Notes under the pieces: generated by a model | The model's input: the letters and a program-made list of their open reading frames with translations, nothing else | What the model was told of the DNA's origin: nothing | The model's database searches: none | Position numbers and translations under genes: made by a program | Shown here: piece by piece, positions 1 through 64,000 of the stretch | Layout of the letters: every line of letters starts with the position of its first letter | How positions within the stretch are numbered: position 1 is the first letter of the stretch | Sequence record: PZ296772.1 | Source of the DNA: a phage | Direction: 5' to 3' (one strand) | DNA length: 64,000 nucleotides

Positions 1-2
1 AA

Positions 3-1730
3 GGACGTGGACAGCAGCTTCAAACTCTTCTTGCTCGTTTAGTTTCTACTAAAACCGGTGGTCGTTTTAAAGTATTGTCGGCAATGTATCAATTCACAGG
101 TAAACACACCTATGTGATGATGGTTCGTAAAAATGCCAACATTGAAGATATTAAAGGCATCCCTAACATTAACACAGAGTTGTACACGAAAGTAGATTCT
201 GATGTTGGCGAAGTTTATGTGAGTAAAAAGACCGGTGAAAAGGTCACCAAAGAAACGGCTATCGCTGGTTCTATTGCCGCGGTAGAAGAAAAACGTAAAG
301 ATAAGCCTGTTATTGCTCGCACTAAAATTTCTCGTCGTGCTATTGCAGCAAGTCAATCTTTAGAAGCTGACCGTCAAGAAGGTGAGTTATTCCAGAAATA
401 CGAAAATTCTGCTAAAGAAGTTAGTGGCCCGGCTACAGCCGAATTACTTCCTGAAGCATATGAAATCGTACTAGCCCAAGCATCGTCCACAGCAAAAGGC
501 ACTTTAGTTGCTGATATCGAAAATAAGATTTATAATCGTATTGATGAATCCTTTAAATTTGCCGATGAAGTTTCTTATGGTAGTGTTATTAAGCCGACTT
601 TAGAAAAGTTTGCTAAGAAAATTAAAACCGAAAAAACAACATCTGTTAAAGCATTAGCTGCTTTTGTTGAAGCTGCAAATGAAATTGCAGACTCTATTAA
701 AGACGAATGGTTTGAAGATTTTAGACGTGATAATTTCCAACTGCCTGACGACGTTTTAGCTGAAGTATCTGAAAGAACTTGGAAACAACGTAAATCAGCG
801 TTCTTGTCTAATGTGATGTATACTTATGCACGAGAATCAGCTAGAGGCACCTTTAATATAACAATGAATCGTGACCCTAAACAATACTCTGTTGCTGAAA
901 AACGAGCTATTCGTGAATATGCCTCTTCTGCATATACAGATATCAATAATATGTTGTTAGGTCGTTATAAACCAGATTTTTACGATGTTGCAGATGAAGA
1001 TGAAGTTAAACGCGCTATTGATGGTCTTGATTCGGCGTTTTTAAATGGAGATCGTTTACCTGAAGGTCTAACGTTATATAGAGCTCAGTCTATCAGAATG
1101 CCTATTTACGAAGCAATGGTTAAAAATAAGGTATTCTACTTCAGAAACTATGTTTCCACTTCACTAGCTCCTATTATTTTCGGTGGGTTTAAAGAGAACG
1201 TTGCCCTTGGACTTGCTCCTGAAGAAGTTCGCAAAGAGCTTAACATTGACAATAATGACGAAGGTGTTACTATTTCTCCTAGTCAAGTAAGAACAGCTAT
1301 GCATGCGCCAGAACAAATCCGTGTTAACGTTGGATGGGCTATTGATGGCGCCCATAAAGTTAACGTGATTTATCCAGGACAGTTGAGTAATCACCCTAAT
1401 GAGCAAGAAATTATTTTGCCTAGAGGCATTCTCTTGCAGATAAATAAAATTACAGATGCGTCATCTGACACTGGTGCAGGTTTAGAATCCAACCTTAAAT
1501 TTATTCAAGCTGAAGTCATGTCTTCAGACCAGTTAGATGAAGCTGTCATTTACGATGGTGATGTTCTCATGGAAACAGGCGAGGTGGTCGCTATGACGGG
1601 TGAAATCGAATCTGATGAGCTGGTATCGTTCTCCTCATTTGTAGAAAAAACTAGTGCACCTAAAGGTTTGGAATTGTTAGCATCTTTAATGGATTTAGAA
1701 TCAGTTCCGTTTAAATTTTTCCAAGGATAG
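3..1730 (+). CDS. alt: Alt-like mono-ADP-ribosyltransferase, C-terminal part (5-prime end outside window)
   Basis: Frame open from window edge (no stop between nt 3 and 75); R-S-E ART signature (LYRAQS, YVSTS, NEQEIIL); sits next to gene 54 as in T4. Confidence 0.7.
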   Translation, partial: GRGQQLQTLLARLVSTKTGGRFKVLSAMYQFTGKHTYVMMVRKNANIEDIKGIPNINTELYTKVDSDVGEVYVSKKTGEKVTKETAIAGSIAAVEEKRKDKPVIARTKISRRAIAASQSLEADRQEGELFQKYENSAKEVSGPATAELLPEAYEIVLAQASSTAKGTLVADIENKIYNRIDESFKFADEVSYGSVIKPTLEKFAKKIKTEKTTSVKALAAFVEAANEIADSIKDEWFEDFRRDNFQLPDDVLAEVSERTWKQRKSAFLSNVMYTYARESARGTFNITMNRDPKQYSVAEKRAIREYASSAYTDINNMLLGRYKPDFYDVADEDEVKRAIDGLDSAFLNGDRLPEGLTLYRAQSIRMPIYEAMVKNKVFYFRNYVSTSLAPIIFGGFKENVALGLAPEEVRKELNIDNNDEGVTISPSQVRTAMHAPEQIRVNVGWAIDGAHKVNVIYPGQLSNHPNEQEIILPRGILLQINKITDASSDTGAGLESNLKFIQAEVMSSDQLDEAVIYDGDVLMETGEVVAMTGEIESDELVSFSSFVEKTSAPKGLELLASLMDLESVPFKFFQG

Positions 1731-1759
1731 TTTACAAACACATGGATGTGTGATACTAT
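1730..1759 (+). promoter_or_regulatory. early promoter (sigma70-type)
   Basis: GTTTAC, 18 nt spacer, TACTAT, then CATCCTATCAA start region; same cassette type as 49477-49506. Confidence 0.6.
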
Positions 1760-1788
1760 CATCCTATCAACAACATGAGGAAAACGTT

Positions 1789-2082
1789 ATGAAATCTATG
1801 CTTCGCTTTAATGGTCAAGAACTAGTAGTTGAAGATGTTATCCCAGCGGATGATGTTTTTAACGAAGCTGTGATTGACGAATTGAATCGAGTATTCCCAG
1901 GTGCATTCCATATTGCTATGGAACCTCTTAAAAACTTTCGTGACCCTGAGCACACTGATCAAATTTTTATCGGTGTATTGACAGGACATTTAGAAACAGA
2001 GGTACCAATGGTCGTATTAGTTAAATACTCTAAAGATGATACTCCATTCCGAGCACCAGCATTCCTTTCATTCCGTAAATAA
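1789..2082 (+). CDS. hypothetical small early protein (alt-adjacent)
   Basis: ORF 1750..2082 trimmed to ATG 1789 preceded by GAGG; early promoter upstream, hairpin terminator downstream. Confidence 0.55.
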   Translation: MKSMLRFNGQELVVEDVIPADDVFNEAVIDELNRVFPGAFHIAMEPLKNFRDPEHTDQIFIGVLTGHLETEVPMVVLVKYSKDDTPFRAPAFLSFRK

Positions 2083-2090
2083 ACCCCTAA

Positions 2091-2115
2091 AGGGAGACAA
2101 CGTCTCCCTTTTTCT
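2091..2115. terminator. intrinsic terminator hairpin, likely bidirectional
   Basis: AGGGAGAC-AAC-GTCTCCCT then T run; between convergent ORF 1789..2082 and gene 54. Confidence 0.6.
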
Positions 2116-3077
2116 TATAGTCCTAAAACTCTTGATGTAGAATTCACCACACCTGTCAATGTGTTTATATTAGACACACCTCCGGCGGTCCCACCTAATC
2201 TAGAAAGTCTTGATACTGCACTTCCTAGGCCAGAATCATTCTGATTATTTCCAAACATTCCTGAAACACTACTAATAAGTCCTGATTCCAGCCATTCTAA
2301 AGCAGCCTGTCTATTTACAGCACCTGATTGCATAACGCGATAAGCAAATGTTACGTCAAAAACTGTTATCTGATTATCACCATCATACGTTAACTCAGGA
2401 GAAGAGACACTAACAGGAATACATCCAGTGAACATGACAGCGGTATGTGGTAAACCATTTCGTGCATGTAAATTAACCTGAATATCTGCTTCGACGTCTT
2501 GTGGTAAAGCGCGAAGACCTGTTACAGGGTCTTGGACTGAGTTTACCCAGTCTTGCATTGCTCTAAAGTTAGATGCTTCGGAATCCATTCTAAAGCTTAT
2601 TACTAACGGGTCCATTTCACGGCCGGTAATTCGGATGTTCGGGGAGTTATAGTTGAAATCCGTTTCATACGATAATCGGTTCTCAGGCATTTTTACAGAA
2701 TAAATCATTAAACCTGTATTATTATATGCCATATTGAAGAAGTCTATCAGATAAGCTCCTACTGTGAACTCACCTAACAAGCTTTGTACCGTACGTTGAC
2801 TCATTGCTCCAATCAGATATTTACTTATACCTGATTTTCGAATTAATTTCTGTGTTCCTGCTGTAATCAGGGTTGTTACGCCCTGATTGATATCACCTTG
2901 AGACAATCCTAGCCAATCTGAATCCAACCCTAAGTTATTATAAGCAAAACTACCAATTGACGAAATTAGTGAAGACGATTTGGTTGATGGTGTAGTAGCA
3001 AATACACAACTAAACATATTGTTTCGTTGGAAATCTGCATTTATAGCTTGGTTATTAAATTCTTCTAAAGAGTACAT
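2115..3077 (-). CDS. 54: baseplate tail-tube initiator gp54
   Basis: 320 aa ORF, same length and position as T4 gene 54. Confidence 0.8.
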   Translation of the reverse strand: MYSLEEFNNQAINADFQRNNMFSCVFATTPSTKSSSLISSIGSFAYNNLGLDSDWLGLSQGDINQGVTTLITAGTQKLIRKSGISKYLIGAMSQRTVQSLLGEFTVGAYLIDFFNMAYNNTGLMIYSVKMPENRLSYETDFNYNSPNIRITGREMDPLVISFRMDSEASNFRAMQDWVNSVQDPVTGLRALPQDVEADIQVNLHARNGLPHTAVMFTGCIPVSVSSPELTYDGDNQITVFDVTFAYRVMQSGAVNRQAALEWLESGLISSVSGMFGNNQNDSGLGSAVSRLSRLGGTAGGVSNINTLTGVVNSTSRVLGL

Positions 3078-4186
3078 TAGAAAGTCCCCGCATAAAGTGA
3101 AGAACGGTTTAATGTAATAATTTCTCGCATTGTTATCTCTAACGTAAATGTTGATGGTAAGTTAGGAGCAACAGCAAGACCATTAAATTGTCCATTTGGA
3201 GTTTTATCAAAACGTACGCTTTGAATTTGACATGGGCCAAATACGTCAGTTAATCCATCAAATTTAGACGTATAACCAAAGTTTTTAACCATCCAAATTG
3301 TAGGGTTGCTTACAACTAATACATTTGTTAATGACGCAGTAATCTTTTCAAACAATGTCTTATTTTTTACTGCATCGTCTGGTGTCATAGGCTCAATAAA
3401 CGTTGAACGGTACCATTCGTCTAAATAACTTTTAATCTCTTGGGCGTACTGTGATTTACCGGTCTCACCATATGAGAAATAGTTAAAATACTGGTAAATG
3501 TTTATAATAGCCATAAGGTCTTCAGTTGAACGCGGAGTTAAATCCCATGTAAAGACTTTAGTACGGTTCTCAGCACCGCCATACATACTACGAGAAGTCG
3601 TATAAATCTGTTCGTTATTATCAGCCATAAGCCCTTGAGTAATAGAATCTAATGCACCAAAAACTGCAGTAGAAGCAATGTTACTTAAAACACCTGTAGC
3701 AGTACCTCCACCTTTAGTAATAAGACTATCACCGATATCATTAAAACGATGTGAAGTTGTATCAACGTCAGATTTGGAACGTGGCAAAAGTATATTAGCA
3801 ACAGGAGTTTTATTTATAGTAGGTTTATTAGCTCCGGCAGGAAGCAACCCATTAGAGAATTTAGTCACTGCATCTTTCACATTATCAGTTAAATCTGATA
3901 TGATACCGTTAGATGAAGTGCCGGCGTATGCCGGACGTAAATTCCTGAGGGATCCTGAATCGCGTGCAGACATATTGTACGCGGTAAATAATAATCCATT
4001 CTTATAAAGATCTGTTACCTGGAAGTCTCCTGTGGAGTCATTTCCGGCTGCTCTTCCTGTAGGAAATTGAGCAACATAAGTTTTAGTAGTTGTTTCGGTT
4101 TTAGTGCTTTGCCCAGCACTTTCTGAGACTGGGATTGCTTTATTTAAATCCTTTGCATCTACTACTATTTCTTTTACACTAATCAT
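3077..4186 (-). CDS. 48: baseplate tail-tube junction protein gp48
   Basis: 369 aa ORF in T4 position of gene 48 (T4 about 364 aa). Confidence 0.8.
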   Translation of the reverse strand: MISVKEIVVDAKDLNKAIPVSESAGQSTKTETTTKTYVAQFPTGRAAGNDSTGDFQVTDLYKNGLLFTAYNMSARDSGSLRNLRPAYAGTSSNGIISDLTDNVKDAVTKFSNGLLPAGANKPTINKTPVANILLPRSKSDVDTTSHRFNDIGDSLITKGGGTATGVLSNIASTAVFGALDSITQGLMADNNEQIYTTSRSMYGGAENRTKVFTWDLTPRSTEDLMAIINIYQYFNYFSYGETGKSQYAQEIKSYLDEWYRSTFIEPMTPDDAVKNKTLFEKITASLTNVLVVSNPTIWMVKNFGYTSKFDGLTDVFGPCQIQSVRFDKTPNGQFNGLAVAPNLPSTFTLEITMREIITLNRSSLYAGTF

Positions 4187-4194
4187 AATAATCC

Positions 4195-5967
4195 TTAATT
4201 AACACCGGTGGCATGGAAAATTCCAGGAGCCGTTGTACTTGTTACAGGGGTCATATTCTGGACTACGGTATTCTTTTTGACGACATTATTTGTGTTACTA
4301 ATCGCCGCTACCGGTTGCTGTTGTTTAGATTCAGAAGCACGTCCTTTCTCTATTGACTGAACTTGTTTTGCTTCAGGAGATTTAGTCGAAGATTCAGGCT
4401 TAACTGTTGTCTGAGCCTTTTTGGCTTCAGCCATTTTATTATTTAGCTTTTCAAATCTAGCATCTAATTCCTTTTTAACAACAGGAGTTTTATTAAGTTC
4501 AGGGTCTTTAATAAGTTTACTTAAATCAGCATAAGACTTCTCGACGTTTTTAGCATTTTCCGGATTAGTCATATCGATTTTATCGATATAATCCTCAAAT
4601 CTAACTAGTGCCGCACGAGTTTCATTAGCTTTTATATATGCCTCTTTACGCTCCTCTTCAGGTAACTCTTTTAATTTTGCCGATTCCGCAGCACGTTCAT
4701 CGCTTGTACTAAACTCTTCTTTATTGTCATTACCACGAACCCAGTTAGTAACAAATGTTTTGCCGCGTTGTAACATATCAAGACCTTTAGAAACGGTTCC
4801 TAATTCCCCGTCGTCACGCTTCATTTGATATTTAGCGACTTTCTCTTGGTCTTCTTTCTTTAATTTGTTCCCGGTAGTTTCTTGGAATCCTTCCAAAGCA
4901 CGTCCTTCTATTTCGTCCGCGGTATCACCAAAACCTATAGCACGCAATATAGACGCAGAGAGTTTAGCCATTCCTAATTGAATTAGTTCACCTAAGTTCA
5001 TTAATGCTGTTCCTACACCTTTGACAATAGCAACGGTTAAACCACCCCAGTCTCCAGCTTCCCACAATTGTTTTATCGAGTCAATAGAAGTGAATATATC
5101 ACTTAAGAATTTACCCCACTCTTTAGCTTCATCAGAGAATTTAGTAAAGTTTTCATCAAATAAATCCCAGGCAGAAGTGAACTTGTCTGTCCAATATTTG
5201 AAATGGACTATCAATAAATCAATACCGATAACAATACCAAGAATAAGTGCGGCCATTTTTGCTGCTTCAATAGCAGCTGTTATAGTGTATTTGAAAAGCA
5301 TTCCAGCAATTCTGTCTGAAATTGATATTGATTTATTAAACCCGGTTTGAACCGTTTTGGTGAGCATTGCAATTTTATCGCTCAATTTAAAGCTAATCCC
5401 GCCTTTAGAATCGGAAGTAGAATTAGCGCTTTCTTGAACTGGCGCTGGGAAGAAATCTTCGTCTGGCTTATTATCAATCTTTTCAGGTGTAGGTAATGCT
5501 TTAAACAGCTCATCAGAAGTTTCATTCTCAACCACTTTAACAGGTATTGCGTTCTCAATTACTTCAAGAGAGGTGCCTCCTGTATTTTGAATAGCGGTAG
5601 ATGTTTGTAATTTTTGCTCTAATAATGTAGCTAATCGGTCTAACTTAGAGCTTATTGCACTAGAAACTTCGTTTATACTTTTAGTGACTTCAGTTTGTTT
5701 TTCAATAACCTCTGCGATAAGCTCTGTGCCTTCAGCAGTATTATCTGTCGAATTCTTTAAGTCTCCAATTGATTCAATAATTCCATTGCCTTTATCTTCT
5801 ACACTTTGTGATGTGAGTTCAGACGCGGCTTGGACATCGTCTAGTTTTGATGAAATGTTATTCAATGCTTCTAATGAATCAGTAGCTGCTGTTGCAGCTA
5901 CTTTTTGTGGTTTATTATCGGCAATGACCTTATTTCTACGCATGGATTTCATTTCTTCAGGTTTCAT
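4195..5967 (-). CDS. 29: baseplate hub subunit and tail length determinator gp29
   Basis: 590 aa, same length as T4 gp29; synteny. Confidence 0.8.
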   Translation of the reverse strand: MKPEEMKSMRRNKVIADNKPQKVAATAATDSLEALNNISSKLDDVQAASELTSQSVEDKGNGIIESIGDLKNSTDNTAEGTELIAEVIEKQTEVTKSINEVSSAISSKLDRLATLLEQKLQTSTAIQNTGGTSLEVIENAIPVKVVENETSDELFKALPTPEKIDNKPDEDFFPAPVQESANSTSDSKGGISFKLSDKIAMLTKTVQTGFNKSISISDRIAGMLFKYTITAAIEAAKMAALILGIVIGIDLLIVHFKYWTDKFTSAWDLFDENFTKFSDEAKEWGKFLSDIFTSIDSIKQLWEAGDWGGLTVAIVKGVGTALMNLGELIQLGMAKLSASILRAIGFGDTADEIEGRALEGFQETTGNKLKKEDQEKVAKYQMKRDDGELGTVSKGLDMLQRGKTFVTNWVRGNDNKEEFSTSDERAAESAKLKELPEEERKEAYIKANETRAALVRFEDYIDKIDMTNPENAKNVEKSYADLSKLIKDPELNKTPVVKKELDARFEKLNNKMAEAKKAQTTVKPESSTKSPEAKQVQSIEKGRASESKQQQPVAAISNTNNVVKKNTVVQNMTPVTSTTAPGIFHATGVN

Positions 5968-6497
5968 TCAAGCAATCCAATAATTTCTGCTATACCCTTA
6001 ATAGGGCCATTAGGGCCTGGAATAGCAATAGTTGTCGAAAGGTCTTCTGCCCATTTGATTACAAAAGCAGGCATCTCAAGGAAAGAAATTTCTTTCTCTT
6101 CGTCATTAACTTTTATTAAGCAATTTGATAGCATTTCACTGATTGTAGCGAATTGTTCAAATTTGCCTGGGGGTCTAAAATAAAAAGTATTACCTTGAAA
6201 TTGGAATTCTGTTCGTTGGCATACATAGACGTCATCTAGTTTATAAGTGAATCCATCTTTTTCAACTTCAGACTTAAGTTTGTTATTAAATTCCAATATG
6301 TGTAGACATGCAAAATCAAAATCTGCAGGACTCATATTTTTACAAATAGAATCAGCTAAGATTTTCATGTTTTCGTCAGGACCTTTAACGTCCTTTAAAA
6401 GATTATAATGTTTGAGCCCTAATTTAGGAATCATTACCTTTTTATTAGACTGTGGTAGAATTATTTTCTTTAGAGGTAGAATCAGATTTAAGTTCAT
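5964..6497 (-). CDS. 28: baseplate hub distal subunit gp28
   Basis: 177 aa as in T4; synteny; start overlaps 3-prime end of gene 27 by about 53 nt, start codon not certain. Confidence 0.75.
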
Positions 6498-7617
6498 TTT
6501 TAACCTTAACTGGGTTAACAGGTTCTAACACCATTGAGTTGGTAAACATGTACAGATGAGTTTGTGAGTTATTATTTGATAACTCATGAATAACTTCATC
6601 GACGTAAAATTCGGATTTGAATTGGTTCTTTTGGTCAACAAATATAATTTTAGTAGCAGGCGTTATGTTAAAATTACCTGTAGTAGTGCATTTAGCATAT
6701 CCATCATATTGAGCCATTGTCTGAAGACGACTTGCTTCTTCAAATCCATTACGATAGGTCATTTCAGAATATCCACCTGATCTTGACACAAGAATAGCAT
6801 TATCACCATCGCCTGTAACAATAACCGGAATAGATGTATCTAAAAATGAATGAGCGAATATCGTGGCGTTTTTAATAGGGTCTCTTGTAAATTGGTTAGC
6901 TTTAGTCATCCAGGTGAAATCCCATACTAATGGATACTCAAGCTCTTGAATATACTGACCTACAGTATTTGGCTCGCCTACAATCATCTTAATGCCTTCC
7001 TGACCAATAAGAGTATCATAGTCAATCATGTTTACGCCTAAAATATCTTGCCATACGAATACAAACTTATCACTCGCTGTAGCAAGTCCTAATTCTCTGA
7101 CATATGCCAAATAATCATCAAATGTGCTTGTCCAAGGAATATCAGGAACATAAGCATTAATAGTGTTTATTGGCGGAGTAATTAACGTACGGTCTTTATA
7201 TATGACACCTAACATTTCACGTATAGATTCTCCTGCGTCTGAGAAGAATGGTCGCCCAAATTTAAGGTTCTCTATAGAATGTATTGTTCCAAGCTCAATT
7301 GCAATAATATTGTCACCTTTTGAGTCCACAGACACAGAATAATGCCTACATCCGTAAATTCGAGTTCTAACTTGGAGAGGTGTGTTTGAATTTGAAACAG
7401 AGATTTGGACTATCTGTCTACCATCCATTTTAGTGTGGATGTTTTTAGTGTCATAAAATTGAAGAATCCCTTCATTTCTTCCATATAGCGAATCTCGCAT
7501 GGTTAAAGTTGTTATTGTTGCTGCGAGTTCAACGTATCTATTTTCTTGCCAAGCCGAATAATCTTGATATAATTTAACGCTTAAGTTAGGATATCCTGGA
7601 CGTTGGAATACTGTCAT
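6445..7617 (-). CDS. 27: baseplate hub subunit gp27
   Basis: 390 aa (T4 391); synteny. Confidence 0.8.
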
Positions 7618-8366
7618 TTTTTATGGTCCTTTTCTACTAATGTTAAAGCAATACCACGTTCAACAGGAATCATTTGCATAATAGAATCCAATGTGTATTG
7701 ACTCTTTACAAGTGAATGGTTTATCTGATAGAATGTAAAAATCTCATCAGGGTTAACTAACAATTTAAAAACCTCTAAGATATCAGTATATGTTTTAACA
7801 TGTCGTTCACAACAACCTAATCTAAGGGTCAAATTAATAGGATTCATAGAAGCAATAACCTTCTCAAGAGAGTCAATATCTATTGCTTCTATTACTTGGA
7901 TCTGGTTCTCTTCAGTCAAATCATTCCATGGGTACCATTCATCATTATAATATATTTCTTTTATGTTTTCACTTATCATTAATGCTTTATTGTCATAAAA
8001 CTTTTCAGGGAAAGAAAAACGTATTTTTATACCAGCAACATCAAGTTCAGGTTCGACTAGTTCTTTTTGATATATCTCAAATGGTGCAGTTTTTTCTTTA
8101 GAGCATTTAGGGCAAGTGAAAATAACGGGAACTTTTGTTTTGCCTATAGAGCCTGCAAAAACTTGCAGGAATATAAATGGTTGCCATGTTTTAGGGTACT
8201 CGCCAAAATAATCATCAATCAGATCGGCAATTATTTCTTTTTGTTCTTGCGGCGAACGATGTTCGATATCATTTCTAACTAGTAAAAAGTCTCTATAATC
8301 CGCCACAGTGAACGGCTTAAAACGATGAACACCATCCGGTAATTTACAACGAATTATATTAGCCAT
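7614..8366 (-). CDS. 51: baseplate hub assembly catalyst gp51
   Basis: 250 aa (T4 249); synteny; late promoter motif just upstream. Confidence 0.8.
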
Positions 8367-8383
8367 AATTACTCCTTTTCTAT

Positions 8384-8391
8384 TATTTATA
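8384..8391 (-). promoter_or_regulatory. late promoter (TATAAATA) for gene 51
   Basis: Reverse complement of TATTTATA, about 19 nt upstream of gene 51 start. Confidence 0.6.
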
Positions 8392-8395
8392 AATA
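8388..8395 (+). promoter_or_regulatory. late promoter (TATAAATA) for gene 26
   Basis: TATAAATA about 19 nt upstream of gene 26 ATG; overlaps the divergent gene 51 motif. Confidence 0.6.
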
Positions 8396-8413
8396 CACAA
8401 TAAAGGAGTTAAC

Positions 8414-9040
8414 ATGTACAAATATACGTTTACCGTACGTTTAGGCGATAAAGAAGTGAATTGCAGAGCCTTTACTTTAAAAGAATATTTAGGACTCATT
8501 GGTGCGCGGGCTACCGGTACTATTGAATCAGCAGTGAACAATATTATCACTAATTGCTCTAACGCTAAAAACTTGACTAAACAAGAAGCTGAGCTATTGT
8601 TGGTAAATCTGTGGGCACATTCGTTAGGTGAAGTGAATCAAGAACACACCTGGAATTGTTCCTGTGGGCATTCATTTCAAGTCTATATGAATTTATTGCA
8701 CACTCAATTGGATGAACAGGCCGATCCCTGGTATTCGTTTAGTGGTATTAAAATTAAGTTCCGTCAACCTAAATTATTTGACGATAAAAATATCGCATTA
8801 ATGATTGCTTCATGTATTGAGGCCGTTTTTGTCAATGGAGAGTCCATCCCTGTTGAAGATTTAACTGAAGCAGAAATAAACGACCTTTACGGCCTTATAA
8901 CAGAAGATGACATGATCAATATTAAAAATCTTTTAGTATCGCCATCAATTTATCTGGCAACCCCTATTAAATGTCCCAAATGTGGGGCGTCACACGTTCA
9001 CACAATACGAGGCCTCAAAGAATTCTTTGAGTTACTATAA
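8414..9040 (+). CDS. 26: baseplate hub subunit gp26
   Basis: 208 aa as in T4; AAAGGAG SD; late promoter TATAAATA upstream. Confidence 0.8.
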   Translation: MYKYTFTVRLGDKEVNCRAFTLKEYLGLIGARATGTIESAVNNIITNCSNAKNLTKQEAELLLVNLWAHSLGEVNQEHTWNCSCGHSFQVYMNLLHTQLDEQADPWYSFSGIKIKFRQPKLFDDKNIALMIASCIEAVFVNGESIPVEDLTEAEINDLYGLITEDDMINIKNLLVSPSIYLATPIKCPKCGASHVHTIRGLKEFFELL

Positions 9041-9438
9041 TGTCTAATATCAATAAACTTTATTCAGATATCGACCCAGAAATGCGTATGGATTGGAACA
9101 AGGACGTTGCTCGTTCTGTAGGACTTCGTTCTATTAAAAATAGTCTTCTTGGCATAGTGACAACTAGAAAAGGCTCACGCCCCTTCGACCCTGAATTTGG
9201 ATGCGATTTGGTCGACGAACTTTTCGAGAACATGACACCACTTACAGCCGATACGATTGAGCGTAATATCCAGGCAGCTGTTCGTAACTATGAGCCACGC
9301 ATCGACAAACTTTCTGTAAGTGTAACGCCAGTATATGATGACTATACTGTTATAGTAGAGATTAGATTTTCGGTCGTAGACAACCCTGACGATATTGAAC
9401 AAATTAAACTTCAGTTAGCGTCAAGCAATAGAGTGTAA
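9040..9438 (+). CDS. 25: baseplate wedge subunit gp25
   Basis: 132 aa as in T4; ATG overlaps gene 26 stop (ATAATG). Confidence 0.85.
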   Translation: MSNINKLYSDIDPEMRMDWNKDVARSVGLRSIKNSLLGIVTTRKGSRPFDPEFGCDLVDELFENMTPLTADTIERNIQAAVRNYEPRIDKLSVSVTPVYDDYTVIVEIRFSVVDNPDDIEQIKLQLASSNRV

Positions 9439-9463
9439 TGCTTCAAGGCAACCTATGTATAAT
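9436..9463 (+). promoter_or_regulatory. middle promoter (MotA box + -10) for uvsY
   Basis: aaTGCTTCA MotA box 9437-9445 and TATAAT 9458-9463, spacing typical for T4 middle promoters. Confidence 0.65.
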
Positions 9464-9518
9464 GGTTTTAGGTCCTTCCGATACAGCCGGGAGATTATTA
9501 GTTAAAAGAGAGAACATT

Positions 9519-9932
9519 ATGAAGCTGGAAGATTTACAGGAAGAGTTAGACGCAGACTTAGCTATTGATATGACAAAGTTGCAATATGAGACGGCGAATA
9601 ATGTTAAGTTATACAGCAAATGGCTACGTAAGCACTCATTTATTCGTAAAGAAATGTTGCGTATAGAGACTCAGAAGAAAACTGCTCTAAAAGCAAGATT
9701 AGACTACTACTCGGGACGAGGTGACGGTGATGAATTCAGTATGGACCGATACGAGAAATCTGAAATGAAAACTGTCTTGGCCGCAGATAAAGATGTGCTT
9801 AAAATAGAGACTACTTTACAATACTGGGGAATTTTACTTGAGTTCTGTAGTGGTGCACTTGACGCAGTCAAGTCTCGTAGTTTTGCACTTAAACATATCC
9901 AGGATATGCGAGAATTTGAAGCGGGGCAATAA
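9519..9932 (+). CDS. uvsY: recombination mediator UvsY
   Basis: ORF 9438..9932 trimmed to MKLEDLQEEL; 137 aa; matches remembered T4 UvsY; MotA-type middle promoter upstream. Confidence 0.9.
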   Translation: MKLEDLQEELDADLAIDMTKLQYETANNVKLYSKWLRKHSFIRKEMLRIETQKKTALKARLDYYSGRGDGDEFSMDRYEKSEMKTVLAADKDVLKIETTLQYWGILLEFCSGALDAVKSRSFALKHIQDMREFEAGQ

Positions 9933-10156
9933 TGCGTTATTCAATTGAAGATGCCTTTAATAATGATGAAGAATTTGAAACCGAAATTAAATTCTTAATG
10001 GAAAAGTATCGTCTACGTCGCCAGGACATTCGTATTCTGGCAGACCATCCTTGTGGCGAAGACGTCCTTTATATTAAAGGGAAGTTTGCTGGGTACATCG
10101 ACGAGTATTTTTATACAAAAGATATGGGTATCGATATGTGCATGCGAGTGATATAA
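9932..10156 (+). CDS. hypothetical protein (uvsY.-1-like)
   Basis: 74 aa ORF immediately after uvsY, as in T4. Confidence 0.6.
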   Translation: MRYSIEDAFNNDEEFETEIKFLMEKYRLRRQDIRILADHPCGEDVLYIKGKFAGYIDEYFYTKDMGIDMCMRVI

Positions 10157-10159
10157 ATA
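10152..10159 (+). promoter_or_regulatory. late promoter motif
   Basis: TATAAATA 30 nt upstream of the uvsY.-2-like ORF. Confidence 0.5.
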
Positions 10160-10188
10160 GATATGTAATTTCAACTTAGGAGGCAATC

Positions 10189-10356
10189 ATGTCAGATAAG
10201 ATTTGTGTTGTCTGTAAAACTCCAATCGATTCTGCATTGGTTGTTGAAACAGACAAAGGACCAGCACATCCTGGTCCTTGTTATAATTATGTCCAACAAA
10301 TGCCGGTTTCAGAAAGTTCAGAAGAGCAATTGAACGAAACCCAACTTTTACTATAG
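10189..10356 (+). CDS. hypothetical small Cys-containing protein (uvsY.-2-like)
   Basis: 55-codon ORF not in track (under 60 aa); AGGAGG SD; TATAAATA at 10152-10159; CVVC and HPGPC motifs. Confidence 0.55.
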   Translation: MSDKICVVCKTPIDSALVVETDKGPAHPGPCYNYVQQMPVSESSEEQLNETQLLL

Positions 10357-10381
10357 TGTTACCTTTTTTGCCTATGGTTTT

Positions 10382-10411
10382 GGCCCTTCCAAAAAGGTCG
10401 GGCCTTTTTTT
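10382..10411 (+). terminator. intrinsic terminator
   Basis: GGCCC..GGGCC stem followed by TTTTTTT; between uvsY.-2 and convergent uvsW.1. Confidence 0.6.
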
Positions 10412-10413
10412 AA

Positions 10414-10647
10414 TTAGAAGTCTTCTTCCTCATCCTCATCATCGTCACCTTCAAGTTCGGCACGCTTACCTGCTAAGGCATCCCTGACAGAAATATCATC
10501 TGTATCTTTTAATTCCGTTTCTTTTATACGTTTCTTATAATAAGCTTCCAATTCTTCAAGCCCTTCTAAGGTATGACAACTAGCAATTTTACCCATGAAT
10601 TCGTCAATAGATGCTTCGTATAAAAATTGTTTAAATTCAAGTACCAT
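10414..10647 (-). CDS. UvsW.1-like small acidic protein
   Basis: 77 aa ORF directly downstream of uvsW with AGGAG SD; acidic C-terminus. Confidence 0.7.
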   Translation of the reverse strand: MVLEFKQFLYEASIDEFMGKIASCHTLEGLEELEAYYKKRIKETELKDTDDISVRDALAGKRAELEGDDDEDEEEDF

Positions 10648-10672
10648 TTTTATCTCCTAAGGGCCGAAGCCC

Positions 10673-12187
10673 TTATAAATTAATTGTTTTCATTACATAG
10701 TTAAATTTCTCATCAGCGTAACGTTGGATACGATCAATACCGTGTTTTAACAAGTAATTAAGATGAGTATACTTCTTTTTAGTATTTAATGATTTAGGTT
10801 TTACACCTGCATCGTCGATTAGATCCCAAACTGTAGCAACAGCTTTAGAACCATGCTTACGAAGCACGCGACCTACGGTTTGAAGTACGATAATTTTTGA
10901 TTTAACACCATGGGCGAAAATAACATGATGAAGATTCTTGACTGAAATACCGGTAGAGAATACTCCATATGATGCGACAATAATAATGCCTTTACCATTT
11001 TCTGCCATGACTTTAAGCGCGTTACGTGTTTCAGTATCAACTTCACCTGATACGTAATAAACTTTTTCGTATCCAAGCTCTTTAATAGCTTCAAATATTT
11101 CTTTACCGTGTGTAACGTGTTTAAACATTACAAAGGCGTTCTCGTCTTTCTTAGCCAATTTGACTGAAAGTTGAGCAATCCACTTTGTACGTCGTTTTAG
11201 TCCGGTAATAATTTTAACTTCTTCTTGGTATGTTTTACCTTTTAATTTAACGGTGAATTCGTCCGGATAACGAAGGAAAATACTATTAATCTTAAGCTCA
11301 GTTACCTGTCCGTCTTCCATTAATTTAGACGTGCTAACAGGACGGAAGATTTCGCCGAACATACCTACGTACTGCATTACGTTGGCTTTTCCATCTCTTA
11401 ATGAGCCGGATAAACCGAATTTAAACATGCAATTATTTAATCCTGAGATGATTGAAGAAATACTTTTGCCTGTTGCTAAGTGGCATTCATCGTTCATCAT
11501 CATACCGAACTGAGAGAACCATTCTTTAGGCTGCTTAACTACTGTTTGCCATGTGCCGACAATAATTGGAGCGTCATTTTTAGCTCTGTCCGCTTTATCA
11601 GCACCACCGCCAATTTTCTTAATCATCGAATGACTAAACAAGCGATAATCAACAAAATCATTAGCCATCTGGGTTGTCAATGCTGTTGTAGGGACGATAA
11701 TGAGAATTTTACCTTCATAGTTCTCTAGATAATATCGAGCTAAAAGTGCTTGGATTAGTGATTTACCTGCTGATGTCGGAAGGTTTAAAATTCGACGACG
11801 ATTAACTAGTCCTTCATATACTGCATCTTTTTGATACCAATGTGGTTCGATTTTGGAGTTGCCTGAATAAATTTCTTGTTTAGAAAGCCATGCGTCAAAA
11901 TCTTCCCTGGTAAGGTCTTCGGTCTCAAAGATTTTAGGGTCAATCCATACAGAATAACTCATATTGCTACAGAACTTTTTTATTTGTCCTACAAGTCCAT
12001 ATGGTAACAAACGGTTGTAATCTAAAAGTCGAATTCTACCATCCCATTGCCCATAGCGATATTTTGGGTTAAATTTATACCCGTCTGCTTCAAAGCTAAA
12101 AAAGTCACGAAGTTCGTAAAACGTACTTTCGTCGCATTCAATGCGCACGTGACTAAAATCATAAAAATGTACTTTAATATCAGTCAT
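10673..12187 (-). CDS. uvsW: UvsW helicase (SF2)
   Basis: 504 aa; Walker A LNLPTSAGKS and DECH motif; T4 position and length. Confidence 0.9.
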   Translation of the reverse strand: MTDIKVHFYDFSHVRIECDESTFYELRDFFSFEADGYKFNPKYRYGQWDGRIRLLDYNRLLPYGLVGQIKKFCSNMSYSVWIDPKIFETEDLTREDFDAWLSKQEIYSGNSKIEPHWYQKDAVYEGLVNRRRILNLPTSAGKSLIQALLARYYLENYEGKILIIVPTTALTTQMANDFVDYRLFSHSMIKKIGGGADKADRAKNDAPIIVGTWQTVVKQPKEWFSQFGMMMNDECHLATGKSISSIISGLNNCMFKFGLSGSLRDGKANVMQYVGMFGEIFRPVSTSKLMEDGQVTELKINSIFLRYPDEFTVKLKGKTYQEEVKIITGLKRRTKWIAQLSVKLAKKDENAFVMFKHVTHGKEIFEAIKELGYEKVYYVSGEVDTETRNALKVMAENGKGIIIVASYGVFSTGISVKNLHHVIFAHGVKSKIIVLQTVGRVLRKHGSKAVATVWDLIDDAGVKPKSLNTKKKYTHLNYLLKHGIDRIQRYADEKFNYVMKTINL

Positions 12188-12216
12188 GTCAAATTACCAT
12201 GTAATAAATATAGTTA

Positions 12217-12224
12217 TATTTATA
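12217..12224 (-). promoter_or_regulatory. late promoter motif for uvsW
   Basis: Reverse complement TATAAATA 30 nt upstream of uvsW start. Confidence 0.5.
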
Positions 12225-12237
12225 ATGAGGAAATATT

Positions 12238-12906
12238 ATGATCGATAAAGACTATATTGAAGAGTTACGTGCTCTTTCTGATAAAAAGGAAGCCAAAGCT
12301 AAACTGTTTGAATATGCGGAACAATTTGGCATTAGTGTTAAGAAAACAAAATCATTCGATAATATTGTTATTGATATCGAAGAAGCTCTTAACGCACTGG
12401 CTGATGAACCATTACCTGAAACTGATGGATTATCTATCACCGATTTAATTACTGCCGCAGATGATGTGGACGGTGTTAATTTCACCAACGAAGAAGTTAA
12501 AGAAGAAGCTATTCTGTTGTTTGATTCTCCAACAGAACAAGTTGAAGTATTAGAAGTTGTCGAACAAGAAAAAGAATTAGACCATGATAAATTCGAAGAA
12601 GCAATTACTCAGGTTGTTGAATCTGAAAAAGAGCCTGAGACAGAGGTAAATAAAGAAGTAAAATTTGTTCTGCCTGAAAATTTTAGTCCTACACTCATTA
12701 AATTAGGCAAAGGTCCAGGATATGTTACTGTTCCTTGGTGGATTTATCAATGGATAGCCGAAACCCCAGATTGGAAATCTCGCCCAACTAGTTTTGTGCA
12801 CGCTTCTGCTCACCAAACATTATTTAGTTTAATTTATTATATTAATCGCGATGGATCAGTTCTAATTCGTGAAACTCGTAATTCTTCTTTCGTAACATTA
12901 AAATAA
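12238..12906 (+). CDS. inh: putative Inh (inhibitor of prohead protease)
   Basis: 222 aa acidic protein immediately upstream of hoc, the T4 position of inh; sequence not independently recognised. Confidence 0.55.
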   Translation: MIDKDYIEELRALSDKKEAKAKLFEYAEQFGISVKKTKSFDNIVIDIEEALNALADEPLPETDGLSITDLITAADDVDGVNFTNEEVKEEAILLFDSPTEQVEVLEVVEQEKELDHDKFEEAITQVVESEKEPETEVNKEVKFVLPENFSPTLIKLGKGPGYVTVPWWIYQWIAETPDWKSRPTSFVHASAHQTLFSLIYYINRDGSVLIRETRNSSFVTLK

Positions 12907-12915
12907 GGATAACTT

Positions 12916-14046
12916 ATGGCTTTTACAGTTGATATAACTCCTAAAACACCTACTGGAGTTATAGATGAGACTAAGCAGTTTACTGCTACTCCCAGTGGTG
13001 AAACTGGAGGTGGAACTATTACTTATGCATGGAGTGTAGACGATGCTCCTCAAGTAGGATCAGCAGAAACTTTTGATTATGTGTTAAAAGGACCTGCTGG
13101 AACAAAAACAATTAAAGTTGTTGCAACAAATACTATTCCTGATACTGACGCTGAAACAGCAGAAATTACTACGACTATCACGGTTAAAAATAAAACTCAG
13201 TCAACTACGTTGGCAGTAACTCCTGCTAGTCCTGCTGCTGGAGTAATTGGAACCCCGGTTCAATTTACTGCTGCCTTAGCTTCTCAACCTGATGGAGCGT
13301 CTGCCACGTATCAGTGGTATGTAGATGATTCACAAGTTGGTGGAGAAACTAACTCTACATTTAATTATACTCCAACTACAAATGGAGTCAAAAGAATTAA
13401 ATGCGTAGCCCAAGTAACTGCTGATGATTATATTGCAAAGGAAGTTACTTCGAATGAAGTATCATTGACAGTTAATAAGAAGACAATGAATCCACAGGTT
13501 ACACTGACTCCTCCTTCTATTAACGTTCAGCAAGATGCTTCGGCTACATTTACGGCTAATGTAACTGATGCTCCTGAAGAAGCGCAAATCGAATATTCAT
13601 GGAAGAAAGATTCTTCTCCTGTAGAAGGGTCAACTAACGTGTACACCGTTGATACATCATCTATTGGAAGTCAAACTATTGAAGTTACTGCTACTGTTAC
13701 TGCTACTGATTATGATAGCAAAACTATTACAGCAGAAGGTCAAGTTCAAGTGACTGATAAAGTTGCTCCAGAACCAGAAGGTGAATTGCCTTATGTTCAT
13801 CCTCTTCCACATCGTACTTCAGCTTACATCTGGTGCGGTTGGTGGGTTATGGATGAAATCCAAAAAATGACCGAAGAAGGTAAAGATTGGAAAACTGACG
13901 ATCCAGATAGTAAGTACTACTTGCATCGTTACACTCTCCAGAAGATGATGAAAGATTATCCAGAAGTTGATGTCCAAGAATCGCGTAATGGATACATCAT
14001 CCATAAAACTGCTTTGGAAACTGGTATCATCTATACATATCCATAA
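12916..14046 (+). CDS. hoc: Hoc, highly immunogenic outer capsid protein (Ig-like domains)
   Basis: 376 aa; near-identical to remembered T4 Hoc over its whole length. Confidence 0.95.
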   Translation: MAFTVDITPKTPTGVIDETKQFTATPSGETGGGTITYAWSVDDAPQVGSAETFDYVLKGPAGTKTIKVVATNTIPDTDAETAEITTTITVKNKTQSTTLAVTPASPAAGVIGTPVQFTAALASQPDGASATYQWYVDDSQVGGETNSTFNYTPTTNGVKRIKCVAQVTADDYIAKEVTSNEVSLTVNKKTMNPQVTLTPPSINVQQDASATFTANVTDAPEEAQIEYSWKKDSSPVEGSTNVYTVDTSSIGSQTIEVTATVTATDYDSKTITAEGQVQVTDKVAPEPEGELPYVHPLPHRTSAYIWCGWWVMDEIQKMTEEGKDWKTDDPDSKYYLHRYTLQKMMKDYPEVDVQESRNGYIIHKTALETGIIYTYP

Positions 14047-14050
14047 TCGT

Positions 14051-14079
14051 AAGGGGCTTCGGCCCCTTTCTTCGTTTTT
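14051..14079 (+). terminator. intrinsic terminator after hoc
   Basis: AAGGGGC-TTCG-GCCCCTT then T-rich tract. Confidence 0.65.
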
Positions 14080-14147
14080 AAAGCATACAAAACACAACTT
14101 GAGATTGATGTATATAATGGCACAAACCAAATAATACGGGATTGATT

Positions 14148-14342
14148 ATGAGAGCTGAAGTTGAAGTTTATACATTACATGAGGCGGGATTTTCATTCGT
14201 AGAAATTGCTCAAAAAATCGGTTTACAACCTAAAGAAGTTGGATTACTATGGACTAAAGCCGAGACAGCTCGGTCAAAGTTTAAAGCAAAAGAAAAAGTT
14301 GTATACCGTAAACGTTTGATTAACAAAAAGGTGAAGAAATGA
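14148..14342 (+). CDS. hypothetical small basic protein (24.3-like), possible HTH
   Basis: ORF 14142..14342 trimmed to ATG; T4 position of 24.3; FSFVEIAQKIGL segment resembles a helix-turn-helix. Confidence 0.5.
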   Translation: MRAEVEVYTLHEAGFSFVEIAQKIGLQPKEVGLLWTKAETARSKFKAKEKVVYRKRLINKKVKK

Positions 14343-14590
14343 GTTTTGCACAGGAATTAAGAGAAAGGGCCCTGGCCACTAAAGCCAATTTGTTGAAAGA
14401 TTTTATTACTAACTTCTCTGTGATGGCAGAGAAAGCTGCTGACAAAGGTCAGACACAATTCACGTACTATCCATCAAAGAATGATTTAACTATCACAGAG
14501 CAAGTCGGGCAGTGGTTACGTGATAATGGCTTTCAGTATAAAATTAATCACGACCAACGTGATGGGCACTGGATAGAAATCAAGTTCTAA
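14339..14590 (+). CDS. hypothetical protein (24.2-like)
   Basis: 83 aa ORF overlapping previous stop; T4 position of 24.2. Confidence 0.55.
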   Translation: MSFAQELRERALATKANLLKDFITNFSVMAEKAADKGQTQFTYYPSKNDLTITEQVGQWLRDNGFQYKINHDQRDGHWIEIKF

Positions 14591-14591
14591 T

Positions 14592-14618
14592 ATGCTTTAC
14601 ATTTTTTGATGGTATAAT
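14592..14618 (+). promoter_or_regulatory. candidate middle promoter upstream of rnlB
   Basis: aTGCTTTAc MotA-box-like element and TATAAT 13 nt downstream. Confidence 0.4.
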
Positions 14619-14709
14619 GAATCTAGGTTCTATCCATTCAAATTAAACATCGGGTCGGAGACAGAGTCTCTGCTAATTATTTTGATATTATTATTTATAA
14701 TGGTGATTT

Positions 14710-15708
14710 ATGTTTAAGAAATACAGCAGTCTTGAAAACCACTACAACTCTAAGTTTATTGAAAAACTCTACACTAATGGTTTGACTACTGGTGTTTGGG
14801 TAGCACGTGAGAAAATCCATGGGACTAACTTCTCGTTAATAATTGAACGTGACAACGTCACATGCGCCAAGCGCACAGGCCCTATTCTTCCAGCAGAAGA
14901 TTTTTATGGCTATGAAATCGTACTCAAGAAGTATGATAAAGCTATTAAAGCCGTTCAGGAATTCATGTACACAGCTCGAGCCGTATCATATCAAGTATTC
15001 GGTGAATTCGCTGGTGGTGGAATCCAGAAAGGTGTTGACTACGGTGAAAAAGATTTTTATGTGTTCGATATCCTTATCAATACAGAAAGTGGTGATAATA
15101 CGTATTTGACCGATTACGAAATGCAAGATTTCTGTAATGAATTCGGTTTTAAAATGGCACCAATGCTCGGTCGTGGAACATTCGATGCTCTTATCACGAT
15201 TCCAAACGACCTTGATTCTGTCTTAGCCGCTTATAATGCTACTGCGTCAGAAGATCTTGTAGAAGCAAATAATTGTGTATTTGACGCTAATGTTATTGGT
15301 GATAATACTGCCGAAGGTTATGTTCTGAAGCCTTGTTTCCCTAAATGGCTGCCAAACGGTACTCGTGTAGCTATTAAGTGCAAGAACTCTAAATTCAGTG
15401 AAAAGAAAAAGTCTGATAAGCCTATTAAAACTCAGGTTCCATTAACCGAAATTGACAAAAACTTGCTTGATGTTCTAGCTTGTTATGTTACATTAAATCG
15501 TGTTAATAATGTGATTTCTAAGATTGGGACTGTAACGCCAAAAGATTTTGGCAAAGTGATGGGATTGACTGTTCAAGATATTCTGGAAGAAACTTCTCGT
15601 GAAGGTATTGTATTAACATCATCCGATAATCCGAATCTTGTTAAGAAAGAATTAGTCAGAATGGTGCAAGATGTTCTGCGTCCGGCATGGATTGAATTAG
15701 TATCATAA
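14710..15708 (+). CDS. rnlB: RNA ligase 2
   Basis: 332 aa; KIHGTN nucleotidyl-transferase motif; matches remembered T4 Rnl2. Confidence 0.93.
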
Positions 15709-15715
15709 CGAAAAA

Positions 15716-15736
15716 GGGACCGTAAGGTCCCTTTTT
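15716..15736. terminator. bidirectional intrinsic terminator between rnlB and gene 24
   Basis: AAAAA-GGGACC-GTAA-GGTCCC-TTTTT, symmetric A and T runs. Confidence 0.7.
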
Positions 15737-15737
15737 A

Positions 15738-17018
15738 TTAATCCATAATAATTTTAGGCAATTTAACACCGAGTAAAACAGACAAGTCTGAACGTCCCGC
15801 CATTTTATCCATGTCCCCGCCATCAATTATTCTCGCTTCTTTTTCGTCTTTTGCTACTGTGTAAGGATTTGCTGATAAAGCATATCTAACCAATAATCCA
15901 ATAGACGGTTGCAAGCTTTCTGGATCAACTACAACTTTAAAAGCACCGACATGTTCCGGGTCATCTAAATCTACTCCTTCAGTGTATGGAGCATAAAAGA
16001 TGGACCCTACAATTTCTTTTTCGCCGATATTTTCTACAACACCCACAATAACATAATCTAACGGACTGTTGGTATCACAGTAAAGAGGTAATCCATTTGC
16101 CAAGAATCCATAAGCATTTTGTGAAAGATACTTGTCATCTTCTGGCTTATGTTTTAACCAACCAGAAGCAGCAAGAATAGCAGCTGCACGAGCTGAGGCT
16201 ACACAAAACGTTGCAGTATAAGTTGTCTCTTTTTGAATGTGTGATACCATTTCACACACCATTCGATATAATGAACGACCTGCTTCTGGAGCGGATGCAT
16301 AGCTCAAGTCAATAAATCCGGTGTCAGTAATTCCAGTAACTTTATAACGTTTCGATACAGTAATTAAAGACTGAAGAATATCTTTATTAATTTCATCAGC
16401 CATTTCAGTAGCAAGCAAATCTTCTAAGAAGTTAGGGGCATCAAATCCATTCGCTTCCAAATCTTGCGCTAATTCAACCGTGAGGCCAGTTTTAAGTTTA
16501 CGAGATTTGACTGAAGTTTGCCATTTATTAATCTGGAATCTTGCATCAGAAATTTCGCTATCAGAGCTTTCAAATTTGCTTGTTACCGCTGCATCTGAAA
16601 ATAACCGTACCTTTAAATGAACGACCGCAATCTGAAGAGCTAATTCTAGATCACTTTCTTGAATATCTGCAAACGGTGTATCTTCTAACACTTTATAGAC
16701 GATATTATTATATTTGAAAAAATCACCTTTATTTAGTGTGACTTTTGATTCTTCTGTTAGCTCAGTAATTTTTTCTCGGTCTACATATCCAACTTCACCC
16801 GCATAAGTAGCGCCAGTTTTAAATGTGAATTCGTTATCTGGGTTAAGATATTTGATACCATAAAAAGCAGCAACAGGTTGATTAGTTCTTTGTGTTGCTA
16901 CAATGTCAGAATATATTAATTTAGTCGTAGCGCGAGTCAAAGCAACGAGATTTGGGCGACCAATTGAGTTGCTAGTAGACGTTGTAGATTCACGCAATAA
17001 TTTTTGGATTTTACTCAT
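15738..17018 (-). CDS. 24: capsid vertex protein gp24
   Basis: 426 aa (T4 427); synteny next to gene 23. Confidence 0.85.
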   Translation of the reverse strand: MSKIQKLLRESTTSTSNSIGRPNLVALTRATTKLIYSDIVATQRTNQPVAAFYGIKYLNPDNEFTFKTGATYAGEVGYVDREKITELTEESKVTLNKGDFFKYNNIVYKVLEDTPFADIQESDLELALQIAVVHLKVRLFSDAAVTSKFESSDSEISDARFQINKWQTSVKSRKLKTGLTVELAQDLEANGFDAPNFLEDLLATEMADEINKDILQSLITVSKRYKVTGITDTGFIDLSYASAPEAGRSLYRMVCEMVSHIQKETTYTATFCVASARAAAILAASGWLKHKPEDDKYLSQNAYGFLANGLPLYCDTNSPLDYVIVGVVENIGEKEIVGSIFYAPYTEGVDLDDPEHVGAFKVVVDPESLQPSIGLLVRYALSANPYTVAKDEKEARIIDGGDMDKMAGRSDLSVLLGVKLPKIIMD

Positions 17019-17045
17019 TGCATTTTTTCCTTATGTGATATAGAT

Positions 17046-17053
17046 TATTTATA
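17046..17053 (-). promoter_or_regulatory. late promoter for gene 24
   Basis: Reverse complement TATAAATA 28 nt upstream of gene 24 start. Confidence 0.6.
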
Positions 17054-17059
17054 AAGATT

Positions 17060-17089
17060 GTTTACAACGTATTTGGTATGTGATACTAT
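17060..17089 (+). promoter_or_regulatory. early promoter (sigma70-type) in repeated cassette
   Basis: GTTTAC, 18 nt, TACTAT; the following 45 nt (17081-17125) are identical to 53491-53535. Confidence 0.65.
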
Positions 17090-17119
17090 AGACTTATCAA
17101 CTACAGAGGAGTAAACAAA

Positions 17120-17389
17120 ATGACTAAAGCACGTTTCTTACGAGATACTTTAAAAGTTCTAGAAGCTGAAGCAGTTAAGTTAGTAGAAAAATATGGTGCA
17201 AAAGTTAATGGTAATGCCTTCAACAAAGTATGGATGAAAGTTGATTCTGAAGCTCGAGCTAAAGGTTATTGGGCCACTGATAAACTTGCATCATTCAAAA
17301 ACAAAGACGGTTCTCTAGCATATGTCCAAGAAGGTATGCCTAATTGGCAAAATATTTTGAAAACTTACATCGAAATTGCACAGAAATAA
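17120..17389 (+). CDS. hypothetical early protein between genes 23 and 24
   Basis: 89 aa ORF with GAGGAG SD and strong early promoter; opposite strand to flanking late genes. Confidence 0.6.
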   Translation: MTKARFLRDTLKVLEAEAVKLVEKYGAKVNGNAFNKVWMKVDSEARAKGYWATDKLASFKNKDGSLAYVQEGMPNWQNILKTYIEIAQK

Positions 17390-17399
17390 AACCAAAAAT

Positions 17400-17417
17400 G
17401 GGAGACCGAAGTCTCCC
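17400..17417 (-). terminator. terminator hairpin after gene 23
   Basis: GGGAGAC-CGAA-GTCTCCC; on minus strand a UUCG-loop hairpin followed by ATTTTTGG. Confidence 0.65.
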
Positions 17418-17441
17418 AAAATAAGATTTAATCAATTAAGA

Positions 17442-19010
17442 TTAGATGCCTTTTACATATACACGGCGGAAGTAAGCGTTCTTACCAAGGCTGTTCAGGA
17501 TAGACGGCATACCGGACTGGATGCGAGCACCTGGAGCCTGCAGGGAACTTTCAGCAAACGGGTTAACACCGATACCGTAACGAGTTTTAAAGCCCATTAC
17601 CGGCTGGAAGTTCTTAGGATCGGAACCACGCAGTGGGGTAAGTGCAACGTAAGGAGCATAGTAAATACCTGCATCCATTTCGTTAGCGCCTTTGTAACCA
17701 ACGGTGAAGTAATCCTGTTTAGCATACTGGTCGATGTATACGCGGTATTTACCACCAAGTACACCGGCAAATACAGACTTAGTAGTGTCGGTATTAAAAC
17801 CAGAAGCCAGACCCTGTGCAGCGTAAGAAATACCAGTATCAACTGAAGCCAGTACGTTAACTACGTTACGGGAAGCGATAATGAAGTTACCTTCACCACG
17901 ACCGGTTTGACGAGCAATTTCAACTGCTTCTTTATCAATCTGGAACAACAGAGATTTAAAGCTTTCACCGGCCCAACGAGCACCACGGATATCAATCGGG
18001 TCCTGGAAGTCAAATACACCGGCTTTAGAACCCGGAGTCAGGGTCATACCAGATTTACCAACCTGTGCTGAGTAGTTAATCCAATCAACAACTTCACGGT
18101 TGATTTCTAGCATAATTTCTGTAGCCAGAATACCGCTCAGTTCAGCATCAGCATCCATACCGTGTACTGCACGGAGGTCTTGTGCTAATTCGATAGAGTA
18201 AGCAGCTTTCAGCTGGCGAGATTTAGCTTCAATAACTTGTTTATCGATACGGAAGCCCATTTCATTCCATGGGTTATCGGTAGAACCGTTGAAACCTTCC
18301 TGGAGTTCAGCGATAGAAGTAGCCATACCTTCAGCGATTTCTACCAGTGCACCAGCTTCCATTTGTTTCTTAACTTCTGCATCTAATTTAGCAGCATCAG
18401 TCGCACTAGAATCAAGTGTTACGATAGCAGAAGCTTGCAGATATACGGTACCAGTTTCTTGGAAGAAGTGAGTATAGATATCACCTACAACAGTAGTAGT
18501 GTCAGCAGCCAGAGCTGGGAATTTCTTAGCAGCACCCTGACCAGAGAACATCGCGTCCGGGGCATACATCGGATGGAAAGCTTCTTTAGCGCCAGCAGCG
18601 ATAGGGTCTTTACCATATACTGCACGGAGAGCAAATACCTGACCGGTCGGGCTGTTCATAGGCTGAACACCACAAATATCAAAAGCGATCAGATTAGGAA
18701 TAGCACGACGAACCATACCCATAACTGCTGGCCCAATTTGGGTTACTGCACCAGAGGTTTGACCTGCTGCGATGTTCTGAGCATTATAACCGTGGTCGCC
18801 ACCAATTTCAGCTTCGGTCAAGAAAGAACCAAATGCCTGAGCGATTTTCTCGTCTTTATATTCAGGGGATACTTCGAAATCTTTTTCCTGGTTTTCGAAG
18901 ATTTTAGCGATAATAGCCTGCTTGCTATTAGCGATTTCCGGCAGGCCTTCACCTTCCAGCAGTTCTTTCCATTTGTCTACGAGCTGAGCTTTAGTTTTGA
19001 TAGTAGTCAT
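17442..19010 (-). CDS. 23: major capsid protein gp23
   Basis: 522 aa (T4 521); synteny. Confidence 0.9.
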   Translation of the reverse strand: MTTIKTKAQLVDKWKELLEGEGLPEIANSKQAIIAKIFENQEKDFEVSPEYKDEKIAQAFGSFLTEAEIGGDHGYNAQNIAAGQTSGAVTQIGPAVMGMVRRAIPNLIAFDICGVQPMNSPTGQVFALRAVYGKDPIAAGAKEAFHPMYAPDAMFSGQGAAKKFPALAADTTTVVGDIYTHFFQETGTVYLQASAIVTLDSSATDAAKLDAEVKKQMEAGALVEIAEGMATSIAELQEGFNGSTDNPWNEMGFRIDKQVIEAKSRQLKAAYSIELAQDLRAVHGMDADAELSGILATEIMLEINREVVDWINYSAQVGKSGMTLTPGSKAGVFDFQDPIDIRGARWAGESFKSLLFQIDKEAVEIARQTGRGEGNFIIASRNVVNVLASVDTGISYAAQGLASGFNTDTTKSVFAGVLGGKYRVYIDQYAKQDYFTVGYKGANEMDAGIYYAPYVALTPLRGSDPKNFQPVMGFKTRYGIGVNPFAESSLQAPGARIQSGMPSILNSLGKNAYFRRVYVKGI

Positions 19011-19027
19011 TTGTGTTAACCTTTAAA

Positions 19028-19840
19028 TTAGAAACGAGATGCGACTTTCGCATATAAACTTACATTAGAATTCTGTTCTACCTGAGTTGTGGTAGTGTCA
19101 ACTGCTTCGGCAACAAAATTAAGACCGGCAGCGTCATTGTCAACTGTATTTATACTTTCGGTAATAGCGGCTTCTTCTTTAGTAGAACCTTTAACCATTT
19201 CTACAATAGCAGTTAACTTAGTACCAAATGCGTCAGAATAATCCATACCTTCAACCAGGCCAATAACTTTTTCTTTCTGAGATTCAGTCAGGTCTTTTAC
19301 GCTTTCATTAATAGCGGTTTCACGCTGAACGTAATTGATATATGCATCACGTTTGGTAACTTCTTCGAACAAACGAGCGGTTTCTTCTTTATGTTCGGCC
19401 AGCTCTTCTTCCATTTCTGCTACAACATCTACAGATTCTTCTGGAACAACAACGTTATGTTCAACAAACAGTTCTTTCAGACCACCAAGCATGGATTCGA
19501 ACAAATCAGCTTTAATGCCTTTATCAACTGCGATTTGGTTTTCTGCGAGCCATTCTTTTGCAAGATGGTCTAGGAATTTAGAAGCTTGTTCAGCCAATTT
19601 TTTATCAGCTTTCTCTTCAGCATCTTCTTTGGCCTTTTCAACTTCTTCTTCGGCCTTTTCGGCGATGGCTTTGATATGAGATTCAGCCAGTTTGACTGCT
19701 TCCTGCTTAACGGTGGCTTCGAATACAGTGCTGAAATTAGCTTTAATGTCCGGAGACAGTTCTACTGATTCGAAAACACTATTAAGAGCAACTGAAGTCT
19801 CGATGTTTTGAGCTTCTTTCAAAAGTTGTTCTTTGATCAT
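19028..19840 (-). CDS. 22: prohead core scaffold protein gp22
   Basis: 270 aa, acidic coiled-coil rich in E and K; T4 position. Confidence 0.85.
   Translation of the reverse strand: MIKEQLLKEAQNIETSVALNSVFESVELSPDIKANFSTVFEATVKQEAVKLAESHIKAIAEKAEEEVEKAKEDAEEKADKKLAEQASKFLDHLAKEWLAENQIAVDKGIKADLFESMLGGLKELFVEHNVVVPEESVDVVAEMEEELAEHKEETARLFEEVTKRDAYINYVQRETAINESVKDLTESQKEKVIGLVEGMDYSDAFGTKLTAIVEMVKGSTKEEAAITESINTVDNDAAGLNFVAEAVDTTTTQVEQNSNVSLYAKVASRF
19147..19154 (-). promoter_or_regulatory. possible late promoter inside gene 22
   Basis: Reverse complement TATAAATA about 137 nt upstream of gene 23; may be a chance match. Confidence 0.3.
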
Positions 19841-19870
19841 TTTAGTGTCCTGTGGTTTAGATTACATTAT

Positions 19871-19878
19871 TATTTATA
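19871..19878 (-). promoter_or_regulatory. late promoter for gene 22
   Basis: Reverse complement TATAAATA 31 nt upstream of gene 22 start. Confidence 0.5.
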
Positions 19879-20515
19879 ATGCTTTTAAACTCTCTGCGAG
19901 AGCTTTAAATGCTTCATCAGCACTGTTTTTGGTGGTTTCCACCGAATTTTCTGATTCTGATATTTGTTTAGGAGTAACCCAAGCATCTGGAGCAGAAGGT
20001 CCCCATACGGCATCTACGCCGACGGTTAATTTAAATCCTTCGTTCACGATACGGTACCCTTTATTGGTGTCGGTTAAAGAACCAAGACCACGAGAGGAAA
20101 CACCTGGAATCCAGCCAGCTCGTATATTAGCAGCTAATTTATCGCCGGGACCATGGTCGCCTTCAATAATTCTAGCACGTCCATATACATCGTTTCCTTT
20201 CCACCACATATCTTCAATAATGATAGCGGCTTGCATAGGGTCAACATTTGCACGAGGTGGATGGTTTAATTCTCCAAGGGCTTGTTTGGTTGCGACTTGT
20301 TCTTTAATATAGTCACTTACTGCTTTTTCCAAAACGCGTTTAGGATATAAACGTTTATTTCGGTTAACAACCTCTGCCTGAAGAAAAATACCTTCTATAT
20401 AAAGCCCTGGTTTTAAGCCAGAATCTTTTCCATCATGAGATTCCAACATTGGAACGCCATCAATAATCTCACCGGGTTGACCCCAAGTTTCAATAAGTAA
20501 CTCGGGTTTATTCAT
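19874..20515 (-). CDS. 21: prohead core protease gp21
   Basis: 213 aa (T4 212); synteny. Confidence 0.85.
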   Translation of the reverse strand: MNKPELLIETWGQPGEIIDGVPMLESHDGKDSGLKPGLYIEGIFLQAEVVNRNKRLYPKRVLEKAVSDYIKEQVATKQALGELNHPPRANVDPMQAAIIIEDMWWKGNDVYGRARIIEGDHGPGDKLAANIRAGWIPGVSSRGLGSLTDTNKGYRIVNEGFKLTVGVDAVWGPSAPDAWVTPKQISESENSVETTKNSADEAFKALAESLKAL

Positions 20516-20940
20516 TAGCTTAATCCTAATGCTTTACGACGTTTAAGAGCCTTTTTACGCTTACGCAAGCCTTTAACTTGGCCTGAAGGGTTAGCTTTTT
20601 TAGCTTTAACGACCTTACGAGCGATTTGTCTACGTTTTGCTTTAGAAAGACCAGTGGTTTGGAACGCGTTACGTTCACGAGTTTTACGGTCTTTAGTGCG
20701 GGTGACTTCACCACGAGAAGAAACATGTTTAACGATAAACTCATTTAACTGTTCTTCATTAATAATGGAAGCCATTGCAACAGCTAAATCCGTTTCAGTT
20801 TCAAGCATGTTCTCGATAATAGTATTTATATCGTCAATATCGAGAGCAGAAGACAATGCATCGATTCGGCCCTGTGCTTCAGGAATAAGTGCTTCGACAT
20901 TTTCGAGTACCAATTCATAAGATTCAGGGATAAGATACAT
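20515..20940 (-). CDS. 68: prohead core protein gp68
   Basis: 141 aa as in T4; synteny. Confidence 0.75.
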
Positions 20941-21176
20941 TATTCATCGTCCTCATCATCTTCGTCTTCGTCGTCATCGCCTTCATCAGCGTCGTCTTCC
21001 GAAGCTTTAGCTTTCTTTTCTTCTTCAGGTTCTTCGCCTTCAATCAAAAATTGAGAAGCGATTTCTGCTTTGCGTGCTTCAATCAAACGAACCGTTTTTT
21101 CTGCCATTGCACTTTCAAAAAACTTTCGAGTAGCAACGAGGTCGTTTGATTTAATAGCTTGAATTAAATCGTCCAT
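20940..21176 (-). CDS. 67: prohead core protein gp67
   Basis: 78 aa with acidic D/E tail; T4 position. Confidence 0.75.
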
Positions 21177-22747
21177 TAAAAATCCTCTTGTTCTTGGTCG
21201 GGGTCTTGGAAACGAGCCTCTTTCGACTCTTCTTCAATTTGCTTAGCCTCTTGTTCAATTTCCTCGTCAGACATCTGAAGAATATCTTTCATAGCTGTTC
21301 TGTGAGAAATATATTTACCAATAAATGGTTCGGCCATCTGAAGCATATTAATGCGACGCTCCAGAATCTCAGCATCCTTTAATTCCGAGAAATAACTATC
21401 CCGATGAAATTTTATCTTAATATTATTTATTTCATCATTCCACTCATCTTCTGTAATAATTCCTTTAAGAATTAAATTAGTTTTAAGCGGGTCTAGGAAT
21501 ATCTCTTCAAATTTATGTTGCAGCTCACGAATAAATTTACCAAATGACAATTCATCTCGTGTAATAGAAGTACCGGCATCAAACTGTATACCACCTTGGT
21601 CACTTGGAATACGTGTAATAGGAATACGTAAAGCCATATAAAGCGCATTACGGAACCAACGTACATCTTCCATATTTCCAGTATTATCTGCACCCGGTAA
21701 TGTATCAACTTCTGTTACTGCTTTACCATCACGTCGTTGTAACCAATAATCTTCGGTCATCGACATAATATGCTGCTGGTTTTTAATCTTGCCTGTAGTA
21801 GCATCATATGCAATACGGTTTTTCATCGTATTCATAACATGCTGCATATGTTCTGCTGCTTTTCTTGAAGGCATATTACCTGTATCAACGTACCATACAC
21901 GACGATCTGGAGCACGAGTAATACGATAAATTACAACGGCATCTTCAAGAAGTTTTAATTGGTTCGCCGGCTTAATAGCCCGATGCAAATAACCAATGAT
22001 ATTTTTACCACAACAATCAACTAAACCAGAATGGGCATAAACAATCGCGGCTTTAGGGATTTTTATTTTTGTGCCAGCTTCATATATGCGACCATCACAA
22101 GCATAAGATTCGTGTGATGTGTCATAAATGAAATATTCTTTATAACCCTTGACTATTTTAACACCGGCTTCAGTGGTTGTAATAACTTCACGGACATATT
22201 GAACTTGACGTGGGTCTAAACGACGAAGCTCTTTAATACCTTCTTTAGGGCGTTTAGGGTCAATAATTTTATGGAAGAAAATTCGAGAATCCACATACCA
22301 ACGTCTAAAATGATCTGAACCTTTACGTTGGAAAGATAAATGATTTAACACTTCGTTAAATTCATCCAACATCATTGATTTGATATTTGGACTAAATTTT
22401 GTGTTGTCTAAATTTATAGAAACGACTTCTGTATCATCTTCATATACGATAGCATCGGAAACTATTTCAGAGACTGCATTATCTACTTCATAGTTCGTCA
22501 TCAAATTTCGATACGTATCGATTAATTCACGTGTTGATTTGAGCCCTGGTTCTTGACTACCGAACATTCTCTGAAACATAGCATTATATGTTTGCTGTGC
22601 TTCATTTTCAGATACTTCGTATTCTTTAGCACCGTCGTCTAATTTTGGTGTGGTGATAGATTCTAAATTTTCTTTTTCTTGGTCTTTGTAATCACGTTCG
22701 TCCATTTTTGCCCATGGAGCAAACAAACTTAAGATATTAAATTTCAT
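21176..22747 (-). CDS. 20: portal vertex protein gp20
   Basis: 523 aa (T4 524); synteny. Confidence 0.88.
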
Positions 22748-22775
22748 TGTATTCTCCGAATGGGAATTATAGTTA

Positions 22776-22783
22776 TATTTATA
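22776..22783 (-). promoter_or_regulatory. late promoter for gene 20
   Basis: Reverse complement TATAAATA 29 nt upstream of gene 20 start. Confidence 0.6.
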
Positions 22784-22831
22784 TGGACTTCTCCGTCATC
22801 ACGGGAAGCTGGGGATTTCTCCCCAACCAGA

Positions 22832-23323
22832 TTATTCCCACCAATCAAGAGCAAGAGTTACTTCGAACGTTTCAATCTCGTTATTGCTGTCCCAGTCAAG
22901 AGATACTTCGCCAACGTTAGTAGGCCACAAGCCGACAATTTCAACTTCTTTAGTGACCGTTTTAGCATCACGAGCAAATTGACGAACGATAGCAGTCTTT
23001 TTATATTCAGCAGGTTTACCACCGGTAATTTCATTACCTTGTCCTGCTGCAATACCTTGCCAATCAACAAATTTCTGACGAATGCTATGAGCATCATCGT
23101 TCATTACTGTAATAGTCCAATCATCGAATGTACGATCACCGGCCACGTTAATTTTACGGTTCATATAAGAAACAGGAACCTTTTCAACGATCGCAGCAGG
23201 AAGAGCCGTAGCACGACACTGGAAGCTAAAGTTTTGCCCAAGATAAGAGATTTCTACTTCGAACAGGTTAGGGCGAGCGAAATCACCTGATTCGAAGGCA
23301 CGAGTTACGTCATCTACAAACAT
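22832..23323 (-). CDS. 19: tail tube protein gp19
   Basis: 163 aa as in T4; GAGG SD; late promoter upstream. Confidence 0.88.
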   Translation of the reverse strand: MFVDDVTRAFESGDFARPNLFEVEISYLGQNFSFQCRATALPAAIVEKVPVSYMNRKINVAGDRTFDDWTITVMNDDAHSIRQKFVDWQGIAAGQGNEITGGKPAEYKKTAIVRQFARDAKTVTKEVEIVGLWPTNVGEVSLDWDSNNEIETFEVTLALDWWE

Positions 23324-23395
23324 ATTAGCCTCTGTAGTAATATGGGCTTAGGATTAACCTGATGCCCATAGAATTAATTTTTAAACGATATAATA

Positions 23396-23403
23396 TATTT
23401 ATA
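23396..23403 (-). promoter_or_regulatory. late promoter for gene 19
   Basis: Reverse complement TATAAATA in the 18/19 intergenic region, immediately after a hairpin. Confidence 0.6.
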
Positions 23404-23424
23404 TGGGCTACCGAAATAGCCCAT
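23403..23424 (-). terminator. hairpin after gene 18 (terminator or attenuator)
   Basis: ATGGGCTA-CCGAAA-TAGCCCAT directly followed by the gene 19 late promoter motif. Confidence 0.45.
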
Positions 23425-23435
23425 CAGGCGTCTTA

Positions 23436-25418
23436 TTAACCACCTACAGCACCAATTAGTTCGTCGAAATCGGCACCAGTTGCTGTTGCTACAAAGTTCA
23501 ACGTAATATAATTTATCGAGCGGGCAGGTTGTAAGTAGAAAGTAGCTACAAATTCATTACGGTCGATAACTGCTGGGGTGTTATTGGTAGTATCACAAAC
23601 AACTTTAAAGTTATATACACCACCGAGAGCTTTAATACCCTGTAGATATTGAGAAGTCTCTGTACGGAAAGAAGAACGGGTGAATGCGTTGTTCAATTCA
23701 AACAGGCGATATTTGGATGCTGAACCAATGTTCGTTTTAACCATATTGAACAAACGACGAACGTTAATACGGTCAAATGGTGAAGGAACAGAAGTGGCAG
23801 TTTTATCACCGTACAGAACATACCCATCACCACCGGTACCAGTAACAGGGTTAATAGCTTCTTGATACAAACGATCACGCTGTGGTTGGCGAGTTTCAAT
23901 TGCAAGCTTAATAACGTTAAGAATTTGACCACGGTTATAACCAGCAGGAGACATCCAAGGCTGAGAAATATTGTCTGTGCGAGCACAAAGACCAGCAATA
24001 TCAGCAGCTAACGGAACCCAACGATTCACATCATTATATTTGTCATATTGATATTTATAGTTACCGTCAATAGCCGCGTAAGTAGAACTTACATTAAAGT
24101 TATTATCAGTGTAAGTTCCTGACGCAGTACGCCAATCAACCAGATTATCAACTGCACGATTAACAGGAATACCGACTATAGTTGCACGTGGCGGTGAGCA
24201 AAGAACCAAGCAATCTTGGCGAGAATCACCAATTGCTACAACATGTTTCTGAACTGTAGAAGCAACTTCTAAAGATTCACCTGCACAAGAACCGGCAATA
24301 AACAACTGCGCATTAACAGATTCGCGGTCAGCAAACAAATCCCAAGCTTCCATTAAATCACCAGCGTCAACCGTTTCATTAGATGATAAGCCGCCACCCA
24401 GTTTGATTACGCCAGAGAAACCTTTTGGCCAACCTTGTGCCGTAGCGAAAATATAATTGCTTGCGCCTTTAGCAAAGAAATCATCAATAAAGATATTACT
24501 ACCATAAATATCGCGTTCACCACGTTTAGTAGAAAGAACTACGCTCTGGACTACCGCGTCGTTGCGACGAACGATAATTGCATATTGGTCATCAGTCTGT
24601 GGGCCATACCCAAAGATTGCTTTAGCAGTAGATGCACGAGTACCACCATCAGGATAAATTTTTAACTGAGCCGAAGCACCTTTGTCATAGTCTGCTTTAG
24701 ATACGATTTCAATTTCGAGCTGGTCTCCAAGTTCACCTGGATAAAGAGCAACTACACCCGGGACACCATATTTTTTAATAGATTCTTGGAAAGTTAGAGA
24801 AGTAATAGCTTCTTCTGAAGTTTCAACTTCAGTCAACAGAATACCAGAATCCATTACAACAGAATCAATAGTAATTACTGCAGACAGACCAGAAGAAGAC
24901 CCAGACATTTCGGCAGTCCAGTTTGAACCTAATTCAGGATATTCGCCGATTTCTTTCGCTTTAGCGATAATTTTACCTGAAGGAATAAAGATATTCAAAA
25001 TTTTACCATCAGAATCAACTGAAGTAACTTCACCGTCTGGTTCGATAATATCTGTAGAATATTTAACTACAACTTTATCACCGACTCTGTAGTTGGTGCC
25101 AGCCGAAGAAATAGTAAAATTAATGTTTCCTGCCACAGGAGATGAGTTCTTAGCAGTATCACGATCAACAGCGCGTACAACACGAAGGTCATTACCATAT
25201 TGAAGGAAGTTCATAGCAGACATGAAATAATCTGCGGTGTCTGTGTTAGGAGTACCAAACATATCAACCAACGCAACTTCATCGGTGATTTGTTTAATCT
25301 GGAATGCAGGTCCCCATTGGAATTTTCCAGCCAGGGCAGCAGTACCAGTGGAGTTATTAACTACAGTACTCTGTACGGTAGTTTCTTTGAGCTCAACGCC
25401 CGGAGAGAGAAGTGCCAT
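23436..25418 (-). CDS. 18: tail sheath protein gp18
   Basis: 660 aa (T4 659); late promoter upstream. Confidence 0.9.
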   Translation of the reverse strand: MALLSPGVELKETTVQSTVVNNSTGTAALAGKFQWGPAFQIKQITDEVALVDMFGTPNTDTADYFMSAMNFLQYGNDLRVVRAVDRDTAKNSSPVAGNINFTISSAGTNYRVGDKVVVKYSTDIIEPDGEVTSVDSDGKILNIFIPSGKIIAKAKEIGEYPELGSNWTAEMSGSSSGLSAVITIDSVVMDSGILLTEVETSEEAITSLTFQESIKKYGVPGVVALYPGELGDQLEIEIVSKADYDKGASAQLKIYPDGGTRASTAKAIFGYGPQTDDQYAIIVRRNDAVVQSVVLSTKRGERDIYGSNIFIDDFFAKGASNYIFATAQGWPKGFSGVIKLGGGLSSNETVDAGDLMEAWDLFADRESVNAQLFIAGSCAGESLEVASTVQKHVVAIGDSRQDCLVLCSPPRATIVGIPVNRAVDNLVDWRTASGTYTDNNFNVSSTYAAIDGNYKYQYDKYNDVNRWVPLAADIAGLCARTDNISQPWMSPAGYNRGQILNVIKLAIETRQPQRDRLYQEAINPVTGTGGDGYVLYGDKTATSVPSPFDRINVRRLFNMVKTNIGSASKYRLFELNNAFTRSSFRTETSQYLQGIKALGGVYNFKVVCDTTNNTPAVIDRNEFVATFYLQPARSINYITLNFVATATGADFDELIGAVGG

Positions 25419-25445
25419 TTTAATTCCTCTTAATTTGCTTTATTT

Positions 25446-27771
<2,326 letters not shown>

Positions 27772-28596
27772 TTATTGTTTTCTAGGACCAGGAGGGGTTG
27801 GTGGAGTCGGGATTGGAATATCATGAGTATAAGTTTGTTCAACTTCGCCATTCCAATCTTGTGCTTCAACGTCTCTCGGTTTAATTTCTGTATCAACTGA
27901 TTCAAAAACACTGGCGGCTGTTTGAAGGTCTCGTTCATTAGCATGAAAATCAAGATAAGTCGTTTTAATAAGGCCTTCAGCTGCGCCTACCGGAGGATAC
28001 ATCCATCCATTTACTTCAAATGTTAATGACCACTCTAAACGTCGACGAGATAAATTATCACCGTCTATTTGTTCATCCATTGCTGCTGCCATCCATACGA
28101 CTTTAATATCCCTTTCAAATGGAATATCTTGCCCATATTGCTCAATCATAGTCGTATTAAAATGCGGCTGAAAATATGGAATAATTTGCTCAACGATTTG
28201 GAACATATCATCTTCATAACGAGTAAAGATGCTCAGTTCAAAAATCATTTTAATTGGTGATGGGTTGTATTGGTCTACAATATCCTTAGTCGATTTACTC
28301 AAAAGAGAGTTATTCAATATATTCGTTTTAAACGTTGGGTTATAAACGAAATCTACCATTTGGAGATTTATACGTGGTAGAATAGTTTCGACTTTAGCCA
28401 CATCTTCTTGTGAGTTTATAGAGGTCCATTTATTAAGTTTCATCATAAAGTGCTCTTTAGATGCATACGTAATAGGAACCCTAATTAATTTATTGCCTGT
28501 AGACAATTGACGGTTAACTTGGATATTTGAAAACAAATCGCCCATCATTGTGATATATCGCCTGAACGACGAGTTGTAAAAATAGCCAAACATCAT
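27772..28596 (-). CDS. 15: tail sheath stabilizer / tail terminator gp15
   Basis: 274 aa (T4 272); synteny. Confidence 0.8.
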   Translation of the reverse strand: MMFGYFYNSSFRRYITMMGDLFSNIQVNRQLSTGNKLIRVPITYASKEHFMMKLNKWTSINSQEDVAKVETILPRINLQMVDFVYNPTFKTNILNNSLLSKSTKDIVDQYNPSPIKMIFELSIFTRYEDDMFQIVEQIIPYFQPHFNTTMIEQYGQDIPFERDIKVVWMAAAMDEQIDGDNLSRRRLEWSLTFEVNGWMYPPVGAAEGLIKTTYLDFHANERDLQTAASVFESVDTEIKPRDVEAQDWNGEVEQTYTHDIPIPTPPTPPGPRKQ

Positions 28597-28645
28597 TTCT
28601 CCTAACCGGCCTTTCGACCGGTGTTTGCTTTATCTTATCTATTTA

Positions 28646-29410
28646 TTAATTCATAAATCCGTCATCAAAGGGTGAATTTTGTCTACCACGGTTGTTAACT
28701 ACTACATACGGCTCAACGTATTCACTTGCCTCTGAATTGATTTGCTCAACTTCAGAATATTCATTGATATTAATGTCATGGATACCGTCAAGATTTCTAA
28801 CAGGGTTAAGTTCCAAGTCACTAAATTCAGGTATATTGATACCTTCATTTTTCTGAAGCACCGGATTGATTTCTTCGCCAGAGTAAATAAACTTGCCTGC
28901 AGTAATTTTACGAATCGCATTTTTACCTACTTGATAGAATGGGTCATACGGTTCAACCCAGTTAATCTCAAACAAACTGTTATCCATTGGGAAGTATATT
29001 AAATCACCTTCCTTGGGCTCCTGATTGTTGACCTGGTGTTTGAAAAGACCTGGGTTAATAGATAATGTAACTTCGTCTTGAACTTGCATTCCGAAGTTGC
29101 TGAAGAACGATTTCGCTCCTTCATAACCTTCAAAAGAGTTAAGATATGCAGCAAATTTCCATGCTTTAGTAAATTTATTTTTAAGGTCCTCACCAAAGAT
29201 AAGGTCCACAGCAACATATTCACGTGGAACATAAAAACATTCAATACCGCGCATCTGTATGCTTTCTGCCACTAGAACATCGGCTAATGTCTGACTATTC
29301 TCGTAGTTATTAAAATTGACAAATGGATTGAGGATTTCGGTCTCATTTGTCTGAGAATACCCACCACGATTTTCTAGTTTGGCGAAAAGATTTTTATCAT
29401 AAGTTGCCAT
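28646..29410 (-). CDS. 14: neck protein gp14
   Basis: 254 aa (T4 256); synteny. Confidence 0.8.
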
Positions 29411-29411
29411 A

Positions 29412-30338
29412 TTAACCTACCAAAATACCTGCAGGAGGGTCTAGTAAATATAACTCTTCTCGTAAAGCTTCTTTCTCTAAACGAGCTTCTTCAATTAATC
29501 GAACGCCATCAACAGTGACGCCACCCGGTAACATCATACCTTGATGTTTAGCAAGAATTTGTCCATTAAGCTCTTTAGCTAATGCAGTTGCATAATCTTT
29601 AACCCAGCGGTTGTTATATGCGCCTTGTTTAGTTGCAGGATCTTCACCAACTCGTCTTCCGACCAAATTATGGTCCGGGTTGTCATACCGCTCAGAAATA
29701 GACCATGAATCACGAGGACCGACCTGTCCGTACCCTACTGTGTTTCCTACCATCTTATGGGTCTCGATATAAGAGCGAACATATGATTCAACGATAATGA
29801 CATCTTTCCGTCTAAAGTTACCCATTACTTTTAATTGCTCGTTTGCAGAGTTAAACCAAAAATCTGGAAGAGGAGCAATCATATCTTGAAGCATACCCAT
29901 ATAAGATACTAATTGAGAATAATACCCTAGATCAGCGCCAAAAGCGTTCGGTCCATAGAATTTACCACAATTACTACCCATACCACCTGAAACACCTGCC
30001 ATTCCTAAAAGGAAATCAGTGAACCAAGGATAAGTTGCATTACCGTCCATTGAAGTAATAGAGCCAACATTTGTTCTTATAATTCTTGTCACGGCAAATA
30101 CGTTAGAACCACGCATATCAAATACGCCGTGACGGTATTTTTCTTCATCATCAACAAAAAATACATGGAAACCTTTATTCAACCCATCAAAATGGTATTC
30201 ACCATAAAGTTCTAACGCTCGTGAAATACAATCATAAATTTGGTCTGTAGTTAATTCAACATTTACAATAGGAGCGCCTAAACGACGTAATATTACGTCC
30301 TTTAATTCTTTAGGGTTTTGTGCATTATAACCTGACAT
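29412..30338 (-). CDS. 13: neck protein gp13
   Basis: 308 aa (T4 309); synteny. Confidence 0.8.
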
Positions 30339-30370
30339 ATAAATCCTTTAGGGCCCGAAGGCCCTTTTCA

Positions 30371-31813
30371 TTAAGCTGTAGGAAGTTCAACCCATGCACC
30401 ATCTTTGCGAACATAGAATTTACCGTCTGAAGGAGCATCTTCGATATATCCAGCCTCTTTAAGGGCCTGAATTTCTGCTTCTGCTGCAGCAAGGTCTGTT
30501 TCTAAAGTGGTAACACGCGTAGTTAAAGCCATAATTATTGTGTCATGGTTTTTAACTGTTGGCAATATACCACGTTCTTCTATGGTTTGACCGTTTGGGT
30601 TAGTGCCGCTTATAAGTTTATTTAAACTAGTCACTTGTCCTTTAATACCGGACGAATTAGTTCCCAATTCGGTTTGAACGTTTTGAATGTTATTGCCTAG
30701 GTCAGTAACACCAGTTTCAAGAATACGAGTCCTATATAAAAGTGAACCAGCCGGTTCAGGTTGTCCACCATTTGAATCAACGCCAACCACCTGATTGAGC
30801 CATGCTACGTTAAAACGTAAACCACTAGAAGAATCAACACCTAAAACTGTGTTAATACCTGAAATGGAATCGGTATTTAATTTGATCTTACCCTGAAGAG
30901 TAGTTGGTAAATCTGGAGAGCCTATAGTAGTTTCTAACGTTGTCAAACGTGGTTTAATACCGCCAGGCGAGTTAATGTCTGAATTTAATGTTGATATAGA
31001 AAGACGATTGGCCTCGACTTGAGTTTTAATAGCGGTTGAATTAGGATATCCAACAAAATCTTTTAATGCCGCAATATCTCTAGTTTGGATAGAAATGGAT
31101 GAATCAATACCGGATAAACGAGTGTAAACCGGTACTGTTAACGATGGTCTAGGACCTATTTCTTGACGGAGGTTTTCAACTTCGGTTGTCAGAGCCCCAA
31201 CGTCAGAATCGGCAAATTTATTTTCTAACTCGGTTAAACGAACGTCTTGGTCAACCAACACTGAACTGTTAGTAATAATACGTCGTTTCATCCCGGTGCT
31301 TTCATTACCTTCGGTTGGGACACCATTAATATCTTGTCCAGTATATTGCCCTAATTCGGTTTTAATCCAAAGAAGGTCGTTACGCACCGTACGATACACC
31401 GAATCTGTTTCTGGATTAACTACTCCGATATTAGCAATAGTATCATCTAGTTTTTCTTCAGTGTTTAAAATATCAACACCGTGTGAATTTACGGTGTGTT
31501 TTAATACTTCAATATCATCAGTGTTATGTCCAATTTGTGCTAAAGCATCTACATCACCAGAAACATCCAAGATACTTTTAATTGTGACAATATCAGCATT
31601 AGCGATATCTAAAGATTCTGCGATAGTCTTAACGTTATCGTTAATTGTTTCTACATTTCGTTGAACTTCTGTTATTGGACGGTTCATTACTCCTTCAGAA
31701 CCGTATAACGTATCAGCGCCAGTTATTTCTTCTGAATTTTTAATCCAGTTTAAACGTTTTTGACCCTCATCAGGAGGGCCATCAACGTATGGTAGACTTT
31801 TTAATTCGATCAT
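30371..31813 (-). CDS. wac: fibritin (whisker) with C-terminal foldon
   Basis: 480 aa; C-terminus GYIEDAPSDGKFYVRKDGAWVELPTA is the foldon motif; N-terminus matches T4 wac. Confidence 0.9.
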   Translation of the reverse strand: MIELKSLPYVDGPPDEGQKRLNWIKNSEEITGADTLYGSEGVMNRPITEVQRNVETINDNVKTIAESLDIANADIVTIKSILDVSGDVDALAQIGHNTDDIEVLKHTVNSHGVDILNTEEKLDDTIANIGVVNPETDSVYRTVRNDLLWIKTELGQYTGQDINGVPTEGNESTGMKRRIITNSSVLVDQDVRLTELENKFADSDVGALTTEVENLRQEIGPRPSLTVPVYTRLSGIDSSISIQTRDIAALKDFVGYPNSTAIKTQVEANRLSISTLNSDINSPGGIKPRLTTLETTIGSPDLPTTLQGKIKLNTDSISGINTVLGVDSSSGLRFNVAWLNQVVGVDSNGGQPEPAGSLLYRTRILETGVTDLGNNIQNVQTELGTNSSGIKGQVTSLNKLISGTNPNGQTIEERGILPTVKNHDTIIMALTTRVTTLETDLAAAEAEIQALKEAGYIEDAPSDGKFYVRKDGAWVELPTA

Positions 31814-31822
31814 TTTTTACCC

Positions 31823-33373
31823 TTAGTAATGGACTTTAATAATATAATTTAAAGATATATTCCATGGTCTAGTTTCATAGCCAATTAATCCTTCGCGATT
31901 AAGTGTACCGAGGGCATCTCTCGGTCCGCCTAATTCAAATCCATCATTAGTGAAGTATGAAGCATTATCCCAGTCGGCATATTTTCTAGTTCCAAGATAT
32001 CCTTGATAAACAGATGCGCCAAATGGAGCTTCATGTCTTTGGTATTCTCCCCAACCACCAGCGTGTTTATGGTATGACATCTGCTGTGCTTGAACACCAC
32101 CAACGTGCATTCCATCACATCCTACACCAAGTCTATCCTTCCCATAACCATCTTGTCCTCGTTGATTTAAAATGTGACCACCAGTACCCGCTCCTCTGAC
32201 GAAAAGACCTCGCATATCAGGAATACCAGGATTATTCCAATCGCCGCCAAATCTCGTTCCGACCGTGTTTCTATAATCGGGATATTGATCTCCTGACACG
32301 GTTCCACCATGACATAAAACCCAACCCGGAGGAGCGCTATCACCTGCGAACATTTGAATTGTTCCAACAGGAACACGTTCAGATGCATATCTCTCTGTTG
32401 CAACTGGCTGGTCACCGTTTTTCCACATTCCGCCACGCGACCAAATTCCATTTGCTGTGAGGTGATCTAAATTTAAAGAACCATTAATAGTTTGCCCACC
32501 GCGTGTATTAATTACATCTGCGTTCCATGCTAATGCTCCAGAGCCATCGCCTTCGGGTGCAACACCGGCCTGCGTCGTTAATTTTACGACTCCACGCATA
32601 GAACCGGTAGCTCCTCTACCATTTAGCGTTTCACCTGTTACAGCAACATCTCCCAAATTACTATTAATTTCCGATTGTGTTCCTAGACGTATAACACCTT
32701 TATATTCTTGTGTTGCAACAGAATTCATAAAGGTATACGGGGAAATTGCATATCCTTCGCGAAGAGTTCCTTGACGTGTTTGAGCCACCGTAGCTAAACG
32801 CACAACACCGGTAATAGATTCTGAAGCCGGGTCGTTATTAGGAGCTATTTGAGAAATTAATTTTATTGCTAATTGCTGTGTTTTAAGCGGAGTCATTGCT
32901 GTGGTGTCATCAGACCCGGCAAGTGCAGCGGTTTGAGTTGCAATTTTAATAACACCATTAGTTGTTTCTGTTGAATAACGAGTAGAGAATGTGTTATCAA
33001 TAGTTTGGTTTAATTTAAGCGGAGTAATAGAAACAGTGTCTAAAGTGCCAGCAATGGCCTCCTCTTGTGTTGCATATTTAGTTACGCCGTACTGTGTTTC
33101 TGACGCGTTCGGATACTGAAGTCTTGCATTTAATGTGGCGGGTGTAACGGCTTTAGTACTATTAAATCCATCAAGAACTTCTTGTTCTGTCGCTAATTGA
33201 ATTACACCTTTTTCTGCTTCGCTTGCGTCCGGAACACCTTTAACACCATATGCGCTAATTGAGGCTAAGGCTGCCTGGACATTGGTTATTGAACTATCAA
33301 AATTTGACCCTACCGGGTCAAATTCAACATATACCGATTCGTTCGAAACGTGTTGATATGTATTGTTACTCAT
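31823..33373 (-). CDS. 12: short tail fiber gp12
   Basis: 516 aa; N-terminus [13 protein letters not shown] matches T4 gp12. Confidence 0.9.
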
Positions 33374-34029
33374 GCGGTTCTCACAAAATAATAAAAGGTT
33401 GTAGGTGAAGTATGGTTGTCAAGAGTAATGGTTTGCGCACCTAGTAAATTCCAAGTGCCGTACCCGGACTTAGCCTGAGACACTATTTCTTGAGAAACCG
33501 TGATACCATAAGCGGAATACGTTGGGAGTACGTGTCTTTGGTTATCTAAATATGTTATTTGTAATTTAGTCCCAACATTAGGGTCATCTTTATACTCTGC
33601 AATAGCCAATTGGTCGGAAATCGCATTCCGGAGAGTAGTACGTAATTGTACAACAAATTCGTCGGCTGTCATACCTACAGTAGCATTAACAGGAAGCCCA
33701 TAAACTTTTACAATAACAGGGCTTCCATCGGGCAAACTAGGGTCAGTTACACTTCCACTAAAGGACCAATAATCTACCTGTGAAGTTCCTTCAGGAGATA
33801 CACCTGAGGTGTTAATTGTAACTGTTCCTACATCTGCTCTAGCAATATTATGAACATCGTTTATTGCAGATTCTACGTTATCATCATAGAATCCTTTTGC
33901 CAATTGAGAAATGGTTACAGAACCTACGCCTTGGTTGTTTAAAATATCAATTTGAGTAGGATTTTTTCTAAATCCTAAAAAATCTGCTTCGCGGGATATT
34001 ACTCCCGCTTTAGTATTAAGTATGGTCAT
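33370..34029 (-). CDS. 11: baseplate wedge / short-tail-fiber attachment gp11
   Basis: ORF 33370..34047 trimmed to internal Met (T4-like start, 219 aa); matches remembered T4 gp11. Confidence 0.88.
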
Positions 34030-35843
34030 TATGCAATCCTTACCCAACGATATACGGTAATTGACGGTTGAATATTATTTACGGCTTGAGGCGGTATGTG
34101 TGTACTATTCGTTGTGGCGTGGCCTTCACGGTATTTGGTGTATATAGGACCTTCTGCATCAGGGTCGTATTGACAACCACCAATAATAATTGTACCGTTC
34201 TCATCGGAAATAAGAACTTTCTCGTCAGTTTGAGTAGGAGGTAAATCAGAATTAGTTAGTGTGTTAGACGTTGTTCCGAGTGTTCCACCGGCGGTATGTG
34301 TAGGATTCCCGCTAGAATCAAGGTCGTTATTATTTAATGCAAAATTAGGATCGCTAATATCGTCGTTCCATCCAACTAATACTTTTCCTTGTCCCCATAA
34401 TTTCCAAGAGCCAAATCCTAAATACGTGGCTGGGTTATTAGGGTTCACTGCATTTTCGTAAATAGTACCGACAGGGTAAATGGTGTTAAAAATATTTGCA
34501 ATAGACGAGAATTCCCTGCTATATGCAGGAACAGATTCTACATTAGGCCATCCGATATTATTGAAATCGGTCAAAGCCACATCGCCGGTCACATTTACGG
34601 TTGCACCTTGTGCGACATACCTTTCATCAGTTGTATCTAAAATGTCATCGATACTTAATAAAGTGCCTAAATCGTTATTAAACCATGTAATATCAATAAT
34701 GTCTTGGTCTTCAAACTTACGGTCAAAGACTAAAGCACGTGCAATAGTTGCATCGTTATCATCGTATTCAATAGAATAATCGGTGTTAGATGTAACCCAA
34801 GTCCCACCTAAAGCTGAACACTCGGTAGAAGTTTCTGCATCAGCACCTTCACATCTGAACATAGGTAAACCAACAGTACCAGCTAATTCTTGAAGAATAC
34901 CGTTAAAACGAACTTCTAAAGAATTGGTATTGACCGGTTCTGAAGGATTAACTCCAAATGCCGAAAAAGGAATAGATTTCAAAGTTGACAAATCCGCGAC
35001 ATATACACTTCCTTCTAAGGAAGGACGGGTTGTTAATTTCGAATCTAAAATACGTATTTGGCGGCGAGAATAAGAACTACGTAATTGTGTAATCCCATCT
35101 AAAAAGGTTTCAATTTGTACGGTGTCGCCGATATTACATGGTTGTCTTAAACGGATGCTTTTACCATCTAATGCAACGATTTCTCCAGGATTAGCTCCTG
35201 GAGAACCAAAGTCACTATTGTCACTGAACACGTCACCATAGTATAATTCGTTACCACGATGTTTTACACGGATATTATTCACATTATAAGAAACAGGCCC
35301 AAATACATCAAGAAAATCAGTTTGACCTTGAACTTCGACTAAAAATTCTTTACGAGCTACACTACTAATATCAGAACTAGTAATTTTGTCTATTTGTTTA
35401 TTTTTAACGTATTCCCAGCGCCCGGGAGAACAGTAAACTAATTCTAAGTCTGAAAACTGTACATTGATTTCTACTGGGCTAGAAGAACCTTTAATAGTAT
35501 CACCGCTGGCAGCAATTAATGTTACAGGGTTAATATTCCATGTGGCGAATACATCACGGGCTCTAATTACTTTATTATAATCTTCTACTGTTCCTTTAGG
35601 TAAATTTATAGAAACACGCCCTGTTGAAGTATCAATTGCGTATGATTTACCCCATTCAGCAGCTAAATTAAGTCCATCTGAAGAATGGTATGTTTTCCAG
35701 GCACCAGCGGAATACGGAACTTCGCCGTCGCCTAATTCATAATACAACTCATCAAAGTTTTCATTAATTTTTGCACCACCACGACGAAGGTAATCGCCTT
35801 GTCCGTCATCAACGACGTTCCCAATTTTAATATTTTGTTTCAT
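34029..35843 (-). CDS. 10: baseplate wedge protein gp10
   Basis: 604 aa (T4 602); synteny. Confidence 0.85.
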
Positions 35844-36706
35844 TATTGAGCGACCCTAATTTTCTGAGTTGAAATAACTTTAGCTGCCACTCGAAGACCA
35901 TTTATATGTGAAGAAACTGTCATAGTGGCAAAATTGTTAATTATCGAAAAACTAATATTCGCAATTTCATCTTCTTCGTTATCATTACCAACGCGCATCA
36001 CTGCGTATTCGGTTGAAATAACTCTTGAATTAATTGTATCTATTAGAATATTTATTTCACATGATTTAATTTTTCTACCGTTGGCAGATTGGCATGTAAC
36101 CAAAAGTTTAGCAGCGTTATATTCAGTTTTATAAAATAGAGGAATATTGACATAGTCTGAAATAATATTCCATGTCCCGTCTACAGGAATTTCGGTATGA
36201 CTAAACATACTTTCTGTAGAATAATCCCATATTGAACCGCCTGCACCAGAAGAAATACAACGAAGAGTAACTTTAGTATAAGGTGTGGTTATAACTAAAT
36301 TACCTGCAACACCTTTAATAGAATCTAATGCTTGGATACTTAATGGGTTATTTACAGAAATTGACCCGTTTGAATTTATAAATTCCACGGAATCGCCGAG
36401 TTCACCTCTAGCAACAGTAACAATAACACCACCGGTAGAAGCATCTATGTCGTGTCTACTTCCTACTGGAACAGGGGTGAAATAATCAGTAGGGCCTCCT
36501 TTTTGGTAGTATCCAGTGGCATGGATTATTTGTCCATTCGGTCCTGTCCCATTAGCAGTTGCCATTTTTCGTTGGTCACCAAACGCATTGTAAATAGCAT
36601 TTATATCATTGTTTATTTTAACACCGCCGTCAAAAAGGATATCGCCTGTAGAAGCGTTACCAATTTCGCCAACGTCAATCAATTGTTTTGGAGTTTGAAT
36701 ATACAT
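35843..36706 (-). CDS. 9: baseplate wedge / long-tail-fiber socket gp9
   Basis: 287 aa (T4 288); late promoter upstream. Confidence 0.85.
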   Translation of the reverse strand: MYIQTPKQLIDVGEIGNASTGDILFDGGVKINNDINAIYNAFGDQRKMATANGTGPNGQIIHATGYYQKGGPTDYFTPVPVGSRHDIDASTGGVIVTVARGELGDSVEFINSNGSISVNNPLSIQALDSIKGVAGNLVITTPYTKVTLRCISSGAGGSIWDYSTESMFSHTEIPVDGTWNIISDYVNIPLFYKTEYNAAKLLVTCQSANGRKIKSCEINILIDTINSRVISTEYAVMRVGNDNEEDEIANISFSIINNFATMTVSSHINGLRVAAKVISTQKIRVAQ

Positions 36707-36731
36707 GTGGCTAATCCTTAATAGTTTATAC

Positions 36732-36739
36732 TATTTATA
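36732..36739 (-). promoter_or_regulatory. late promoter for gene 9
   Basis: Reverse complement TATAAATA 26 nt upstream of gene 9 start, just after the gene 8 terminator hairpin. Confidence 0.6.
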
Positions 36740-36746
36740 CACGAAA

Positions 36747-36764
36747 GGGAGACCGAAGTCTCCC
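36747..36764 (-). terminator. terminator hairpin after gene 8
   Basis: GGGAGAC-CGAA-GTCTCCC, identical to the hairpin at 17400-17417. Confidence 0.55.
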
Positions 36765-36768
36765 TAAA

Positions 36769-37773
36769 TTAGAACATAAACAAAATATTGATCTCTTCGG
36801 TTTGGTCCATTGCCATAATAATAGGTGGACGGTTTTCCATATAAATCATTTCACCAGAATGACGCTGTAAATCTCCGGGGTCATAATAATCCTTTTCAGC
36901 CTTTATATTAGGGTCATTAGGACGGAGTTTAGCTTCTAAGGGATTTGTGATAATAGAAATTTGTCTAAATCCTTTATTACCAGGCAGTGCTGCATTAGGG
37001 AAATAAACTGAGTCTAAATAGGCTTTAAAACGAATTATGTTTGCTTTAACTCTATACACAAGGCCAAAATCATCTTGTTGCCAGGTTAGATTGTTTTCAT
37101 ATCCCCAACGAGCAGGGTCTTCTTTAACTTCTTCCGGCCATGGAACGACTATATATTCATTAGTACATCGGTTTATAGACACATCAGGTGGAATCTCATA
37201 AAGATACTCCCATATATATCCATCACCAACTTCGATAATCCCTTCAGCATCTCCACGACCTTCAGGAGGAGTCATTGACCTAACAGAAGGTGTCCATTTA
37301 CCACCTAATTTAAGACATTCTTCTTTGTTGTCGAGAGACTCAATAGAACACATCCCAACATCAGGAACATCTACGCAACGATATACTAACCATCCGGCCC
37401 CGACTTCAGTAGCATTATAAGGGGCTGTATTACATACGACTATATCATTTATTTTGAATGTATAAGGGTCCGGATAACGAATATCTCCCCAGTCACGTCT
37501 AGGAATAACCGAGTCTAACATAGATGGGATAACTTTAACTAAACCCATCATGTTAGTCCACATATCTGTTACACCTAAAACCGAGTCTGTTGGATACGGT
37601 GGGGCGAAGCCCACCTCATTTTCATTAGCAGCCCATGGTTCAGACCGACCAAACGTTATAAAGATGGTGTTTTTATTATCACCATCACCTATTGAATTGT
37701 AGAAATTCAACATTTTTTCAGTTCTAAATTTTGAAGTAACTATCGCACGATAGACAACACTTGAATCATTCAT
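36769..37773 (-). CDS. 8: baseplate wedge protein gp8
   Basis: 334 aa as in T4; synteny. Confidence 0.85.
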   Translation of the reverse strand: MNDSSVVYRAIVTSKFRTEKMLNFYNSIGDGDNKNTIFITFGRSEPWAANENEVGFAPPYPTDSVLGVTDMWTNMMGLVKVIPSMLDSVIPRRDWGDIRYPDPYTFKINDIVVCNTAPYNATEVGAGWLVYRCVDVPDVGMCSIESLDNKEECLKLGGKWTPSVRSMTPPEGRGDAEGIIEVGDGYIWEYLYEIPPDVSINRCTNEYIVVPWPEEVKEDPARWGYENNLTWQQDDFGLVYRVKANIIRFKAYLDSVYFPNAALPGNKGFRQISIITNPLEAKLRPNDPNIKAEKDYYDPGDLQRHSGEMIYMENRPPIIMAMDQTEEINILFMF

Positions 37774-40700
37774 CTAATTTAACCTGTGGTGGATTAATCG
37801 GGTCTCTAGGATTTCCCACGTTATCTAACAATCTTTCATTAACAAGCTCTCTAAATCTAGAGAACGTTGTACCTGATGCATCAAATAATGGGCTCATTGG
37901 CTTGCGTCGTTCGGACGGTAATTGTCCTTGGAAAATAGAGTTATCATTTTCTTCGTTATAATTTGCAGGTAAAGGGTATTCGATACCGGCATAAGGTCCA
38001 GCATCATAAATTACTTCACCTGTAACAGGATTGAATTCTACATTACCTTGAGGGTCTAAACGAGCGACGCGGTCTGCATATTCCGTAGGCAGTCCGGAAT
38101 CCCACTTATAATTTTTATATTTATTAATAATAGTTTCAACATGTTTAAGCGTTAATCCTGTATTAATAAACATTGTTAATAAGGTTATTGCAATAAATCC
38201 AAATCCTACCGGATGTACAAAACGTAGTACGTCAGATTTCCAACGAGAGGACGGAAGATTTGACTTTATTTTCATGACGTAATAAGCTCTACCACGATTA
38301 AAATAATCGATAGTGTTTTGGGCAAGTTCTTTACCTTTAATACCGCGAACTATTTCACCTTCAAAATCTGCTAGTCTTTCGGCTTTTACTTCTTGACCGA
38401 CTAAAAGCCTACCTAAAAGGTTATGAATAGTCACAGTCCATTGTAATTTACCTTTAGAATAGCTTCTTTCTAAATATGTAACATTACATCTACCTGTAGC
38501 GGTGTATATAGTTTGTCCAACCAAATCTTCACTTATAGAATCAGATTGAATTATGATATCGTACTCTGTTCCAGCAGATGACTCAATTTCCACTTCAACG
38601 TCTTCGTTATAAAGAACTTTAAACAAAAACTTATACGACGCTTCAGTTCCTTTAGTAGAATAAAAATCATAACTTCTAGACTCAAAGAACCTAGAAACTA
38701 AATCACGTTTCTCAGCATTCAAATAAATGTTCCGTTTATAAATTTCGGACCAAAGATATTCCCATGCGTGTTCTTCTCGTGGGTATTTATTTTTAATCAA
38801 ATTCAATAAGTTATTATAATGAGTCCCGTATCCATCAGAAAGATATTGAATATACGCTTCACAAAATGCTTCAAAGTTTGTATTATCCAACAGATAAGAC
38901 TCTGGCATCATTGTAGTGAGTAATGGGCGTAAATCCGGGTCAGCTAGACCTGTCTCTTCAACAGGAACCCAAGAAGTTTCTTTTTCTTGGTTTTGTAATG
39001 AGGCGGTCAAGAATACGTTAGTGGGCTTCCAAATTATAGAAACGTTATCTCTAACACGATAACTAAAATCGTAATATGAAATTATTTCACCTGATGATTT
39101 ATAAAACAACATACCAGATGCGTATTTTTTAAATCCAGTGAATTCTATATTCGGCATAACAATCTTACAATCGCCATCATTCCAGTATTCATGAACTTTA
39201 CGATCAGGTGAAGTGCTAGGGTGGCTTTCAACTACCTTTGTGTAAAGCAAATCAGAATAAATCACTACCGCTCTATCAGAGTTATTAATCCAAGAACGTG
39301 TGCCTGATTTTCTAGAATAACTAAAGAAAGGTTCTGCATAATACTGCATAGGAGTTGGTGAAAAAGTTTCCCAATTACTTTCTTCGTTTGATGCGAAAAT
39401 CATCATATGGTAATGTTTATCTGCGAGCCATTCTCTAGGATATTCATACTTAACTGCTCTTAAAAGTTCATACTTAGATTGCGTTTCTGGGTCGTCAACA
39501 ATATCAGATTCTAAAAATTTAAAATTACTAGAAGAGATATAAAGCTCAACACCATCAGTAGACATATTGGTGAAAGCCGGTTCTATACGACGGCGTTCTT
39601 CTTCGGTATTACCAAATATCCTTTTAAATGTTCCAGCGTCATGGTCTAAAACGTATACACCTTTATCAACGGAATCCAAAATAGGCTTTGTTCTTGGGTC
39701 GTCATTAACATTTTCGACTTCACCAATAATAAGAGCGAATATTCTTCCACCAACAGAATCCATTTTATAACAAACTGCTTTAGGGTTGCCTGTTATTGTA
39801 AACGTCTCGGGTTCAAACAACCGTTCGGAATAGGTCGGAGATAATGGATCTGAATCAATAGGAGCGTTACTGGTTTTAACGAAGCGAACTTTATCTCTGG
39901 CCGCAATATAAACATAGTCGTCATTACAAGTAATAGCTTCTGCAATACGTGATACGTTTCCTGGTAATGACGCGTATGTACCGAAAATCTCTACATCAAA
40001 ACCTAAATTTAATCGGTCCCCGATTTTAGCAAATGTTACATCTTGTGAACTGAAACGAACATCATCAGCAGACCAACGAATATCGGATGATTTACGCCCG
40101 TAAAAAATCTTATCATAGCCGAGCAAATACGTCGTATATTCTGATTGGTAATATACAGTTCGTGAAAGTGGATATCCTACACGGTCATTAAGCAATTTAA
40201 CCGCTTTCCATGTTTGGCCTTTATCATTAGACACTTTTACAATAGGTTGGAATCTTTCAAAAAGGTAAAGAATTCCTTCAGATTCCATTAGATATACTCG
40301 ATTTATATCTTTACATACGTCCTGGATATGCCCCTGGATTTCATGATACTGATTTTCACCAATTATAAAATTTCTAATCGATGACACATCGGTGTATGCA
40401 GGACTAAATTGGAACGACTCGCTCATCAGTGCTGCCATGATCGTGTCATTATTAAAATCAACGTAGTTTGTATTATTTTTTGTAAATTTTTCAGAAATAA
40501 ACTCGTTAGCTAATTGCATTTCAATCATATGTTGGAATGTGTAAGCGTTTATTTCAAATGTTTCAAACTCTTCGGTGTATCTCCAATCAGACTGCTCAAA
40601 TCCCTCCGCTGCTGTAGCCACACGCATCATATATGTTGTTAATGAATTTAAACCAGACTCAAAGAAATTGTTATCAGCGGTATATCCTAAATTAGTCCAT

Positions 40701-40864
40701 CTATAGCTATTACGGGGAATTGCTTCCCCATTAGCTGTTTTGGTCTCAGCTATTTCCACAAAATAGTAGAAATTAGCGCCAACCTCATCCCAGCGAATTT
40801 GAACTTGGTTTGCGGACAATTTAGATAATCTGAGACTCGTGACTGCTGGCGCTTTTACTGTCAT
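37766..40864 (-). CDS. 7: baseplate wedge initiator gp7
   Basis: 1032 aa, identical length to T4 gp7; synteny. Confidence 0.88.
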   Translation of the reverse strand: MTVKAPAVTSLRLSKLSANQVQIRWDEVGANFYYFVEIAETKTANGEAIPRNSYRWTNLGYTADNNFFESGLNSLTTYMMRVATAAEGFEQSDWRYTEEFETFEINAYTFQHMIEMQLANEFISEKFTKNNTNYVDFNNDTIMAALMSESFQFSPAYTDVSSIRNFIIGENQYHEIQGHIQDVCKDINRVYLMESEGILYLFERFQPIVKVSNDKGQTWKAVKLLNDRVGYPLSRTVYYQSEYTTYLLGYDKIFYGRKSSDIRWSADDVRFSSQDVTFAKIGDRLNLGFDVEIFGTYASLPGNVSRIAEAITCNDDYVYIAARDKVRFVKTSNAPIDSDPLSPTYSERLFEPETFTITGNPKAVCYKMDSVGGRIFALIIGEVENVNDDPRTKPILDSVDKGVYVLDHDAGTFKRIFGNTEEERRRIEPAFTNMSTDGVELYISSSNFKFLESDIVDDPETQSKYELLRAVKYEYPREWLADKHYHMMIFASNEESNWETFSPTPMQYYAEPFFSYSRKSGTRSWINNSDRAVVIYSDLLYTKVVESHPSTSPDRKVHEYWNDGDCKIVMPNIEFTGFKKYASGMLFYKSSGEIISYYDFSYRVRDNVSIIWKPTNVFLTASLQNQEKETSWVPVEETGLADPDLRPLLTTMMPESYLLDNTNFEAFCEAYIQYLSDGYGTHYNNLLNLIKNKYPREEHAWEYLWSEIYKRNIYLNAEKRDLVSRFFESRSYDFYSTKGTEASYKFLFKVLYNEDVEVEIESSAGTEYDIIIQSDSISEDLVGQTIYTATGRCNVTYLERSYSKGKLQWTVTIHNLLGRLLVGQEVKAERLADFEGEIVRGIKGKELAQNTIDYFNRGRAYYVMKIKSNLPSSRWKSDVLRFVHPVGFGFIAITLLTMFINTGLTLKHVETIINKYKNYKWDSGLPTEYADRVARLDPQGNVEFNPVTGEVIYDAGPYAGIEYPLPANYNEENDNSIFQGQLPSERRKPMSPLFDASGTTFSRFRELVNERLLDNVGNPRDPINPPQVKLDE

Positions 40865-42831
40865 TGTGAAATAGGCTCCAAATCTATGGTTAAATATTGC
40901 GGACGTAAGTCATTTTCAAATACAATTAACGACCCGTCTTTAGTAAAGATAACATCATCAGCTGGGTCCGAATAGAGTTCAATAGTTTGAACTTCAAACC
41001 TATCAGAAGTTAAATCAATTTTAGCTATATTCCAATAAATTGAATCAGCCGGATAATTTACTTCACCTATAGAGTAATATTTGTTTCTTCCGTCCGTAAC
41101 ATGAAGTTTATTAAAATCGTCACCAGTATATGGTTGAATATAAGCATTTTCTATAACGTCGCCATCTGCAAACGGGCCAATGATAACTTGTCCAATGCCA
41201 CGGTCATTTCTATCTGAACCTACAATGCGAACGTCATATTTAATAGTAGCTTCCGTTTCAGGGTCAACGCGTAAACTATCAAATGAAAACACGTTAGATT
41301 CTAATGTTCTATCTTTAATCTGGTTATTGTATTTAATACCTGTTTCAGGTGTTTTGTAGAAGTTCTGTACCTCGCGAACCATTTGAATAGTCGCAGACGA
41401 ACCAATGATAGAAATATCTGCGTCATCGACATACGTTAGCATTTTAGATTTTGCGAATGACGAGTTAAAAATTTCCACGTCTTCAATATAATACCGGTCG
41501 ATTTTATTAATAATTTGGCCTTCTAACCATTGTTCAGATTCCTGTAATTTGTTCAATGCATACGTAACGCGAATATTCATTTTAATAAACAAATAATCAG
41601 GAGAAATAACAACAGGAGTTATCGTCCCTAAGTTATACTCATTAAGATAATTTTTAATATCGTCTCGTTGGACGGAAGTCAAATATAGCCCAGACTTAGG
41701 TTTAGCAGCAATAAATGCGTACCCAGGCTTAGATGAATCCGTAAATGTCTGAACCGCTTGAATAATAGAACCAAATCGTTCAGAGACGAATGTGTCGTAA
41801 TCAGTAGCGGTCACACATCGTTGTTGAGTTTCGCGTTTAATTGTACCTAATTCACGGATACGTTCAATATCTTCAGGGTCGCCACCACCATCCGCACCAA
41901 CGAAGTCAGGGTTATTACTTGGGTTTTCATTAATTCCAATAACTGTGATATTAGCTAATGTATCAGCATAAGAGAATCCTACTGCACCATTTGCTTCAGC
42001 ACCATTAGTAGAAATATATTCAATTACGATTTTAGAACCCTGGACGGGTTTAAGGCCACCAATGTAGTTGGATGTTAAAGCACCTTCTGATGTGTTAATA
42101 GAGATTTCACCTTCACCAAAATAAAATTCAGTGTTCCCGTCAACAGTTTCTCGCATATAATAAATGGTTGAAGTAGAACCAGCATGAACCATCGATTTGC
42201 GGGTCCAGTTAATCCATTCTGCTCCGTCAACATACAATTTAACCAAATTACGGTCAATGTTCTTATCACGAATAATGATAGGTTTTAATTTATCAAATGT
42301 TAATTCAGTACGAACAATACGTCCCTGAGCTAACCTAAGACGTGGGAAATATTGATTATTTTTGTCTTTAACTACAATGACGTCTTCGGTGGAAACAAAG
42401 TTATATGGATTTACAGAAGTACCTTTAGCATACGCCAGGAAACGAGTACCACGTGGAATAGTGATATAGTTTCTATTTAATGCATCCGTACATGTGAGCA
42501 TAATTTCTGTTTGTGCTGCTGATTTAGATGCAGGCAGATATCCATTATCCTGCGCCGCTTGTACAACAGAACTGCGCAAGTTAGCAGTACGCATAAAGCT
42601 TTCATACACTGCACTATTACTGAACTGTTGGATATAAAGAGTGTTATATGCTAAAAGGTCGCACAATACATTTAAGCGTGAACCTTCAAAATCATAATCA
42701 AGAAATTCATTCTGCCCATTGAGCCATTCGATAATGTTTTGTTTGATTTCGGCAAATGTACCACCGATAAAAATCTCGGGAATAGCATTCGCTGTTCTGG
42801 CTAATTGATAATTTACAGGAGTGTTTGCCAT
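40861..42831 (-). CDS. 6: baseplate wedge protein gp6
   Basis: ORF 40861..42888 trimmed to MANTPVNYQL, the T4 gp6 N-terminus; strong match along length. Confidence 0.92.
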   Translation of the reverse strand: MANTPVNYQLARTANAIPEIFIGGTFAEIKQNIIEWLNGQNEFLDYDFEGSRLNVLCDLLAYNTLYIQQFSNSAVYESFMRTANLRSSVVQAAQDNGYLPASKSAAQTEIMLTCTDALNRNYITIPRGTRFLAYAKGTSVNPYNFVSTEDVIVVKDKNNQYFPRLRLAQGRIVRTELTFDKLKPIIIRDKNIDRNLVKLYVDGAEWINWTRKSMVHAGSTSTIYYMRETVDGNTEFYFGEGEISINTSEGALTSNYIGGLKPVQGSKIVIEYISTNGAEANGAVGFSYADTLANITVIGINENPSNNPDFVGADGGGDPEDIERIRELGTIKRETQQRCVTATDYDTFVSERFGSIIQAVQTFTDSSKPGYAFIAAKPKSGLYLTSVQRDDIKNYLNEYNLGTITPVVISPDYLFIKMNIRVTYALNKLQESEQWLEGQIINKIDRYYIEDVEIFNSSFAKSKMLTYVDDADISIIGSSATIQMVREVQNFYKTPETGIKYNNQIKDRTLESNVFSFDSLRVDPETEATIKYDVRIVGSDRNDRGIGQVIIGPFADGDVIENAYIQPYTGDDFNKLHVTDGRNKYYSIGEVNYPADSIYWNIAKIDLTSDRFEVQTIELYSDPADDVIFTKDGSLIVFENDLRPQYLTIDLEPISQ

Positions 42832-42839
42832 TTTAATTC

Positions 42840-43133
42840 CTATTTTATAAAGACTTTTGACGAGGCCTGAGAAACAGTATCCCCGCATGAAATTGGATCA
42901 GCCATTTGAACGGCCTTTTTACCGGTGATGTATACTTTAGATGTACGAGGTTCAGTAACACCTCCATGAGTCTCGTATGGTTTTTTAATTTCTGTATGAG
43001 GTGTTATTTGGTCTCCTGCCACAAGAACAGGAATACCGCCGGTGAACACTTTAGATTGGGAAGCATTTATTACAGTAGGAGGCCATGCTTCATGACCTGT
43101 TGTAACGCACTTGTCATAACTTAAGCCAGACAT
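42840..43133 (-). CDS. 5.4: PAAR-repeat spike tip protein gp5.4
   Basis: ORF 42840..43187 trimmed to [19 protein letters not shown] (97 aa); matches T4 gp5.4. Confidence 0.9.
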
Positions 43134-43135
43134 TT

Positions 43136-43651
43136 TCACGGCCTCACATAAACATAGTTTCGTAATTGATGAGCCCATTTGCTCCAATTTCCTACTATAG
43201 TTTTTGTATAAACCTTAGTAAGAGTTTTTTGTACTGGAGCCGGTGGAGGTTCTGTACCAGAGTCACTTCTAGAACCGCCTGATGAACTTTCTTCTTGGTG
43301 GTTATAAATCATTTCAACCGTATAACTAAACACTTTACGAAGATTCTGAGGAGCTCTCCACAAATATAACTGTGTTGACTCATCTTTTGGTAAATCATCC
43401 CATGAAGATGCGGTTTCAAAATCATCATTTAATCGGTATTTCAATGCATCAGAAGAAAAGCTAAACACACTTTCATATGTTCCATATAAACGATTACCAT
43501 CTACCGTAATGCCTTGTGTCGGTTCATAATCTGTTATATTTATTGACACTAAAGTTTCGGTTGTTTCTAACTGTGGAGTAAAAAGGACGTCAATAGACGC
43601 CCCTTCCATGTCTTCTCCTAAGTCGGTATTTAAAGGAAGTATTTGTGCCAT
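43136..43651 (-). CDS. hypothetical protein (5.1-like position)
   Basis: 171 aa ORF between gene 5 and 5.4; assigned by position only. Confidence 0.55.
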
Positions 43652-43654
43652 ATA

Positions 43655-45388
43655 TTACCCAATATCAATACGAGATCCGTCAACAGTATATTGTCCTGAA
43701 GCTATTGAGCTCATTGTAGTCATTGTCTCCGACCAATTTCCAGCAACAGTCATATCAACATTACCATTGACGGTCCATTTAACATTACCATTAACAGTAT
43801 AGTCATGATTCCCTTCAACTTGAGTCTTAGCATCACCTTTAACAAGAATATCTGCATTCCCGTCAACGACTATTTTGATATTGCCCTTAACGTAAAGAGT
43901 TCCATCGCCTTCAACAGTTTTAACTTGGTTGCCACGAATAAAGATTGTGTCATTGCCGTCTATTTGATGGAGGCGGTCCGCCATGTTATAATATATTTCA
44001 TTAGCACCAACGTTAACAAGCTTATCGCCAGAAATCAAGAAGTTCCCATCACCATTAGTGATGTCATAAAGGTCTTCTACAGTTTTACGAGTACGACGCC
44101 CGGACGGAGAAACTTCCTCATATGACCCTGTTGGATGAACTAAGCGATAACGTTCATTACCTGGAGTATCGTCAAATTCTTGGATATGACCACTTTCTGT
44201 TTCCATAGCATGAACATACGGGTATTCACCGCGATAACTTGATTCTGGTTCTTTAAAAAGGATGCGTGAATCTAATGGAACAGGAGGACCAGCCGGGTCT
44301 TCTGAATCGGTATTTCTAGTAACTAAATCGGCGCCAACACCAGGCGAAGGCGGTGTTTTAACAGGAACGCCATATGATTCCATGTTACCTGTTAAAATAA
44401 TTGTTGTTACACGTGAAGCGCGTCCTTTAGTCTGTTGGAACCATAATGAATCGCGTCCAGATTTGTATGCAGTTTTCCAATCACCTTCGGCCATTGCTTT
44501 AAGCATAGTATTGAATTTTGCTACACCACCAACGCCCATTTGGAAGCACATGTTTTCTAATGCCATTTGGCGAGATCTGTTCATTTTAGCATAAACAGGA
44601 CCTACTTTAGAATTAGAACGAATGTCTTTCTGCATCTTAGCAAGGTCCTTCTCAAATAACGCTGTTGCTTCTTCTAATGTAATAGTTCCCGGATTTCCTG
44701 TTACTTCACGCCCTACTTGATCGGATAACAATTTATTAATTCGAGACATGTCTCGGGTCTTTTCCATTACGATAAGGTGTCCAATACCTACTGTAGGATA
44801 CCCGAGATGGTCCCAATACACTTTATCACGAAGACCTTCGTCACGACGTAGCATTTCTGTTATTGTAAAATTAGGGTCATCATCTTCTGGAATATTTGCT
44901 AAATCTGTATCATCCGGGTTTATACCATAATCCAAGTTGTTGTCTTGAATTACGTTAGAATTCGAATAATAACCAGCTTCACCACCTTGGTTTAATACGT
45001 TCGTATCATTACCTAAACGTCGTGGATATTGACCTGTAGGGTCGGAAAAACCTTCGAGTCTATTAGGCTTTTCACGTACAATTCCGCCGTATGTACCAAG
45101 TACAATTCCGTTTGTTTTCCATTTGTCTAAGAAATGACCATATACTCGAGTTCCTTCAACAGGACCTGTAACAGAACCACCGATACCTGACATTGACGCA
45201 GACGTAATAGGTTGAATAACAGTCATCCATGGAAGTTTTTCTGTAGGAATACCTTGTACATCACCTTGTGCTCTCTGTGCCGGATGAAGACCAACTACTC
45301 GCACTCGAACTCGCCCTTGTTTTAATGGGTCCATTCTGTCCTCGACAACACCCACGAACCAATTAAGGCTACTGCTAATCATTTCCAT
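43655..45388 (-). CDS. 5: baseplate central spike gp5 with tail lysozyme domain
   Basis: 577 aa (T4 575); lysozyme-like GYPTVGIGHLIV; C-terminal VxGxxxxx beta-helix repeats. Confidence 0.9.
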   Translation of the reverse strand: MEMISSSLNWFVGVVEDRMDPLKQGRVRVRVVGLHPAQRAQGDVQGIPTEKLPWMTVIQPITSASMSGIGGSVTGPVEGTRVYGHFLDKWKTNGIVLGTYGGIVREKPNRLEGFSDPTGQYPRRLGNDTNVLNQGGEAGYYSNSNVIQDNNLDYGINPDDTDLANIPEDDDPNFTITEMLRRDEGLRDKVYWDHLGYPTVGIGHLIVMEKTRDMSRINKLLSDQVGREVTGNPGTITLEEATALFEKDLAKMQKDIRSNSKVGPVYAKMNRSRQMALENMCFQMGVGGVAKFNTMLKAMAEGDWKTAYKSGRDSLWFQQTKGRASRVTTIILTGNMESYGVPVKTPPSPGVGADLVTRNTDSEDPAGPPVPLDSRILFKEPESSYRGEYPYVHAMETESGHIQEFDDTPGNERYRLVHPTGSYEEVSPSGRRTRKTVEDLYDITNGDGNFLISGDKLVNVGANEIYYNMADRLHQIDGNDTIFIRGNQVKTVEGDGTLYVKGNIKIVVDGNADILVKGDAKTQVEGNHDYTVNGNVKWTVNGNVDMTVAGNWSETMTTMSSIASGQYTVDGSRIDIG

Positions 45389-45963
45389 TATGCAATCTCC
45401 ATCTCACGAATCAAATCTGTGATAAACGAGTTTATATCTTCTTTTGCAACAATTTTTATTTTACGAAGTTTTTCATTATCTAATACTGCCGCTTCATAAG
45501 TATCTACTGCAGCTAAAGGTCCTTTATATTGCGGATACTTACGAGCTTCATCACCTTTATCGTACCACACTAAAGGCTCGTCCGGATATGAAACCAAATT
45601 GTAAAATTTCTCACGATTTTCATTAATATGATAAAGAACTTGGTCGCCGCCCGCATTAGCATATTTCTGAATAGAAGCTTGATAAGCTGCTTCCTGAGAT
45701 GTAATCCAACCATAATACGGATCATAGTTATCATTACACATCAAAAGGACCCAGTATAATTGAGGGTTGCCATAAATGATATTCGCTAGTTCTTCAGGAC
45801 GCGGAGAGCCTTTAATATAATAAGAACGTAATCTATAATTGGCAGCAACACGTTTAAAGTACTCTTTATAGTTACGAAATATGTCTGTCATAGGAATAGT
45901 AGGTGCATTCTTATTAACTGTTTTAGCACTATATCCTATTGGGTCGAAGAATGTAAATAACAA
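45388..45963 (-). CDS. 53: baseplate wedge protein gp53
   Basis: 191 aa; N-terminus MLFTFFDPIGY matches T4 gp53; apparent TTG start. Confidence 0.88.
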   Translation of the reverse strand: MLFTFFDPIGYSAKTVNKNAPTIPMTDIFRNYKEYFKRVAANYRLRSYYIKGSPRPEELANIIYGNPQLYWVLLMCNDNYDPYYGWITSQEAAYQASIQKYANAGGDQVLYHINENREKFYNLVSYPDEPLVWYDKGDEARKYPQYKGPLAAVDTYEAAVLDNEKLRKIKIVAKEDINSFITDLIREMEIA

Positions 45964-45990
45964 GATAGTCTCCTTCCAATATGAAATTGG

Positions 45991-45998
45991 TATAAATA
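45991..45998 (+). promoter_or_regulatory. late promoter for gene 4
   Basis: TATAAATA 27 nt upstream of gene 4 ATG. Confidence 0.55.
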
Positions 45999-46005
45999 AT
46001 AATAC

Positions 46006-46013
46006 TATTTATA
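46006..46013 (-). promoter_or_regulatory. late promoter for gene 53
   Basis: Reverse complement TATAAATA 43 nt upstream of gene 53 start. Confidence 0.5.
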
Positions 46014-46024
46014 AGGAGGACAAC

Positions 46025-46474
46025 ATGGCCTACTCTGGTAAATGGGTCCCAAAAAATTTAAAAAAATACCGTGGAGACCATACCAAAATAACGTATCGTT
46101 CAAACTGGGAAAAATTCTTTTTCGAATGGTTGGATAAAAATCCAGAAATTATTGCATGGGGTAGTGAAACAGCAGTAATTCCATATTTTTGTAATGCTGA
46201 AGGTAAGAAACGTCGATACTATATGGACATATGGATGAAAGATGCATCAGGTCAAGAGTTTTTTGTAGAAATAAAACCAAAGAAAGAAACTCAACCACCT
46301 ATTAAACCGGTGAATCTTACAACTGCGGCTAAGAAACGTTATATGAATGAAATATATACCTGGTCTGTGAACTGTGACAAATGGAAAGCTGCCTCAGCTG
46401 TTGCTGAAAAGAGAAATATAAAATTTCGAGTTCTAACCGAAGATGGTCTTAGAAAACTCGGATACAAGGGGTAA
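46025..46474 (+). CDS. 4: head completion protein gp4
   Basis: ORF 45881..46474 trimmed to ATG after GGAGG SD (149 aa; T4 150); late promoter upstream. Confidence 0.8.
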
Positions 46475-46476
46475 TT

Positions 46477-47298
46477 ATGAGCATATTCCAAATTATATCT
46501 GAAGGCGTACAAGCCCCTAAGATTGCTCAGTCTATGAATGAAAGAAAATGGATTGAGATAGGATTAGAATACAAGAAAGCTAAAGAGAAAGGAATCACTG
46601 CAAAAGCATTTGCAGAATCAAAAGGAATAAAATACTCGTCGTTTACATCTGCAATGTCTAGATATGCATCATCTATTAAGACTGCACAGAAAATTGAAAC
46701 GCTTGAATCTAAACCTAAAAATAAACTCAATAAGCAAGAACGTCAACTTCTGATGATAAACTCGTTTCGCAGTTCAATACGAGAAAAGATTAGAAATGAA
46801 GGCGCAGCAGTAAACAACAAATCATCTAAGTGGTTTGTTGAAACAATTAAGAAAAGTGTAAAAGGTCATAAAGTAGTCAAGCCTACGCCAGGCAAAATTT
46901 ATACTTACGTTTATGATGCTAAACATAAAGATACTCTGCCATACTGGGACCGATATCCTTTGATTATTTATTTAGGATTAGGTAAACATAATTTGATGTA
47001 TGGGTTAAACTTGCACTATATCCCACCTAAAGCACGTCAACAGTTTCTTGAAGAATTGCTGAAGCAATATGCTAGCACAACTACTATTACTAATAACACA
47101 AAGTTGAAGATAGACTGGAGCAAGGTGAAAGGATTTCAAGGTGCTGACAAAATGATTAAAGCATACCTGCCAGGCCACATTAGAGGAACAATAACAGAAA
47201 TAGCTCCTAAAGACTGGGCTAACATAATCATGTTACCTACTCAACAGTTTATGTCAAAAGGAAAACGTTTCTCTGCGAATACTGTTTGGAAATCTTAA
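46477..47298 (+). CDS. 2: DNA end protector protein gp2
   Basis: 273 aa (T4 274); synteny 4-2-3. Confidence 0.8.
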
Positions 47299-47400
47299 TT
47301 CTATTCTCTTCCGTTCGTCTGATATTCTGTTGAATCGGATTAATGGAAGAGACCTAAAACCATTATACTGCATTTTTATTAAAGCGTTTTTGAGGTGCTT

Positions 47401-47985
47401 ATGACTCGTCCAGCGAGACAGATTTTTAACCAAACAAATATAACAAACTTTGTTGTGGATATCCCGGATAGTACACGAACTTCAGGTTTTGTGCTCAATG
47501 CCCAAACGGCTCCATTGCCAGGTGTGAGAATTCCTGTTGTTGAAACTGTGACAGGCACAATGGGGCTAGGACGTGCAATGCGTGCAGGCACCACATTTGA
47601 ATATGACCCTTTTATTGTACGATTTATAGTTGATGAAGACATGACGTCCTGGATGAACATGTATAAATGGATGCTCAGCACTAATAACTATATAACCGGC
47701 CATAATACGGCCCACTCTGATGGTCCTGAGTTTGTTACTTTGCACATTTTAAACAACAATAAGACCGAAGTAGTTTTGACGGCAAATTTCTATAAACCAT
47801 GGATTTCCGATTTGAGTGAAATTGAATTTAGTTACACTGAAGACTCTGACCCTGCCGTTACTTGCGTAGCAACTATTCATTACGCGTATATGACGATAGA
47901 AAAAGATGGCGAAGTCATTGTATCTCAACAACCACGTCAAGCGGTCGAATCTAAATCCATTTCTAGACACCCTTCCTTGCGTTAA
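47401..47985 (+). CDS. 3: tail completion / sheath stabilizer gp3 (by position)
   Basis: ORF 47395..47985 trimmed to ATG after GAGG; longer than T4 gp3, so assignment is by synteny only. Confidence 0.65.
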   Translation: MTRPARQIFNQTNITNFVVDIPDSTRTSGFVLNAQTAPLPGVRIPVVETVTGTMGLGRAMRAGTTFEYDPFIVRFIVDEDMTSWMNMYKWMLSTNNYITGHNTAHSDGPEFVTLHILNNNKTEVVLTANFYKPWISDLSEIEFSYTEDSDPAVTCVATIHYAYMTIEKDGEVIVSQQPRQAVESKSISRHPSLR

Positions 47986-48038
47986 TCGCTTCTAGCTCCG
48001 TATGTTATAATCACTCATAAATTATATGAGGAAAACCT

Positions 48039-48773
48039 ATGGAGCTAATCTTTTTAAGTGGCATCAAACGTAGTGGTAAAGACACTACTGCTGATTACAT
48101 CAATTCAAACTTTAAATCCGTAAAATACCAATTGGCATATCCGATTAAAGACGCTCTAGCAATAGCCTGGGGACGTAGGCATGCTGAAAACCCTGATGTA
48201 TTCACAGAGTTGAAATACGAATACTTTGAAGGCATTGGATACGACCGTGAAACACCATTAAATCTCAATAAGTTGGATGTTATTGAATTATTGGAAGAAG
48301 CGCTAATTTATTTGCAAAGTCAATATTTACCAATTAATAATGTTAAAGTATTATCATCGTTAGAAGGTGGATATTCGTATCTAGATATTAAACCATATGA
48401 AGCCCTGCGTGAAGCTATAAATAATATCAACGACACATGGTCAATCCGCCGTCTTATGCAAGCCCTCGGTACGGATGTTGTCGTTAATTTATTTGACCGT
48501 ATGTATTGGGTTAAACTTTTTGCATTAAACTATATGGATTATATTGGAAGTGATTTCGATTACTATGTCGTAACCGATACACGTCAAGTCCATGAAATGG
48601 AAACCGCTAGAGCGATGGGTGCTACAGTTATTCATGTGGTTCGCTCTGGTACGGAATCCACTGATAAACATATTACAGAAGCTGGGTTGCCTATTGAAGA
48701 AGGCGATTTAGTTATTACAAACGACGGCTCTTTAGAAGAGCTTTATTCTAAAATTGAAAAAATCTTAAGGTAA
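48039..48773 (+). CDS. 1: deoxynucleoside monophosphate kinase gp1
   Basis: 244 aa; P-loop GIKRSGKDT; matches remembered T4 gp1. Confidence 0.92.
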   Translation: MELIFLSGIKRSGKDTTADYINSNFKSVKYQLAYPIKDALAIAWGRRHAENPDVFTELKYEYFEGIGYDRETPLNLNKLDVIELLEEALIYLQSQYLPINNVKVLSSLEGGYSYLDIKPYEALREAINNINDTWSIRRLMQALGTDVVVNLFDRMYWVKLFALNYMDYIGSDFDYYVVTDTRQVHEMETARAMGATVIHVVRSGTESTDKHITEAGLPIEEGDLVITNDGSLEELYSKIEKILR

Positions 48774-48777
48774 TAAA

Positions 48778-49463
<686 letters not shown>

Positions 49464-49476
49464 TTTTCACAAAACA

Positions 49477-49506
49477 GTTTACATAAGGATGATGGTGTGT
49501 TACTAT
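49477..49506 (+). promoter_or_regulatory. early promoter (sigma70-type)
   Basis: GTTTAC, 18 nt, TACTAT, then CATCCTATCAA. Confidence 0.65.
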
Positions 49507-49540
49507 CATCCTATCAAATAAACAGCCTCAAGGAAATAAA

Positions 49541-49828
49541 ATGAAAACCTATAAAGAATTTATATCACCTGTTGCTAACGTTTCTACTCTGACCGAAGCA
49601 TCCCTTACTTCTGAAGTTATTAAAACAAATAAAGGACGTGAGGGTAAACCAATGATTAGTCTGGTTGACGGCGAAGAAGTAAAAGGTACTGTTTACTTAG
49701 GGGATGGATGGTCTGCTAAGAAAGATGGCGCTACTATTGTTATCTCTCCGGCTGAAGAGACTGCACTGTTTAAAGCTAAGCATATTTCTGTAGCTCAGCT
49801 TAAAATTATTGCAAAAACTCTTCTGTAA
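49541..49828 (+). CDS. internal (head-packaged) protein with capsid targeting sequence
   Basis: 95 aa; N-terminus MKTYKEFI; LTE cleavage-type motif; early promoter upstream; ipI locus position. Confidence 0.75.
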   Translation: MKTYKEFISPVANVSTLTEASLTSEVIKTNKGREGKPMISLVDGEEVKGTVYLGDGWSAKKDGATIVISPAEETALFKAKHISVAQLKIIAKTLL

Positions 49829-49831
49829 GTA

Positions 49832-49870
49832 GTTTACATGTTGATAGGACTATGTTATAGTAGTCCTATC
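49832..49870 (+). promoter_or_regulatory. early promoter with palindromic stem-loop cassette
   Basis: GTTTAC, 18 nt, TATAGT; 10 bp inverted repeat GATAGGACTA / TAGTCCTATC spans the -10. Confidence 0.65.
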
Positions 49871-49893
49871 AAAACAACCAAATGGAACCTAAA

Positions 49894-50157
49894 ATGAAAA
49901 CTTTCAACGAATTCATCTCAGAATCGTCTGGTGTGAAAATTAACAAAGCGGTCAATCAGGTTATTGTTGATATTCTTAATTTGTATAACATTGACTTAAC
50001 TCCGCATATCACGCTTGGTAACAAACGAAACTTTTTCATATTTGACACGTCTGAACTTGATGAAAATCAGTTCAATAACATTCAACGTTTTGCGAATGAT
50101 AAAGGTCTTCGACACGAGCCTGGTGGCTATAAAAAATACGCAATATATTTGAAATAA
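49894..50157 (+). CDS. internal protein-like with capsid targeting sequence
   Basis: ORF 49882..50157 trimmed to MKTFNEFISE; ISE after CTS; early promoter upstream. Confidence 0.65.
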   Translation: MKTFNEFISESSGVKINKAVNQVIVDILNLYNIDLTPHITLGNKRNFFIFDTSELDENQFNNIQRFANDKGLRHEPGGYKKYAIYLK

Positions 50158-50159
50158 AG

Positions 50160-50199
50160 GTATACAAGCCTATAGGGATATGATATAGTAGTCCTATCA
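50160..50199 (+). promoter_or_regulatory. early promoter, degenerate copy of stem-loop cassette
   Basis: GTATAC, 18 nt, TATAGT, then TAGTCCTATCAA. Confidence 0.55.
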
Positions 50200-50226
50200 A
50201 AACAAATGAGTAAATGGAGAAATAAA

Positions 50227-50412
50227 ATGAAACGCGCTGAACTGATTCGTAATGTTGCTGTAGTAATTGCTTCAATGGCCTTTAGTTTTTCGATGTTTGT
50301 AGGATTCATTTGTGGACTACTGACAACAACAGAAAATTCTATCTCATTGGTAGTAGCATTTCTAATCGGTTTAATCGCTATTGTTATGGATAAAATTGCA
50401 AAAGGTGAGTAA
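50227..50412 (+). CDS. small membrane protein
   Basis: ORF 50206..50412 trimmed to ATG after GGAGA; two hydrophobic segments; early promoter upstream. Confidence 0.5.
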   Translation: MKRAELIRNVAVVIASMAFSFSMFVGFICGLLTTTENSISLVVAFLIGLIAIVMDKIAKGE

Positions 50413-50775
50413 ATGAAATATCATGTATATGCAGATTTTGAAGCAAATCCTTCTAAAGACCCTGATTGTCGTTTGATACGCAGACCATTTGATTCAGCAG
50501 CTCAAGCATGGGCTTGGATTAAAACTTGTACTCCTTCTTACACTTTCTTTGAAGTGGTAGACGATAACGGTGTTCTGCATCCAGAACCTACAGAAACTAT
50601 TAATTTCCTTCTGTTTGCTGGATATGACTGTTATCCTCTTGGCGGTATTGACGACCTTGTTGCTACAGGAAAAACTGTTGAGGCTCTTCGCGAAATTTAT
50701 AAAAACGCAGAAGAAAATTTTGACTGGTATCATATTGTTGATGCTCATACCTTTGAAGTGGTGGAACACTCATGA
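50413..50775 (+). CDS. hypothetical protein
   Basis: 120 aa ORF, start overlaps previous stop. Confidence 0.55.
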   Translation: MKYHVYADFEANPSKDPDCRLIRRPFDSAAQAWAWIKTCTPSYTFFEVVDDNGVLHPEPTETINFLLFAGYDCYPLGGIDDLVATGKTVEALREIYKNAEENFDWYHIVDAHTFEVVEHS

Positions 50776-51062
50776 TTCTTTATGCTAAAGTAAAATCTGT
50801 CGAGAATGGATATGAAAGCGATCAACGTGCAGCTAAAGCACTAGTTAATGACTATGGTATTCTGACTAACTTTGAGGTTGAAAAGGTTTATATCGACCGT
50901 TCATCTTCGCAAGTTAAATTACTCTGTGAAGATGATAAATTTAACACAGTTAACTTTGATTTCTTTATTGAAACAGAAAAAGGCCCTCTTGAATATGATA
51001 TTTTCAAGAATCCTTTGAAATTACGTTGCATTGAATATAATTACATTAATATGGTACGGTGA
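50772..51062 (+). CDS. hypothetical protein
   Basis: 96 aa ORF overlapping previous stop. Confidence 0.5.
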   Translation: MILYAKVKSVENGYESDQRAAKALVNDYGILTNFEVEKVYIDRSSSQVKLLCEDDKFNTVNFDFFIETEKGPLEYDIFKNPLKLRCIEYNYINMVR

Positions 51063-51066
51063 GTAA

Positions 51067-51582
51067 ATGAATATTTGTTTAGGCAGTACAATTCCTAAGG
51101 GTTACGTAATTGATGTCACTACTTATGAAAATGATGGTGACAACTATAAAACCAAAACATTGTTTGAAGTGGAAGAGCATGAGCTCCAACAGTTTAAATA
51201 TCTTTTGAAGAAATTTAAGAGTCGTCATTCCAGCACTAAAGCTGAACGTTACTGTGGTAATACACCATTCAGTGATTGCTCGCTTTTAATCTACGAATAC
51301 TTGGTTGAAGGACTGTTCTCAGACCAGCTTTATCCAGAATTCATTAAAAAGGTCTTTGATATTGAAGTCGACCTTGGTAATAAATCTGAAGAAGACGAAT
51401 CGCGTGTATTCGACCTGTTCCGTGAGAATGGATATTTAGTATCAGAAGGTCTCGTTGGTATTCTTGGTCATGCTTCTGAATATTATGATTATGATTTCTT
51501 GCGTGTAGTTGAATGTGTTGAATTTGCTTATATTGAAGAAGAAATCGTTTTGCCAACTGTTAAAATGATTGATTTGCTTTAA
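51067..51582 (+). CDS. hypothetical protein
   Basis: 171 aa ORF in compact early operon. Confidence 0.55.
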   Translation: MNICLGSTIPKGYVIDVTTYENDGDNYKTKTLFEVEEHELQQFKYLLKKFKSRHSSTKAERYCGNTPFSDCSLLIYEYLVEGLFSDQLYPEFIKKVFDIEVDLGNKSEEDESRVFDLFRENGYLVSEGLVGILGHASEYYDYDFLRVVECVEFAYIEEEIVLPTVKMIDLL

Positions 51583-51661
51583 GAATTATGTGTTATTATT
51601 AATTCATACCATCTATTACCAAAGGTGCTCTAAAGTGCCTTTCATAATAGAAAGTTATTTA

Positions 51662-51735
51662 GGCCCTGTAGCTCAACGGTTAGCAGCAGTCCCCTCATAA
51701 GGGAAAGGTTACCAGTTCGAATCTGGTCTGGGTCA
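51662..51735 (+). tRNA. tRNA, anticodon CAT (Met or Ile2 type)
   Basis: Hand-folded cloverleaf: acceptor GGCCCTG/CTGGGTC (one mismatch), T arm ACCAG-TTCGAAT-CTGGT, anticodon loop CTCATAA; 3 bp D stem. Confidence 0.6.
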
Positions 51736-51741
51736 TATATT

Positions 51742-51818
<77 letters not shown>

Positions 51819-51836
51819 ACTTTAAGTGAGGAAAAT

Positions 51837-52181
51837 ATGAAAGGCAATGTTTATCTGGTAGTTCATGATTTAACGTTTTATTTTAACGAATATGATACAG
51901 TTATTTCTCATCGATTGATTAATTCGCTGTATCAGCATGCCGATTACATCTATGTTCAAAATGAATTTGGACATTGGAAGTTCATTAAAAACCGTTCTGG
52001 GTTAACTAGTTTTGAATACTTTGACCGTAAAGACCTTTTAAACGAAATCCCGTTGCAACATCGGTTCCAGAAACGTGAATCATTATATTATTGCCGTCAT
52101 ATACCAAACGCCGAATGTGTTAATGAAGCGATTAATCTATGGCGTCGGCGTCGAGAGCAAATTGATGATATGCCAAAATAA
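51837..52181 (+). CDS. hypothetical protein
   Basis: ORF 51789..52181 trimmed to first ATG after the tRNA (track ORF overlapped the tRNA). Confidence 0.5.
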   Translation: MKGNVYLVVHDLTFYFNEYDTVISHRLINSLYQHADYIYVQNEFGHWKFIKNRSGLTSFEYFDRKDLLNEIPLQHRFQKRESLYYCRHIPNAECVNEAINLWRRRREQIDDMPK

Positions 52182-52351
52182 GAAGCCGGGTCGCTACCGG
52201 CAAGTCGTCGGACTGATGTTCCCTGAATAAGACCCGACTTTAAGGCGTACATGAGTTGACATCTTAAAGTCCCTTATCTCACAGCAGAAACGGCGCACAG
52301 AATTATCGATTCGAGGAAATATCTTTGCCGTAAGCCGAGTAGCGTTTTTGA

Positions 52352-52443
52352 CGGAACGTTCGGATATGGTCGAGATATGGCCTTTTAAAAATATTGAGTA
52401 GCGTCAACTACTTAATAACCGGGTTCGAATCCCGGCGTTTCGT
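52352..52443 (+). ncRNA. tRNA-like element in structured non-coding region (candidate small stable RNA or degenerate tRNA)
   Basis: Canonical T arm CCGGG-TTCGAAT-CCCGG plus acceptor pairing CGGAACG/CGTTTCG; no canonical anticodon arm; in a 330 nt ORF-free stretch ending in a terminator. Confidence 0.3.
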
Positions 52444-52495
52444 ACAAACACTTGCCTTAGCAGGTGGAACCCCGACAAGGTTGCCGCAAGGCTTA

Positions 52496-52522
52496 GCCCC
52501 TTCCGAAAGGTTGGGGCTTTTT
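52496..52522 (+). terminator. intrinsic terminator
   Basis: GCCCC-TTCCGAAAGGTT-GGGGC then TTTTT. Confidence 0.65.
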
Positions 52523-52567
52523 GGTATAATAATAAATAGATAAGTTAATTAACTTAGGAAAAGCAAC

Positions 52568-53032
52568 ATGAAATCATACGCTGAATTTTTGACTGAACAA
52601 TCTAGTTCAGATGTAAAAGCCGCTGCGATTGCAGCAATTCAAGCAGGTAAATATTCTTACAAAGACGCCTCCGATGAAGAACGTTTCCGTTTTATTAGAG
52701 ATTTTAAAGCCGAAGGTTTTACTAATGCTAATACTGTTAGCCGAGTTTTTAAAAGCCTAGCTGCATCAGGTGAATTGTTCCAGAAAGCTACAGGTAAAGC
52801 ACCTGCGCCAAAAGCGGACCCTAAAACAGCTCAAGAAAAAAATATCGCCAAAGGAATTATTTCTAAGTATGAAGCAATTCTTAAAGAGCTTTTAGTAATC
52901 AAAACAGAAGGCCAGAAACTGGCACGAGCACATAGTTTCAAAGATAATCCTCACGCTCATAGCCTTGAGTATGTTGAAGATATCCAAAAACTTATTAAAG
53001 ACCGTATCTGGTCTGCTAAACAAATTAAATAA
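52568..53032 (+). CDS. internal protein-like with capsid targeting sequence
   Basis: 154 aa; N-terminus MKSYAEFLTE; flanked by near-identical terminator hairpins. Confidence 0.65.
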   Translation: MKSYAEFLTEQSSSDVKAAAIAAIQAGKYSYKDASDEERFRFIRDFKAEGFTNANTVSRVFKSLAASGELFQKATGKAPAPKADPKTAQEKNIAKGIISKYEAILKELLVIKTEGQKLARAHSFKDNPHAHSLEYVEDIQKLIKDRIWSAKQIK

Positions 53033-53038
53033 TAGAAT

Positions 53039-53065
53039 GCCCCTTCCTTACGGTTGGGGCTTTTT
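53039..53065 (+). terminator. intrinsic terminator (near-duplicate of 52496-52522)
   Basis: GCCCC-TTCCTTACGGTT-GGGGC then TTTTTGGTAT. Confidence 0.65.
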
Positions 53066-53098
53066 GGTATCTAGGGCATAAAAATATTTCATAAAGAT

Positions 53099-53127
53099 GT
53101 TTACTTCTTCTAAGGACATGATACTAT
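53099..53127 (+). promoter_or_regulatory. early promoter (sigma70-type)
   Basis: GTTTAC, 17 nt, TACTAT, then AGACTTATCAAC. Confidence 0.65.
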
Positions 53128-53155
53128 AGACTTATCAACCGCAGAGGAAAATGTT

Positions 53156-53461
53156 ATGAGTCTTTATACTGAACTGAATAAAAAATCTGAAGAATCTGCT
53201 GAAACTATTTTTAAAAACGTGCAAAAGCGTATTCTAGAAAAGATGTATAACACTGCAGCTAAAGGTGAAAAATCTTGCCGGTTCCCGATGAGGTGTTCTT
53301 CTGATTTATGCGCAAATACTATTGAATGGCTGGAAAGTGAAGGTCTTACGGTAGAGAAAAACCCGGCGACTTCTATTGATAGCGAATCATATATTAGTAT
53401 TTCTTGGGATAAACCTCGTACGAATGAAGGACACTACAAGTTGTTAAGTTGGAAAAATTAA
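53156..53461 (+). CDS. hypothetical protein
   Basis: 101 aa ORF with GAGGAAA SD and early promoter. Confidence 0.55.
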   Translation: MSLYTELNKKSEESAETIFKNVQKRILEKMYNTAAKGEKSCRFPMRCSSDLCANTIEWLESEGLTVEKNPATSIDSESYISISWDKPRTNEGHYKLLSWKN

Positions 53462-53470
53462 AAATAACGA

Positions 53471-53499
53471 TGTACAAGCACCAAGGATGGTGATACTAT
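53471..53499 (+). promoter_or_regulatory. early promoter in repeated cassette
   Basis: TGTACA, 17 nt, TACTAT; downstream leader identical to 17081-17125. Confidence 0.6.
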
Positions 53500-53529
53500 A
53501 GACTTATCAACTACAGAGGAGTAAACAAA

Positions 53530-53694
53530 ATGACTACTTTAATTATTTGGTTCGATGAAAATGAAGAAACATACTGTGTGAATATCGGTGAAAGTCCAAT
53601 GCCTGAATTTGAATCCTCAGATAAAAACTCTGTTGTATCTTGGGCTGAAGGTTATAAAGCCGCTAAAGGTGACGTTGAAATAATTTACATCTAA
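53530..53694 (+). CDS. hypothetical small protein (not in ORF track)
   Basis: 54-codon ORF MTTLIIWFDENEETY; leader identical to that of the 17120 gene including GAGGAG SD. Confidence 0.5.
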   Translation: MTTLIIWFDENEETYCVNIGESPMPEFESSDKNSVVSWAEGYKAAKGDVEIIYI

Positions 53695-53712
53695 GTAAGT
53701 TTATGTTATAGT
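53685..53712 (+). promoter_or_regulatory. early promoter (weaker match)
   Basis: TTTACA, 16 nt, TATAGT. Confidence 0.45.
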
Positions 53713-53740
53713 AATCACATCAAATCAAGAGGAAAACAAA

Positions 53741-53968
53741 ATGGCTAAAGTTAGTATTGATGTCGTTGATTATGAATATACCGAAGAAGTTATTCGCAAC
53801 CGTCACCCTGAAGTTCGTATCGATTCAGCCCAAGATTCCAAGTTCTGGACAACTGAGCTTAATCTGAGTGGTCCTTATGAAGCTGTTAAGAAGTTCATGG
53901 TTGAAGAATACTGCGAAGGCATGCACCCGGAAGACGCCAAGTTTTATGTCAATTTGATTAAAAAATAA
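53741..53968 (+). CDS. hypothetical protein
   Basis: 75 aa ORF with GAGG SD and early promoter. Confidence 0.55.
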   Translation: MAKVSIDVVDYEYTEEVIRNRHPEVRIDSAQDSKFWTTELNLSGPYEAVKKFMVEEYCEGMHPEDAKFYVNLIKK

Positions 53969-54003
53969 TTTACAAACTCTTGAGAGCAGAGTATAATGCT
54001 CTC
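53969..54003 (+). promoter_or_regulatory. early promoter overlapping a palindrome
   Basis: TTTACA, 17 nt, TATAAT; 7 bp inverted repeat GAGAGCA / TGCTCTC around the -10. Confidence 0.5.
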
Positions 54004-54038
54004 ATTGGATAATAAACCACCAATTGAAAGGTAATAAT

Positions 54039-54632
54039 ATGAACACACTGAAGAAACTTGTTGAATTCATCCGCACTAAACTGGGTACTGCTATGGCTAA
54101 AAATCTGACTGTCGAAGAACAGTATAATGCAGCTGCAGATAAGTTGATTACCCAAATCAGAGAACTAAAAACGGCTTCTGTTAAATCTATTAATGAAGAA
54201 AAACGTATTCGCGAACTTGTTATTGAAAAGAATAAGCAAGCCGCTTCTAAGGAACGTGAAATTCGTAAGCTCCTGGCTGAAGGACAAGATGTTACCATGC
54301 ATGCTAAGCTTGGTCTTCTGTATCGTCGAACTGCCGAACAACTTAATACAAAAGCTGACGGGTATGCCGCTATGCGAATTGAAATTGCTCGTAAGGTGGT
54401 TGAACTTGACGATGCTCGTCAGAATCTGGCAATCAAACTCGAATACATTCGTGAAACTCGAGCAGCCAATGCCCTTGGTATCTCTACGGCTGATGATGTA
54501 ATTGAAATCGCTGCACTGACTAAGGTTGATATCGAAGACACTCTGACTCGTGTTGAAACGTTCAATGGCACTCCAGCTGGTGTCGAAACCACTTCTGCCG
54601 ATGTACAAGAATATATTAACTCTTTGAAATAA
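54039..54632 (+). CDS. coiled-coil protein, possibly PspA/IM30-like
   Basis: ORF 54024..54632 trimmed to ATG; long predicted coiled-coil with a remembered resemblance to PspA-family helical regions; terminator downstream. Confidence 0.4.
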
Positions 54633-54640
54633 AATAATAC

Positions 54641-54662
54641 GGAGGACTCAGGTCCTCCTTTT
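54641..54662 (+). terminator. intrinsic terminator
   Basis: GGAGGAC-TCAG-GTCCTCC then TTTT. Confidence 0.6.
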
Positions 54663-54681
54663 GGATAATAAAGGAGTTAAC

Positions 54682-55278
54682 ATGCGAAACCAAAATAATG
54701 ATATTGACTCAATGTTCGAAGAGTTCCGAAATAAGGTAAATCCACCTACGTCTTTAGTTGATTCATTACGATATGTTGCAACTGGACGTAAATGGTACTG
54801 GTCGTCTTCTTATGAGACAACTGAATATGCAAATAACCGAAAATCTTTATTAGCCCCAGGTATTATGATTCATGATATCGGAGCTATTGCTAAACTAGTT
54901 GCAGACCATGATATTAGATTCACTGATTTCATTGCTCCTACATGGTCTGTTTGTTGTTTAAACACTGAACGGGACTATATCAGCGAACGCTCTGAAGATT
55001 ATTATGGTTTTAGAGATAAGCTCTTAAGGTCTAACATGTTTTATATCGATACTGAAGTTCTAGTCGATAATAAAAAATATTACTTTACGTTAATCGTCGA
55101 TTCTGAAACTATGTATGAAGGCAAGCCTTTGCTTAAAAGAGTTGATGCTTTAAGTGCTATTGATGCGCTTTATGAAACCATGGTTGTTAGTCCTAATTTC
55201 ACTAACAATTTAATCCTTGAGCAATTTATTATGGAATGTAGAGAATATGTCAAAGCCAACCCTATACATGCCAAGTAA
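54682..55278 (+). CDS. hypothetical protein with C-terminal EQFIMECR tail motif
   Basis: ORF 54661..55278 trimmed to ATG after AAAGGAG; no obvious TM segment. Confidence 0.55.
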   Translation: MRNQNNDIDSMFEEFRNKVNPPTSLVDSLRYVATGRKWYWSSSYETTEYANNRKSLLAPGIMIHDIGAIAKLVADHDIRFTDFIAPTWSVCCLNTERDYISERSEDYYGFRDKLLRSNMFYIDTEVLVDNKKYYFTLIVDSETMYEGKPLLKRVDALSAIDALYETMVVSPNFTNNLILEQFIMECREYVKANPIHAK

Positions 55279-55642
55279 GCCCTGGGCGTATGAATACAAG
55301 CGTAAATTAATCCCAAATGAAGTACTATTTGGCCCTATTTTAGCTTTAGCATTTTTAATCTTTATGATTATAGGAGCTGTTTTAGATTCTAGTGAAGTTA
55401 TATCGTCTGATGCAGCATTTTCATTAATGTTCGTCGCACCACTTATTGTACCATTTTTATTAATGCCTATTAACTGGGTAGGATATTGGCACCAAGGCCG
55501 TCATCACAGAGCTCGAGTTCGTGAGTGGAAAGTTCAGTGCGCAAAAGCCCAAGCTCAGTATGATGAAGCTGTTAAAAAGTATGAATATGAAGAAGCTATG
55601 GAATTCGTTAAGGAAATAAGATGCAAAAGCCTCAACTCTTAA
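55247..55642 (+). CDS. small membrane protein with EFVKEIRC tail motif
   Basis: ORF 55217..55642 trimmed to first ATG (55268 also possible); two hydrophobic helices. Confidence 0.5.
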   Translation: MSKPTLYMPSKPWAYEYKRKLIPNEVLFGPILALAFLIFMIIGAVLDSSEVISSDAAFSLMFVAPLIVPFLLMPINWVGYWHQGRHHRARVREWKVQCAKAQAQYDEAVKKYEYEEAMEFVKEIRCKSLNS

Positions 55643-55980
55643 CCGTATGGCCTTCTCTTGGTGAGAATATTTTAATTTTTATCACGAGCGCCGGCATGGG
55701 ATTTGCCTTTGGATTAGTTGGATTTCTTATTGACGGCGTTGTGTTAGGATTTATAGGGAACACTGGTGGGTTCACAGACCAATGGCAGGACTTACGGTAT
55801 ACCCAAGCCTTTGCATCCATCGCATCCTTTTGTACTGTAGTCTATTTTTACTACGATTTTATAAACCATAACAAGAAAAATAAAAAGGTTTACGCTTCTC
55901 AAATGATTAGTTATAATGAACTCCTAGCTAGACGTGAAAATGAAACAATCGAAAACTTTATTAAGGAATGTAGAAAATGA
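55621..55980 (+). CDS. small membrane protein with ENFIKECR tail motif
   Basis: 119 aa; AAGGAAA SD inside upstream gene; multiple hydrophobic segments. Confidence 0.55.
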   Translation: MQKPQLLTVWPSLGENILIFITSAGMGFAFGLVGFLIDGVVLGFIGNTGGFTDQWQDLRYTQAFASIASFCTVVYFYYDFINHNKKNKKVYASQMISYNELLARRENETIENFIKECRK

Positions 55981-56282
55981 GTAAGATTATTGAAATTAAA
56001 GTACCAGAGTTTAATGATGCCAAATCCGCTTCAGATGCAATTTATAAACTTCTGAATCAAGCTGAACGTATCGAAGAAGAAGCAACAAAGATCGCAGACC
56101 AATATTCTGTATCATTTTCTGTAGGTGATTATGGTAGCGGTCGTACTTATTATCCTAAGGGTGAAATCGTATCCCAGTGGATGAAAAATGAAATTGAAAA
56201 TAATGGCGGCGATGTTAAGCGTGAAGGTAATGGTTACGTTATTACTGAAGGTGCTTGGGTTTCGTCTTCTGCGTTGTGCTAA
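55977..56282 (+). CDS. hypothetical protein, tandem paralog 1 (C-terminal GAWVSSSALC)
   Basis: 101 aa; ATG overlaps upstream stop. Confidence 0.55.
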   Translation: MSKIIEIKVPEFNDAKSASDAIYKLLNQAERIEEEATKIADQYSVSFSVGDYGSGRTYYPKGEIVSQWMKNEIENNGGDVKREGNGYVITEGAWVSSSALC

Positions 56283-56291
56283 GGAATCATT

Positions 56292-56564
56292 ATGTCTAAA
56301 GAACAAACCGAACTGGCTGAAGCCGTAGCAAAAATATATGCAGCTATTGAGGCTGCCAAAGAAATTGCTGATAAACAAAACACAACATTCGACTTGTATC
56401 CAGCTTATGGTATGGGTGGAACCTATCATTCACCAGGACATCTTAAAGCCGATCTTGAACGTTGTACAAAAAACGGTTATGCTGAATGGGCTGATGTTTA
56501 TCAATACGACTACAACCTGAGCCTTGAAGATGGTGGTTGGGTTGCATCTTCACACACTTGCTAA
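56292..56564 (+). CDS. hypothetical protein, tandem paralog 2 (C-terminal GGWVASSHTC)
   Basis: 90 aa; junction TGCTAAGGAA..ATG conserved. Confidence 0.55.
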   Translation: MSKEQTELAEAVAKIYAAIEAAKEIADKQNTTFDLYPAYGMGGTYHSPGHLKADLERCTKNGYAEWADVYQYDYNLSLEDGGWVASSHTC

Positions 56565-56573
56565 GGAAACCAT

Positions 56574-56771
56574 ATGTCTCGTGAATTAGATTGTGCTGTA
56601 CGTACCGCGGTAGCTGCTCTAGAAAACCTGTTCCAAATTGCAACAGAAGAACGCGAAGAAGTTACATTATGGATTGAAGATAACGCAGGTCTGAATCTCC
56701 AGGACGCGATCTCATTATCTAATAATAGCATTACTGTTCAAGGCTGGGTATCGTCTAGTTATTCTTGCTAA
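56574..56771 (+). CDS. hypothetical protein, tandem paralog 3 (C-terminal QGWVSSSYSC)
   Basis: 65 aa; junction conserved. Confidence 0.5.
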   Translation: MSRELDCAVRTAVAALENLFQIATEEREEVTLWIEDNAGLNLQDAISLSNNSITVQGWVSSSYSC

Positions 56772-56775
56772 AACA

Positions 56776-56814
56776 GTTTACAATAAGATAGGACTATGTT
56801 ATAGTAGTCCTATC
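56776..56814 (+). promoter_or_regulatory. early promoter with palindromic stem-loop cassette
   Basis: GTTTAC, 18 nt, TATAGT; inverted repeat GATAGGACTA / TAGTCCTATC identical to 49843-49870. Confidence 0.65.
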
Positions 56815-56833
56815 AAATTAAATGGAGTCCGCA

Positions 56834-57073
56834 ATGATTTATTACGAAAGTATCGGAACCAAAGTGGTTGGTAAAACCATTACTCGTGAAAAGTTTGCAA
56901 AGATATTCGATATGCGTTATAAAAAATCTGAACACAAAGGCATCCGATTCGAAGATGCGCACTGTGCAATTTGCCCTTATAATGAAGACGTAAATGGTAC
57001 AATCGTTCCATTGGTAGAGGCTTCACATGATGACCTCTGGGATGAATATAATATCGCATGTCGTGAAATTTAA
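56834..57073 (+). CDS. hypothetical protein
   Basis: ORF 56822..57073 trimmed to ATG after GGAG; early promoter upstream; CAIC Cys pair. Confidence 0.5.
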   Translation: MIYYESIGTKVVGKTITREKFAKIFDMRYKKSEHKGIRFEDAHCAICPYNEDVNGTIVPLVEASHDDLWDEYNIACREI

Positions 57074-57101
57074 GTTAATGAATTAATCCGAGGAAAATAT
57101 T

Positions 57102-58058
57102 ATGATGTTAGTTATTGGTTCTCGTGCACTTCACTATCATGGTCTTATTGATTCTAGCGCTATCAAAAATAGTGATTGGGACTTTATTGCAGACCAAGGT
57201 TCTTGGAATGCATTCAAAAATCAAATGATGGGTGTATATGTTCATCAAGATAACCCTGATGTCCAAGTTTTCAAATGCTTCCATAATGGACGCGAAACTC
57301 ATTTTGAAGCATATATTGTTCCGGCAATCACTAATGTCCGTGAATTAGTCGGTGAACTCACTCCTGAAGATTTCACGTCTTCTTATGACCTTTTAAAATA
57401 CGCCAAGAAAAATTTGACTAAAGACCGTTTGACCGGGTTTTACTGGGCAACTCCTGAGATATGTCTTGCAATTAAAATGTCTCATCGTTTCAAGAAAAAT
57501 AATCCATTCTTTTTAAAGACTATGAACCATATTCAGTATCTTCGCGGTAAAGGTGTTACACTGAACGATGAACTTACTGAAATTATGCTGAAACGCCAGA
57601 AAGAAACTTTGAACTATGCTCACCCGGTTCTTGACACTTCTAAAAGTGCGTTCTTTAAAGATGACATCTATACATATGACCATGATACTATTCATGAAGC
57701 CATTGCACTAACTGACCAGCCTGCTTATAAGTTTTATATGAAAGAAGGCTCAGAAGTTATGACATCACGCGAGAAGTTCGAATCATTACCAGAAATGGTT
57801 AAATTAGCCGGTGTATATGAAGAAGCTTGTGTATTAGCTCTTGAACGTTCACAGATTCCTAACGACTTTAAAATCCATCCGAGTGATAGTTTTATGATGG
57901 CCCTTGAAAAGGTCTGTACATCAATCACATCAGGATGGTTCCGTGAGTTCGCTTGGGAAAATTATAGCAAAGTAGTAAGTATGTACCAAAGCTTAGGACA
58001 TGACGATTACGTCAAGCGTTTCAAACAAAACTTTCATATGGTAAAACCTTTCAAATAA
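57102..58058 (+). CDS. hypothetical protein, possible nucleotidyltransferase-like N-terminus
   Basis: 318 aa; GAGG SD; N-terminal GS..(x17)..DWD pattern loosely like the pol-beta NTase signature. Confidence 0.5.
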   Translation: MMLVIGSRALHYHGLIDSSAIKNSDWDFIADQGSWNAFKNQMMGVYVHQDNPDVQVFKCFHNGRETHFEAYIVPAITNVRELVGELTPEDFTSSYDLLKYAKKNLTKDRLTGFYWATPEICLAIKMSHRFKKNNPFFLKTMNHIQYLRGKGVTLNDELTEIMLKRQKETLNYAHPVLDTSKSAFFKDDIYTYDHDTIHEAIALTDQPAYKFYMKEGSEVMTSREKFESLPEMVKLAGVYEEACVLALERSQIPNDFKIHPSDSFMMALEKVCTSITSGWFREFAWENYSKVVSMYQSLGHDDYVKRFKQNFHMVKPFK

Positions 58059-58070
58059 TTTCACAAAACA

Positions 58071-58100
58071 GTTTACAAGGTCTGTAGTTGTTGATACTAT
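58071..58100 (+). promoter_or_regulatory. early promoter (sigma70-type)
   Basis: GTTTAC, 18 nt, TACTAT; leader 58103-58135 near-identical to 50192-50226. Confidence 0.65.
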
Positions 58101-58138
58101 AGACCTATCAAAACAAATGAGTGAATGGAGATATAAAA

Positions 58139-58339
58139 ATGACTACTTTGAATAAACGTTTCGGTAAAGCTAAACCTGGTTGTGCAGCAGAACGTCGTTA
58201 TGTTTTCGCTCAGTTAGAAGATGTAGAGTATCAGATTAATCAAGTTCACATTACTGGTATCGAGCCTATGTGTGGCCTTGAAGCTCTTCGTGAAGTTCGT
58301 GATGGGTATCGTCGTGACATCGAAGAAATGTCAAAATAA
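58139..58339 (+). CDS. hypothetical small protein
   Basis: ORF 58121..58339 trimmed to ATG (MTTLNKRF); leader shared with the 50227 gene. Confidence 0.5.
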   Translation: MTTLNKRFGKAKPGCAAERRYVFAQLEDVEYQINQVHITGIEPMCGLEALREVRDGYRRDIEEMSK

Positions 58340-58340
58340 G

Positions 58341-58378
58341 TGTACAAACTGATAGGGCTATGTTATAGTAGTCCTATC
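58341..58378 (+). promoter_or_regulatory. early promoter with palindromic stem-loop cassette
   Basis: TGTACA, 17 nt, TATAGT; inverted repeat GATAGGGCTA / TAGTCCTATC. Confidence 0.6.
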
Positions 58379-58395
58379 AACTTGAGGAGAATATT

Positions 58396-58701
58396 ATGAA
58401 ATTAACAGAAACCAACCGAATCGGTCTTTTTACAATATTTGCATCGCTTTTTTACGCAGCTCTTTCTGTTGCAGTATTACAAAAGGCTTACGATATGGAT
58501 GGTGTTCCTGGTTGTATATTTTTATCACCGTTTTTATTATTCGTCGGAGCTTTGATATTATATGCCACGTCCGGTTTAGACCATAATGTCTGGGTCAATT
58601 ATAAACGTAAATTGTCCGAAGAAGAACACGCAGAAGCTCGTAAAAAAGCTATTGAATCTACCAATCTAGAAAATTTCATTAAAGAATGTCGAGGAAAATA
58701 A
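58396..58701 (+). CDS. small membrane protein with ENFIKECR tail motif
   Basis: 101 aa; GAGGAG SD; two hydrophobic helices. Confidence 0.55.
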   Translation: MKLTETNRIGLFTIFASLFYAALSVAVLQKAYDMDGVPGCIFLSPFLLFVGALILYATSGLDHNVWVNYKRKLSEEEHAEARKKAIESTNLENFIKECRGK

Positions 58702-58702
58702 T

Positions 58703-59389
58703 ATGAATAGTTCTAAAGTGTTTAATAGTCAAGCTCGTGCAGTAGGTGGTTTTGCCGGCGGTATTTCTAATGATAAAATCAAGAACGAGCCTATGTTCTT
58801 CAACTGTAGTTTAGAATTTGCTTATAATAACGGCGGTCCTATTACTCGCTCTTTCATTATGAACTTGCCGGATGATTGGAACACCGACCAGGTTGTATTT
58901 GATTCACGAGTCCACATGCTGATGCCTGGTTGGTATCCTGCAATCCCAGGCTATCACCATGATGACGTACCACGCCCAGATATTCCAGTTGGTCAACACT
59001 TTATTACTGCAGGACAACCTGACTATGACAACCCTCGTTACCATTCTGAACATATTCTTGGTCTTGTTAACGCTGATGTGTGTCCTACTCATTTTGCAAC
59101 AGGAACTGCGGAGTTCAGTCAGATTCCTGATGGCGAACTTATCTATCGCCAGTGGCACAAAGAAGTCCTCGAAAAAATTGAAAAAGGTGAACTAGAGAAA
59201 TGGGAAGCTCCGGACCGTACTCTTCTTCAGTTTGATTGGCAAACATGGCACACTGGTTCTCGTGCAATTAGTAATGGATGGCGTTGGTTCGGACGTGTAT
59301 CTCGTAATACAGACAGAGTTAAAAAGATTACCAATGAAATTCGTGTCAATGCCCAAGTTTATCTGGAATTCCCTATGGAAGGCTGGTAA
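58703..59389 (+). CDS. hypothetical protein
   Basis: 228 aa; His-rich segments (GYHHDD, YHSEH) of unknown significance. Confidence 0.55.
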   Translation: MNSSKVFNSQARAVGGFAGGISNDKIKNEPMFFNCSLEFAYNNGGPITRSFIMNLPDDWNTDQVVFDSRVHMLMPGWYPAIPGYHHDDVPRPDIPVGQHFITAGQPDYDNPRYHSEHILGLVNADVCPTHFATGTAEFSQIPDGELIYRQWHKEVLEKIEKGELEKWEAPDRTLLQFDWQTWHTGSRAISNGWRWFGRVSRNTDRVKKITNEIRVNAQVYLEFPMEGW

Positions 59390-59880
59390 TGATACATAAA
59401 ATTCACTGGGCAAACATGGACGATGGCGATGAAGGTATTTCATATTATTCTATAGATTGGACAGGATGTCCATCCTACTTAGTGAAACATATTTGTCAAG
59501 AATTTAAAATCGACCAGCCAGCAGGTATTATCGTGAACAGATACATTAATGGATATCAACCTATCGATGAAGTAATACGAACAACTCAAGCTGAGCTTGA
59601 AAAGTTTTTCAATAAGTGCCAATGGATAACAGGATGGATTATATTTGTACCGTCTATATGGTTTTTCAGTACTAAGGTGAGTTCTTTCGGTTTTGTTGAT
59701 ACTATTGCTATCTTATTAGCATCTAGTATCATAAGTGTTGTTGGTGGCATCATTGGCGGCGGTACCGCCGCCATCATTATTAATCTTGTTAAAAGTAGTT
59801 TACAAGAACATAAAGACAAGATAAAAGCCAAGAATAATGAAGTTGAACGTTTTATTACCGAATGCAGGAATTTGAGATGA
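59389..59880 (+). CDS. membrane protein with ERFITECR tail motif
   Basis: 163 aa; soluble N-domain then hydrophobic Gly-rich segments. Confidence 0.55.
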   Translation: MIHKIHWANMDDGDEGISYYSIDWTGCPSYLVKHICQEFKIDQPAGIIVNRYINGYQPIDEVIRTTQAELEKFFNKCQWITGWIIFVPSIWFFSTKVSSFGFVDTIAILLASSIISVVGGIIGGGTAAIIINLVKSSLQEHKDKIKAKNNEVERFITECRNLR

Positions 59881-60113
59881 GTATAGCAATTTACATTAAA
59901 TCAGAATCATGTGATTCTTATCTGTATTCCTATGATACCGGAACGTCAGAAGAGAAAATCAAAGAAGATTTAGAAAGCGACTTGGATATGTTCCGACCTA
60001 TTTCTGATTATATGGTCCAAATATCTGATAGTGAAAGTCCGTCAACAGAAACATGTGTTGAAATTATTATACGAGATATCTTTAAACAATCACGGGACCG
60101 AGATGATGAGTAA
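59877..60113 (+). CDS. hypothetical acidic protein
   Basis: ORF 59862..60113 trimmed to ATG overlapping upstream stop. Confidence 0.45.
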   Translation: MSIAIYIKSESCDSYLYSYDTGTSEEKIKEDLESDLDMFRPISDYMVQISDSESPSTETCVEIIIRDIFKQSRDRDDE

Positions 60114-60561
60114 GAAAAATAAAGTGAAAGAACTATCAGCCGGTATTATTTTCCTTACCGAAGATAAAGAATTATTCATGGGGCGTGTAACTGGTTCTCG
60201 TCCTAAAGGTTCTTTAGCTCATCGGTGGGATATTCCTAAAGGTCGTGTCGAGCCCGGTGAATCTCCTATCGAAGCCGCTATTCGTGAATGCGAAGAAGAA
60301 ACTGGGTTTACACAATATGACCCTGCCTTCCTGAAAGACCTAGGTGAACATCATTACTCAGACAATAAGAATATTCATCTGTTCCTATATACCATCCCTG
60401 TAGAGCACGAGCAATTCAGAAACAGTGTTTGTAATTCCTATCATACATTCCCAGATGGACGACAGATTCCTGAATTTGATGCATTCGCTTTAATTAAACC
60501 TTCTCAATGGGAATATGTAATGGGCAAATCATTATATAAGGTGCTCACTACCCTCTTATAA
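60106..60561 (+). CDS. nudE: Nudix hydrolase NudE (e.1)
   Basis: ORF 60031..60561 trimmed to 151 aa; Nudix box GRVEPGESPIEAAIRECEEETG; immediately upstream of e as in T4. Confidence 0.85.
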   Translation: MSKKNKVKELSAGIIFLTEDKELFMGRVTGSRPKGSLAHRWDIPKGRVEPGESPIEAAIRECEEETGFTQYDPAFLKDLGEHHYSDNKNIHLFLYTIPVEHEQFRNSVCNSYHTFPDGRQIPEFDAFALIKPSQWEYVMGKSLYKVLTTLL

Positions 60562-60568
60562 GTAATAA

Positions 60569-60594
60569 ATACCTCCTATAAACGTGGGAGGTAT
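60569..60594 (+). promoter_or_regulatory. RBS-sequestering hairpin upstream of gene e
   Basis: 8 bp stem ATACCTCC / GGAGGTAT; the 3-prime arm is the SD of e; loop contains TATAAACG. Confidence 0.6.
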
Positions 60595-60595
60595 T

Positions 60596-61084
60596 ATGAA
60601 TATATTTGAAATGCTTCGTAATGACGAAGGTCTTAGACTGACTTTATACAAAGACACTGAAGGCTTTTGGACTATTGGCATAGGCCATTTAGTAACAAAG
60701 AACCCGTCTTTAGCCGTAGCTAAAGCTGAACTTGACAGAATGATCGGTCGTAAATGCAACGGTACAATTACACTTGATGAGGCTGAAAAGCTATTTAATG
60801 AAGACGTTGATAAAGCCGTTCGCGGAGTCTTGGGTAATGCTAAACTTAAACCGGTATATGATTCTTTAGATGCGGTTCGTCGATGTGCATTGGTCAATAT
60901 GGTCTTCCAAATGGGTGTAGCAGGCGTCGCCGGTTTTACTAATTCTCTTCGTATGCTTCAACAGAAACGTTGGGACGAGGCGGCAGTAAATCTAGCCCAA
61001 TCTAAATGGTATCGTCAGACACCTAATCGCGCGAAACGCGTAATCTCAACATTTAAAACAGGAACTTGGAAAGCGTATATATGA
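60596..61084 (+). CDS. e: endolysin (T4 lysozyme)
   Basis: ORF 60584..61084 trimmed to MNIFEMLR; catalytic E11/D20/T26 conserved; matches remembered T4 lysozyme. Confidence 0.95.
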
Positions 61085-61362
61085 AAACATATAGTGAATT
61101 TTTATCAGAATCTATTCTTAGCGAAGCTACTGACACATTTGCAACTAAGCTAGGTGCAGCTTTGGTTGAAGCTGAAAGTCTATTAGCACGTATTTCTGAA
61201 CTTGCTAGTAAGATAGATACTCGCAAATTTGAGCGCACCAGTGATATCGTTAAGCTTGAAGCATTGTTGCGCATGTGTGATAAACCAGAAGAAATCGCTA
61301 AGAACGGTTCGCTGATGAAACAACGTCTTGAAAAATATATTTCAGGCGCTTCAGAAAAATAG
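61081..61362 (+). CDS. internal protein-like with capsid targeting sequence
   Basis: ORF 61066..61362 trimmed to [10 protein letters not shown]; ATG overlaps e stop. Confidence 0.65.
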
Positions 61363-61363
61363 T

Positions 61364-61393
61364 GTTTACTTCCTCCAAGGTCTTTGATACTAT
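61364..61393 (+). promoter_or_regulatory. early promoter for denV
   Basis: GTTTAC, 18 nt, TACTAT; GGAGG SD before denV ATG. Confidence 0.65.
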
Positions 61394-61420
61394 ACATTCA
61401 TCAACTACTTGGAGGAAATT

Positions 61421-61834
61421 ATGACTCGTATCAATTTAACACTTGTTTCTGAACTGGCCGACCAACATCTTATGGCTGAGTATCGTGAATTACCACGCGT
61501 ATTTGGTGCAGTCCGTAAACATGTCCAAAATGGTAAACGTGTAAAGGATTTTAAAATCTCTCCAACATTTATCTTAGGCACAGGTCACGTAACATTCTTT
61601 TACGACAAACTCGAATTTTTACGTTTACGTCAAATCGAGCTAATCGCTGAATGTTTGAAACGCGGTTTCAAAATAAAGGACACGACGGTCCAGGATATTT
61701 CCGACATACCTGCCGAATTTCGTAATAATTATGTCCCGTCCGAAGCGTCCATTGCGATAAGTCAAGCACGCTTAGATGAAAAAATTGCTCAACGTCCGAC
61801 TTGGTACAAATACTATGGTAAATCAATTTACTAA
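61421..61834 (+). CDS. denV: endonuclease V (pyrimidine dimer DNA glycosylase)
   Basis: ORF 61409..61834 trimmed to [29 protein letters not shown]; matches remembered T4 EndoV. Confidence 0.93.
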
Positions 61835-61840
61835 GGAAAA

Positions 61841-62101
61841 ATGAAAATGTATCAAGAATTTATCTTTGAAGCAGATGCCAAAGGTCCTAAATTTAAAGTT
61901 AAAGCTTTCATTGGTGATGCGGAAGACTTTGGCTCGTTAAAACGTAATGGATATTCTTTCTTAGGTGGCGATGGTAAAGAAATCAACACCTATGCAAAAC
62001 GTAGTGAAATTGCTTATGTTGTAGCAAGCCCTAAAGTAGACGTTGGCGATATTGGATATGATTTTAACAACTTCGGAATTATTTCTGGCGGTAAAGCTTA
62101 A
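61841..62101 (+). CDS. internal protein-like with capsid targeting sequence
   Basis: 86 aa; N-terminus MKMYQEFIFE; AAGGAAA SD. Confidence 0.6.
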   Translation: MKMYQEFIFEADAKGPKFKVKAFIGDAEDFGSLKRNGYSFLGGDGKEINTYAKRSEIAYVVASPKVDVGDIGYDFNNFGIISGGKA

Positions 62102-62104
62102 ACG

Positions 62105-62134
62105 GTTTACGCTTAAGTATTAATATGGTATAAT
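62105..62134 (+). promoter_or_regulatory. early promoter
   Basis: GTTTAC, 18 nt, TATAAT, then GCTCTATCAA. Confidence 0.65.
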
Positions 62135-62164
62135 TGCTCTATCAAAACAAACAAGGAAACAAAA

Positions 62165-62494
62165 ATGAAAACGTATAAAGAATTTATCACTGAAGTTACA
62201 TTATCTGCGGAACAGAAAGCTGCTATCGAAGAAGGTAAAAATCCCAAAGTAACATATAAAGTAAATAGTAAAGGCGTTTTTGATGGTTTGGTTCAAGACC
62301 CTGAATTGAAAAAAGCTCTTTCTAAAACTAATGCGTACTTTGCTCCTAAATTTAACACAGCCGGTGTACTTATTGGATTGGATGTATTCAACTCTAAAGG
62401 TGTTCTATCTAATGCCTTTGGTTATGCCGCTAACAAAATTACCAAAGCTGCATGGGAATCCAATACCAAACAAGCTCAAAAGCCTAGAGTATAA
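62165..62494 (+). CDS. internal protein-like with capsid targeting sequence
   Basis: 109 aa; N-terminus MKTYKEFITE; first 8 codons near-identical at nucleotide level to the 49541 gene. Confidence 0.65.
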   Translation: MKTYKEFITEVTLSAEQKAAIEEGKNPKVTYKVNSKGVFDGLVQDPELKKALSKTNAYFAPKFNTAGVLIGLDVFNSKGVLSNAFGYAANKITKAAWESNTKQAQKPRV

Positions 62495-62666
62495 TTCTTG
62501 CCTAATAAAGGGAAACGCAACCTCTCCTCATGAACGTCGAGTCCTCTGAGTGATGTACCTTTTCCAACCTGTAATAAGGCCGAGCGCAATGCGGTAATGG
62601 GTTTACATAGCGAGTCGAAGGACCTAACATGTGCCACGGAACGGCCCCAACCTTAAGAGAAACTAA

Positions 62667-63206
62667 ATGAGAACATTTTTAACCGGACCTTATCTATCCC
62701 TGATGAATGCTTTTACACACCATTCTGATGCTAGAGTAGAAGAAATTTGTAAGAACGGTTATGTCCCACCATTTGAAGACGTACTCAAGCAGTACTGTAC
62801 ACTTCGTTTAGACGGCGGCAGACAATCAGGTAAATCAATTGCTGTGACTAACTTTGCTGCTAATTGGCTGTATGATGGCGGAACAGTTATTGTTCTTTCT
62901 AATACTTCAGCTTATGCTAAAATTTCTGCCGGCAACATTGAAAAAGAATTTTCTCGTTATTCTAGCGACGATATTCGATTCCGTTTATTTACTGATTCTG
63001 TTCGTAGTTTTATTGGCAATGAAGGTTCTAAATTCCGTGGATTAACGCTTTCTCGTATTCTGTATATAATTGACGAGCCTATTAAAGCTCCTGATATGGA
63101 TAAGATTTACAATGTCCATATTAAAACAGTCCAACACTGTTGCAAAAGCAAATATTGCATCGGCGGTAATGCTCGTCCTCAATTTTTTGTGATTGGAATG
63201 CAATGA
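62667..63206 (+). CDS. hypothetical small P-loop NTPase
   Basis: 179 aa; Walker A GGRQSGKS and Walker B-like LYIIDEP. Confidence 0.55.
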   Translation: MRTFLTGPYLSLMNAFTHHSDARVEEICKNGYVPPFEDVLKQYCTLRLDGGRQSGKSIAVTNFAANWLYDGGTVIVLSNTSAYAKISAGNIEKEFSRYSSDDIRFRLFTDSVRSFIGNEGSKFRGLTLSRILYIIDEPIKAPDMDKIYNVHIKTVQHCCKSKYCIGGNARPQFFVIGMQ

Positions 63207-63511
63207 TGACCACTATTGAAGTTTTTGAATATTGTTATAACAGTCCAGTATGCAATAAAAGGGCTCTTGTAGAAAATTACGAGATTTACCATTTTAAACC
63301 TAAACGATACCGTTTGACTAAAGGACTGTTTGCAGGGCAGCAGGTTCTTTGTACTGCTCCTAATGCACGGTTGATGACTAGTATTCCGCATTTCAAAATG
63401 GAATTTATTGATGGGCCATTTAAGGGATTAATCACTCAAAGTTTAATGGCGTTTAATTCCGACCCGTTTTTGATTAAAGAAAAAACTTGGATAAATTTAT
63501 TTTCTAATTGA
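63203..63511 (+). CDS. hypothetical protein
   Basis: 102 aa ORF overlapping previous stop. Confidence 0.5.
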   Translation: MMTTIEVFEYCYNSPVCNKRALVENYEIYHFKPKRYRLTKGLFAGQQVLCTAPNARLMTSIPHFKMEFIDGPFKGLITQSLMAFNSDPFLIKEKTWINLFSN

Positions 63512-63517
63512 GGTTAT

Positions 63518-63880
63518 ATGAAAGCATATCAAATTCTTGAAGGTGCACATAAAGGCACTATTTATTTTGAAGACGGCACTCAAGCCCGGATTATTGTCTC
63601 TAAGACTTTTAAAGAAGACGCTATTGTAGACCCGGAAATTTTCTACGGTTTGATTGCCCGTGAAATTGAAATTGAACATCAACCTAAAGTTAAAATTGAA
63701 GGTGGTCAACACCTGAACGTTAATGTTCTGCGTCGTGAAACTCTGGAAGATGCAGTTAAGCATCCAGAAAAATATCCGCAGTTGACCATCCGTGTATCCG
63801 GTTATGCAGTTCGCTTTAACTCTCTGACTCCGGAACAGCAGCGCGACGTTATCGCTCGTACCTTTACTGAGAGTCTATAA
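63518..63880 (+). CDS. autonomous glycyl radical cofactor (GrcA/YfiD-like)
   Basis: 120 aa; glycyl radical motif RVSGYAV; C-terminal ~60 aa match remembered E. coli GrcA. Confidence 0.85.
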
Positions 63881-64000
63881 TAGCTAAATTGATTATAGAA
63901 GGGTCTGAAGATGTTTTAAAATGTTTTGCCGCCTGGTTTAGTTGCTCAGGCGAGCAATCATTCATTGAAGCATTTAGAATGGGTGATATTACTGGAAACT

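Follow-up and report, generated by a model that had tools for sequence, protein, structure and literature searches.

A small early-type gene between capsid genes 23 and 24 of a Mosigvirus and the leader it shares with a distant early gene

The gap between genes 23 and 24, which encode the major capsid protein and the capsid vertex protein, contains in the phage sequence PZ296772.1 a small gene of 89 codons behind its own early-type promoter. We consider, with a probability of roughly 0.75, that this locus is a long-resident accessory early transcription unit in a variable slot of Mosigvirus genomes, that its leader recombined once with that of a distant early gene, and that the resulting repeat did not place the gene. 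In this account, the host sigma-70 RNA polymerase would start at an early promoter of the form TTTACA-17-TGaTACTAT and make a short mRNA. Its leader, about 24 nt long and unstructured, would carry a strong Shine-Dalgarno sequence, GAGGAG. The mRNA would encode a basic, soluble and mostly helical 10-kDa protein of the phrog_6003 family, which appears to be selected yet dispensable, and the transcript, antisense to the capsid genes, would then meet the hairpin of gene 23. The leader would have undergone an old recombination or gene conversion with the second gene in a Mosigvirus ancestor, and both copies would have evolved independently since then. The locus is a well-delimited example of the known plasticity of T4-type genomes and involves no new mechanism. 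An accessory early gene in a variable slot, with regulatory parts that are reused elsewhere, belongs to the routine genome biology of these phages.

The window, that is the whole stretch of 64,000 nt analyzed here, comes from a Mosigvirus, an RB69-like T4-type phage. A 3.4-kb stretch around the ORF is 98.5-99.3% identical to the phages HY126, ST0, HX01, JS09 and PhAPEC2. The gap between genes 24 and 23 is 423 nt long, and the ORF lies on the strand opposite to both flanking genes (Table 1). The first-pass annotation had described an 89-aa plus-strand ORF with its own strong early promoter at this place; both are present, and the promoter is of the T4 type. The only ORFs of at least 40 aa inside the gap are this one and an antisense ORF of 41 aa; no GIY-YIG endonuclease ORF was found there. 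An Rfam search detected no RNA family in the gap, and its only matches were two tRNAs at 51662-51815. The late-promoter box of gene 24 stands back-to-back with the early promoter, at the position where the A/T-rich upstream element of the latter falls. This box is kept in T4, T2, RB69, JS10, VR7, JD18 and a metagenomic contig (L011), and its RB69 ortholog was predicted as the late promoter Pl:109573 (Nolan et al. 2006, PMC1524935).

Table 1. Features of the 23-24 gap and of the related sites elsewhere in the window.
Feature	Position	Strand	Basis
Gene 24, capsid vertex protein, late gene, left neighbour	15738..17018	-	ORF list and annotation in relatives
T4-type late promoter box for gene 24, TATAAATA (plus strand: TATTTATA)	17046..17053	-	Sequence
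Sigma-70/T4-type early promoter: GTTTACA (-35), 17-nt spacer, extended -10 TGaTACTAT	17060..17089	+	Sequence
Copy A of the 47-nt exact repeat	17080..17126	+	Identity search within the window
89-aa ORF, phrog_6003	17120..17389	+	ORF list and profile match
Hairpin tGGGAGAC-CGAA-GTCTCCCa	17399..17418	.	Sequence and folding
Gene 23, major capsid protein, right neighbour	17442..19010	-	ORF list
Gene-23 terminator hairpin, exact copy at a second site, GGGAGACCGAAGTCTCCC	36747..36764	.	90% identity over 30 nt
Copy B: -35-like TGTACA 53471-53476, repeat 53490-53536, -10 TACTAT 53494-53499, Shine-Dalgarno 53516-53521, ATG 53530	53471..53536	+	Identity search
54-aa acidic ORF, phrog_5461, behind copy B	53530..53694	+	Profile match; ortholog of RB69ORF145c and of a 58-aa T2 ORF

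The early promoter has the features expected of the T4 type: a GTTTAC -35 region (TTTACA at 17061-17066), a 17-nt spacer, an extended -10 region at 17081-17089 with T-12, A-11 and T-7, and an A-rich upstream element, the stretch 17040-17059 being A/T-rich. The Shine-Dalgarno sequence GAGGAG follows at 17106-17111, 8 nt before the ATG. Transcription of the unit probably starts near 17096, and the resulting 5' UTR of about 24 nt is unstructured when folded. In RB69, the orthologous promoter is among the predicted early promoters as Pe:109605, with an early-promoter HMM score of 29.9 (Nolan et al. 2006, PMC1524935), and copy B probably matches another predicted early promoter of the same RB69 region; the shared leader and the broken RB69 ORF described below are not discussed in that paper. 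At least nine similar early promoters of the window form a family sharing GTTTAC...TGATACTATAGACYTATCAA and also GATACTATAGACYTATCAA. Like the RB69 early promoters of Nolan et al., they share an extended consensus through the start region, and nothing essential differs between the two sets. A promoter-like sequence lies at the equivalent place in T4, JS10, VR7 and the contig L011. The promoter sequence, together with the data on T4 segD given below, suggests that the ORF would be transcribed early.

The first-pass annotation had reported that 45 nt at 17081-17125 are identical to 53491-53535 in a distant hyperplastic region. The repeat is real, but its true length is 47 nt. Copy A covers the extended -10 region, the start region, the whole 5' UTR with its Shine-Dalgarno sequence, the codons ATG ACT and the next base. 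No match of this kind appeared in 100 shuffles of the sequence. When the first 46 nt of the repeat (17080-17125) are compared without gaps to the rest of the window, the best remaining match reaches 33/46; for the 26-nt leader part ACTACAGAGGAGTAAACAAAATGACT it reaches 17/26. The similarity of this pair is thus far greater than the background that the early-promoter family provides. The genus-wide early-promoter consensus accounts for roughly the first 21-24 nt (GATACTATAGACTTATCAAC), and the remainder of the leader, ACTACAGAGGAGTAAACAAA, is what the two Mosigvirus loci share beyond it; in the window it is unique to the pair. The distant copy was placed correctly. Copy B lies downstream of two tRNA genes among small variable ORFs, the content of which differs between relatives. 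The comparative work on the leader used GenBank phage records; a scan of the IMG/VR viral contigs for the exact leader pattern TATCAACTACAGAGGAGTAAACAAAATG gave 0 matches.

RB69 carries the repeat as well. Its copy B precedes RB69ORF145c and matches the 47-mer of the window at every position, so the repeat is at least as old as the genus. Its copy A has substitutions at 3 of the 47 positions. Because copy A has diverged in RB69 while copy B has remained unchanged, the two copies evolve independently and are not homogenized, and concerted evolution was ruled out on the same grounds, the RB69 copies differing from each other at those three positions. In LF82-9, copy B has one substitution, which falls in the Shine-Dalgarno sequence. 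The T2 ortholog of the copy-B gene has the stretch from -35 to about +10 in common with it and then a different leader. The shared leader was absent from every outgroup compared, namely T2 for copy B and JS10, VR7, L011 and T4 for copy A. As the outgroup leaders all differ from the shared one, they point to neither locus as the donor. The simplest account of the identity over ACTACAGAGGAGTAAACAAA would be a single old event in the ancestor of Mosigvirus, in which two unrelated early genes exchanged leader sequence by recombination or gene conversion.

The identity might also be kept by selection, if the 30 nt shared by the 5' ends of the two mRNAs were a common control site for RegB at GGAG, for RegA or for another operator-binding factor. 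The identity spans exactly the -10 region, the whole 5' UTR, the Shine-Dalgarno sequence and the first codons, and the constancy of copy B between RB69 and the window would agree with such a role. GGAG in the Shine-Dalgarno sequence of early genes is a known target of RegB in T4, and the GGAG found here would match it by analogy. However, the substitutions in RB69 copy A and in the Shine-Dalgarno sequence of LF82-9 copy B are difficult to reconcile with a conserved control site. LF82-4 and PNJ-9 have other leaders before the homologous ORF, and the orthologs in other genera stand behind unrelated leaders. Moreover, the leader is unstructured, and Shine-Dalgarno sequences bearing GGAG are common and require no identity over 47 nt. 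We therefore regard maintenance by a shared control site as very unlikely. It is likewise highly improbable that the identical 30-nt ends form a dedicated operator that co-regulates the two early mRNAs, possibly bound by the 89-aa protein itself; if this were true, the gene in the 23-24 slot would be a small regulator and not a passenger.

The distribution of the gene argues for a long residence in the slot. The gap sequence was found with 98-100% identity in 121 records, counting those that cover at least 80% of it. The 89-aa protein was found in 120 records when an amino-acid identity of 90% or higher was required, and every time it lies between genes 24 and 23. The state seen in the window is the commonest Mosigvirus state of the gap. 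Homologs with 31-38% identity occupy the same slot in Dhakavirus and Gaprivervirus (about 32% amino-acid identity in Dhakavirus JS10 and 38% in Gaprivervirus VR7), and a homolog with 61% amino-acid identity does so in a 173-kb metagenomic T4-like contig; all three have the same orientation. They lie between the same late-promoter box and hairpin, behind equivalent -35 and -10 sequences, each with a different leader, and the length of the ORF is kept across the genera. As these slot homologs have other leaders in other genera, the placement of the gene predates the Mosigvirus-specific 47-nt repeat and is independent of it. The homology search of the protein suggested by the first-pass annotation yielded the family phrog_6003 and homologs in the same slot of three genera.

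The gap varies widely beyond these phages. It is 83 bp long in T2 and 81 bp in the Klebsiella phage JD18, where it holds only the late-promoter box and the hairpin, and it is empty, with no early promoter, in phiR1-RT. In T4, the slot carries segD in the same antisense orientation, as the first-pass annotation had stated for the slot, behind a sigma-70-like sequence TTTACA-17-TGaTATTAT. The T4 locus resembles that of the window in its slot and orientation, in a promoter beside the late box of gene 24 and in a similar hairpin at the gene-23 end; it differs in that the window has no endonuclease gene and has the phrog_6003 ORF, which is absent from T4. In about one fifth of the Mosigvirus records (LF82-x, PNJ-9, ATK47/48, AV114, F2 and 005), the ORF is present as a Dhaka-type allele with a segD ortholog behind it. 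Dhakavirus IME341 has the same pair, and the segD ortholog of these phages is 57% identical to T4 SegD. Endonuclease genes in the sense orientation occur in the gap of KP27 and of Serratia phage 4S. Promoter plus gene therefore form a real indel module in a hot spot of insertion and replacement. The module may be ancestral to the coliphage T-even genera and lost in T2, or it may have spread horizontally.

These comparisons bear directly on the proposal of the first-pass annotation that a mobile promoter-plus-gene module had been placed here by recombination between repeated early-promoter cassettes, of the kind known as promoter-early stem-loop elements (PeSLs), with the repeat as its footprint. 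In a PeSL, a strong sigma-70-like early promoter is preceded by an A/T-rich tract and, immediately upstream, by a stem-loop terminator, and is followed by a Shine-Dalgarno sequence and a start codon; such elements are enriched in hyperplastic regions, beside variable ORFans, and at indel junctions, and can form mini-circles (Arbiol et al. 2010, PMC2839356; Comeau et al. 2014, PMC4122927). The variant of their promoter in T-even phages is TTTACW-N17-TAYWAT (Comeau et al. 2014, PMC4122927). The promoter described here fits this variant (TTTACA-17-TACTAT, with TG at -15/-14), and the A/T-rich tract, Shine-Dalgarno sequence and start codon are present at copy A. As in PeSLs, a strong early promoter of this make is repeated before unrelated small ORFs and is found at replacement and deletion junctions, although such junctions number two cases only, one of them linked to segD (right after GAGGAG in LF82-4, and the frd.3 fusion of PNJ-9). 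Promoter and gene are an indel relative to T2 and JD18, and crossovers in leaders do occur in relatives.

On the other hand, the stem-loop that defines PeSLs was not found upstream of either copy: the folding energies of the 53 nt preceding them are -2.8 and -3.1 kcal/mol (z-scores +0.5 and +0.2). Copy B is located in a hyperplastic region as a PeSL would be. Copy A adjoins a late promoter back-to-back and is embedded among the conserved head genes, although the content of its slot differs from genus to genus. The gene is not variable between sister phages, as PeSL-borne genes are, and is fixed across three genera; the crossovers fall in the Shine-Dalgarno sequence and leader instead of the stem-loop or the A/T-rich part. 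The 47-nt element works like a regulatory repeat of the PeSL type and is not a PeSL by definition. Placement through the repeat is also opposed by the occurrence of the ORF family with an equivalent promoter and unrelated leaders in the same slot of three genera, by the fixation of gene and leader in about 120 relatives, and by the geometry of the copies, which are direct repeats 36.4 kb apart with essential genes between them, so that the excision product would not be viable. The mobile-cassette proposal is therefore unlikely as a whole, although its indel component stands and leaders do act as crossover sites. Its author had named, as evidence that would count against it, the presence of the same gene and leader in the close relatives together with the lack of a repeat elsewhere; the former was found, but a second copy of the leader does exist. 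In the comparison of the 23-24 region that had been suggested, the content of the gap varies among T4-like genomes, and the same gene and leader recur in some 120 close relatives.

Elsewhere in the window, two hairpins that are 91% alike (GCCCCTTCC...GGTTGGGGCTTTTTGGTAT) lie at 52496-52527 and 53039-53070; an early promoter and then a small ORF follow each of them. These sites in the tRNA-proximal hyperplastic region are stem-loop-plus-promoter composites resembling PeSLs, and their nearness is a further point in favor of the cassette proposal.

The hairpin after the ORF does not help that proposal. Read on the minus strand, it has the canonical form of an intrinsic terminator for gene 23, with a UUCG loop followed by the U-run AUUUUUGGUUUU; on the plus strand it has an A-rich tail in place of the U-run, and it would stop the ORF transcript weakly at best. 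It is kept at the gene-23 end in RB69, LF82-4, JS10 and the contig L011. The possibility that it marks a cassette-specific end was ruled out, since an identical hairpin at 36747-36764 ends another late gene; it follows the stop codon of a late baseplate ORF (334 aa) and precedes the late-promoter box that belongs to the next ORF. The hairpin is thus a generic late terminator, a regulatory part that is reused. The layout of terminator and late promoter at 36747-36764 is that of the empty 23-24 gap of T2.

The product of the ORF is a protein of 10.2 kDa with a basic pI of 9.6, soluble and with no hydrophobic segment. It matches the phrog_6003 profile over its full length (residues 1-89, E = 7e-45), and the homologs of JS10 and of the phage ABPH49 match this profile too. 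Structure prediction gave two helices (3-25 and 31-48), a beta-hairpin (56-70) and a third helix (76-88), with a mean pLDDT of 87.5. No match was found in Pfam/NCBIfam or among PDB sequences, a fold search returned no significant or informative relative, and profile searches detected no nuclease domain in the ORF. Two long proteins of 2191 and 1347 aa (P0009 and P0011), which were matched in an exhaustive HMMER search, were rejected as compositional matches and not homologs; their multiple matching stretches fall on tandem Ig/cadherin-like repeats of surface-type proteins. A phrog_6003 homolog with 27% identity occurs in ABPH49, a non-T4-like Acinetobacter phage (L003 2501-2767), among small ORFs of the same strand with G+C-rich hairpins on the flanks. 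The family is accordingly wider than the T-even group and not bound to the 23-24 slot.

The dN/dS ratio is 0.057 between JS10 and LF82-4, both of which carry allele B, and 0.16, with saturated dS, between the window (allele A) and the homolog of 61% identity. These ratios are clear signs of purifying selection on the ORF. In RB69 (NC_004928, 109291-109531; L005 5292-5532), the ortholog is split by frameshifts into RB69ORF188c (41 aa) and RB69ORF189c (29 aa), either because the laboratory strain has a pseudogene here or because the sequence of 2003 contains errors. Other phages, mogra among them, have fragments of 51 aa. Together with the broken RB69 copies, these fragments indicate that the gene is dispensable. 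Our best guess is that the product is a non-essential early accessory protein with a role in host takeover or one involving nucleic acids.

A different view of the unit is that its promoter chiefly makes an early antisense RNA across gene 23 and that the ORF is incidental. The plus-strand hairpin has no U-run, making read-through into antisense gene 23 likely, and T4 retains the promoter before a different gene. However, the purifying selection on the ORF and the preservation of its length across genera speak against this view, and T2, JD18 and phiR1-RT manage without the promoter. An antisense function as the main role is extremely unlikely.

Relatives with the other allele show where the exchanges took place. 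LF82-4 equals the window from gene 24 through GAGGAG; beyond that point its leader and ORF are of the Dhaka type, like those of JS10 and PNJ-9. In PNJ-9, the Dhaka-type sequence starts just upstream of gene 24. The left junction thus varies from the Shine-Dalgarno sequence to the 5' UTR of gene 24, whereas LF82-4 and PNJ-9 share one right junction, which falls in the last ~9 codons of gene 23 (about 17445-17470). In these codons, LF82-4 and PNJ-9 differ from the window at about nine positions, all synonymous, so that AYFRRVYVKGI* is kept (L001 3440-3500; L020 1260-1320). Immediately after the recoded codons, within about 100 nt, the flanks regain 99-100% identity to the window. The recoding looks like a target or immunity polymorphism of a homing endonuclease, or like the end of a co-conversion tract.

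It is possible, and we put it forward tentatively as a complement to the main account, that the window carries a SegD homing site in its recipient form, cleavable and lacking segD, that the tract from the Shine-Dalgarno sequence to the end of gene 23 (about 17112-17470) is what would be co-converted upon co-infection with SegD-carrying phages, and that the divergence of alleles A and B reflects immunity of the target site. The segD orthologs lie directly downstream of the Dhaka-type ORF in LF82-4, PNJ-9 and IME341. The rapid return of the flanks to near identity, the constant right and variable left junctions, and the purely synonymous changes at the end of gene 23 are all consistent with homing. 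However, ordinary homologous recombination with a Dhakavirus could yield the same mosaic, and a 2010 review lists the target of SegD as unknown. For the pattern within the 23-24 gap, SegD-linked co-conversion would fit at least as well as modular shuffling at regulatory sequences. The gap can be empty or can hold a promoter followed by segD, by the small ORF, or by the ORF and then segD; with these states, four at the least, and its sharp boundaries, it offers a convenient natural system for the study of SegD homing and co-conversion. The shuffling of internal-protein (IP) genes in T-even phages (Repoila et al. 1994, cited in PMC4122927) is similar in that unrelated small genes are swapped between conserved regulatory flanks at a fixed slot; it concerns another slot and another family, and the exchange seen here is linked to a homing endonuclease gene.

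A second case of exchange in a leader was found away from the head genes. In the hyperplastic region of PNJ-9, the 54-aa ORF has been lost and a copy-B-type leader is fused to a frd.3 paralog, with the junction inside GAGGAG/AAACAAAATG (L008 1540-1640, compared with 53440-53760 of the window). The promoter half of this PNJ-9 sequence is Dhaka-like (GTGTTACTATAGACCTATCAA), which indicates that the leaders are mosaics. Early leaders thus act as crossover points of short homology in these two natural cases, one of them linked to segD. A Shine-Dalgarno sequence of 6 nt held in common can be long enough to accommodate a crossover in T-even phages, which supports the idea behind modular shuffling of the PeSL type.

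The T4 locus deserves a further remark. A sigma-70-like site lies directly upstream of segD, next to the late-promoter box of gene 24 (NC_000866, 107233-107322; L004 1234-1323), although the 2010 review describes segD as lacking any recognizable promoter. A time-resolved omics study of 2022 assigned segD RNA of T4 to the early class and detected the SegD protein, and the site upstream of segD fits this timing. Transcripts reading through from early promoters further upstream would be another explanation of the early RNA. The annotated start of SegD may lie three codons too far upstream, because the alignment of the orthologs begins at the second ATG.

Some minor features of the neighbourhoods were also noted. 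JS10, VR7 and the metagenomic T4-like contig each have two tandem paralogs of gene 24 (L002 1-2399; L011 1337-3901; L015 1501-4065), and the small antisense ORF adjoins the paralog that is proximal to gene 23. A 75-aa ORF resembling T4 frd.3 lies at 53741-53968 of the window near the tRNA genes and homologs of e.6 and e.8, not beside frd and gene 32. RB69 is annotated with the same arrangement, with frd.3 at 72055-72282 and a second 75-aa ORF (ORF245c) adjoining frd.2.

Follow-up and report, generated by a model that had tools for sequence, protein, structure and literature searches.

Six small genes of an RB69-like T-even phage (Mosigvirus) open with one type of N-terminal leader, and the question that they raise is whether their products are packaged in the phage head and injected into the host and, if so, whether they represent new biology. 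The initial annotation of the 64-kb stretch of phage DNA analysed here (the window) read them as an unusually enlarged set of such proteins, candidates for new injected anti-defence effectors and the most likely undescribed biology in the window. The idea of many unrelated injected T-even proteins that share only the leader has been in the literature from 1994 onward. Internal proteins (IPs) have been described as diverse injected anti-restriction proteins with a common leader only (Rao & Black 2010), and the number of IP variants counted had passed 30 by 2007 (Comeau et al. 2007).

A capsid targeting-type leader opens six genes

An ORF check of the window found all six open reading frames (W1-W6, Table 1) on the plus strand. 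A scan of the whole window in six frames with the relaxed leader pattern MK.[YFW].[ED]F[ILVM] returned six matches only, namely W1-W6, every one of them opening an ORF, and 200 shuffled windows returned none. The strict form, in which MK[TSM][YF]xEF[IL] precedes a hydrophobic-x-Glu site, is likewise found in exactly six ORFs in 64 kb. The sites named in the initial annotation are all correct: they lie at residues 8-10 in W2-W6 (ISE, LTE, LSE, IFE and ITE, respectively) and at residues 17-19 in W1 (LTE), and are of the same type as ITE-6 and LTE-619 of Alt and the FLTE/A site of gp23 from the window phage. Mutagenesis of IPIII assigned targeting to an aromatic residue 4 and Phe-7, and processing to residue 8 and Glu-10 (Mullaney & Black 1996, as summarized in a review). 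Position 4 is Tyr or Phe and position 7 is Phe in all six leaders; positions 4, 7, 8 and 10 are all retained in five, W1 having an IPI-type site at residues 17-19 instead.

Genes for the gp21 prohead protease and for gp22, the scaffolding core protein on which the leader presumably docks, are also present in the window, and the positions of the leader-bearing genes match those of T4 ipI and ipII/ipIII. The identification of the leader with the T4 capsid targeting sequence is thus supported by its key residues, by the presence of gp21 and gp22 in the window and by the positions of the T4 ip genes. With the leader removed, the proteins are not significantly similar to one another (BLASTP E > 0.1, tiny database), in agreement with the initial annotation, or to T4 IPII and IPIII (BLASTP E > 0.1, tiny database). 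The predicted mature proteins are 8-16 kDa in size, and five of the six have a pI of 8.2-9.7, as against 9.0-9.65 for the T4 IPs.

Table 1. Coordinates of the leader-bearing genes, repeated elements and head genes in the window. A slash marks the putative gp21 site; assignments are by sequence similarity.
Feature	Coordinates	Strand	Assignment or description	Propeptide/next residue	Mature part
W1	49541..49828	+	internal protein I (Ip1/IPI) orthologue	MKTYKEFISPVANVSTLTE/A (19 residues)	IPI*-like, 76 aa
W2	49894..50157	+	Ip9-family internal head protein	MKTFNEFISE/S	77 aa, pI 9.0
W3	52568..53032	+	unannotated leader-bearing protein (phrog_2280)	MKSYAEFLTE/Q	144 aa, pI 9.6
W4	61081..61362	+	Ip5-like internal head protein	10 residues; sites after residue 10, then SILSE/A (second LSE at 13-15)	83 aa, pI 6.3
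W5	61841..62101	+	internal head protein, RB69p125 homologue	MKMYQEFIFE/A	76 aa, pI 8.2
W6	62165..62494	+	unannotated leader-bearing protein, RB69ORF123c homologue (phrog_3966)	MKTYKEFITE/V	99 aa, pI 9.7
46-nt T4-type early promoter and stem-loop element, three copies	49477-49522, 49832-49877, 50160-50205 (span 49477..50205)	+	repeat search, family D1
32-nt direct repeats around W3	52496-52527 and 53039-53070 (span 52496..53070)	+	91% identical; repeat search, family D3
Early promoter-like element	62105..62145	+	directly upstream of W6
gp23	17442-19010		T4-like site FLTE/AEIGGDHGY; next to gp22
gp22 scaffolding core protein	19028..19840	-	Pfam T4_CASP, E 2.8e-89
gp21 prohead protease	19874..20515	-	Pfam Peptidase_S77, E 2.8e-107
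gp68	20515-20940		next to gp21/gp22
gp67	20940-21176		Pfam GP67, 3.2e-20; next to gp68

Family membership and published relatives

Sequence comparison identifies W1 as an orthologue of IPI. It matches the IPI_T4 family (Pfam PF11634) with an E-value of 2.6e-49 and 165.5 bits (cutoff 25) over residues 20-95, and the structure of 'Internal protein I' (PDB identifier 2JUB) with an E-value of 7.4e-41, query residues 20-95 corresponding to chain residues 1-76, and it is 96-98% identical to the IpI proteins of RB69, ATK47 and SA79RD. Its predicted mature part starts precisely at the start of 2JUB, behind a propeptide of the IPI type. Both W1 and T4 IPI are 95 aa long, with a 19-residue propeptide ending in xTE/A and a 76-aa mature part that matches 2JUB end to end, and both are encoded after gene 57B; they differ at six residues of the mature part, whereas T4 and RB69 IPI differ at four, and W1 may differ from T4 IPI in its specificity toward GmrSD variants. 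T4 IPI (IPI*, PF11634, 2JUB) inhibits the type IV restriction enzyme GmrSD (CT596), and RB69 IPI reportedly protects RB69 from restriction by GmrSD. By analogy with these two proteins, the W1 allele, with its six substitutions relative to T4 IPI*, would have anti-GmrSD activity. RB69 DNA carries an arabinosylated, not glucosylated, cytosine derivative, and the DNA of the window phage would also be arabinosylated if it is like that of RB69.

Three further genes fall in named or annotated IP families. W2 is assigned to the Ip9 family by its full-length similarity to RB32 Ip9 (71% identity over 90 columns, E 2.6e-45) and its match to phrog_7673, 'internal head protein' (2.6e-48); it has homologues in 176 phage records, several of which are named internal head protein. 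An in-frame ATG four codons upstream (49882) is the start used in some database entries, and the similarity to RB32 Ip9 opens at the MKT start chosen in the initial annotation. W4, the start codon of which shares ATGA with the stop codon of the lysozyme gene e, appears to be Ip5-like, with 47.6% identity to RB32 Ip5 over 84 aa (E 8.8e-24), a match to phrog_3499, 'internal head protein' (3.5e-46), and homologues in 497 phage records. The RB32 annotation ties Ip5 to RB69ORF127c, and the RB69 allele of W4 has a degenerate leader (MKTYMNFYQN). In RB32, Ip5 replaces ipI, whereas the Ip5-like gene of the window phage is at e-denV. W4 is near-neutral, the only non-basic member among the six. W5 starts 6 nt past denV, shares 94% identity with RB69p125, which is annotated as 'internal head protein', matches phrog_2667, which holds Ip7 (6e-20), and has homologues in 218 phage records. 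The RB32 annotation traces the names Ip9 and Ip5 to phages such as K3, RB15, T2 and T6, and the leader, small size and repeat-flanked cassettes of W2, W4 and W5 are also those of Ip4-Ip10 from K3, RB15, T2, T6, RB32 and others.

The remaining two proteins match families labelled 'unknown function'. W6 is 97% identical to RB69ORF123c and matches phrog_3966 (6.5e-32), the PHROG that also holds RB69ORF124c; its homologues are found in 91 phage records, nearly all of Mosigvirus, and none of those sampled is annotated as an internal protein. W3 matches phrog_2280 (2e-53), is 76% identical to RB32ORF133c and has homologues in 512 phage records, which are 'hypothetical' or unannotated in all 30 rows sampled. 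Structure prediction, which had been proposed as a check, gave no functional clue: the AF2 model of W3 (pLDDT 74.7) is helical and found no informative match in a fold comparison, and that of W6 (pLDDT 52) is unusable. W3 matches phrog_7857 (IPII) only weakly (E 0.0083, residues 1-43), in a leader-driven manner. The initial annotation had allowed that the genes might simply be orthologues of IPI, IPII or IPIII; this holds for W1, and none of the other five is IPII or IPIII. T4 IPII and IPIII (phrog_7857 and phrog_5341, inhibitors of GmrSD-ECOR21 and GmrSD-ECOR17, respectively) have the same 10-residue leader, cleavage at Glu-10 and e/denV locus, but the similarity is not significant past the leader.

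We consider it unlikely that the six are new, undescribed injected anti-defence effectors in an expansion peculiar to the window phage. PHROGs, RefSeq and GenBank assign no function to the W3 and W6 families, neither of which has a Pfam or NCBIfam match or a relative of solved structure, and W3 is in neither of the two classical IP loci; all of this would fit such a reading. However, W1-W6 are all 93-100% identical to proteins of RB69 (GenBank AY303349) or its relatives, and four of the six fall into IP families that are already named or annotated; a reading as undescribed biology is not supported. The known family membership largely refutes novelty for these four (W1, W2, W4 and W5). What stands from the initial annotation is the mechanism, which is well supported; the IP class and its anti-restriction role had already been published. 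Nor is an unusually enlarged set supported: a motif scan found 5-7 leader-bearing genes each in RB69, APCEc01, ATK47, SA79RD and ChristianSchoenbein (five in ATK47), and six or seven are normal for the genus. The composition of the repertoire differs among these five phages; for example, SA79RD and ChristianSchoenbein carry IpII- or IPIII-like genes at the e/denV locus, which the window lacks.

Cassette organization of the loci

W1 and W2 lie in the polymorphic 57B-tRNA.4 (ipI) locus and W4, W5 and W6 in the e-denV-vs.8 (ipII/III) locus; W3 lies elsewhere, yet it is repeat-flanked. Copies of a 46-nt element with promoter-like matches (GTTTAC...TATAGT) bracket W1 and W2 as individual cassettes, and a matching arrangement of early promoter and stem-loop is present upstream of T4 ipI, ipII and ipIII. 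Comparable elements have been described as PeSL analogues at IP loci. As in the PeSL cassettes of T4-type hyperplastic regions, individual small genes are delimited by repeated units of promoter and hairpin, at places where relatives differ by the gain or loss of genes, but the elements in the window resemble T4 early promoters in type and have AT-rich stems, and such T4-type elements are regarded in the literature as analogues, not homologues, of the RB49 PeSLs. The canonical late promoter TATAAATA is absent from 49-64 kb of the window, and supply of the proteins during head assembly would therefore follow from analogy with T4, the ip genes of which likewise have no TATAAATA within 200 nt.

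The early-type promoters and the absence of TATAAATA would also fit a shared N-terminus that arose incidentally from cassette recombination or that serves translation initiation, with W2-W6 being unpackaged cytoplasmic early proteins, as would a 31-nt repeat (repeat search, family D4; 81% identity) that spans the starts of both W1 and W2. This is highly improbable, however, given that the proven T4 IP genes share that promoter architecture and that the motif takes in the protease site, beyond the start region. The leader codons vary synonymously among the six genes (ACC/ACT/ACA/ACG, TAT/TAC/TTC, TTT/TTC and ATA/ATC/TTA/TTG), and thus the leader is kept as a peptide and not as DNA. Moreover, the motif opens no other ORF of the window, is confined in APCEc01 to the corresponding ~13-kb region (~95% of the genome scanned), and is retained as [YF]xEF[IL]xE in W3 relatives at 48-60% identity.

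W3 is located directly downstream of rnaC, between rnaC and the e.8-side genes, and each of its flanking repeats consists of a terminator hairpin and TTTTTGGTAT. Phages with a W3 homologue (ATK47, SA79RD, APCEc01, HY01 and RB32) have two copies of the repeat, whereas T4, which does not have the gene, has a single copy just after rnaC, that is, an empty site. Frameshifts or truncations occur in some homologues of W3, and the gene is therefore dispensable in some lineages. The one small point left over is the location of W3, away from the classical IP loci and between repeats at the terminator of rnaC, the T4 site being empty.

Likely function of the leader-bearing proteins

Ip1, Ip2 and Ip3 inhibit three different GmrSD type IV restriction enzymes, one each, and a screen of Ip4-10 against GmrSD systems active against T-even phages found no reproducible target (Silas et al. 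2025); for W2 and W4, GmrSD enzymes are therefore candidate targets only. IPIII is required on ECOR17. Literature searches returned no virion proteomics for any Mosigvirus IP. The proteins could be packaged and yet act mainly as structural, basic counter-ions in DNA condensing or ejection, with no specific host target and with a diversity that reflects drift in dispensable proteins. The basic nature of five of the six mature proteins, the screen of Ip4-10 and the lysines of T4 internal proteins, which touch DNA phosphates and may aid packaging (Rao & Black 2010), agree with this. We nevertheless regard it as improbable, as all three T4 IPs proved to have specific GmrSD targets, W4 is not basic, and families that are 93-100% identical across many genomes while varying in presence and absence show the pattern of selected accessory genes.

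Taken together, the six genes very probably constitute the IP repertoire of this RB69-like phage, packaged, injected and likely anti-restriction in function; for W2-W6, packaging, cleavage, injection and anti-restriction activity are suggested by the work on T4. Each gene would encode a small protein, the first ~10 residues of which, as the T4 capsid targeting sequence, would dock it on the gp22 scaffolding core during head assembly. Cleavage by gp21, the gene of which lies 30 kb upstream in the window, would follow the Glu of the hydrophobic-x-Glu site, which is residue 19 in W1 and residue 10 in W2-W6. The mature protein would then stay in the head beside the DNA and be ejected into the next host before phage gene expression. 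Its most likely role there is to inhibit one particular modification-dependent restriction enzyme (type IV, GmrSD family), each enzyme subtype having its own inhibitor. W1-W6 are long-known, shuffled IP cassettes with near-identical genes in hundreds of published genomes, of which only W3 and W6 are still unlabelled in databases. These cassettes would be independent units with repeated early-promoter/stem-loop or terminator elements at their borders, and recombination between the border elements would shuffle them, leaving close relatives with different combinations.

Leader-bearing genes and the processing machinery

All six ORFs to which the initial annotation had assigned an N-terminal T4 capsid targeting sequence (hereafter the leader, of the MK[TSM][YF]xEF[IL] type followed by a hydrophobic-x-Glu gp21 site) are present in the window (W1-W6 in the table below). 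In a six-frame scan of the 64 kb, a relaxed leader pattern matched only W1-W6, every one at an ORF start, and the same pattern had no matches in 200 shuffled windows. In W2-W6 the hydrophobic-x-Glu site occupies residues 8-10; in W1, the propeptide of which follows the longer propeptide of the T4 internal protein (IP) IPI, it occupies residues 17-19. According to the passages of a review that describe the mutagenesis by Mullaney and Black, the first 10 residues of IPIII are enough for packaging, with residues 4 and 7 controlling targeting and residues 8 and 10 controlling processing. Position 4 is aromatic and position 7 is Phe in all six leaders, and Ile or Leu at position 8 together with Glu at position 10 is found in five. 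The leader codons differ synonymously among W1-W6, which indicates that conservation acts on the peptide, and the mature parts (the proteins after leader removal) are mutually unrelated, in line with the initial annotation. With the functional residues kept and the gp21 protease and gp22 scaffold encoded in the same window, along with gp67, gp68 and gp23, the identification of the leader as the T4 capsid targeting sequence is upheld.

Features of the window, with coordinates, strand and assignment
Feature	Coordinates	Strand	Remarks
Alt-like ADP-ribosyltransferase gene (putative)	1-~1730		window start would lie inside the gene, by synteny with APCEc01
gp21 protease	19874-20515		Peptidase_S77, 2.8e-107
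gp22 scaffold			T4_CASP, 2.8e-89
gp67, gp68			
gp23			T4-like FLTE|AEIGGDHGY site
W1	49541-49828	+	Pfam IPI_T4, 2.6e-49
W2	49894-50157	+	71% identity to RB32 Ip9
W3	52568-53032	+	phrog_2280, with RB69ORF149c
W4	61081-61362	+	48% identity to RB32 Ip5
W5	61841-62101	+	94% identity to RB69p125 ('internal head protein')
W6	62165-62494	+	phrog_3966, with RB69ORF124c
rnaC homologue	~52306-52444		just upstream of W3
Terminator hairpin, 32-nt direct repeats	52496-52527; 53039-53070		on both sides of W3
ORF after W3	53156-53461		related to RB69ORF146c, RB32ORF130c
Three tandem small ORFs	55977-56771		101, 90 and 65 aa; RB69ORF139c/137c/136c region
Predicted membrane proteins, e.2-e.4 block	55217-55980; 58396-58701; 59389-59880		common C-terminal motif
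Early promoter/hairpin, GTTTAC...(stem-loop)...CTATCAA	1730; 49477; 49832; 50160; 56776; 58071; 62105	+	seven copies

Genomic context and expression signals

A megablast search with positions 49000-63000 matched 996 phage records, the top matches being the Mosigvirus (RB69-like T-even) coliphages vB_EcoM-172859UKE1, APCEc01 and SCS57 (95-97% identity, 97-98% query coverage). The gene order is that of RB69 and T4 in reverse orientation, viz., gene 1, 57A, 57B, an ip locus, tRNA.4/.3/.2, two tRNAs, rnaC, the e.8-e.2 block, nudE and e, followed by a second ip locus interleaved with denV, and then vs.8. Alt is another head-packaged, gp21-processed and injected protein, and synteny with APCEc01 points to a putative Alt-like gene at the window start, so that the candidate ejected proteins in the window would number seven rather than six.

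The initial annotation regarded the set as enlarged. This is correct relative to the three IPs of T4 and does not extend to the genus, where five to seven leader-bearing genes per phage were identified when the corresponding region of RB69, ATK47, SA79RD, ChristianSchoenbein and APCEc01 was scanned for the motif. The mix differs in each relative, with Ip7, ORF124c-type, ORF149c-type and IpII- or IPIII-like genes variably present. In APCEc01, of which ~95% of the genome was scanned, the leader motif occurs nowhere outside this region.

The canonical late promoter TATAAATA has no match between 49 and 64 kb of the window. We considered this as an argument against packaging and dropped it, since T4 ipI, ipII and ipIII likewise have no canonical late promoter within 200 nt, and the GTTTAC...TATAGT early promoter with its internal stem-loop that is found in the window is also present at these three T4 genes. 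The expression signals thus match those of bona fide IP genes. Copies of the early promoter/hairpin element border small accessory genes, with none on the minus strand, and the hairpins at 49832 and 56776 are almost identical (GATAGGACTATGTTATAGTAGTCCTATC).

Two other groups of genes share C-terminal features. The three tandem small ORFs have a common end, G(A/G)WV(S/A)SSxxC-stop (EGAWVSSSALC, DGGWVASSHTC and VQGWVSSSYSC), and are predicted from this similarity to be a paralogous triplet. In the e.2-e.4 block, the C-termini of several predicted membrane proteins (ENFIKECRK, ENFIKECRGK, ERFITECRNLR and EFVKEIRCK) suggest that these proteins are paralogues whose cytoplasmic tail is conserved.

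Identities and distribution of the six genes

The possibility that the six genes are simply the known IPI, IPII and IPIII orthologues holds for W1, an IPI orthologue whose residues 20-95 align with residues 1-76 in the NMR structure of IPI* (PDB identifier 2JUB); no IPII or IPIII orthologue was found among W1-W6. The PHROG of W2 is named 'internal head protein', the link between Ip5 and RB69ORF127c that bears on W4 is made in the annotation of RB32 itself, and W5 matches the PHROG containing Ip7. For W3 and W6, the label given by PHROGs, RefSeq and GenBank is 'hypothetical' or 'unknown function'. Apart from the IPI_T4 match of W1, Pfam returned no match among W1-W6, and NCBIfam matched none of the six. 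Counterparts with 93-100% identity to each of the six exist in published genomes, and tblastn searches found the families of W2, W3, W4, W5 and W6 in 176, 512, 497, 218 and 91 of 50,697 phage records, respectively. The RB69 allele of W4 (positions 6923-7204 of the RB69 sequence L005) has a degenerate leader, MKTYMNFYQNLSLNE|A, in which Tyr-4 and Phe-7 are retained and an LNE site follows further downstream, while the remainder is ~98% identical to W4; this allele may show, as a natural experiment, how little of the leader is needed.

Cassette structure and the W3 site

One copy of a 46-nt promoter/stem-loop repeat lies upstream of each of W1, W2 and the next gene, and W6 has its own copy of the element. 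The W4 start codon and the e stop codon overlap in an ATGA, and W5 begins 6 nt after denV. W3 is located beyond the tRNA/rnaC cluster, a position shared with Tequatrovirus HY01 and RB32, between direct repeats of a terminator hairpin. Two copies of this hairpin are present in phages with a W3 homologue (ATK47, SA79RD, APCEc01, HY01 and RB32), and T4, in which the W3 gene is absent, has a single copy directly after rnaC (positions 8826-8861 of the T4 sequence L004). This pattern is a clean filled-site versus empty-site polymorphism, which suggests gain or loss of the cassette via recombination between the terminator repeats. Promoter/stem-loop repeats are held to drive IP shuffling, and the cassette structure described here agrees with this published view.

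The homologue of rnaC (the T4 'species 1' small stable RNA) has a tRNA-like GGTTCGAATCC arm. As Rfam has no family for this RNA, its identity was established by alignment to T4 rnaC, in which all but one base of the 75 nt compared (52370-52444) equal the 3' half of the T4 RNA. The ORF after W3 starts with MSLYTELNKK, a loose echo of the leader that has Tyr-4 and Glu-6 and lacks Lys-2, Phe-7 and the Glu-10 site, and is probably not a targeting sequence.

The W3 and W6 families

An exhaustive HMMER search with mature W3 retrieved only 8 relatives in 1.84 billion representatives, and a word-indexed search with W6 retrieved 2 clusters. PDB sequence searches with W3 and W6 gave nothing significant. 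In these searches, both families are narrow and phage-specific, with no tie to a bacterial family. W3 relatives at 48-60% identity start with MLKFNEFLAE, MLEYSEFLKE or MKFKEFLIE, and this retention speaks for selection on the leader. In some phages, W3 homologues (P0066-P0068) are frameshifted or truncated to 93-111 aa, sharing the N-terminal domain and then diverging, which indicates pseudogenization or domain loss in these lineages.

Structure prediction, proposed as a check in the initial annotation, yielded nothing on the function of either protein. The AF2 model of W3 (pLDDT 74.7) is a helical protein of two domains, in which a Pro/Lys linker separates an N-terminal domain of three helices from a helical hairpin. 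In the PDB, Foldseek matched this model to generic helical bundles only (best E 0.43, TM ~0.3), and in BFVD to its own uncharacterised family only. The W6 model, built from three near-identical sequences, has a pLDDT of 52 and is too poor for a search.

Functional inferences and significance

By orthology, W1 would inhibit a GmrSD type IV restriction enzyme, the known function of IPI, and RB69 IPI is stated to protect RB69. For W2-W6, the best-supported reading is the published generalization that IPs are diverse injected defence proteins with only the leader in common (Rao and Black, 2010), under which these proteins would also act in defence. IPIII is required on ECOR17 and is active from the cytoplasm without its leader (Srikant et al., 2022). 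Ip1, Ip2 and Ip3 inhibit three different GmrSD enzymes, one each, a screen of Ip4-10 gave no reproducible target, and GmrSD variants have been proposed as the targets of all IP-locus genes (Silas et al., 2025). No leader-containing sequences were found in the supplements of that study, so Ip4-10 were mapped to W2 and W4 through the RB32 annotation. Since the cytosine derivative in RB69-type DNA is arabinosylated, the enzymes relevant to Mosigvirus IPs may not be the same as those used in tests with T2, T4 and T6. A search of the literature on RB69-like phages and RB69 ORF names found no virion proteomics; a virion gel of HY01 with five identified bands, one an unnamed 'hypothetical protein', is uninformative for IPs.

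IP genes have been regarded as confined to 'two small IP loci'. We tentatively entertain, as a possibility of rather low likelihood, that W3 and W6 are packaged and injected proteins overlooked by annotation, that W3 occupies a third IP site at the rnaC terminator and that their targets lie beyond the screened GmrSD panel. If so, such targets could be, for example, type IV enzymes recognizing arabinosylated RB69-like DNA or a non-restriction first-response system.

The mechanistic reading of these genes as leader-directed IPs is sound. The expectation of undescribed biology is not borne out, as the phenomenon is already published, W1 is a plain IPI, another three fall into IP families that already have a name or annotation, and each of the six has a near-identical counterpart in published genomes. 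The literature dates the phenomenon back to 1994, and its molecular explanation is recent. The class, mechanism and arms-race logic of IPs are already established and no new question is opened here; what is left is the annotation gap for two families and, probably, a third cassette site.

The practical value for the window is modest, a list of six candidates whose mature proteins are predicted to begin at A20 (W1), S11 (W2), Q11 (W3), S11 or A16 (W4), A11 (W5) and V11 (W6). The widespread W3 and W6 families merit the label 'internal protein' and inclusion in future target screens, and the rnaC terminator is documented as a site of cassette gain and loss. Injected internal proteins are active ahead of any phage gene expression; they are a first line of defence of the phage against modification-dependent restriction and contribute to its host range, a role relevant to the choice of therapeutic T4-like phages.

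Follow-up and report, generated by a model that had tools for sequence, protein, structure and literature searches.

Promoter-early stem-loop (PeSL) elements were described in phages RB49 and phi1 (Arbiol 2010, PMC2839356) as intergenic composites of an AT-rich upstream region, a promoter, a stem-loop, a Shine-Dalgarno sequence and a start codon. They cluster in hyperplastic regions, beside ORFs that vary among close relatives, and contain crossovers within the elements. The stem-loop usually lies between the promoter boxes or overlaps the -10 box, and PeSLs have been tied to indels in hyperplastic regions, with one crossover in the loop itself (PMC2839356, PMC4122927). As reported in these papers, the elements of the T-even internal-protein locus are PeSL analogues on T4 early promoters with AT-rich stems, and Repoila et al. 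1994 (EMBO J 13:4181), as summarised there, described conserved early-promoter elements flanking T-even internal-protein genes. RB69-like phages are mentioned in neither PeSL paper (PMC2839356, PMC4122927).

The window, i.e., the whole stretch of 64,000 nucleotides analysed here (PZ296772.1), is from an RB69-like T-even phage (Mosigvirus). It is 95-97% identical to Mosigvirus genomes over 49-59 kb, and its gene order is 57A-57B-ipI-tRNA.4...tRNA-Met/Arg...frd.3-e.6...e.2-nudE. The variable 57B-ipI-tRNA-e region contains the copies of a 28-nt palindrome, which is the already described PeSL cassette: a strong early promoter with a hairpin around the -10 box, located between small accessory genes. 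The elements of the window are very probably T-even-type, PeSL-like cassettes of an RB69-like phage.

Composition, clustering, variable neighbours and in-element crossovers are shared with the PeSLs of RB49 and phi1. However, the promoters of RB49 are near-perfect TTGACA/TATAAT, while here they follow the T4 early pattern (GTTTAC, TGn, TAyWrT); RB49 stems are G/C-rich (polyG/polyC), while those here are AT-rich and lack a U tract. Measurements of promoter, terminator and mini-circle activity come from RB49 and phi1; the promoters here are predicted from sequence. The T4/PST PeSLs (Comeau et al. 2014, PMC4122927) have the same promoter consensus, TTTACW-N17-TAYWAT. As far as these and the Repoila elements are described in the PeSL papers, the locus is also the same (57B-ipI-tRNA.4), as is the shuffling of internal-protein genes with an MKT(Y/F)xEF leader between cassettes. 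In PST, the stem-loops are placed just upstream of the promoter (Figure 3 legend, PMC4122927), while the hairpins here enclose the -10 box.

Morons of lambdoid phages are likewise small accessory genes inserted between conserved genes with their own transcription signals, a promoter and a terminator (compare 17084-17389), but here the repeated promoter itself supplies the homology for exchange. Integron attC sites are imperfect palindromes beside gene cassettes that fold when single-stranded. This likeness is purely formal; the crossover position is variable here and the repeat is a promoter.

Early-promoter cassettes of the variable region

The exact 28-mer GATAGGACTATGTTATAGTAGTCCTATC is found at 49843-49870 and 56787-56814, and the copy at 58351-58378 has one mismatch, an A to G change in the left arm that makes a G:U pair in the sense RNA; there were no occurrences in 100 dinucleotide-preserving shuffles. 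The degenerate fourth copy has the right half TATAGTAGTCCTATC at 50184-50198 and a left arm (50171-50180) that matches at 7/10 positions. A GTTTAC-like hexamer lies 18 nt 5' of the -10 box in each of the four (equal to TTTACA at 17 nt), as originally claimed, and each has a TGn extended -10.

The original prediction thus had four real copies, but its number was too low, as they are part of a direct-repeat family (D1/D2/D5) of about 65 nt with at least ten members in 49.4-58.4 kb. All members are on the + strand, in the form GTTTAC-N18-TGnTAnnnT-N6-ATCAA, and three further members have other palindromes around the -10 box. The cassettes, with RNA folding energies, and the genes that some of them enclose are as follows.

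49472..49527, +: cassette A, between 57B and ipI; -35 GTTTAC 49477-49482, -10 TACTAT 49501-49506; hairpin 49486-49512 (AGGATGATGGTG / TACTATCATCCT) enclosing the -10, -15.4 kcal/mol, z -5.5
49541..49828, +: ipI-type internal virion protein gene, MKTYKEFIS leader (phrog_4363, 1.9e-47)
49816..49882, +: cassette B, first predicted copy; -35 GTTTAC 49832-49837, -10 TATAGT 49856-49861; palindrome 49843-49870, arms lengthening to 12 bp at 49841-49872, -18.4 kcal/mol, z -6.2
49894..50157, +: Ip9-like internal head protein gene, MKTFNEFISE leader (phrog_7673, 3e-48); mechanical ORF start at 49882
50144..50208, +: cassette C, the degenerate copy; -35 GTATAC 50160-50165, -10 TATAGT 50184-50189; right arm 50189-50198 intact, left arm decayed; no significant hairpin (-5.6 kcal/mol, z -0.55)
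53099..53148, +: cassette D, plain, without hairpin; -35 GTTTAC 53099-53104, -10 TACTAT 53122-53127; D5 repeat family
53454..53520, +: cassette E, plain; -35-like ATGTAC 53470-53475, -10 TACTAT 53494-53499
53678..53733, +: cassette F, plain; -35 ATTTAC 53683-53688, -10 TATAGT 53707-53712; -0.4 kcal/mol
53968..54004, +: cassette G; -35 ATTTAC 53968-53973, -10 TATAAT 53992-53997; unrelated palindrome 53981-54004 (TGAGAGCA / TGCTCTCA) around the -10, -13.8 kcal/mol, z -3.9
56760..56824, +: cassette J, second predicted copy; -35 GTTTAC 56776-56781, -10 TATAGT 56800-56805; palindrome 56787-56814, -16.6 kcal/mol, z -6.4
58055..58119, +: cassette H; -35 GTTTAC 58071-58076, -10 TACTAT 58095-58100; hairpin 58078-58106 (AGGTCTGTAGT / ACTATAGACCT), -15.2 kcal/mol, z -4.5
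58139..58339, +: small ORF, putative protein (phrog_6200); annotated in relatives at 66 aa, and 72 aa long if the GTG at 58121 is used
58324..58390, +: cassette I, third predicted copy; -35 GTGTAC 58340-58345, -10 TATAGT 58364-58369; palindrome 58351-58378 with one G:U pair, -17.1 kcal/mol, z -4.4

The + strand of the window has 12 matches to the composite early-promoter pattern and the - strand has none, against 0.03 expected; a Shine-Dalgarno sequence and start codon come 20-35 nt downstream of the promoter elements. The same set of elements is given for T4 early promoters in PMC2988021, and the promoter interpretation stands, with all copies on the coding strand. Each cassette would be a strong sigma-70 early promoter: its upstream region is A-rich, and a 17-nt spacer with TGn at its end separates the -35 GTTTAC(A) from the -10 TAyWrT. 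The predicted start site, about 7 nt past the -10 box, is the A within the conserved CTATCAA; next come a short leader, the Shine-Dalgarno sequence and the initiation codon of a small accessory gene.

The hairpin around the -10 box

In six cassettes a strong hairpin encloses the -10 box, and as RNA these six fold at -13.8 to -18.4 kcal/mol (z -3.9 to -6.4). They have four unrelated arm sequences, in which complementarity is retained. The proposal that the 28-nt element folds as a stem-loop in DNA or RNA is true of three copies (-16.6 to -18.4 kcal/mol and z -4.4 to -6.4 as RNA, -6.4 to -9.8 as single-stranded DNA), but not of the degenerate one.

Among 93 unique T-even early promoters, 49 have a hairpin and 44 are plain. 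The energies are bimodal: 49 promoters reach -10 or lower, 44 stay above -8, and the interval from -10 to -8 is empty. When spacers are swapped between promoters, just 9% reach -10 or below. In the hairpin class, 22 different right halves occur, each paired with its own left arm. The sense strand folds more stably than the antisense strand in 47 of the 49, and there are 70 G:U pairs in the sense against 15 in the antisense strand, an excess that may partly stem from the obligatory pairing of TGn with T residues of the -10 box.

The T4 ipI promoter has the same design with other arms, forming a -17.4 kcal/mol hairpin around its -10 box. Orthologues in Aeromonas phages show wobble and double compensatory changes in the arms, and a G:U variant of cassette J, GATAGGGCTA, is present in 8/8 orthologues examined. 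Disruptive A:C changes occur in two orthologues, cassette B of RB69 and one IMG/VR cassette A. By this comparative evidence the hairpin is real and evidently selected.

About half of the cassettes have a promoter spacer that is complementary to the stretch from the -10 box to about +3, so that a read-through RNA from the upstream gene could form a 10-13 bp hairpin around the -10 box. Single-stranded sense DNA could form the same structure. The cassette's own transcript would start within the right arm and so be without the hairpin; we infer a read-through origin for the hairpin RNA. The hairpin most likely marks the 3' boundary of the upstream transcription unit, where it may act as an attenuator, a pause site or a structure protecting the 3' end.

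Exchange between cassette copies

Gene-content and structural differences in 47.5-60.5 kb were compared with seven relatives. Nine of the 11 differences are bounded in or beside a family cassette, an association that is confounded, as a gene bringing its own promoter always has a promoter at its edge. The junction overlaps are 74, 59, 55, 15 and 7 nt, and the alignment places two crossovers inside a cassette. In SA79RD, moha and RB69, one cassette replaces B and C; its left part comes from B and its right part from C, with the join inside TATAGTAGTCCTATCAAAACAA. In RB69, SF and ChristianSchoenbein, the one cassette in place of H and I has the upstream flank of H and an I-type body, joined at the -35 box.

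The Ip9-like gene, enclosed by B and C, is present in the window, KAW3E185 and SF, and absent from SA79RD, RB69, ChristianSchoenbein, AV110 and moha among the compared relatives. The small ORF between H and I is absent from RB69, ChristianSchoenbein, AV110, moha and SF among them. The ipI-type gene has A on one side and B on the other, and a different allele is found in SF between 49564 and 49826. RB69 has an additional internal-protein gene at A (junction overlap 55 nt), and SA79RD has a 291-nt ORF inserted exactly at G. Cassette D is an endpoint of insertions or replacements in RB69, ChristianSchoenbein and SF, and E borders both the SF deletion and the AV110/moha replacement. From its -10 box to the start codon, E shares about 42 identical nt with the cassette at 17084, where an E-type cassette and an 89-aa ORF (17084-17389) lie between the late capsid genes 24 and 23. 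In 36 IMG/VR T-even loci, the 57B-proximal locus contains 0-3 internal-protein genes, commonly with hairpin cassettes on both sides.

As read from the aligned genomes, the breakpoints in seven relatives show exchange between cassette copies. Of the proposal that the palindromes are recombination hot spots shuffling early genes, the association with breakpoints was borne out by the mapping against relatives, but the palindrome itself does not explain them. The plain cassettes D, E and F act as breakpoints as often as the palindromic ones, and J, a perfect palindrome in the window, has no rearrangement among the seven relatives. The shared promoter sequence therefore explains the breakpoints, and the palindrome is unnecessary for recombination. 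All three parts of the original prediction are supported computationally, and its idea is a rediscovery of the published PeSL hypothesis (PMC2839356, PMC4122927).

Alternative explanations and meaning for the phage

The palindromes could be ordinary rho-independent terminators of the upstream genes that overlap the next promoter by chance, as in the SA79RD annotation, where WebGeSTer places terminators at cassettes A, B, J, H and I. In RB49, a G/C-rich stem-loop from one PeSL lowered lacZ expression to about the same degree as rrnB T1 (PMC2839356), and a separate canonical terminator lies about 30 nt upstream of the plain cassette D, as if the function were required. However, this is very unlikely given that a U tract (at least five T in the 10 nt past the stem) follows none of the 49 hairpins, while 44 have an A-rich tail, which leaves the label "terminator" of the PeSL papers and the SA79RD annotation unsupported for this class. 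The stems are also AT-rich (four G-C pairs per 10), ARNOLD (KAW3E185) called only two canonical terminators in the region, and a consensus scan flagged one palindrome only, on the non-coding strand. By its sequence the hairpin does not look like a canonical intrinsic terminator. An operator, on which a dimeric phage or host DNA-binding protein would cover the -10 box and shut the early promoters off, fits the 10-bp inverted repeat with its 8-bp centre over the -10 box, a classic operator geometry. Acinetobacter T4-like phages also have the B-type arms GATAGGACTA/TAGTCCTATC, and palindromes around the -10 box occur in unrelated environmental phage promoters too. Yet complementarity and not sequence is kept in at least four unrelated arm sequences in the window and 22 among the T-evens, the symmetry centre and loop length (3 to 8 nt) vary, and strand asymmetry and G:U pairs are irrelevant to the recognition of duplex DNA. 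The early shut-off factors Alc, ModA/ModB and AsiA are not described as promoter-specific DNA-binding repressors in the accessible text of PMC2988021, and we consider an operator extremely improbable.

It is unlikely that the hairpin lacks a selected function and arose as a side product, through templated quasi-palindrome correction or the spread of one successful cassette by gene conversion, with passive recombination at promoters. About half of the equivalent promoters do work without a hairpin, C has decayed, and the orthologue of F in RB69, AV110 and moha has the right arm AGTCCTATC with the left arm wholly missing. Plain cassettes also equal hairpin cassettes as breakpoints, and T4 in the laboratory recombines at any 2-10 bp microhomology (PMC9391042). 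However, a continuum of decay would not give sharply bimodal energies with an empty gap. Across genera, from phages of Escherichia to those of Aeromonas, 22 independent arm pairs are kept and show wobble and compensatory changes, and the sense-strand bias points the same way. A dedicated integron-like mobility, in which a structure-specific enzyme acts on the extruded hairpin to excise or integrate gene mini-circles, is suggested by the PeSL mini-circles of RB49 and phi1, detected by inverse PCR, and by one crossover mapped to the hairpin loop (PMC2839356). Annotations in the RB69 record include endonuclease VII and a gp46/47 "palindrome specific endonuclease", and an E-type cassette with a small ORF lies between late capsid genes. 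Such mobility is nonetheless very doubtful, as the crossover sites differ (the -35 box for H/I, the -10 box plus right arm for B/C), overlaps of 7 to 74 nt fit general homology-driven exchange rather than a fixed cleavage site, and plain cassettes recombine too.

We thus prefer the reading as PeSL-like cassettes, in which 20-70 nt of promoter sequence recurs in direct orientation between many small genes. As T4-type recombination uses very short homologies, the copies recombine with each other; the intervening gene is deleted, inserted or replaced, and one hybrid cassette remains. In this way, recombination between PeSL-type copies adds, removes or swaps small accessory genes.

Early-promoter cassettes between gene 1 and nudE

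The 49-59 kb region shares 95-97% identity with genomes of RB69-like T-even phages (genus Mosigvirus), and there are 841 matching phage records. According to the annotation of these relatives, the gene order is gene 1, 57A, 57B, ipI, tRNA.4-tRNA.2, tRNA-Met, tRNA-Arg, small ORFs, frd.3, e.6-e.2 and nudE, with every gene from gene 1 to nudE on the + strand of the window, and this stretch counts among the hyperplastic regions of T4-type genomes. It includes two internal-protein ORFs, both of which start with the leader MKT(Y/F)xEFIS:

49541-49828, + strand, ORF of an ipI-type internal virion protein
49894-50157, + strand, ORF of an Ip9-like internal head protein, between cassettes B and C

The original prediction described a palindromic 28-mer, GATAGGACTATGTTATAGTAGTCCTATC, that recurs in this region around the -10 box of putative promoters. 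The 28-mer is found exactly at 49843-49870 and 56787-56814 and with one mismatch at 58351-58378, while it has no match in 100 shuffles of the window. A search with the right half, TATAGTAGTCCTATC, returns a fourth occurrence at 50184-50198, where the left arm agrees at 7 of 10 positions. Each copy has a GTTTAC-like hexamer 18 nt upstream (equivalent to TTTACA at 17 nt), and a TGn extended -10 is present in all four. The copies are thus as described, but their count was incomplete, as the family is larger than four: direct-repeat analysis identifies ten cassettes of about 65 nt, here named A-J, from 49.4 to 58.4 kb.

Cassettes of the family (+ strand): start from direct-repeat analysis, hairpin arms and RNA fold energy
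A, 49472, AGGATGA/TCATCCT, -15.4 kcal/mol
B, 49816, AGGACTA/TAGTCCT, -18.4 kcal/mol
C, 50144, degenerate copy
D, 53099, plain
E, 53454, plain
F, 53678, plain
G, 53968, GAGAGC/GCTCTC, -13.8 kcal/mol
J, 56760, AGGACTA/TAGTCCT, -16.6 kcal/mol
H, 58055, AGGTCTG(T)/(A)TAGACCT, -15.2 kcal/mol
I, 58324, AGGACTA/TAGTCCT, -17.1 kcal/mol

A generic sigma-70 scan was uninformative (78 matches vs 66 in shuffles), and signal was separated from noise only by a composite T4-early pattern, consisting of GTTTAC with at most 2 mismatches, a 17-19 nt spacer, TGn-TAnnnT and ATCAA 4-8 nt later, with a score of at least 5/7 over the four elements. The window has 12 sites with this pattern, all of them on the + strand, against an expectation of 0.03. 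The cassettes carry sigma-70-type early promoters on the coding strand, TTTACA-17-TATAGT/TACTAT with TGn. According to PMC2988021, T4 early promoters consist of a UP-like A tract, a -35 box, TGn and a -10 box, and the cassettes have this same set of elements. The conserved CTATCAA puts a purine about 7 nt past the -10, and this purine is the predicted transcription start. [quoted passage not shown] There are 6-9 matching places per Mosigvirus genome, and RB69 1-50 kb contains only one B-type copy.

Related units are also found elsewhere in the window. At 1730-2082 a further family cassette, GTTTAC-N18-TACTAT-CATCCTATCAAC with its -10 at 1754 and only a weak 5-bp stem, lies directly after a 551-aa ORF and before an ORF of about 97-110 aa. 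At 17060-17389 an 89-aa ORF (17120-17389) follows an early-promoter cassette with its -10 at 17084; the approximately 42 nt from this -10 to the start codon are identical to cassette E (53492-53533). The unit is on the + strand, whereas its neighbours, the capsid genes 24 (15738-17018) and 23 (17442-19010), are on the - strand; it is a moron-like insertion among late genes. The approximately 390 nt after RB69ORF150c (52182-52567) contain no convincing ORF, and a tRNA-like T-arm motif, GGTTCGAATCCCGG, is located at about 52421. Relative to the tRNA genes, the segment is placed as are the small stable RNAs rnaC/rnaD in T4. ARAGORN and Rfam made no call in this segment (best Rfam match isrK, E 0.34, below threshold), and over the whole 49-59 kb only two tRNAs reach an Rfam gathering score, with no family for the hairpins.

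Hairpins that enclose the -10 box

Six cassettes (A, B, G, H, I and J) form strong RNA folds with z-scores of -3.9 to -6.4, and the five tested as single-stranded DNA (A, B, J, I and H) fold at -6.2 to -9.8 kcal/mol. In all six the stem encloses the -10, while four family members are plain. The proposed stem-loops are therefore supported by computed folds for copies B, J and I, but the degenerate copy C has no significant fold. Loop length varies by cassette from 3 to 8 nt, and where the arms differ among the cassettes of the window, two-sided changes keep the complementarity. The mismatch of copy I is a G:U variant that is also present in 8/8 examined orthologues of copy J. In the window itself, position 7 of the left arm of copy J (56793) is A, which makes the palindrome perfect, against G in the 8/8 orthologues (loci L001-L007 and L034). 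This A could be a point change or a gene conversion from copy B in the lineage of the window.

To place the hairpins in a wider context we collected T-even early promoters from seven Mosigvirus relatives, T4, RB69 1-50 kb and 50 IMG/VR T-even loci recovered via the 57B and ORF134c proteins, which gave 93 unique promoter 36-mers. Their fold energies are bimodal: 49 are at or below -10 kcal/mol, none lies between -10 and -8, and 44 are above -8. When spacers are swapped among promoters, only 9% remain at or below -10 kcal/mol. Within the hairpin class there are 22 distinct right halves, and every one of them is paired with a left arm that matches it. The T4 ipI promoter has the same design with other arms, TGATGAGGTA/TACCTCATCA and -17.4 kcal/mol, and Aeromonas-phage orthologues show two G:U-preserving changes and one double compensatory change. 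Taken together, these results indicate that the hairpin potential is conserved and did not arise by chance in a single repeat.

Similar arrangements exist at larger distances. Acinetobacter T4-like phages (Twarogvirinae; loci L055, L083, L085, L110 and L136) have nearly the same cassette, TGTTTACttttGATAGGACTATtgtTATAATAGTCCTATCAACTACAGAG..ATG, and in phage Maestro (MT949699; L055 1201-1241, about 48.8 kb) it starts the small-ORF block that splits the DNA polymerase gene. A 56-nt cassette query matched 53 Acinetobacter phage records. The likeness to the T-even cassettes reflects either horizontal transfer or convergence. In IMG/VR, a scan with the right half-site gave mostly chance matches in unrelated contigs, with the promoter context in about 10 of 47, and a scan with both arms and any loop gave 90 loci from around a dozen independent families. 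In two large marine/environmental contig families among these loci, the same arms, ATAGGACTA/TAGTCCTAT, enclose the -10 of TTGACA-type promoters (e.g., L093 8949(-), L104 1026, L061 5035, L075 10006 and L068 8164), and other promoters in those contigs have different palindromes around the -10. A conserved recognition site across these contigs was set aside, because about 25 chance hits are expected (for an 18-base AT-rich pattern, nine gap lengths and a collection assumed to be about 70 Gb) and the hits collapse to about a dozen families. The match of the arms is probably a coincidence, but phage promoters seem often to have palindromes over the -10.

Read-through RNA, terminator or operator

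The sense strand folds more stably than the antisense strand in 47 of the 49 unique hairpin cassettes, with a mean difference of 3.2 kcal/mol. The same 49 contain 70 G:U pairs on the sense strand vs 15 on the antisense strand, an excess that may in part come from the pairing of the obligatory TGn with T residues of the -10. The strand bias and the G:U variants argue for an element that acts as sense-strand RNA, or as the sense strand in single-stranded DNA, and given the TGn pairing we regard them as supportive, not decisive. The same two properties and the many arm sequences argue against an operator in duplex DNA. A repressor operator should have one recognition sequence at all regulated promoters, and we find four unrelated arms in the window and 22 among relatives.

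A rho-independent terminator, i.e., a G+C-rich hairpin with a U tract directly after it on the transcribed strand, was also considered. The SA79RD record labels these hairpins as terminators and the papers on promoter-early stem-loops (PeSLs) use the same word. However, none of the 49 has five or more T in the next 10 nt, so they are not canonical intrinsic terminators. Instead, 44/49 have an A-rich tail, and the copies in the window continue 3' as CAAAACAA, CAAATTAA or CAACTTGA. A canonical terminator lies near the plain cassette D, as a separate structure about 30 nt upstream.

Since transcription is predicted to start within the right arm, the whole hairpin would exist only in transcripts that read through from the upstream gene. 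On such read-through RNA its most likely role would be that of a boundary element: an attenuator, a pause site or a 3'-end protector. For a comparison of the hairpin class with the presence of a co-directional upstream gene, the window offers few cases, and the plain cassettes E and F are also preceded by such genes. Our literature search returned no transcriptomic study of RB69-like phages and no usable T4/RB69 transcript-end map over the cassette sites. It can be speculated that the -10-enclosing T-even hairpin is a sense-strand RNA element of read-through transcripts only and not a terminator, e.g., a 3'-end-protecting or processing signal with an A-rich single-stranded tail, which would insulate accessory-gene cassettes post-transcriptionally, and that, as a distinct matter, the B-type cassette (GATAGGACTA...TAGTCCTATCAAC) is a portable regulatory module that has passed by horizontal transfer between phages of the Tevenvirinae and Acinetobacter phages of the Twarogvirinae; as a joint proposal, we consider this rather unlikely.

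Gene exchange at the cassettes and relation to published elements

The palindromes had also been proposed as recombination hot spots that shuffle early genes. Local BLAST of 47.5-60.5 kb against SA79RD, RB69, KAW3E185, ChristianSchoenbein, AV110, moha and SF reveals 11 distinct structural differences.

Structural differences between the window and seven relatives
RB69: extra internal-protein gene at A, 55-nt overlap
SF: ipI allele replacement, from the end of the leader to B
Presence/absence of the Ip9-like gene between B and C, 74-nt overlap
RB69: replacement ending at D
ChristianSchoenbein and SF: insertions at D
AV110 and moha: replacement ending just before E
SF: deletion between E and F, 59-nt overlap
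SA79RD: insertion of a 291-nt ORF at G
Presence/absence of a 66-72 aa ORF between H and I
moha: deletion of 250 nt that removes most of e.3 (window 55638-55888)
AV110: 559-nt insertion with a 177-aa ORF, directly after tRNA-Arg (window 51808-51825 vs L005 4015-4573)

In nine of the 11, a boundary falls within or next to a family cassette, an association with an unavoidable confound, as a gene that carries its own promoter has a promoter at its edge. Indel and replacement junctions between close relatives do fall within cassettes. In the alignments, the single cassette of SA79RD, moha and RB69 consists of the left part of B and the right part of C, joined in the shared TATAGTAGTCCTATCAAAACAA, and that of RB69, SF and ChristianSchoenbein of the upstream flank of H and an I-type body, joined at the -35. 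In 36 T-even loci from IMG/VR, the number of internal-protein genes after 57B ranges from 0 to 3, and hairpin cassettes commonly bracket these genes. The right junction in moha is exactly the GTTTAC (55888) of a promoter-like site within the e.3 coding sequence, GTTTAC-N18-TATAAT, which has no TGn and no hairpin. The AV110 insertion is the sole rearrangement without any association to a promoter cassette. The T4 tRNA cluster holds the homing endonuclease segB, and by analogy this insertion may be that of a homing endonuclease.

The association of breakpoints with cassettes, and crossovers within them, stand, but the palindrome is not needed for them: plain cassettes break as often as palindromic ones, and the perfect palindrome J is not a breakpoint against any of the seven relatives. 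The crossover position is variable, with junction overlaps of 7 to 74 nt. These three observations do not fit hairpin-specific cleavage and are consistent with general homology-driven exchange; T4 recombines on 2-10 bp (PMC9391042).

Two canonical intrinsic terminators, 52496-52527 and 53039-53070, are 91% identical in direct orientation (GCCCCTTCC...GGTTGGGGCTTTTTGGTAT) and flank a 154-aa ORF (52568-53032). The RB69 replacement and the ChristianSchoenbein and SF insertions begin at the ends of these terminators, and the pair represents another type of repeated regulatory cassette at such sites.

PeSLs were defined in RB49 and phi1 by Arbiol et al. 2010 (PMC2839356) as intergenic elements in which an AT-rich region, a sigma-70 promoter and a stem-loop precede a Shine-Dalgarno and start codon; in most cases the stem-loop is located between the two promoter boxes or overlaps the -10. 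They cluster in hyperplastic regions and flank ORFs that differ between RB49 and phi1; crossovers occur within the element, and mini-circles were detected (PMC2839356). That paper credits Repoila et al. 1994 with "PeSL-like sequences" at two T-even internal-protein loci, and describes these T-even elements as T4 early promoters with weaker, AT-rich stems. Comeau et al. 2014 (PMC4122927) found PeSLs also in T4/PST and KVP40/nt-1, with the consensus TTTACW-N17-TAYWAT. Judged by sequence, all the defining features of the PeSL/T-even internal-protein cassette are present in our cassettes, and the only defining claim that the sequence contradicts is that of a terminator in the canonical sense. Neither PMC2839356 nor PMC4122927 mentions RB69-like phages. 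The original interpretation is supported, but it rediscovers a published class of elements, now in another genus of the same subfamily.

As the phenomenon has been published since 1994/2010, the present finding mainly confirms its extension to Mosigvirus. The quantitative additions are modest: early promoters fall cleanly into a hairpin and a plain class, the arms covary extensively, the sense strand folds better and U tracts are completely absent. With these points the function of the hairpin becomes a well-posed, testable question. In annotation, the palindromes should be labelled promoter cassettes rather than rho-independent terminators. Among the accessory genes are those of the injected internal proteins, and to some of these proteins the PeSL literature ascribes a role against host defences. 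The cassettes account for the gain, loss and swapping of such small accessory genes in RB69-like phages with expression kept intact, as each exchanged gene retains a ready-made early promoter.

Follow-up and report, generated by a model that had tools for sequence, protein, structure and literature searches.

The stretch from position 52184 to 52522 of the window, by which we mean the whole 64,000 nucleotides of phage DNA that were analysed (PZ296772.1), is very probably the 3' end of a T4-type tRNA operon, in which orthologues of RNA D and RNA C are followed by a conserved trailer and by the operon terminator. This assignment follows from homology to the T4 genes, from the modular layout and from folds supported by covariation. 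Both RNAs are already known, real and well conserved, and judged by all features accessible here rnaC and rnaD of the window phage are members of the T4 rnaC and rnaD families. The source phage is T4-like, and the stretch consists of three adjacent plus-strand modules spanning 339 bases. An earlier note on this DNA had treated the region as one RNA and had put a T4 RNA C- or D-like small stable RNA first among its three suggestions. The latter was correct, as the region is the rnaD and rnaC orthologue, and the single RNA has to be replaced by three separable modules. The operon contains the following features:

51573..51599, plus strand: probable T4-type middle promoter of the tRNA/stable-RNA operon, with the MotA-box-like TTTGCTTTA, a 12-nt spacer and TATTAT
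51662-51735, plus strand: tRNA-Met(CAT), found by ARAGORN and as Rfam tRNA
51742-51818, plus strand: tRNA-Arg(TCT), found by ARAGORN and as Rfam tRNA
51837..52181, plus strand: 114-aa ORF, phrog_3355 (no assigned function), between tRNA-Arg and rnaD
52178..52299, plus strand: predicted rnaD (T4 species 2 RNA) orthologue, from alignment to NC_000866 71053-71171, RNAalifold and the minimum free energy (MFE) fold
52300..52305, plus strand: spacer GAAUUA between rnaD and rnaC, the 5' leader of rnaC
52306..52444, plus strand: predicted rnaC (T4 species 1 RNA) orthologue, from alignment to NC_000866 70908-71046 and the consensus fold
52445..52495, plus strand: conserved trailer with hairpins and a motif, from fold and conservation
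52496..52522, plus strand: predicted intrinsic terminator of the operon, from sequence and fold

The identity of the locus was determined by comparison with other phage genomes. The 411 bases around the region are 100% identical to those of the Escherichia phages PTK, AlbertHofmann and vB-Eco-KMB38, and this query matched a total of 803 phage records, which come almost exclusively from T4-like phages of Enterobacterales. The homologous stretch of T4 (NC_000866) is annotated as tRNA-Arg, followed by rnaD (71053-71171) and then rnaC (70908-71046). At the homologous place in phage ATK47 an ncRNA is annotated as 'rnaC, small stable RNA, species 1 RNA'. T4 rnaC (species 1 RNA, 'band C', 139-140 nt) holds the same position at the end of the operon before the terminator, with rnaD upstream and the same trailer downstream, and nothing material differs for rnaC in the window phage. 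In contrast, T4 rnaD directly follows tRNA-Arg, whereas an ORF separates the two here, and the operon of the window phage, unlike that of T4, holds only two tRNAs. The order of modules is tRNA-Met, tRNA-Arg, ORF, rnaD, rnaC, trailer and terminator, and the stop codon of the 114-aa ORF (52179-52181) overlaps the first bases of rnaD. The two tRNAs scored 52.4 and 71.1 bits with the Rfam tRNA model. The probable promoter was read against the T4 middle-promoter consensus; a sigma-70 scan gave no match on the plus strand. The T4 tRNA cluster is transcribed from a middle promoter just upstream (PMC2330249).

The general features of the region reported before were reproduced. There is no plus-strand ORF of at least 60 codons in 52184-52522, and the longest overlapping ones lie at 52075-52230 (51 aa) and 52394-52543 (49 aa). 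The region is structured well above chance level, with a z-score of -4.89 for the fold of the whole region. A canonical cloverleaf is indeed missing: ARAGORN finds only the upstream tRNA-Met and tRNA-Arg, and the Rfam check that had been proposed, when run, returned no Rfam 15 family at gathering score anywhere in the region.

The rnaD orthologue begins with a hairpin at 52185-52201, whose loop GUCGCUA is invariant. This is the hairpin GCCGG-GTCGCTA-CCGGC of the earlier note, and its closing pair covaries between A-U and G-C among 17 distinct homologues. A long irregular hairpin follows, closed by GUCGUCG (52204-10) and CGGCGCAC (52291-98), which form a 7-bp helix at the 3' end of the RNA. Its tip is hypervariable (about 52225-52275) and occurs in three unrelated sequence types among the relatives. 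A second hairpin that had been pointed out, AAGTCG..CGACTT, is tied to this variant of the rnaD tip, and neither the MFE nor the consensus fold contains it; the tip sequence with CGACTT occurs in some of the phages only. RNAalifold on the 17 distinct homologues gave 24 pairs, 6 of them with compensatory change. In a full-length alignment with T4 the first ~55 and the last ~25 nt are nearly identical and the centre is divergent. T4 rnaD (species 2 RNA, 119 nt) has the same or nearly the same 5' hairpin, closing helix and 3' end, whereas the tip of its long hairpin (~50 nt) is of a different sequence type. By BLAST rnaD is restricted to Tequatrovirus, Mosigvirus and JS98-type phages. A diverged copy was read by eye in an unannotated gap of the tRNA array of Pectobacterium phage PM2, with UAGG/CCUA instead of CCGG/CCGG in the 5' hairpin and one pair of the closing helix flipped from G-C to C-G. 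In a 2025 study (PMC12685909) a T4-like phage was adapted to a semi-permissive host, and every evolved line carried the same SNP in rnaD. This recurrent SNP is the only phenotypic hint for these RNAs.

The rnaC orthologue (52306-52444) is identical to T4 NC_000866 70908-71046 in 138 of 139 bases. It was present in 751 phage records, 417 of them at no less than 99% identity and 267 at 95-99%. For a comparative analysis homologues were gathered from annotated phage records and viral contigs, which resulted in a final set of 23 distinct sequences from about eleven genera. The set covers Tequatrovirus, Mosigvirus, Karamvirus, Kanagawavirus, Moonvirus, Tegunavirus, Gelderlandvirus, Marfavirus and Mosugukvirus, and also holds phages EcS1, KLB31 and, as the 23rd sequence, PM2. 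The consensus structure of these 23 sequences is a tRNA-like four-way junction composed of an acceptor stem, a long arm, an 8-nt A-rich linker, a 10-bp arm, one unpaired A and a T arm:

52307..52313, plus strand: 5' strand of the acceptor stem, CGAUUCG, pairing with 52436-52442
52314..52383, plus strand: long arm, with a D-stem-like base AGG (52314-16) / CCU (52381-83), stacked helices and the tip loop UUGACG (52348-52353)
52384..52391, plus strand: A-rich single-stranded linker UUUAAAAA, near-invariant in its alignment columns
52392..52417, plus strand: 10-bp arm UAUUGAGUAG / CUACUUAAUA with the 6-nt loop CGUCAA at 52402-52407
52419..52435, plus strand: T arm CCGGG-UUCGAAU-CCCGG, with 2 of 5 pairs covarying and 99% paired
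52436..52447, plus strand: 3' strand of the acceptor stem, CGUUUCG (52436-42), and the tail U-A-C-A-A

Several lines of evidence point to this fold. The MFE structure of the single sequence (-50.2 kcal/mol, z = -4.56, reached by 0 of 200 shuffles) joins the 5' and 3' ends, and so does an unconstrained RNAalifold prediction on 18 sequences, in which 21 of 46 pairs show compensatory change. In the same 18 sequences 94.3% of the cells are paired, compared to 37-47% when the partners are slid by 1-3 columns, and the 21 pairs changed on both sides compare with 8.0 ± 1.7 in shuffles. For the five core helices in all 23 sequences the values are 92.8% versus 33-47% paired and 15 of 31 pairs versus 6.3 ± 1.4 with compensatory change. 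Thus, the covariation check against homologous loci that had been suggested for the region, run on rnaC, gave compensatory changes above the shuffle level. Among the single elements, the 10-bp stem shows compensatory changes in 7 of its 10 pairs, and helices 2-4 of the long arm are 95-100% paired, with the base AGG/CCU replaced by UGG/CCA in PM2. Among the relatives the long arm has a body of at least two types that are unrelated in sequence (T4-type and Melville/KLB31/PWKp16-type), and a tip loop of the UUGACG type is always kept. The A-run of the linker and the following U, which opens the next helix, are nearly invariant.

The acceptor stem of the window phage contains tandem U.U mismatches, and the two mismatches are present in most members. 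They are replaced by U-A/C-G in Tegunavirus and by U-A/U-A in PM2, where in addition the first pair changes from C-G to A-U. Pair 4:139 is A-U in 10 of the 23 sequences, G-C in 12 and G-U in one. These observations bear directly on the tRNA-like 3' module proposed in the earlier note, which measures 93 nt with its internal acceptor partner. Its T arm CCGGG-TTCGAAT-CCCGG is present at 52419-52435, where two pairs covary, and the 7-nt acceptor-like strand is also real (CGTTTCG, 52436-52442, directly after the T arm). The pairing of this strand with CGGAACG did not stand. CGGAACG lies at 52352-58, 78 nt upstream of the acceptor strand instead of the 90 nt given before; it shows no compensatory change, and one pair is broken in 9 of 18 sequences. 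The actual partner is CGAUUCG at the 5' end of rnaC (52307-13), which covaries with 52436-52442. The module was therefore built on a wrong pairing that lacks covariation. The T-loop sequence itself is not universal and reads UGCAUGC in Kanagawavirus.

The two remaining loops of rnaC are complementary to each other. Loop CGUCAA (52402-07) can pair with the long-arm loop UUGACG (52348-53) in a kissing loop or pseudoknot. Every cell of this loop-loop helix is paired in 22 sequences and none is broken, and two independent compensatory changes were found, UUGAUG/CAUCAA in Tegunavirus and UUGGCG/CGCCAA in Marfavirus. In PM2, the 23rd sequence, the helix is shortened to 4 bp. The covariation fits a predicted contact within one molecule as well as one between two molecules, i.e. 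a dimer. A further contact is possible between GG at 52379-80, just before the CCU strand, and the T loop, which would resemble the G18-psi55 and G19-C56 contacts of the tRNA elbow. Kanagawavirus alone departs from GG, with CG at this place, and its T loop has G in place of U as the second base; one pair is thereby converted from G.U to C-G, and the neighbouring G-C is kept. As this is one evolutionary event, we regard the contact as a lead. Finally, a tail U-N-C-A is conserved. It reads UACA in the window phage as in T4 and UUCA in Tegunavirus; in Marfavirus and PM2 it is UCCA, so that a CCA end is encoded. The T4 annotation places the end of rnaC at the position corresponding to 52444, i.e. 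at U-A without CCA. Consequently, aminoacylation of rnaC is unlikely.

The distribution of rnaC was followed with a covariance model built from 22 of the collected sequences. The model picked up the distant rnaC of PM2 with 88.9 bits. It found no rnaC in the tRNA regions of Serratia/Winklervirus CHI14, Erwinia/Roskildevirus Cronus and Citrobacter CkP1, in that of the T5-like Providencia phage PR1, or at JS98-type loci. Three degenerate-pattern scans of viral contigs returned only contigs of the Tevenvirinae type and chance matches, and a pattern scan of 185,579 bacterial and archaeal genomes returned a single chance match which the covariance model did not confirm. Outside Tequatrovirus and Mosigvirus rnaC is located within tRNA arrays. 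This was seen for Karamvirus, Gelderlandvirus, Kanagawavirus, Tegunavirus and Mosugukvirus, and the gap to the neighbouring tRNA is 5-11 nt where measured, like the gaps between tRNAs. JS98-type relatives of T4 lack rnaC and other relatives lack rnaD; since some T4 relatives do without one or the other, neither RNA is essential. T4 mutants that have lost the entire tRNA region are viable on laboratory hosts. Rfam has no family for either RNA, and genome records usually give no annotation for them or list hypothetical proteins in their place.

The 78 bases after rnaC (52445-52522) are common to T4 and end in a hairpin and a T run. They comprise the hairpin CACUUGC-CUUA-GCAGGUG (52449-66), the motif CCCGACAAGG and a small hairpin GCC-GCAA-GGC in the trailer, for which a fold with z = -2.71 was predicted. 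The trailer is 95-100% identical across 586 phage records. In JS98-type phages without rnaC it stands directly after rnaD, and a diverged copy is present in Erwinia phage Cronus. From these positions and from the separate losses of the RNAs we conclude that rnaD, rnaC and the trailer are separable units. The trailer may additionally be a third, unannotated small RNA. The terminator, GCCCC UUCCGAAAGGUU GGGGC UUUUU, is predicted to be intrinsic (Rho-independent) from its G+C-rich hairpin and U run. The earlier note had already placed an intrinsic terminator at the end of the region, and the hairpin GCCCC..GGGGC with T5 at 52496-52522 folds as predicted. A simple terminator scanner missed it because the loop exceeds 8 nt, and in some GenBank records a terminator is annotated here.

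The likeness of rnaC to a canonical tRNA (RF00005) is considerable. Its terminal 7-bp acceptor stem continues without a gap into a 5-bp T stem, whose loop has 7 nt, the helices meet in a four-way junction with the possible GG/T-loop contact, a U73-like base is followed by N-C-A, and the location and spacing in tRNA arrays are those of a tRNA. In contrast to a tRNA, rnaC has no D arm and no anticodon arm of the size found in tRNAs. In place of the D loop there is a 70-nt arm, and the anticodon arm is replaced by a 10-bp stem whose 6-nt loop is paired; the linker measures 8 nt and the 'variable region' 1 nt. ARAGORN detected no tRNA and no tmRNA in 52178-52522. At E ≤ 10 Rfam gave no tRNA match in the region except tRNA-Sec, with 17 bits versus a gathering score of 47, and this permissive scan contained only chance-level matches (tRNA-Sec with 17 bits, isrK with 16 bits).

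Two other known RNA families were compared. Like a tmRNA, rnaC carries at its termini an acceptor stem stacked on a T arm, the shape of an RNase P-type substrate. Unlike tmRNA it lacks G3.U70, the pseudoknot ring and a tag reading frame, is 139 nt long and, as annotated, ends without CCA. At pair 3:70 the T4 group has A-U and the other sequences have G-C (together 22 of 23 sequences), with G-U in PM2 alone. As there is no G3.U70, no tag and no tmRNA match by ARAGORN or Rfam, the tmRNA-like reading was rejected. YrlA, a Y RNA-like RNA bound by Rsr/Ro, is a non-coding RNA with a tRNA-shaped module, and some copies are phage-encoded. In YrlA, however, it is the Ro-binding stem that is made by the termini, and the tRNA-like part lies inside the molecule. 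The Rfam YrlA model (RF02553) did not match rnaC, and its sole weak match (17.8 bits, gathering score 69) fell on the true tRNAs at 51707-51767. A further candidate, a tRNA-Lys mimic acting as a decoy for PrrC, arose from the linker sequence CUUUUAA together with an ARAGORN call of tRNA-Lys(ttt) in phage G4500. This 94-nt call is false and has the same fold as the internal acceptor pairing. It is due to one A fewer in the linker, and no such call was obtained for the window, T4 or others. Since the U-run of the linker is not conserved across genera and the call needs a 1-nt deletion, the candidate was rejected. Apparently, rnaC works like a tRNA only as a putative processing substrate.

In T4 one transcript runs through the tRNA cluster and ends after the species I RNA gene, and both the tRNAs and the species I and II RNAs are derived from it (PMC2330249). 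RNAC and RNAD are stable species of ~140 and ~120 nt, seen for RNAC by northern blot, and both are classed as late (PMC9697503). Most likely, rnaC and rnaD are produced by excision from the tRNA transcript by host tRNA-processing enzymes. According to the T4 literature of the 1970s-80s, RNase P makes the 5' end of species 1 RNA. In rnaC the covarying acceptor and T stems (12 bp) and a single-stranded 5' leader form an RNase P substrate shape, from which cleavage is predicted. rnaC would be cut out like a tRNA, as its two termini pair in a 7-bp acceptor stem that stacks on the 5-bp T arm. This minihelix is what RNase P needs; a cut at its base would give the 5' end of rnaC, and the 3' side would be trimmed back to the U-N-C-A tail. 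rnaD would be the upstream remainder, trimmed to its terminal helix.

What the mature rnaC does can only be proposed tentatively. With the acceptor/T minihelix, the GG/T-loop contact and the 10-bp limb in the place of the anticodon limb, rnaC might be a structural mimic of tRNA, which is the weakest step of the proposal. The tip of the 10-bp limb would be masked by the 6-bp kissing interaction. A masked tip would make decoding impossible, which leads to the proposal that rnaC acts by binding a protein that reads the tRNA shape. Such binding would titrate or recruit the protein. That rnaC is a dedicated L-shaped tRNA mimic, serving as decoy or adaptor, with an arm inserted in the D loop which locks the 'anticodon' loop, is a speculative reading that we consider unlikely. 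A 2010 review, the 2022 omics paper (PMC9697503) and the 2025 study (PMC12685909) all state that the function of rnaC and rnaD is unknown, and searches of the accessible literature to 2025 returned only statements of this kind.

Other explanations start from the same structures. They may act only in cis, as RNase P entry site, exonuclease blocks and terminator, and set the ends and half-lives of the tRNAs and of the mRNA of the upstream ORF, with the excised RNAs as by-products. rnaD begins at the stop codon of this ORF and finishes in a terminal helix, rnaC has the shape of a minimal RNase P substrate, the terminator closes the trailer, and the modules can be missing independently of one another. 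In the MFE fold of the whole precursor, GAAACG from the 3' end of rnaD pairs with the acceptor strand of rnaC. However, a processing handle needs the acceptor/T minihelix alone. A conserved and covarying 70-nt arm and the loop-loop pairing are left unexplained, as is the accumulation as stable species late in infection (PMC9697503), and a role in cis only is accordingly an unlikely account of the region. It is improbable that rnaD, rnaC or the trailer are base-pairing small RNAs directed at host or phage mRNAs. The conserved rnaC loops are complementary to each other and not free, and the 2010 review reports no functionally characterised trans-acting regulatory RNA in T4. The trailer nevertheless has the architecture of a terminator-ended sRNA, its copy in Erwinia phage Cronus lies after a promoter-like sequence, and for rnaD the invariant loops and the SNP shared by all evolved T4-like phage lines (PMC12685909) would fit such an activity.

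The earlier note had also considered a degenerate tRNA, and rnaC could be a decaying tRNA pseudogene without function of its own that is kept merely through its location in the tRNA operon. We regard this as very improbable. It is true that rnaC takes the position of a tRNA gene and keeps a T arm and an acceptor stem, that ARAGORN can be tipped into the 94-nt tRNA-Lys call in one variant, and that a weak full-length alignment to tRNA-Sec exists (17 bits, E = 4). Nevertheless, rnaC is strongly constrained, with a covarying non-cloverleaf fold of its own, and near-invariant over 684 records. It is the non-tRNA parts, namely the long arm, the kissing loops and the A-rich linker, that are most conserved and covary, whereas the alternative cloverleaf-like pairing shows no covariation. 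Furthermore, the 'anticodon' UUU is not conserved, as other genera have UCUU, UUUG, UUAC or UAUCC in the linker. That the region encodes small proteins is hardly conceivable, although the 49-aa ORF at 52394-52543 matches phrog_28391 with E = 1.8e-31 and most GenBank records that match the DNA of the region carry a 'hypothetical protein' there. The ORF starts with TTG inside a covarying helix and crosses rnaC, the trailer and the terminator, the substitutions observed are paired and preserve helices, and the curated T4 annotation shows RNAs and no CDSs here. Most simply, phrog_28391 is a family of the same spurious ORF calls.

The result is thus a rediscovery of T4 rnaD and rnaC, which were sequenced in the 1970s and count among the longest-known non-coding RNAs of phages that lack an assigned function. 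A useful by-product of the analysis is the comparative fold of rnaC. It offers mutants of the terminal acceptor stem, the kissing loops, the possible elbow contact and the N-C-A tail, and the covariance model would clean up the annotation in several hundred phage genomes. If the reading of rnaC as a tRNA mimic were true, candidates for what it occupies or titrates would be a host defence nuclease directed at tRNAs, an enzyme of tRNA processing or repair, or a tRNA site of the ribosome, and the 50-year-old 'species 1 RNA' would be given a function.

The three elements rnaD, rnaC and trailer can be lost separately. In the JS98-type contigs L032 and L034-L037 the trailer, the conserved stretch that lies 3' of rnaC in the window, directly abuts rnaD (..GGCGCACC GAA CACTTGCC..) with rnaC precisely missing, and the covariance model built from 22 rnaC sequences detected no rnaC in these loci. 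The occurrence of rnaC without adjoining rnaD was observed in Karamvirus, Kanagawavirus, Tegunavirus, Gelderlandvirus and Marfavirus. Three unrelated sequence types, namely the T4-type, the window-type and the L010-type (L010 being a locus from another phage), were found to occupy one and the same site, the tip of the long hairpin of rnaD (window 52225-52275 and its homologues), and each of them is predicted to form a hairpin. This pattern looks like cassette replacement.

Further elements and gaps were located in tRNA arrays of other phages, each given in the coordinates of its own locus:

L045 ~1955-2075, Pectobacterium phage PM2: diverged rnaD-like element within a tRNA-array gap that lacks annotation
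L042 2829-2999, Serratia phage CHI14: unannotated tRNA-array gap
L044 3073-3408, Citrobacter phage CkP1: unannotated tRNA-array gap
L043 1005-1400 and 1476-1768, Erwinia phage Cronus: unannotated tRNA-array gaps
L043 1085-1160, Erwinia phage Cronus: divergent trailer copy

The element of PM2, which was missed by BLAST, exhibits compensatory changes in the 5' hairpin and in one pair of the closing helix. The gaps of CHI14, CkP1 and Cronus measure 170-400 nt and contain stable folds and T-arm-like hairpins. The covariance model revealed no rnaC in them; other tRNA-like or stable RNAs may be encoded there.

In most GenBank records rnaC and rnaD are annotated as 'hypothetical protein' or not at all, and in one further record a 'tRNA-OTHER' was placed at the rnaC site. 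The record of Escherichia phage G4500 (L041 573-666) contains a 94-nt 'tRNA-Lys(ttt)' within rnaC, and ARAGORN gives the same call. This assignment was rejected, as it hinges on the loss of 1 nt from the A-rich linker and makes use of the non-conserved internal acceptor pairing. Within the window the following features accompany the RNA locus:

51573-51599: MotA-box-like TTTGCTTTA, 12-nt spacer and TATTAT, directly upstream of tRNA-Met
52394-52543: 49-aa ORF with a TTG start, spanning the 3' half of rnaC together with trailer and terminator
53038-53072: near-copy of the tRNA-operon terminator, GCCCCTTCCTTACGGTTGGGGCTTTTTGG

The 49-aa ORF matches phrog_28391 of PHROG with an E value of 1.8e-31, and this family probably consists of spurious ORF calls on the rnaC locus. 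The near-copy closes the next gene (ORF 52568-53032, phrog_2280) and, as read from the sequence, closely resembles the operon terminator GCCCCTTCCGAAAGGTTGGGGCTTTTTGG at 52496-52524; in many phages two-piece BLAST matches link the two. Judged against the T4 middle-promoter consensus, 51573-51599 is probably a T4-type middle promoter of the tRNA operon.

The GAAACG near the 3' end of rnaD (52288-52293) is perfectly complementary to CGUUUC of the rnaC acceptor 3' strand (52436-52441), and in the minimum free energy structure predicted for the whole precursor this pairing replaces the rnaC acceptor stem. It could be due to chance or represent an alternative fold of the precursor stage.

The trailer copy of Cronus is composed of ACACUUGCC-UAG-CAGGUGGAA.., CCCGACAAGG and GCC-GAAA-GGC, followed by a GC hairpin. 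It is just preceded by GTGTTATTATTAAT, which is also found before tRNA-Met in the window and, from its sequence, is read as a promoter -10 region. Because the Cronus copy lies directly 3' of this promoter-like element, the trailer may constitute an independent small RNA.
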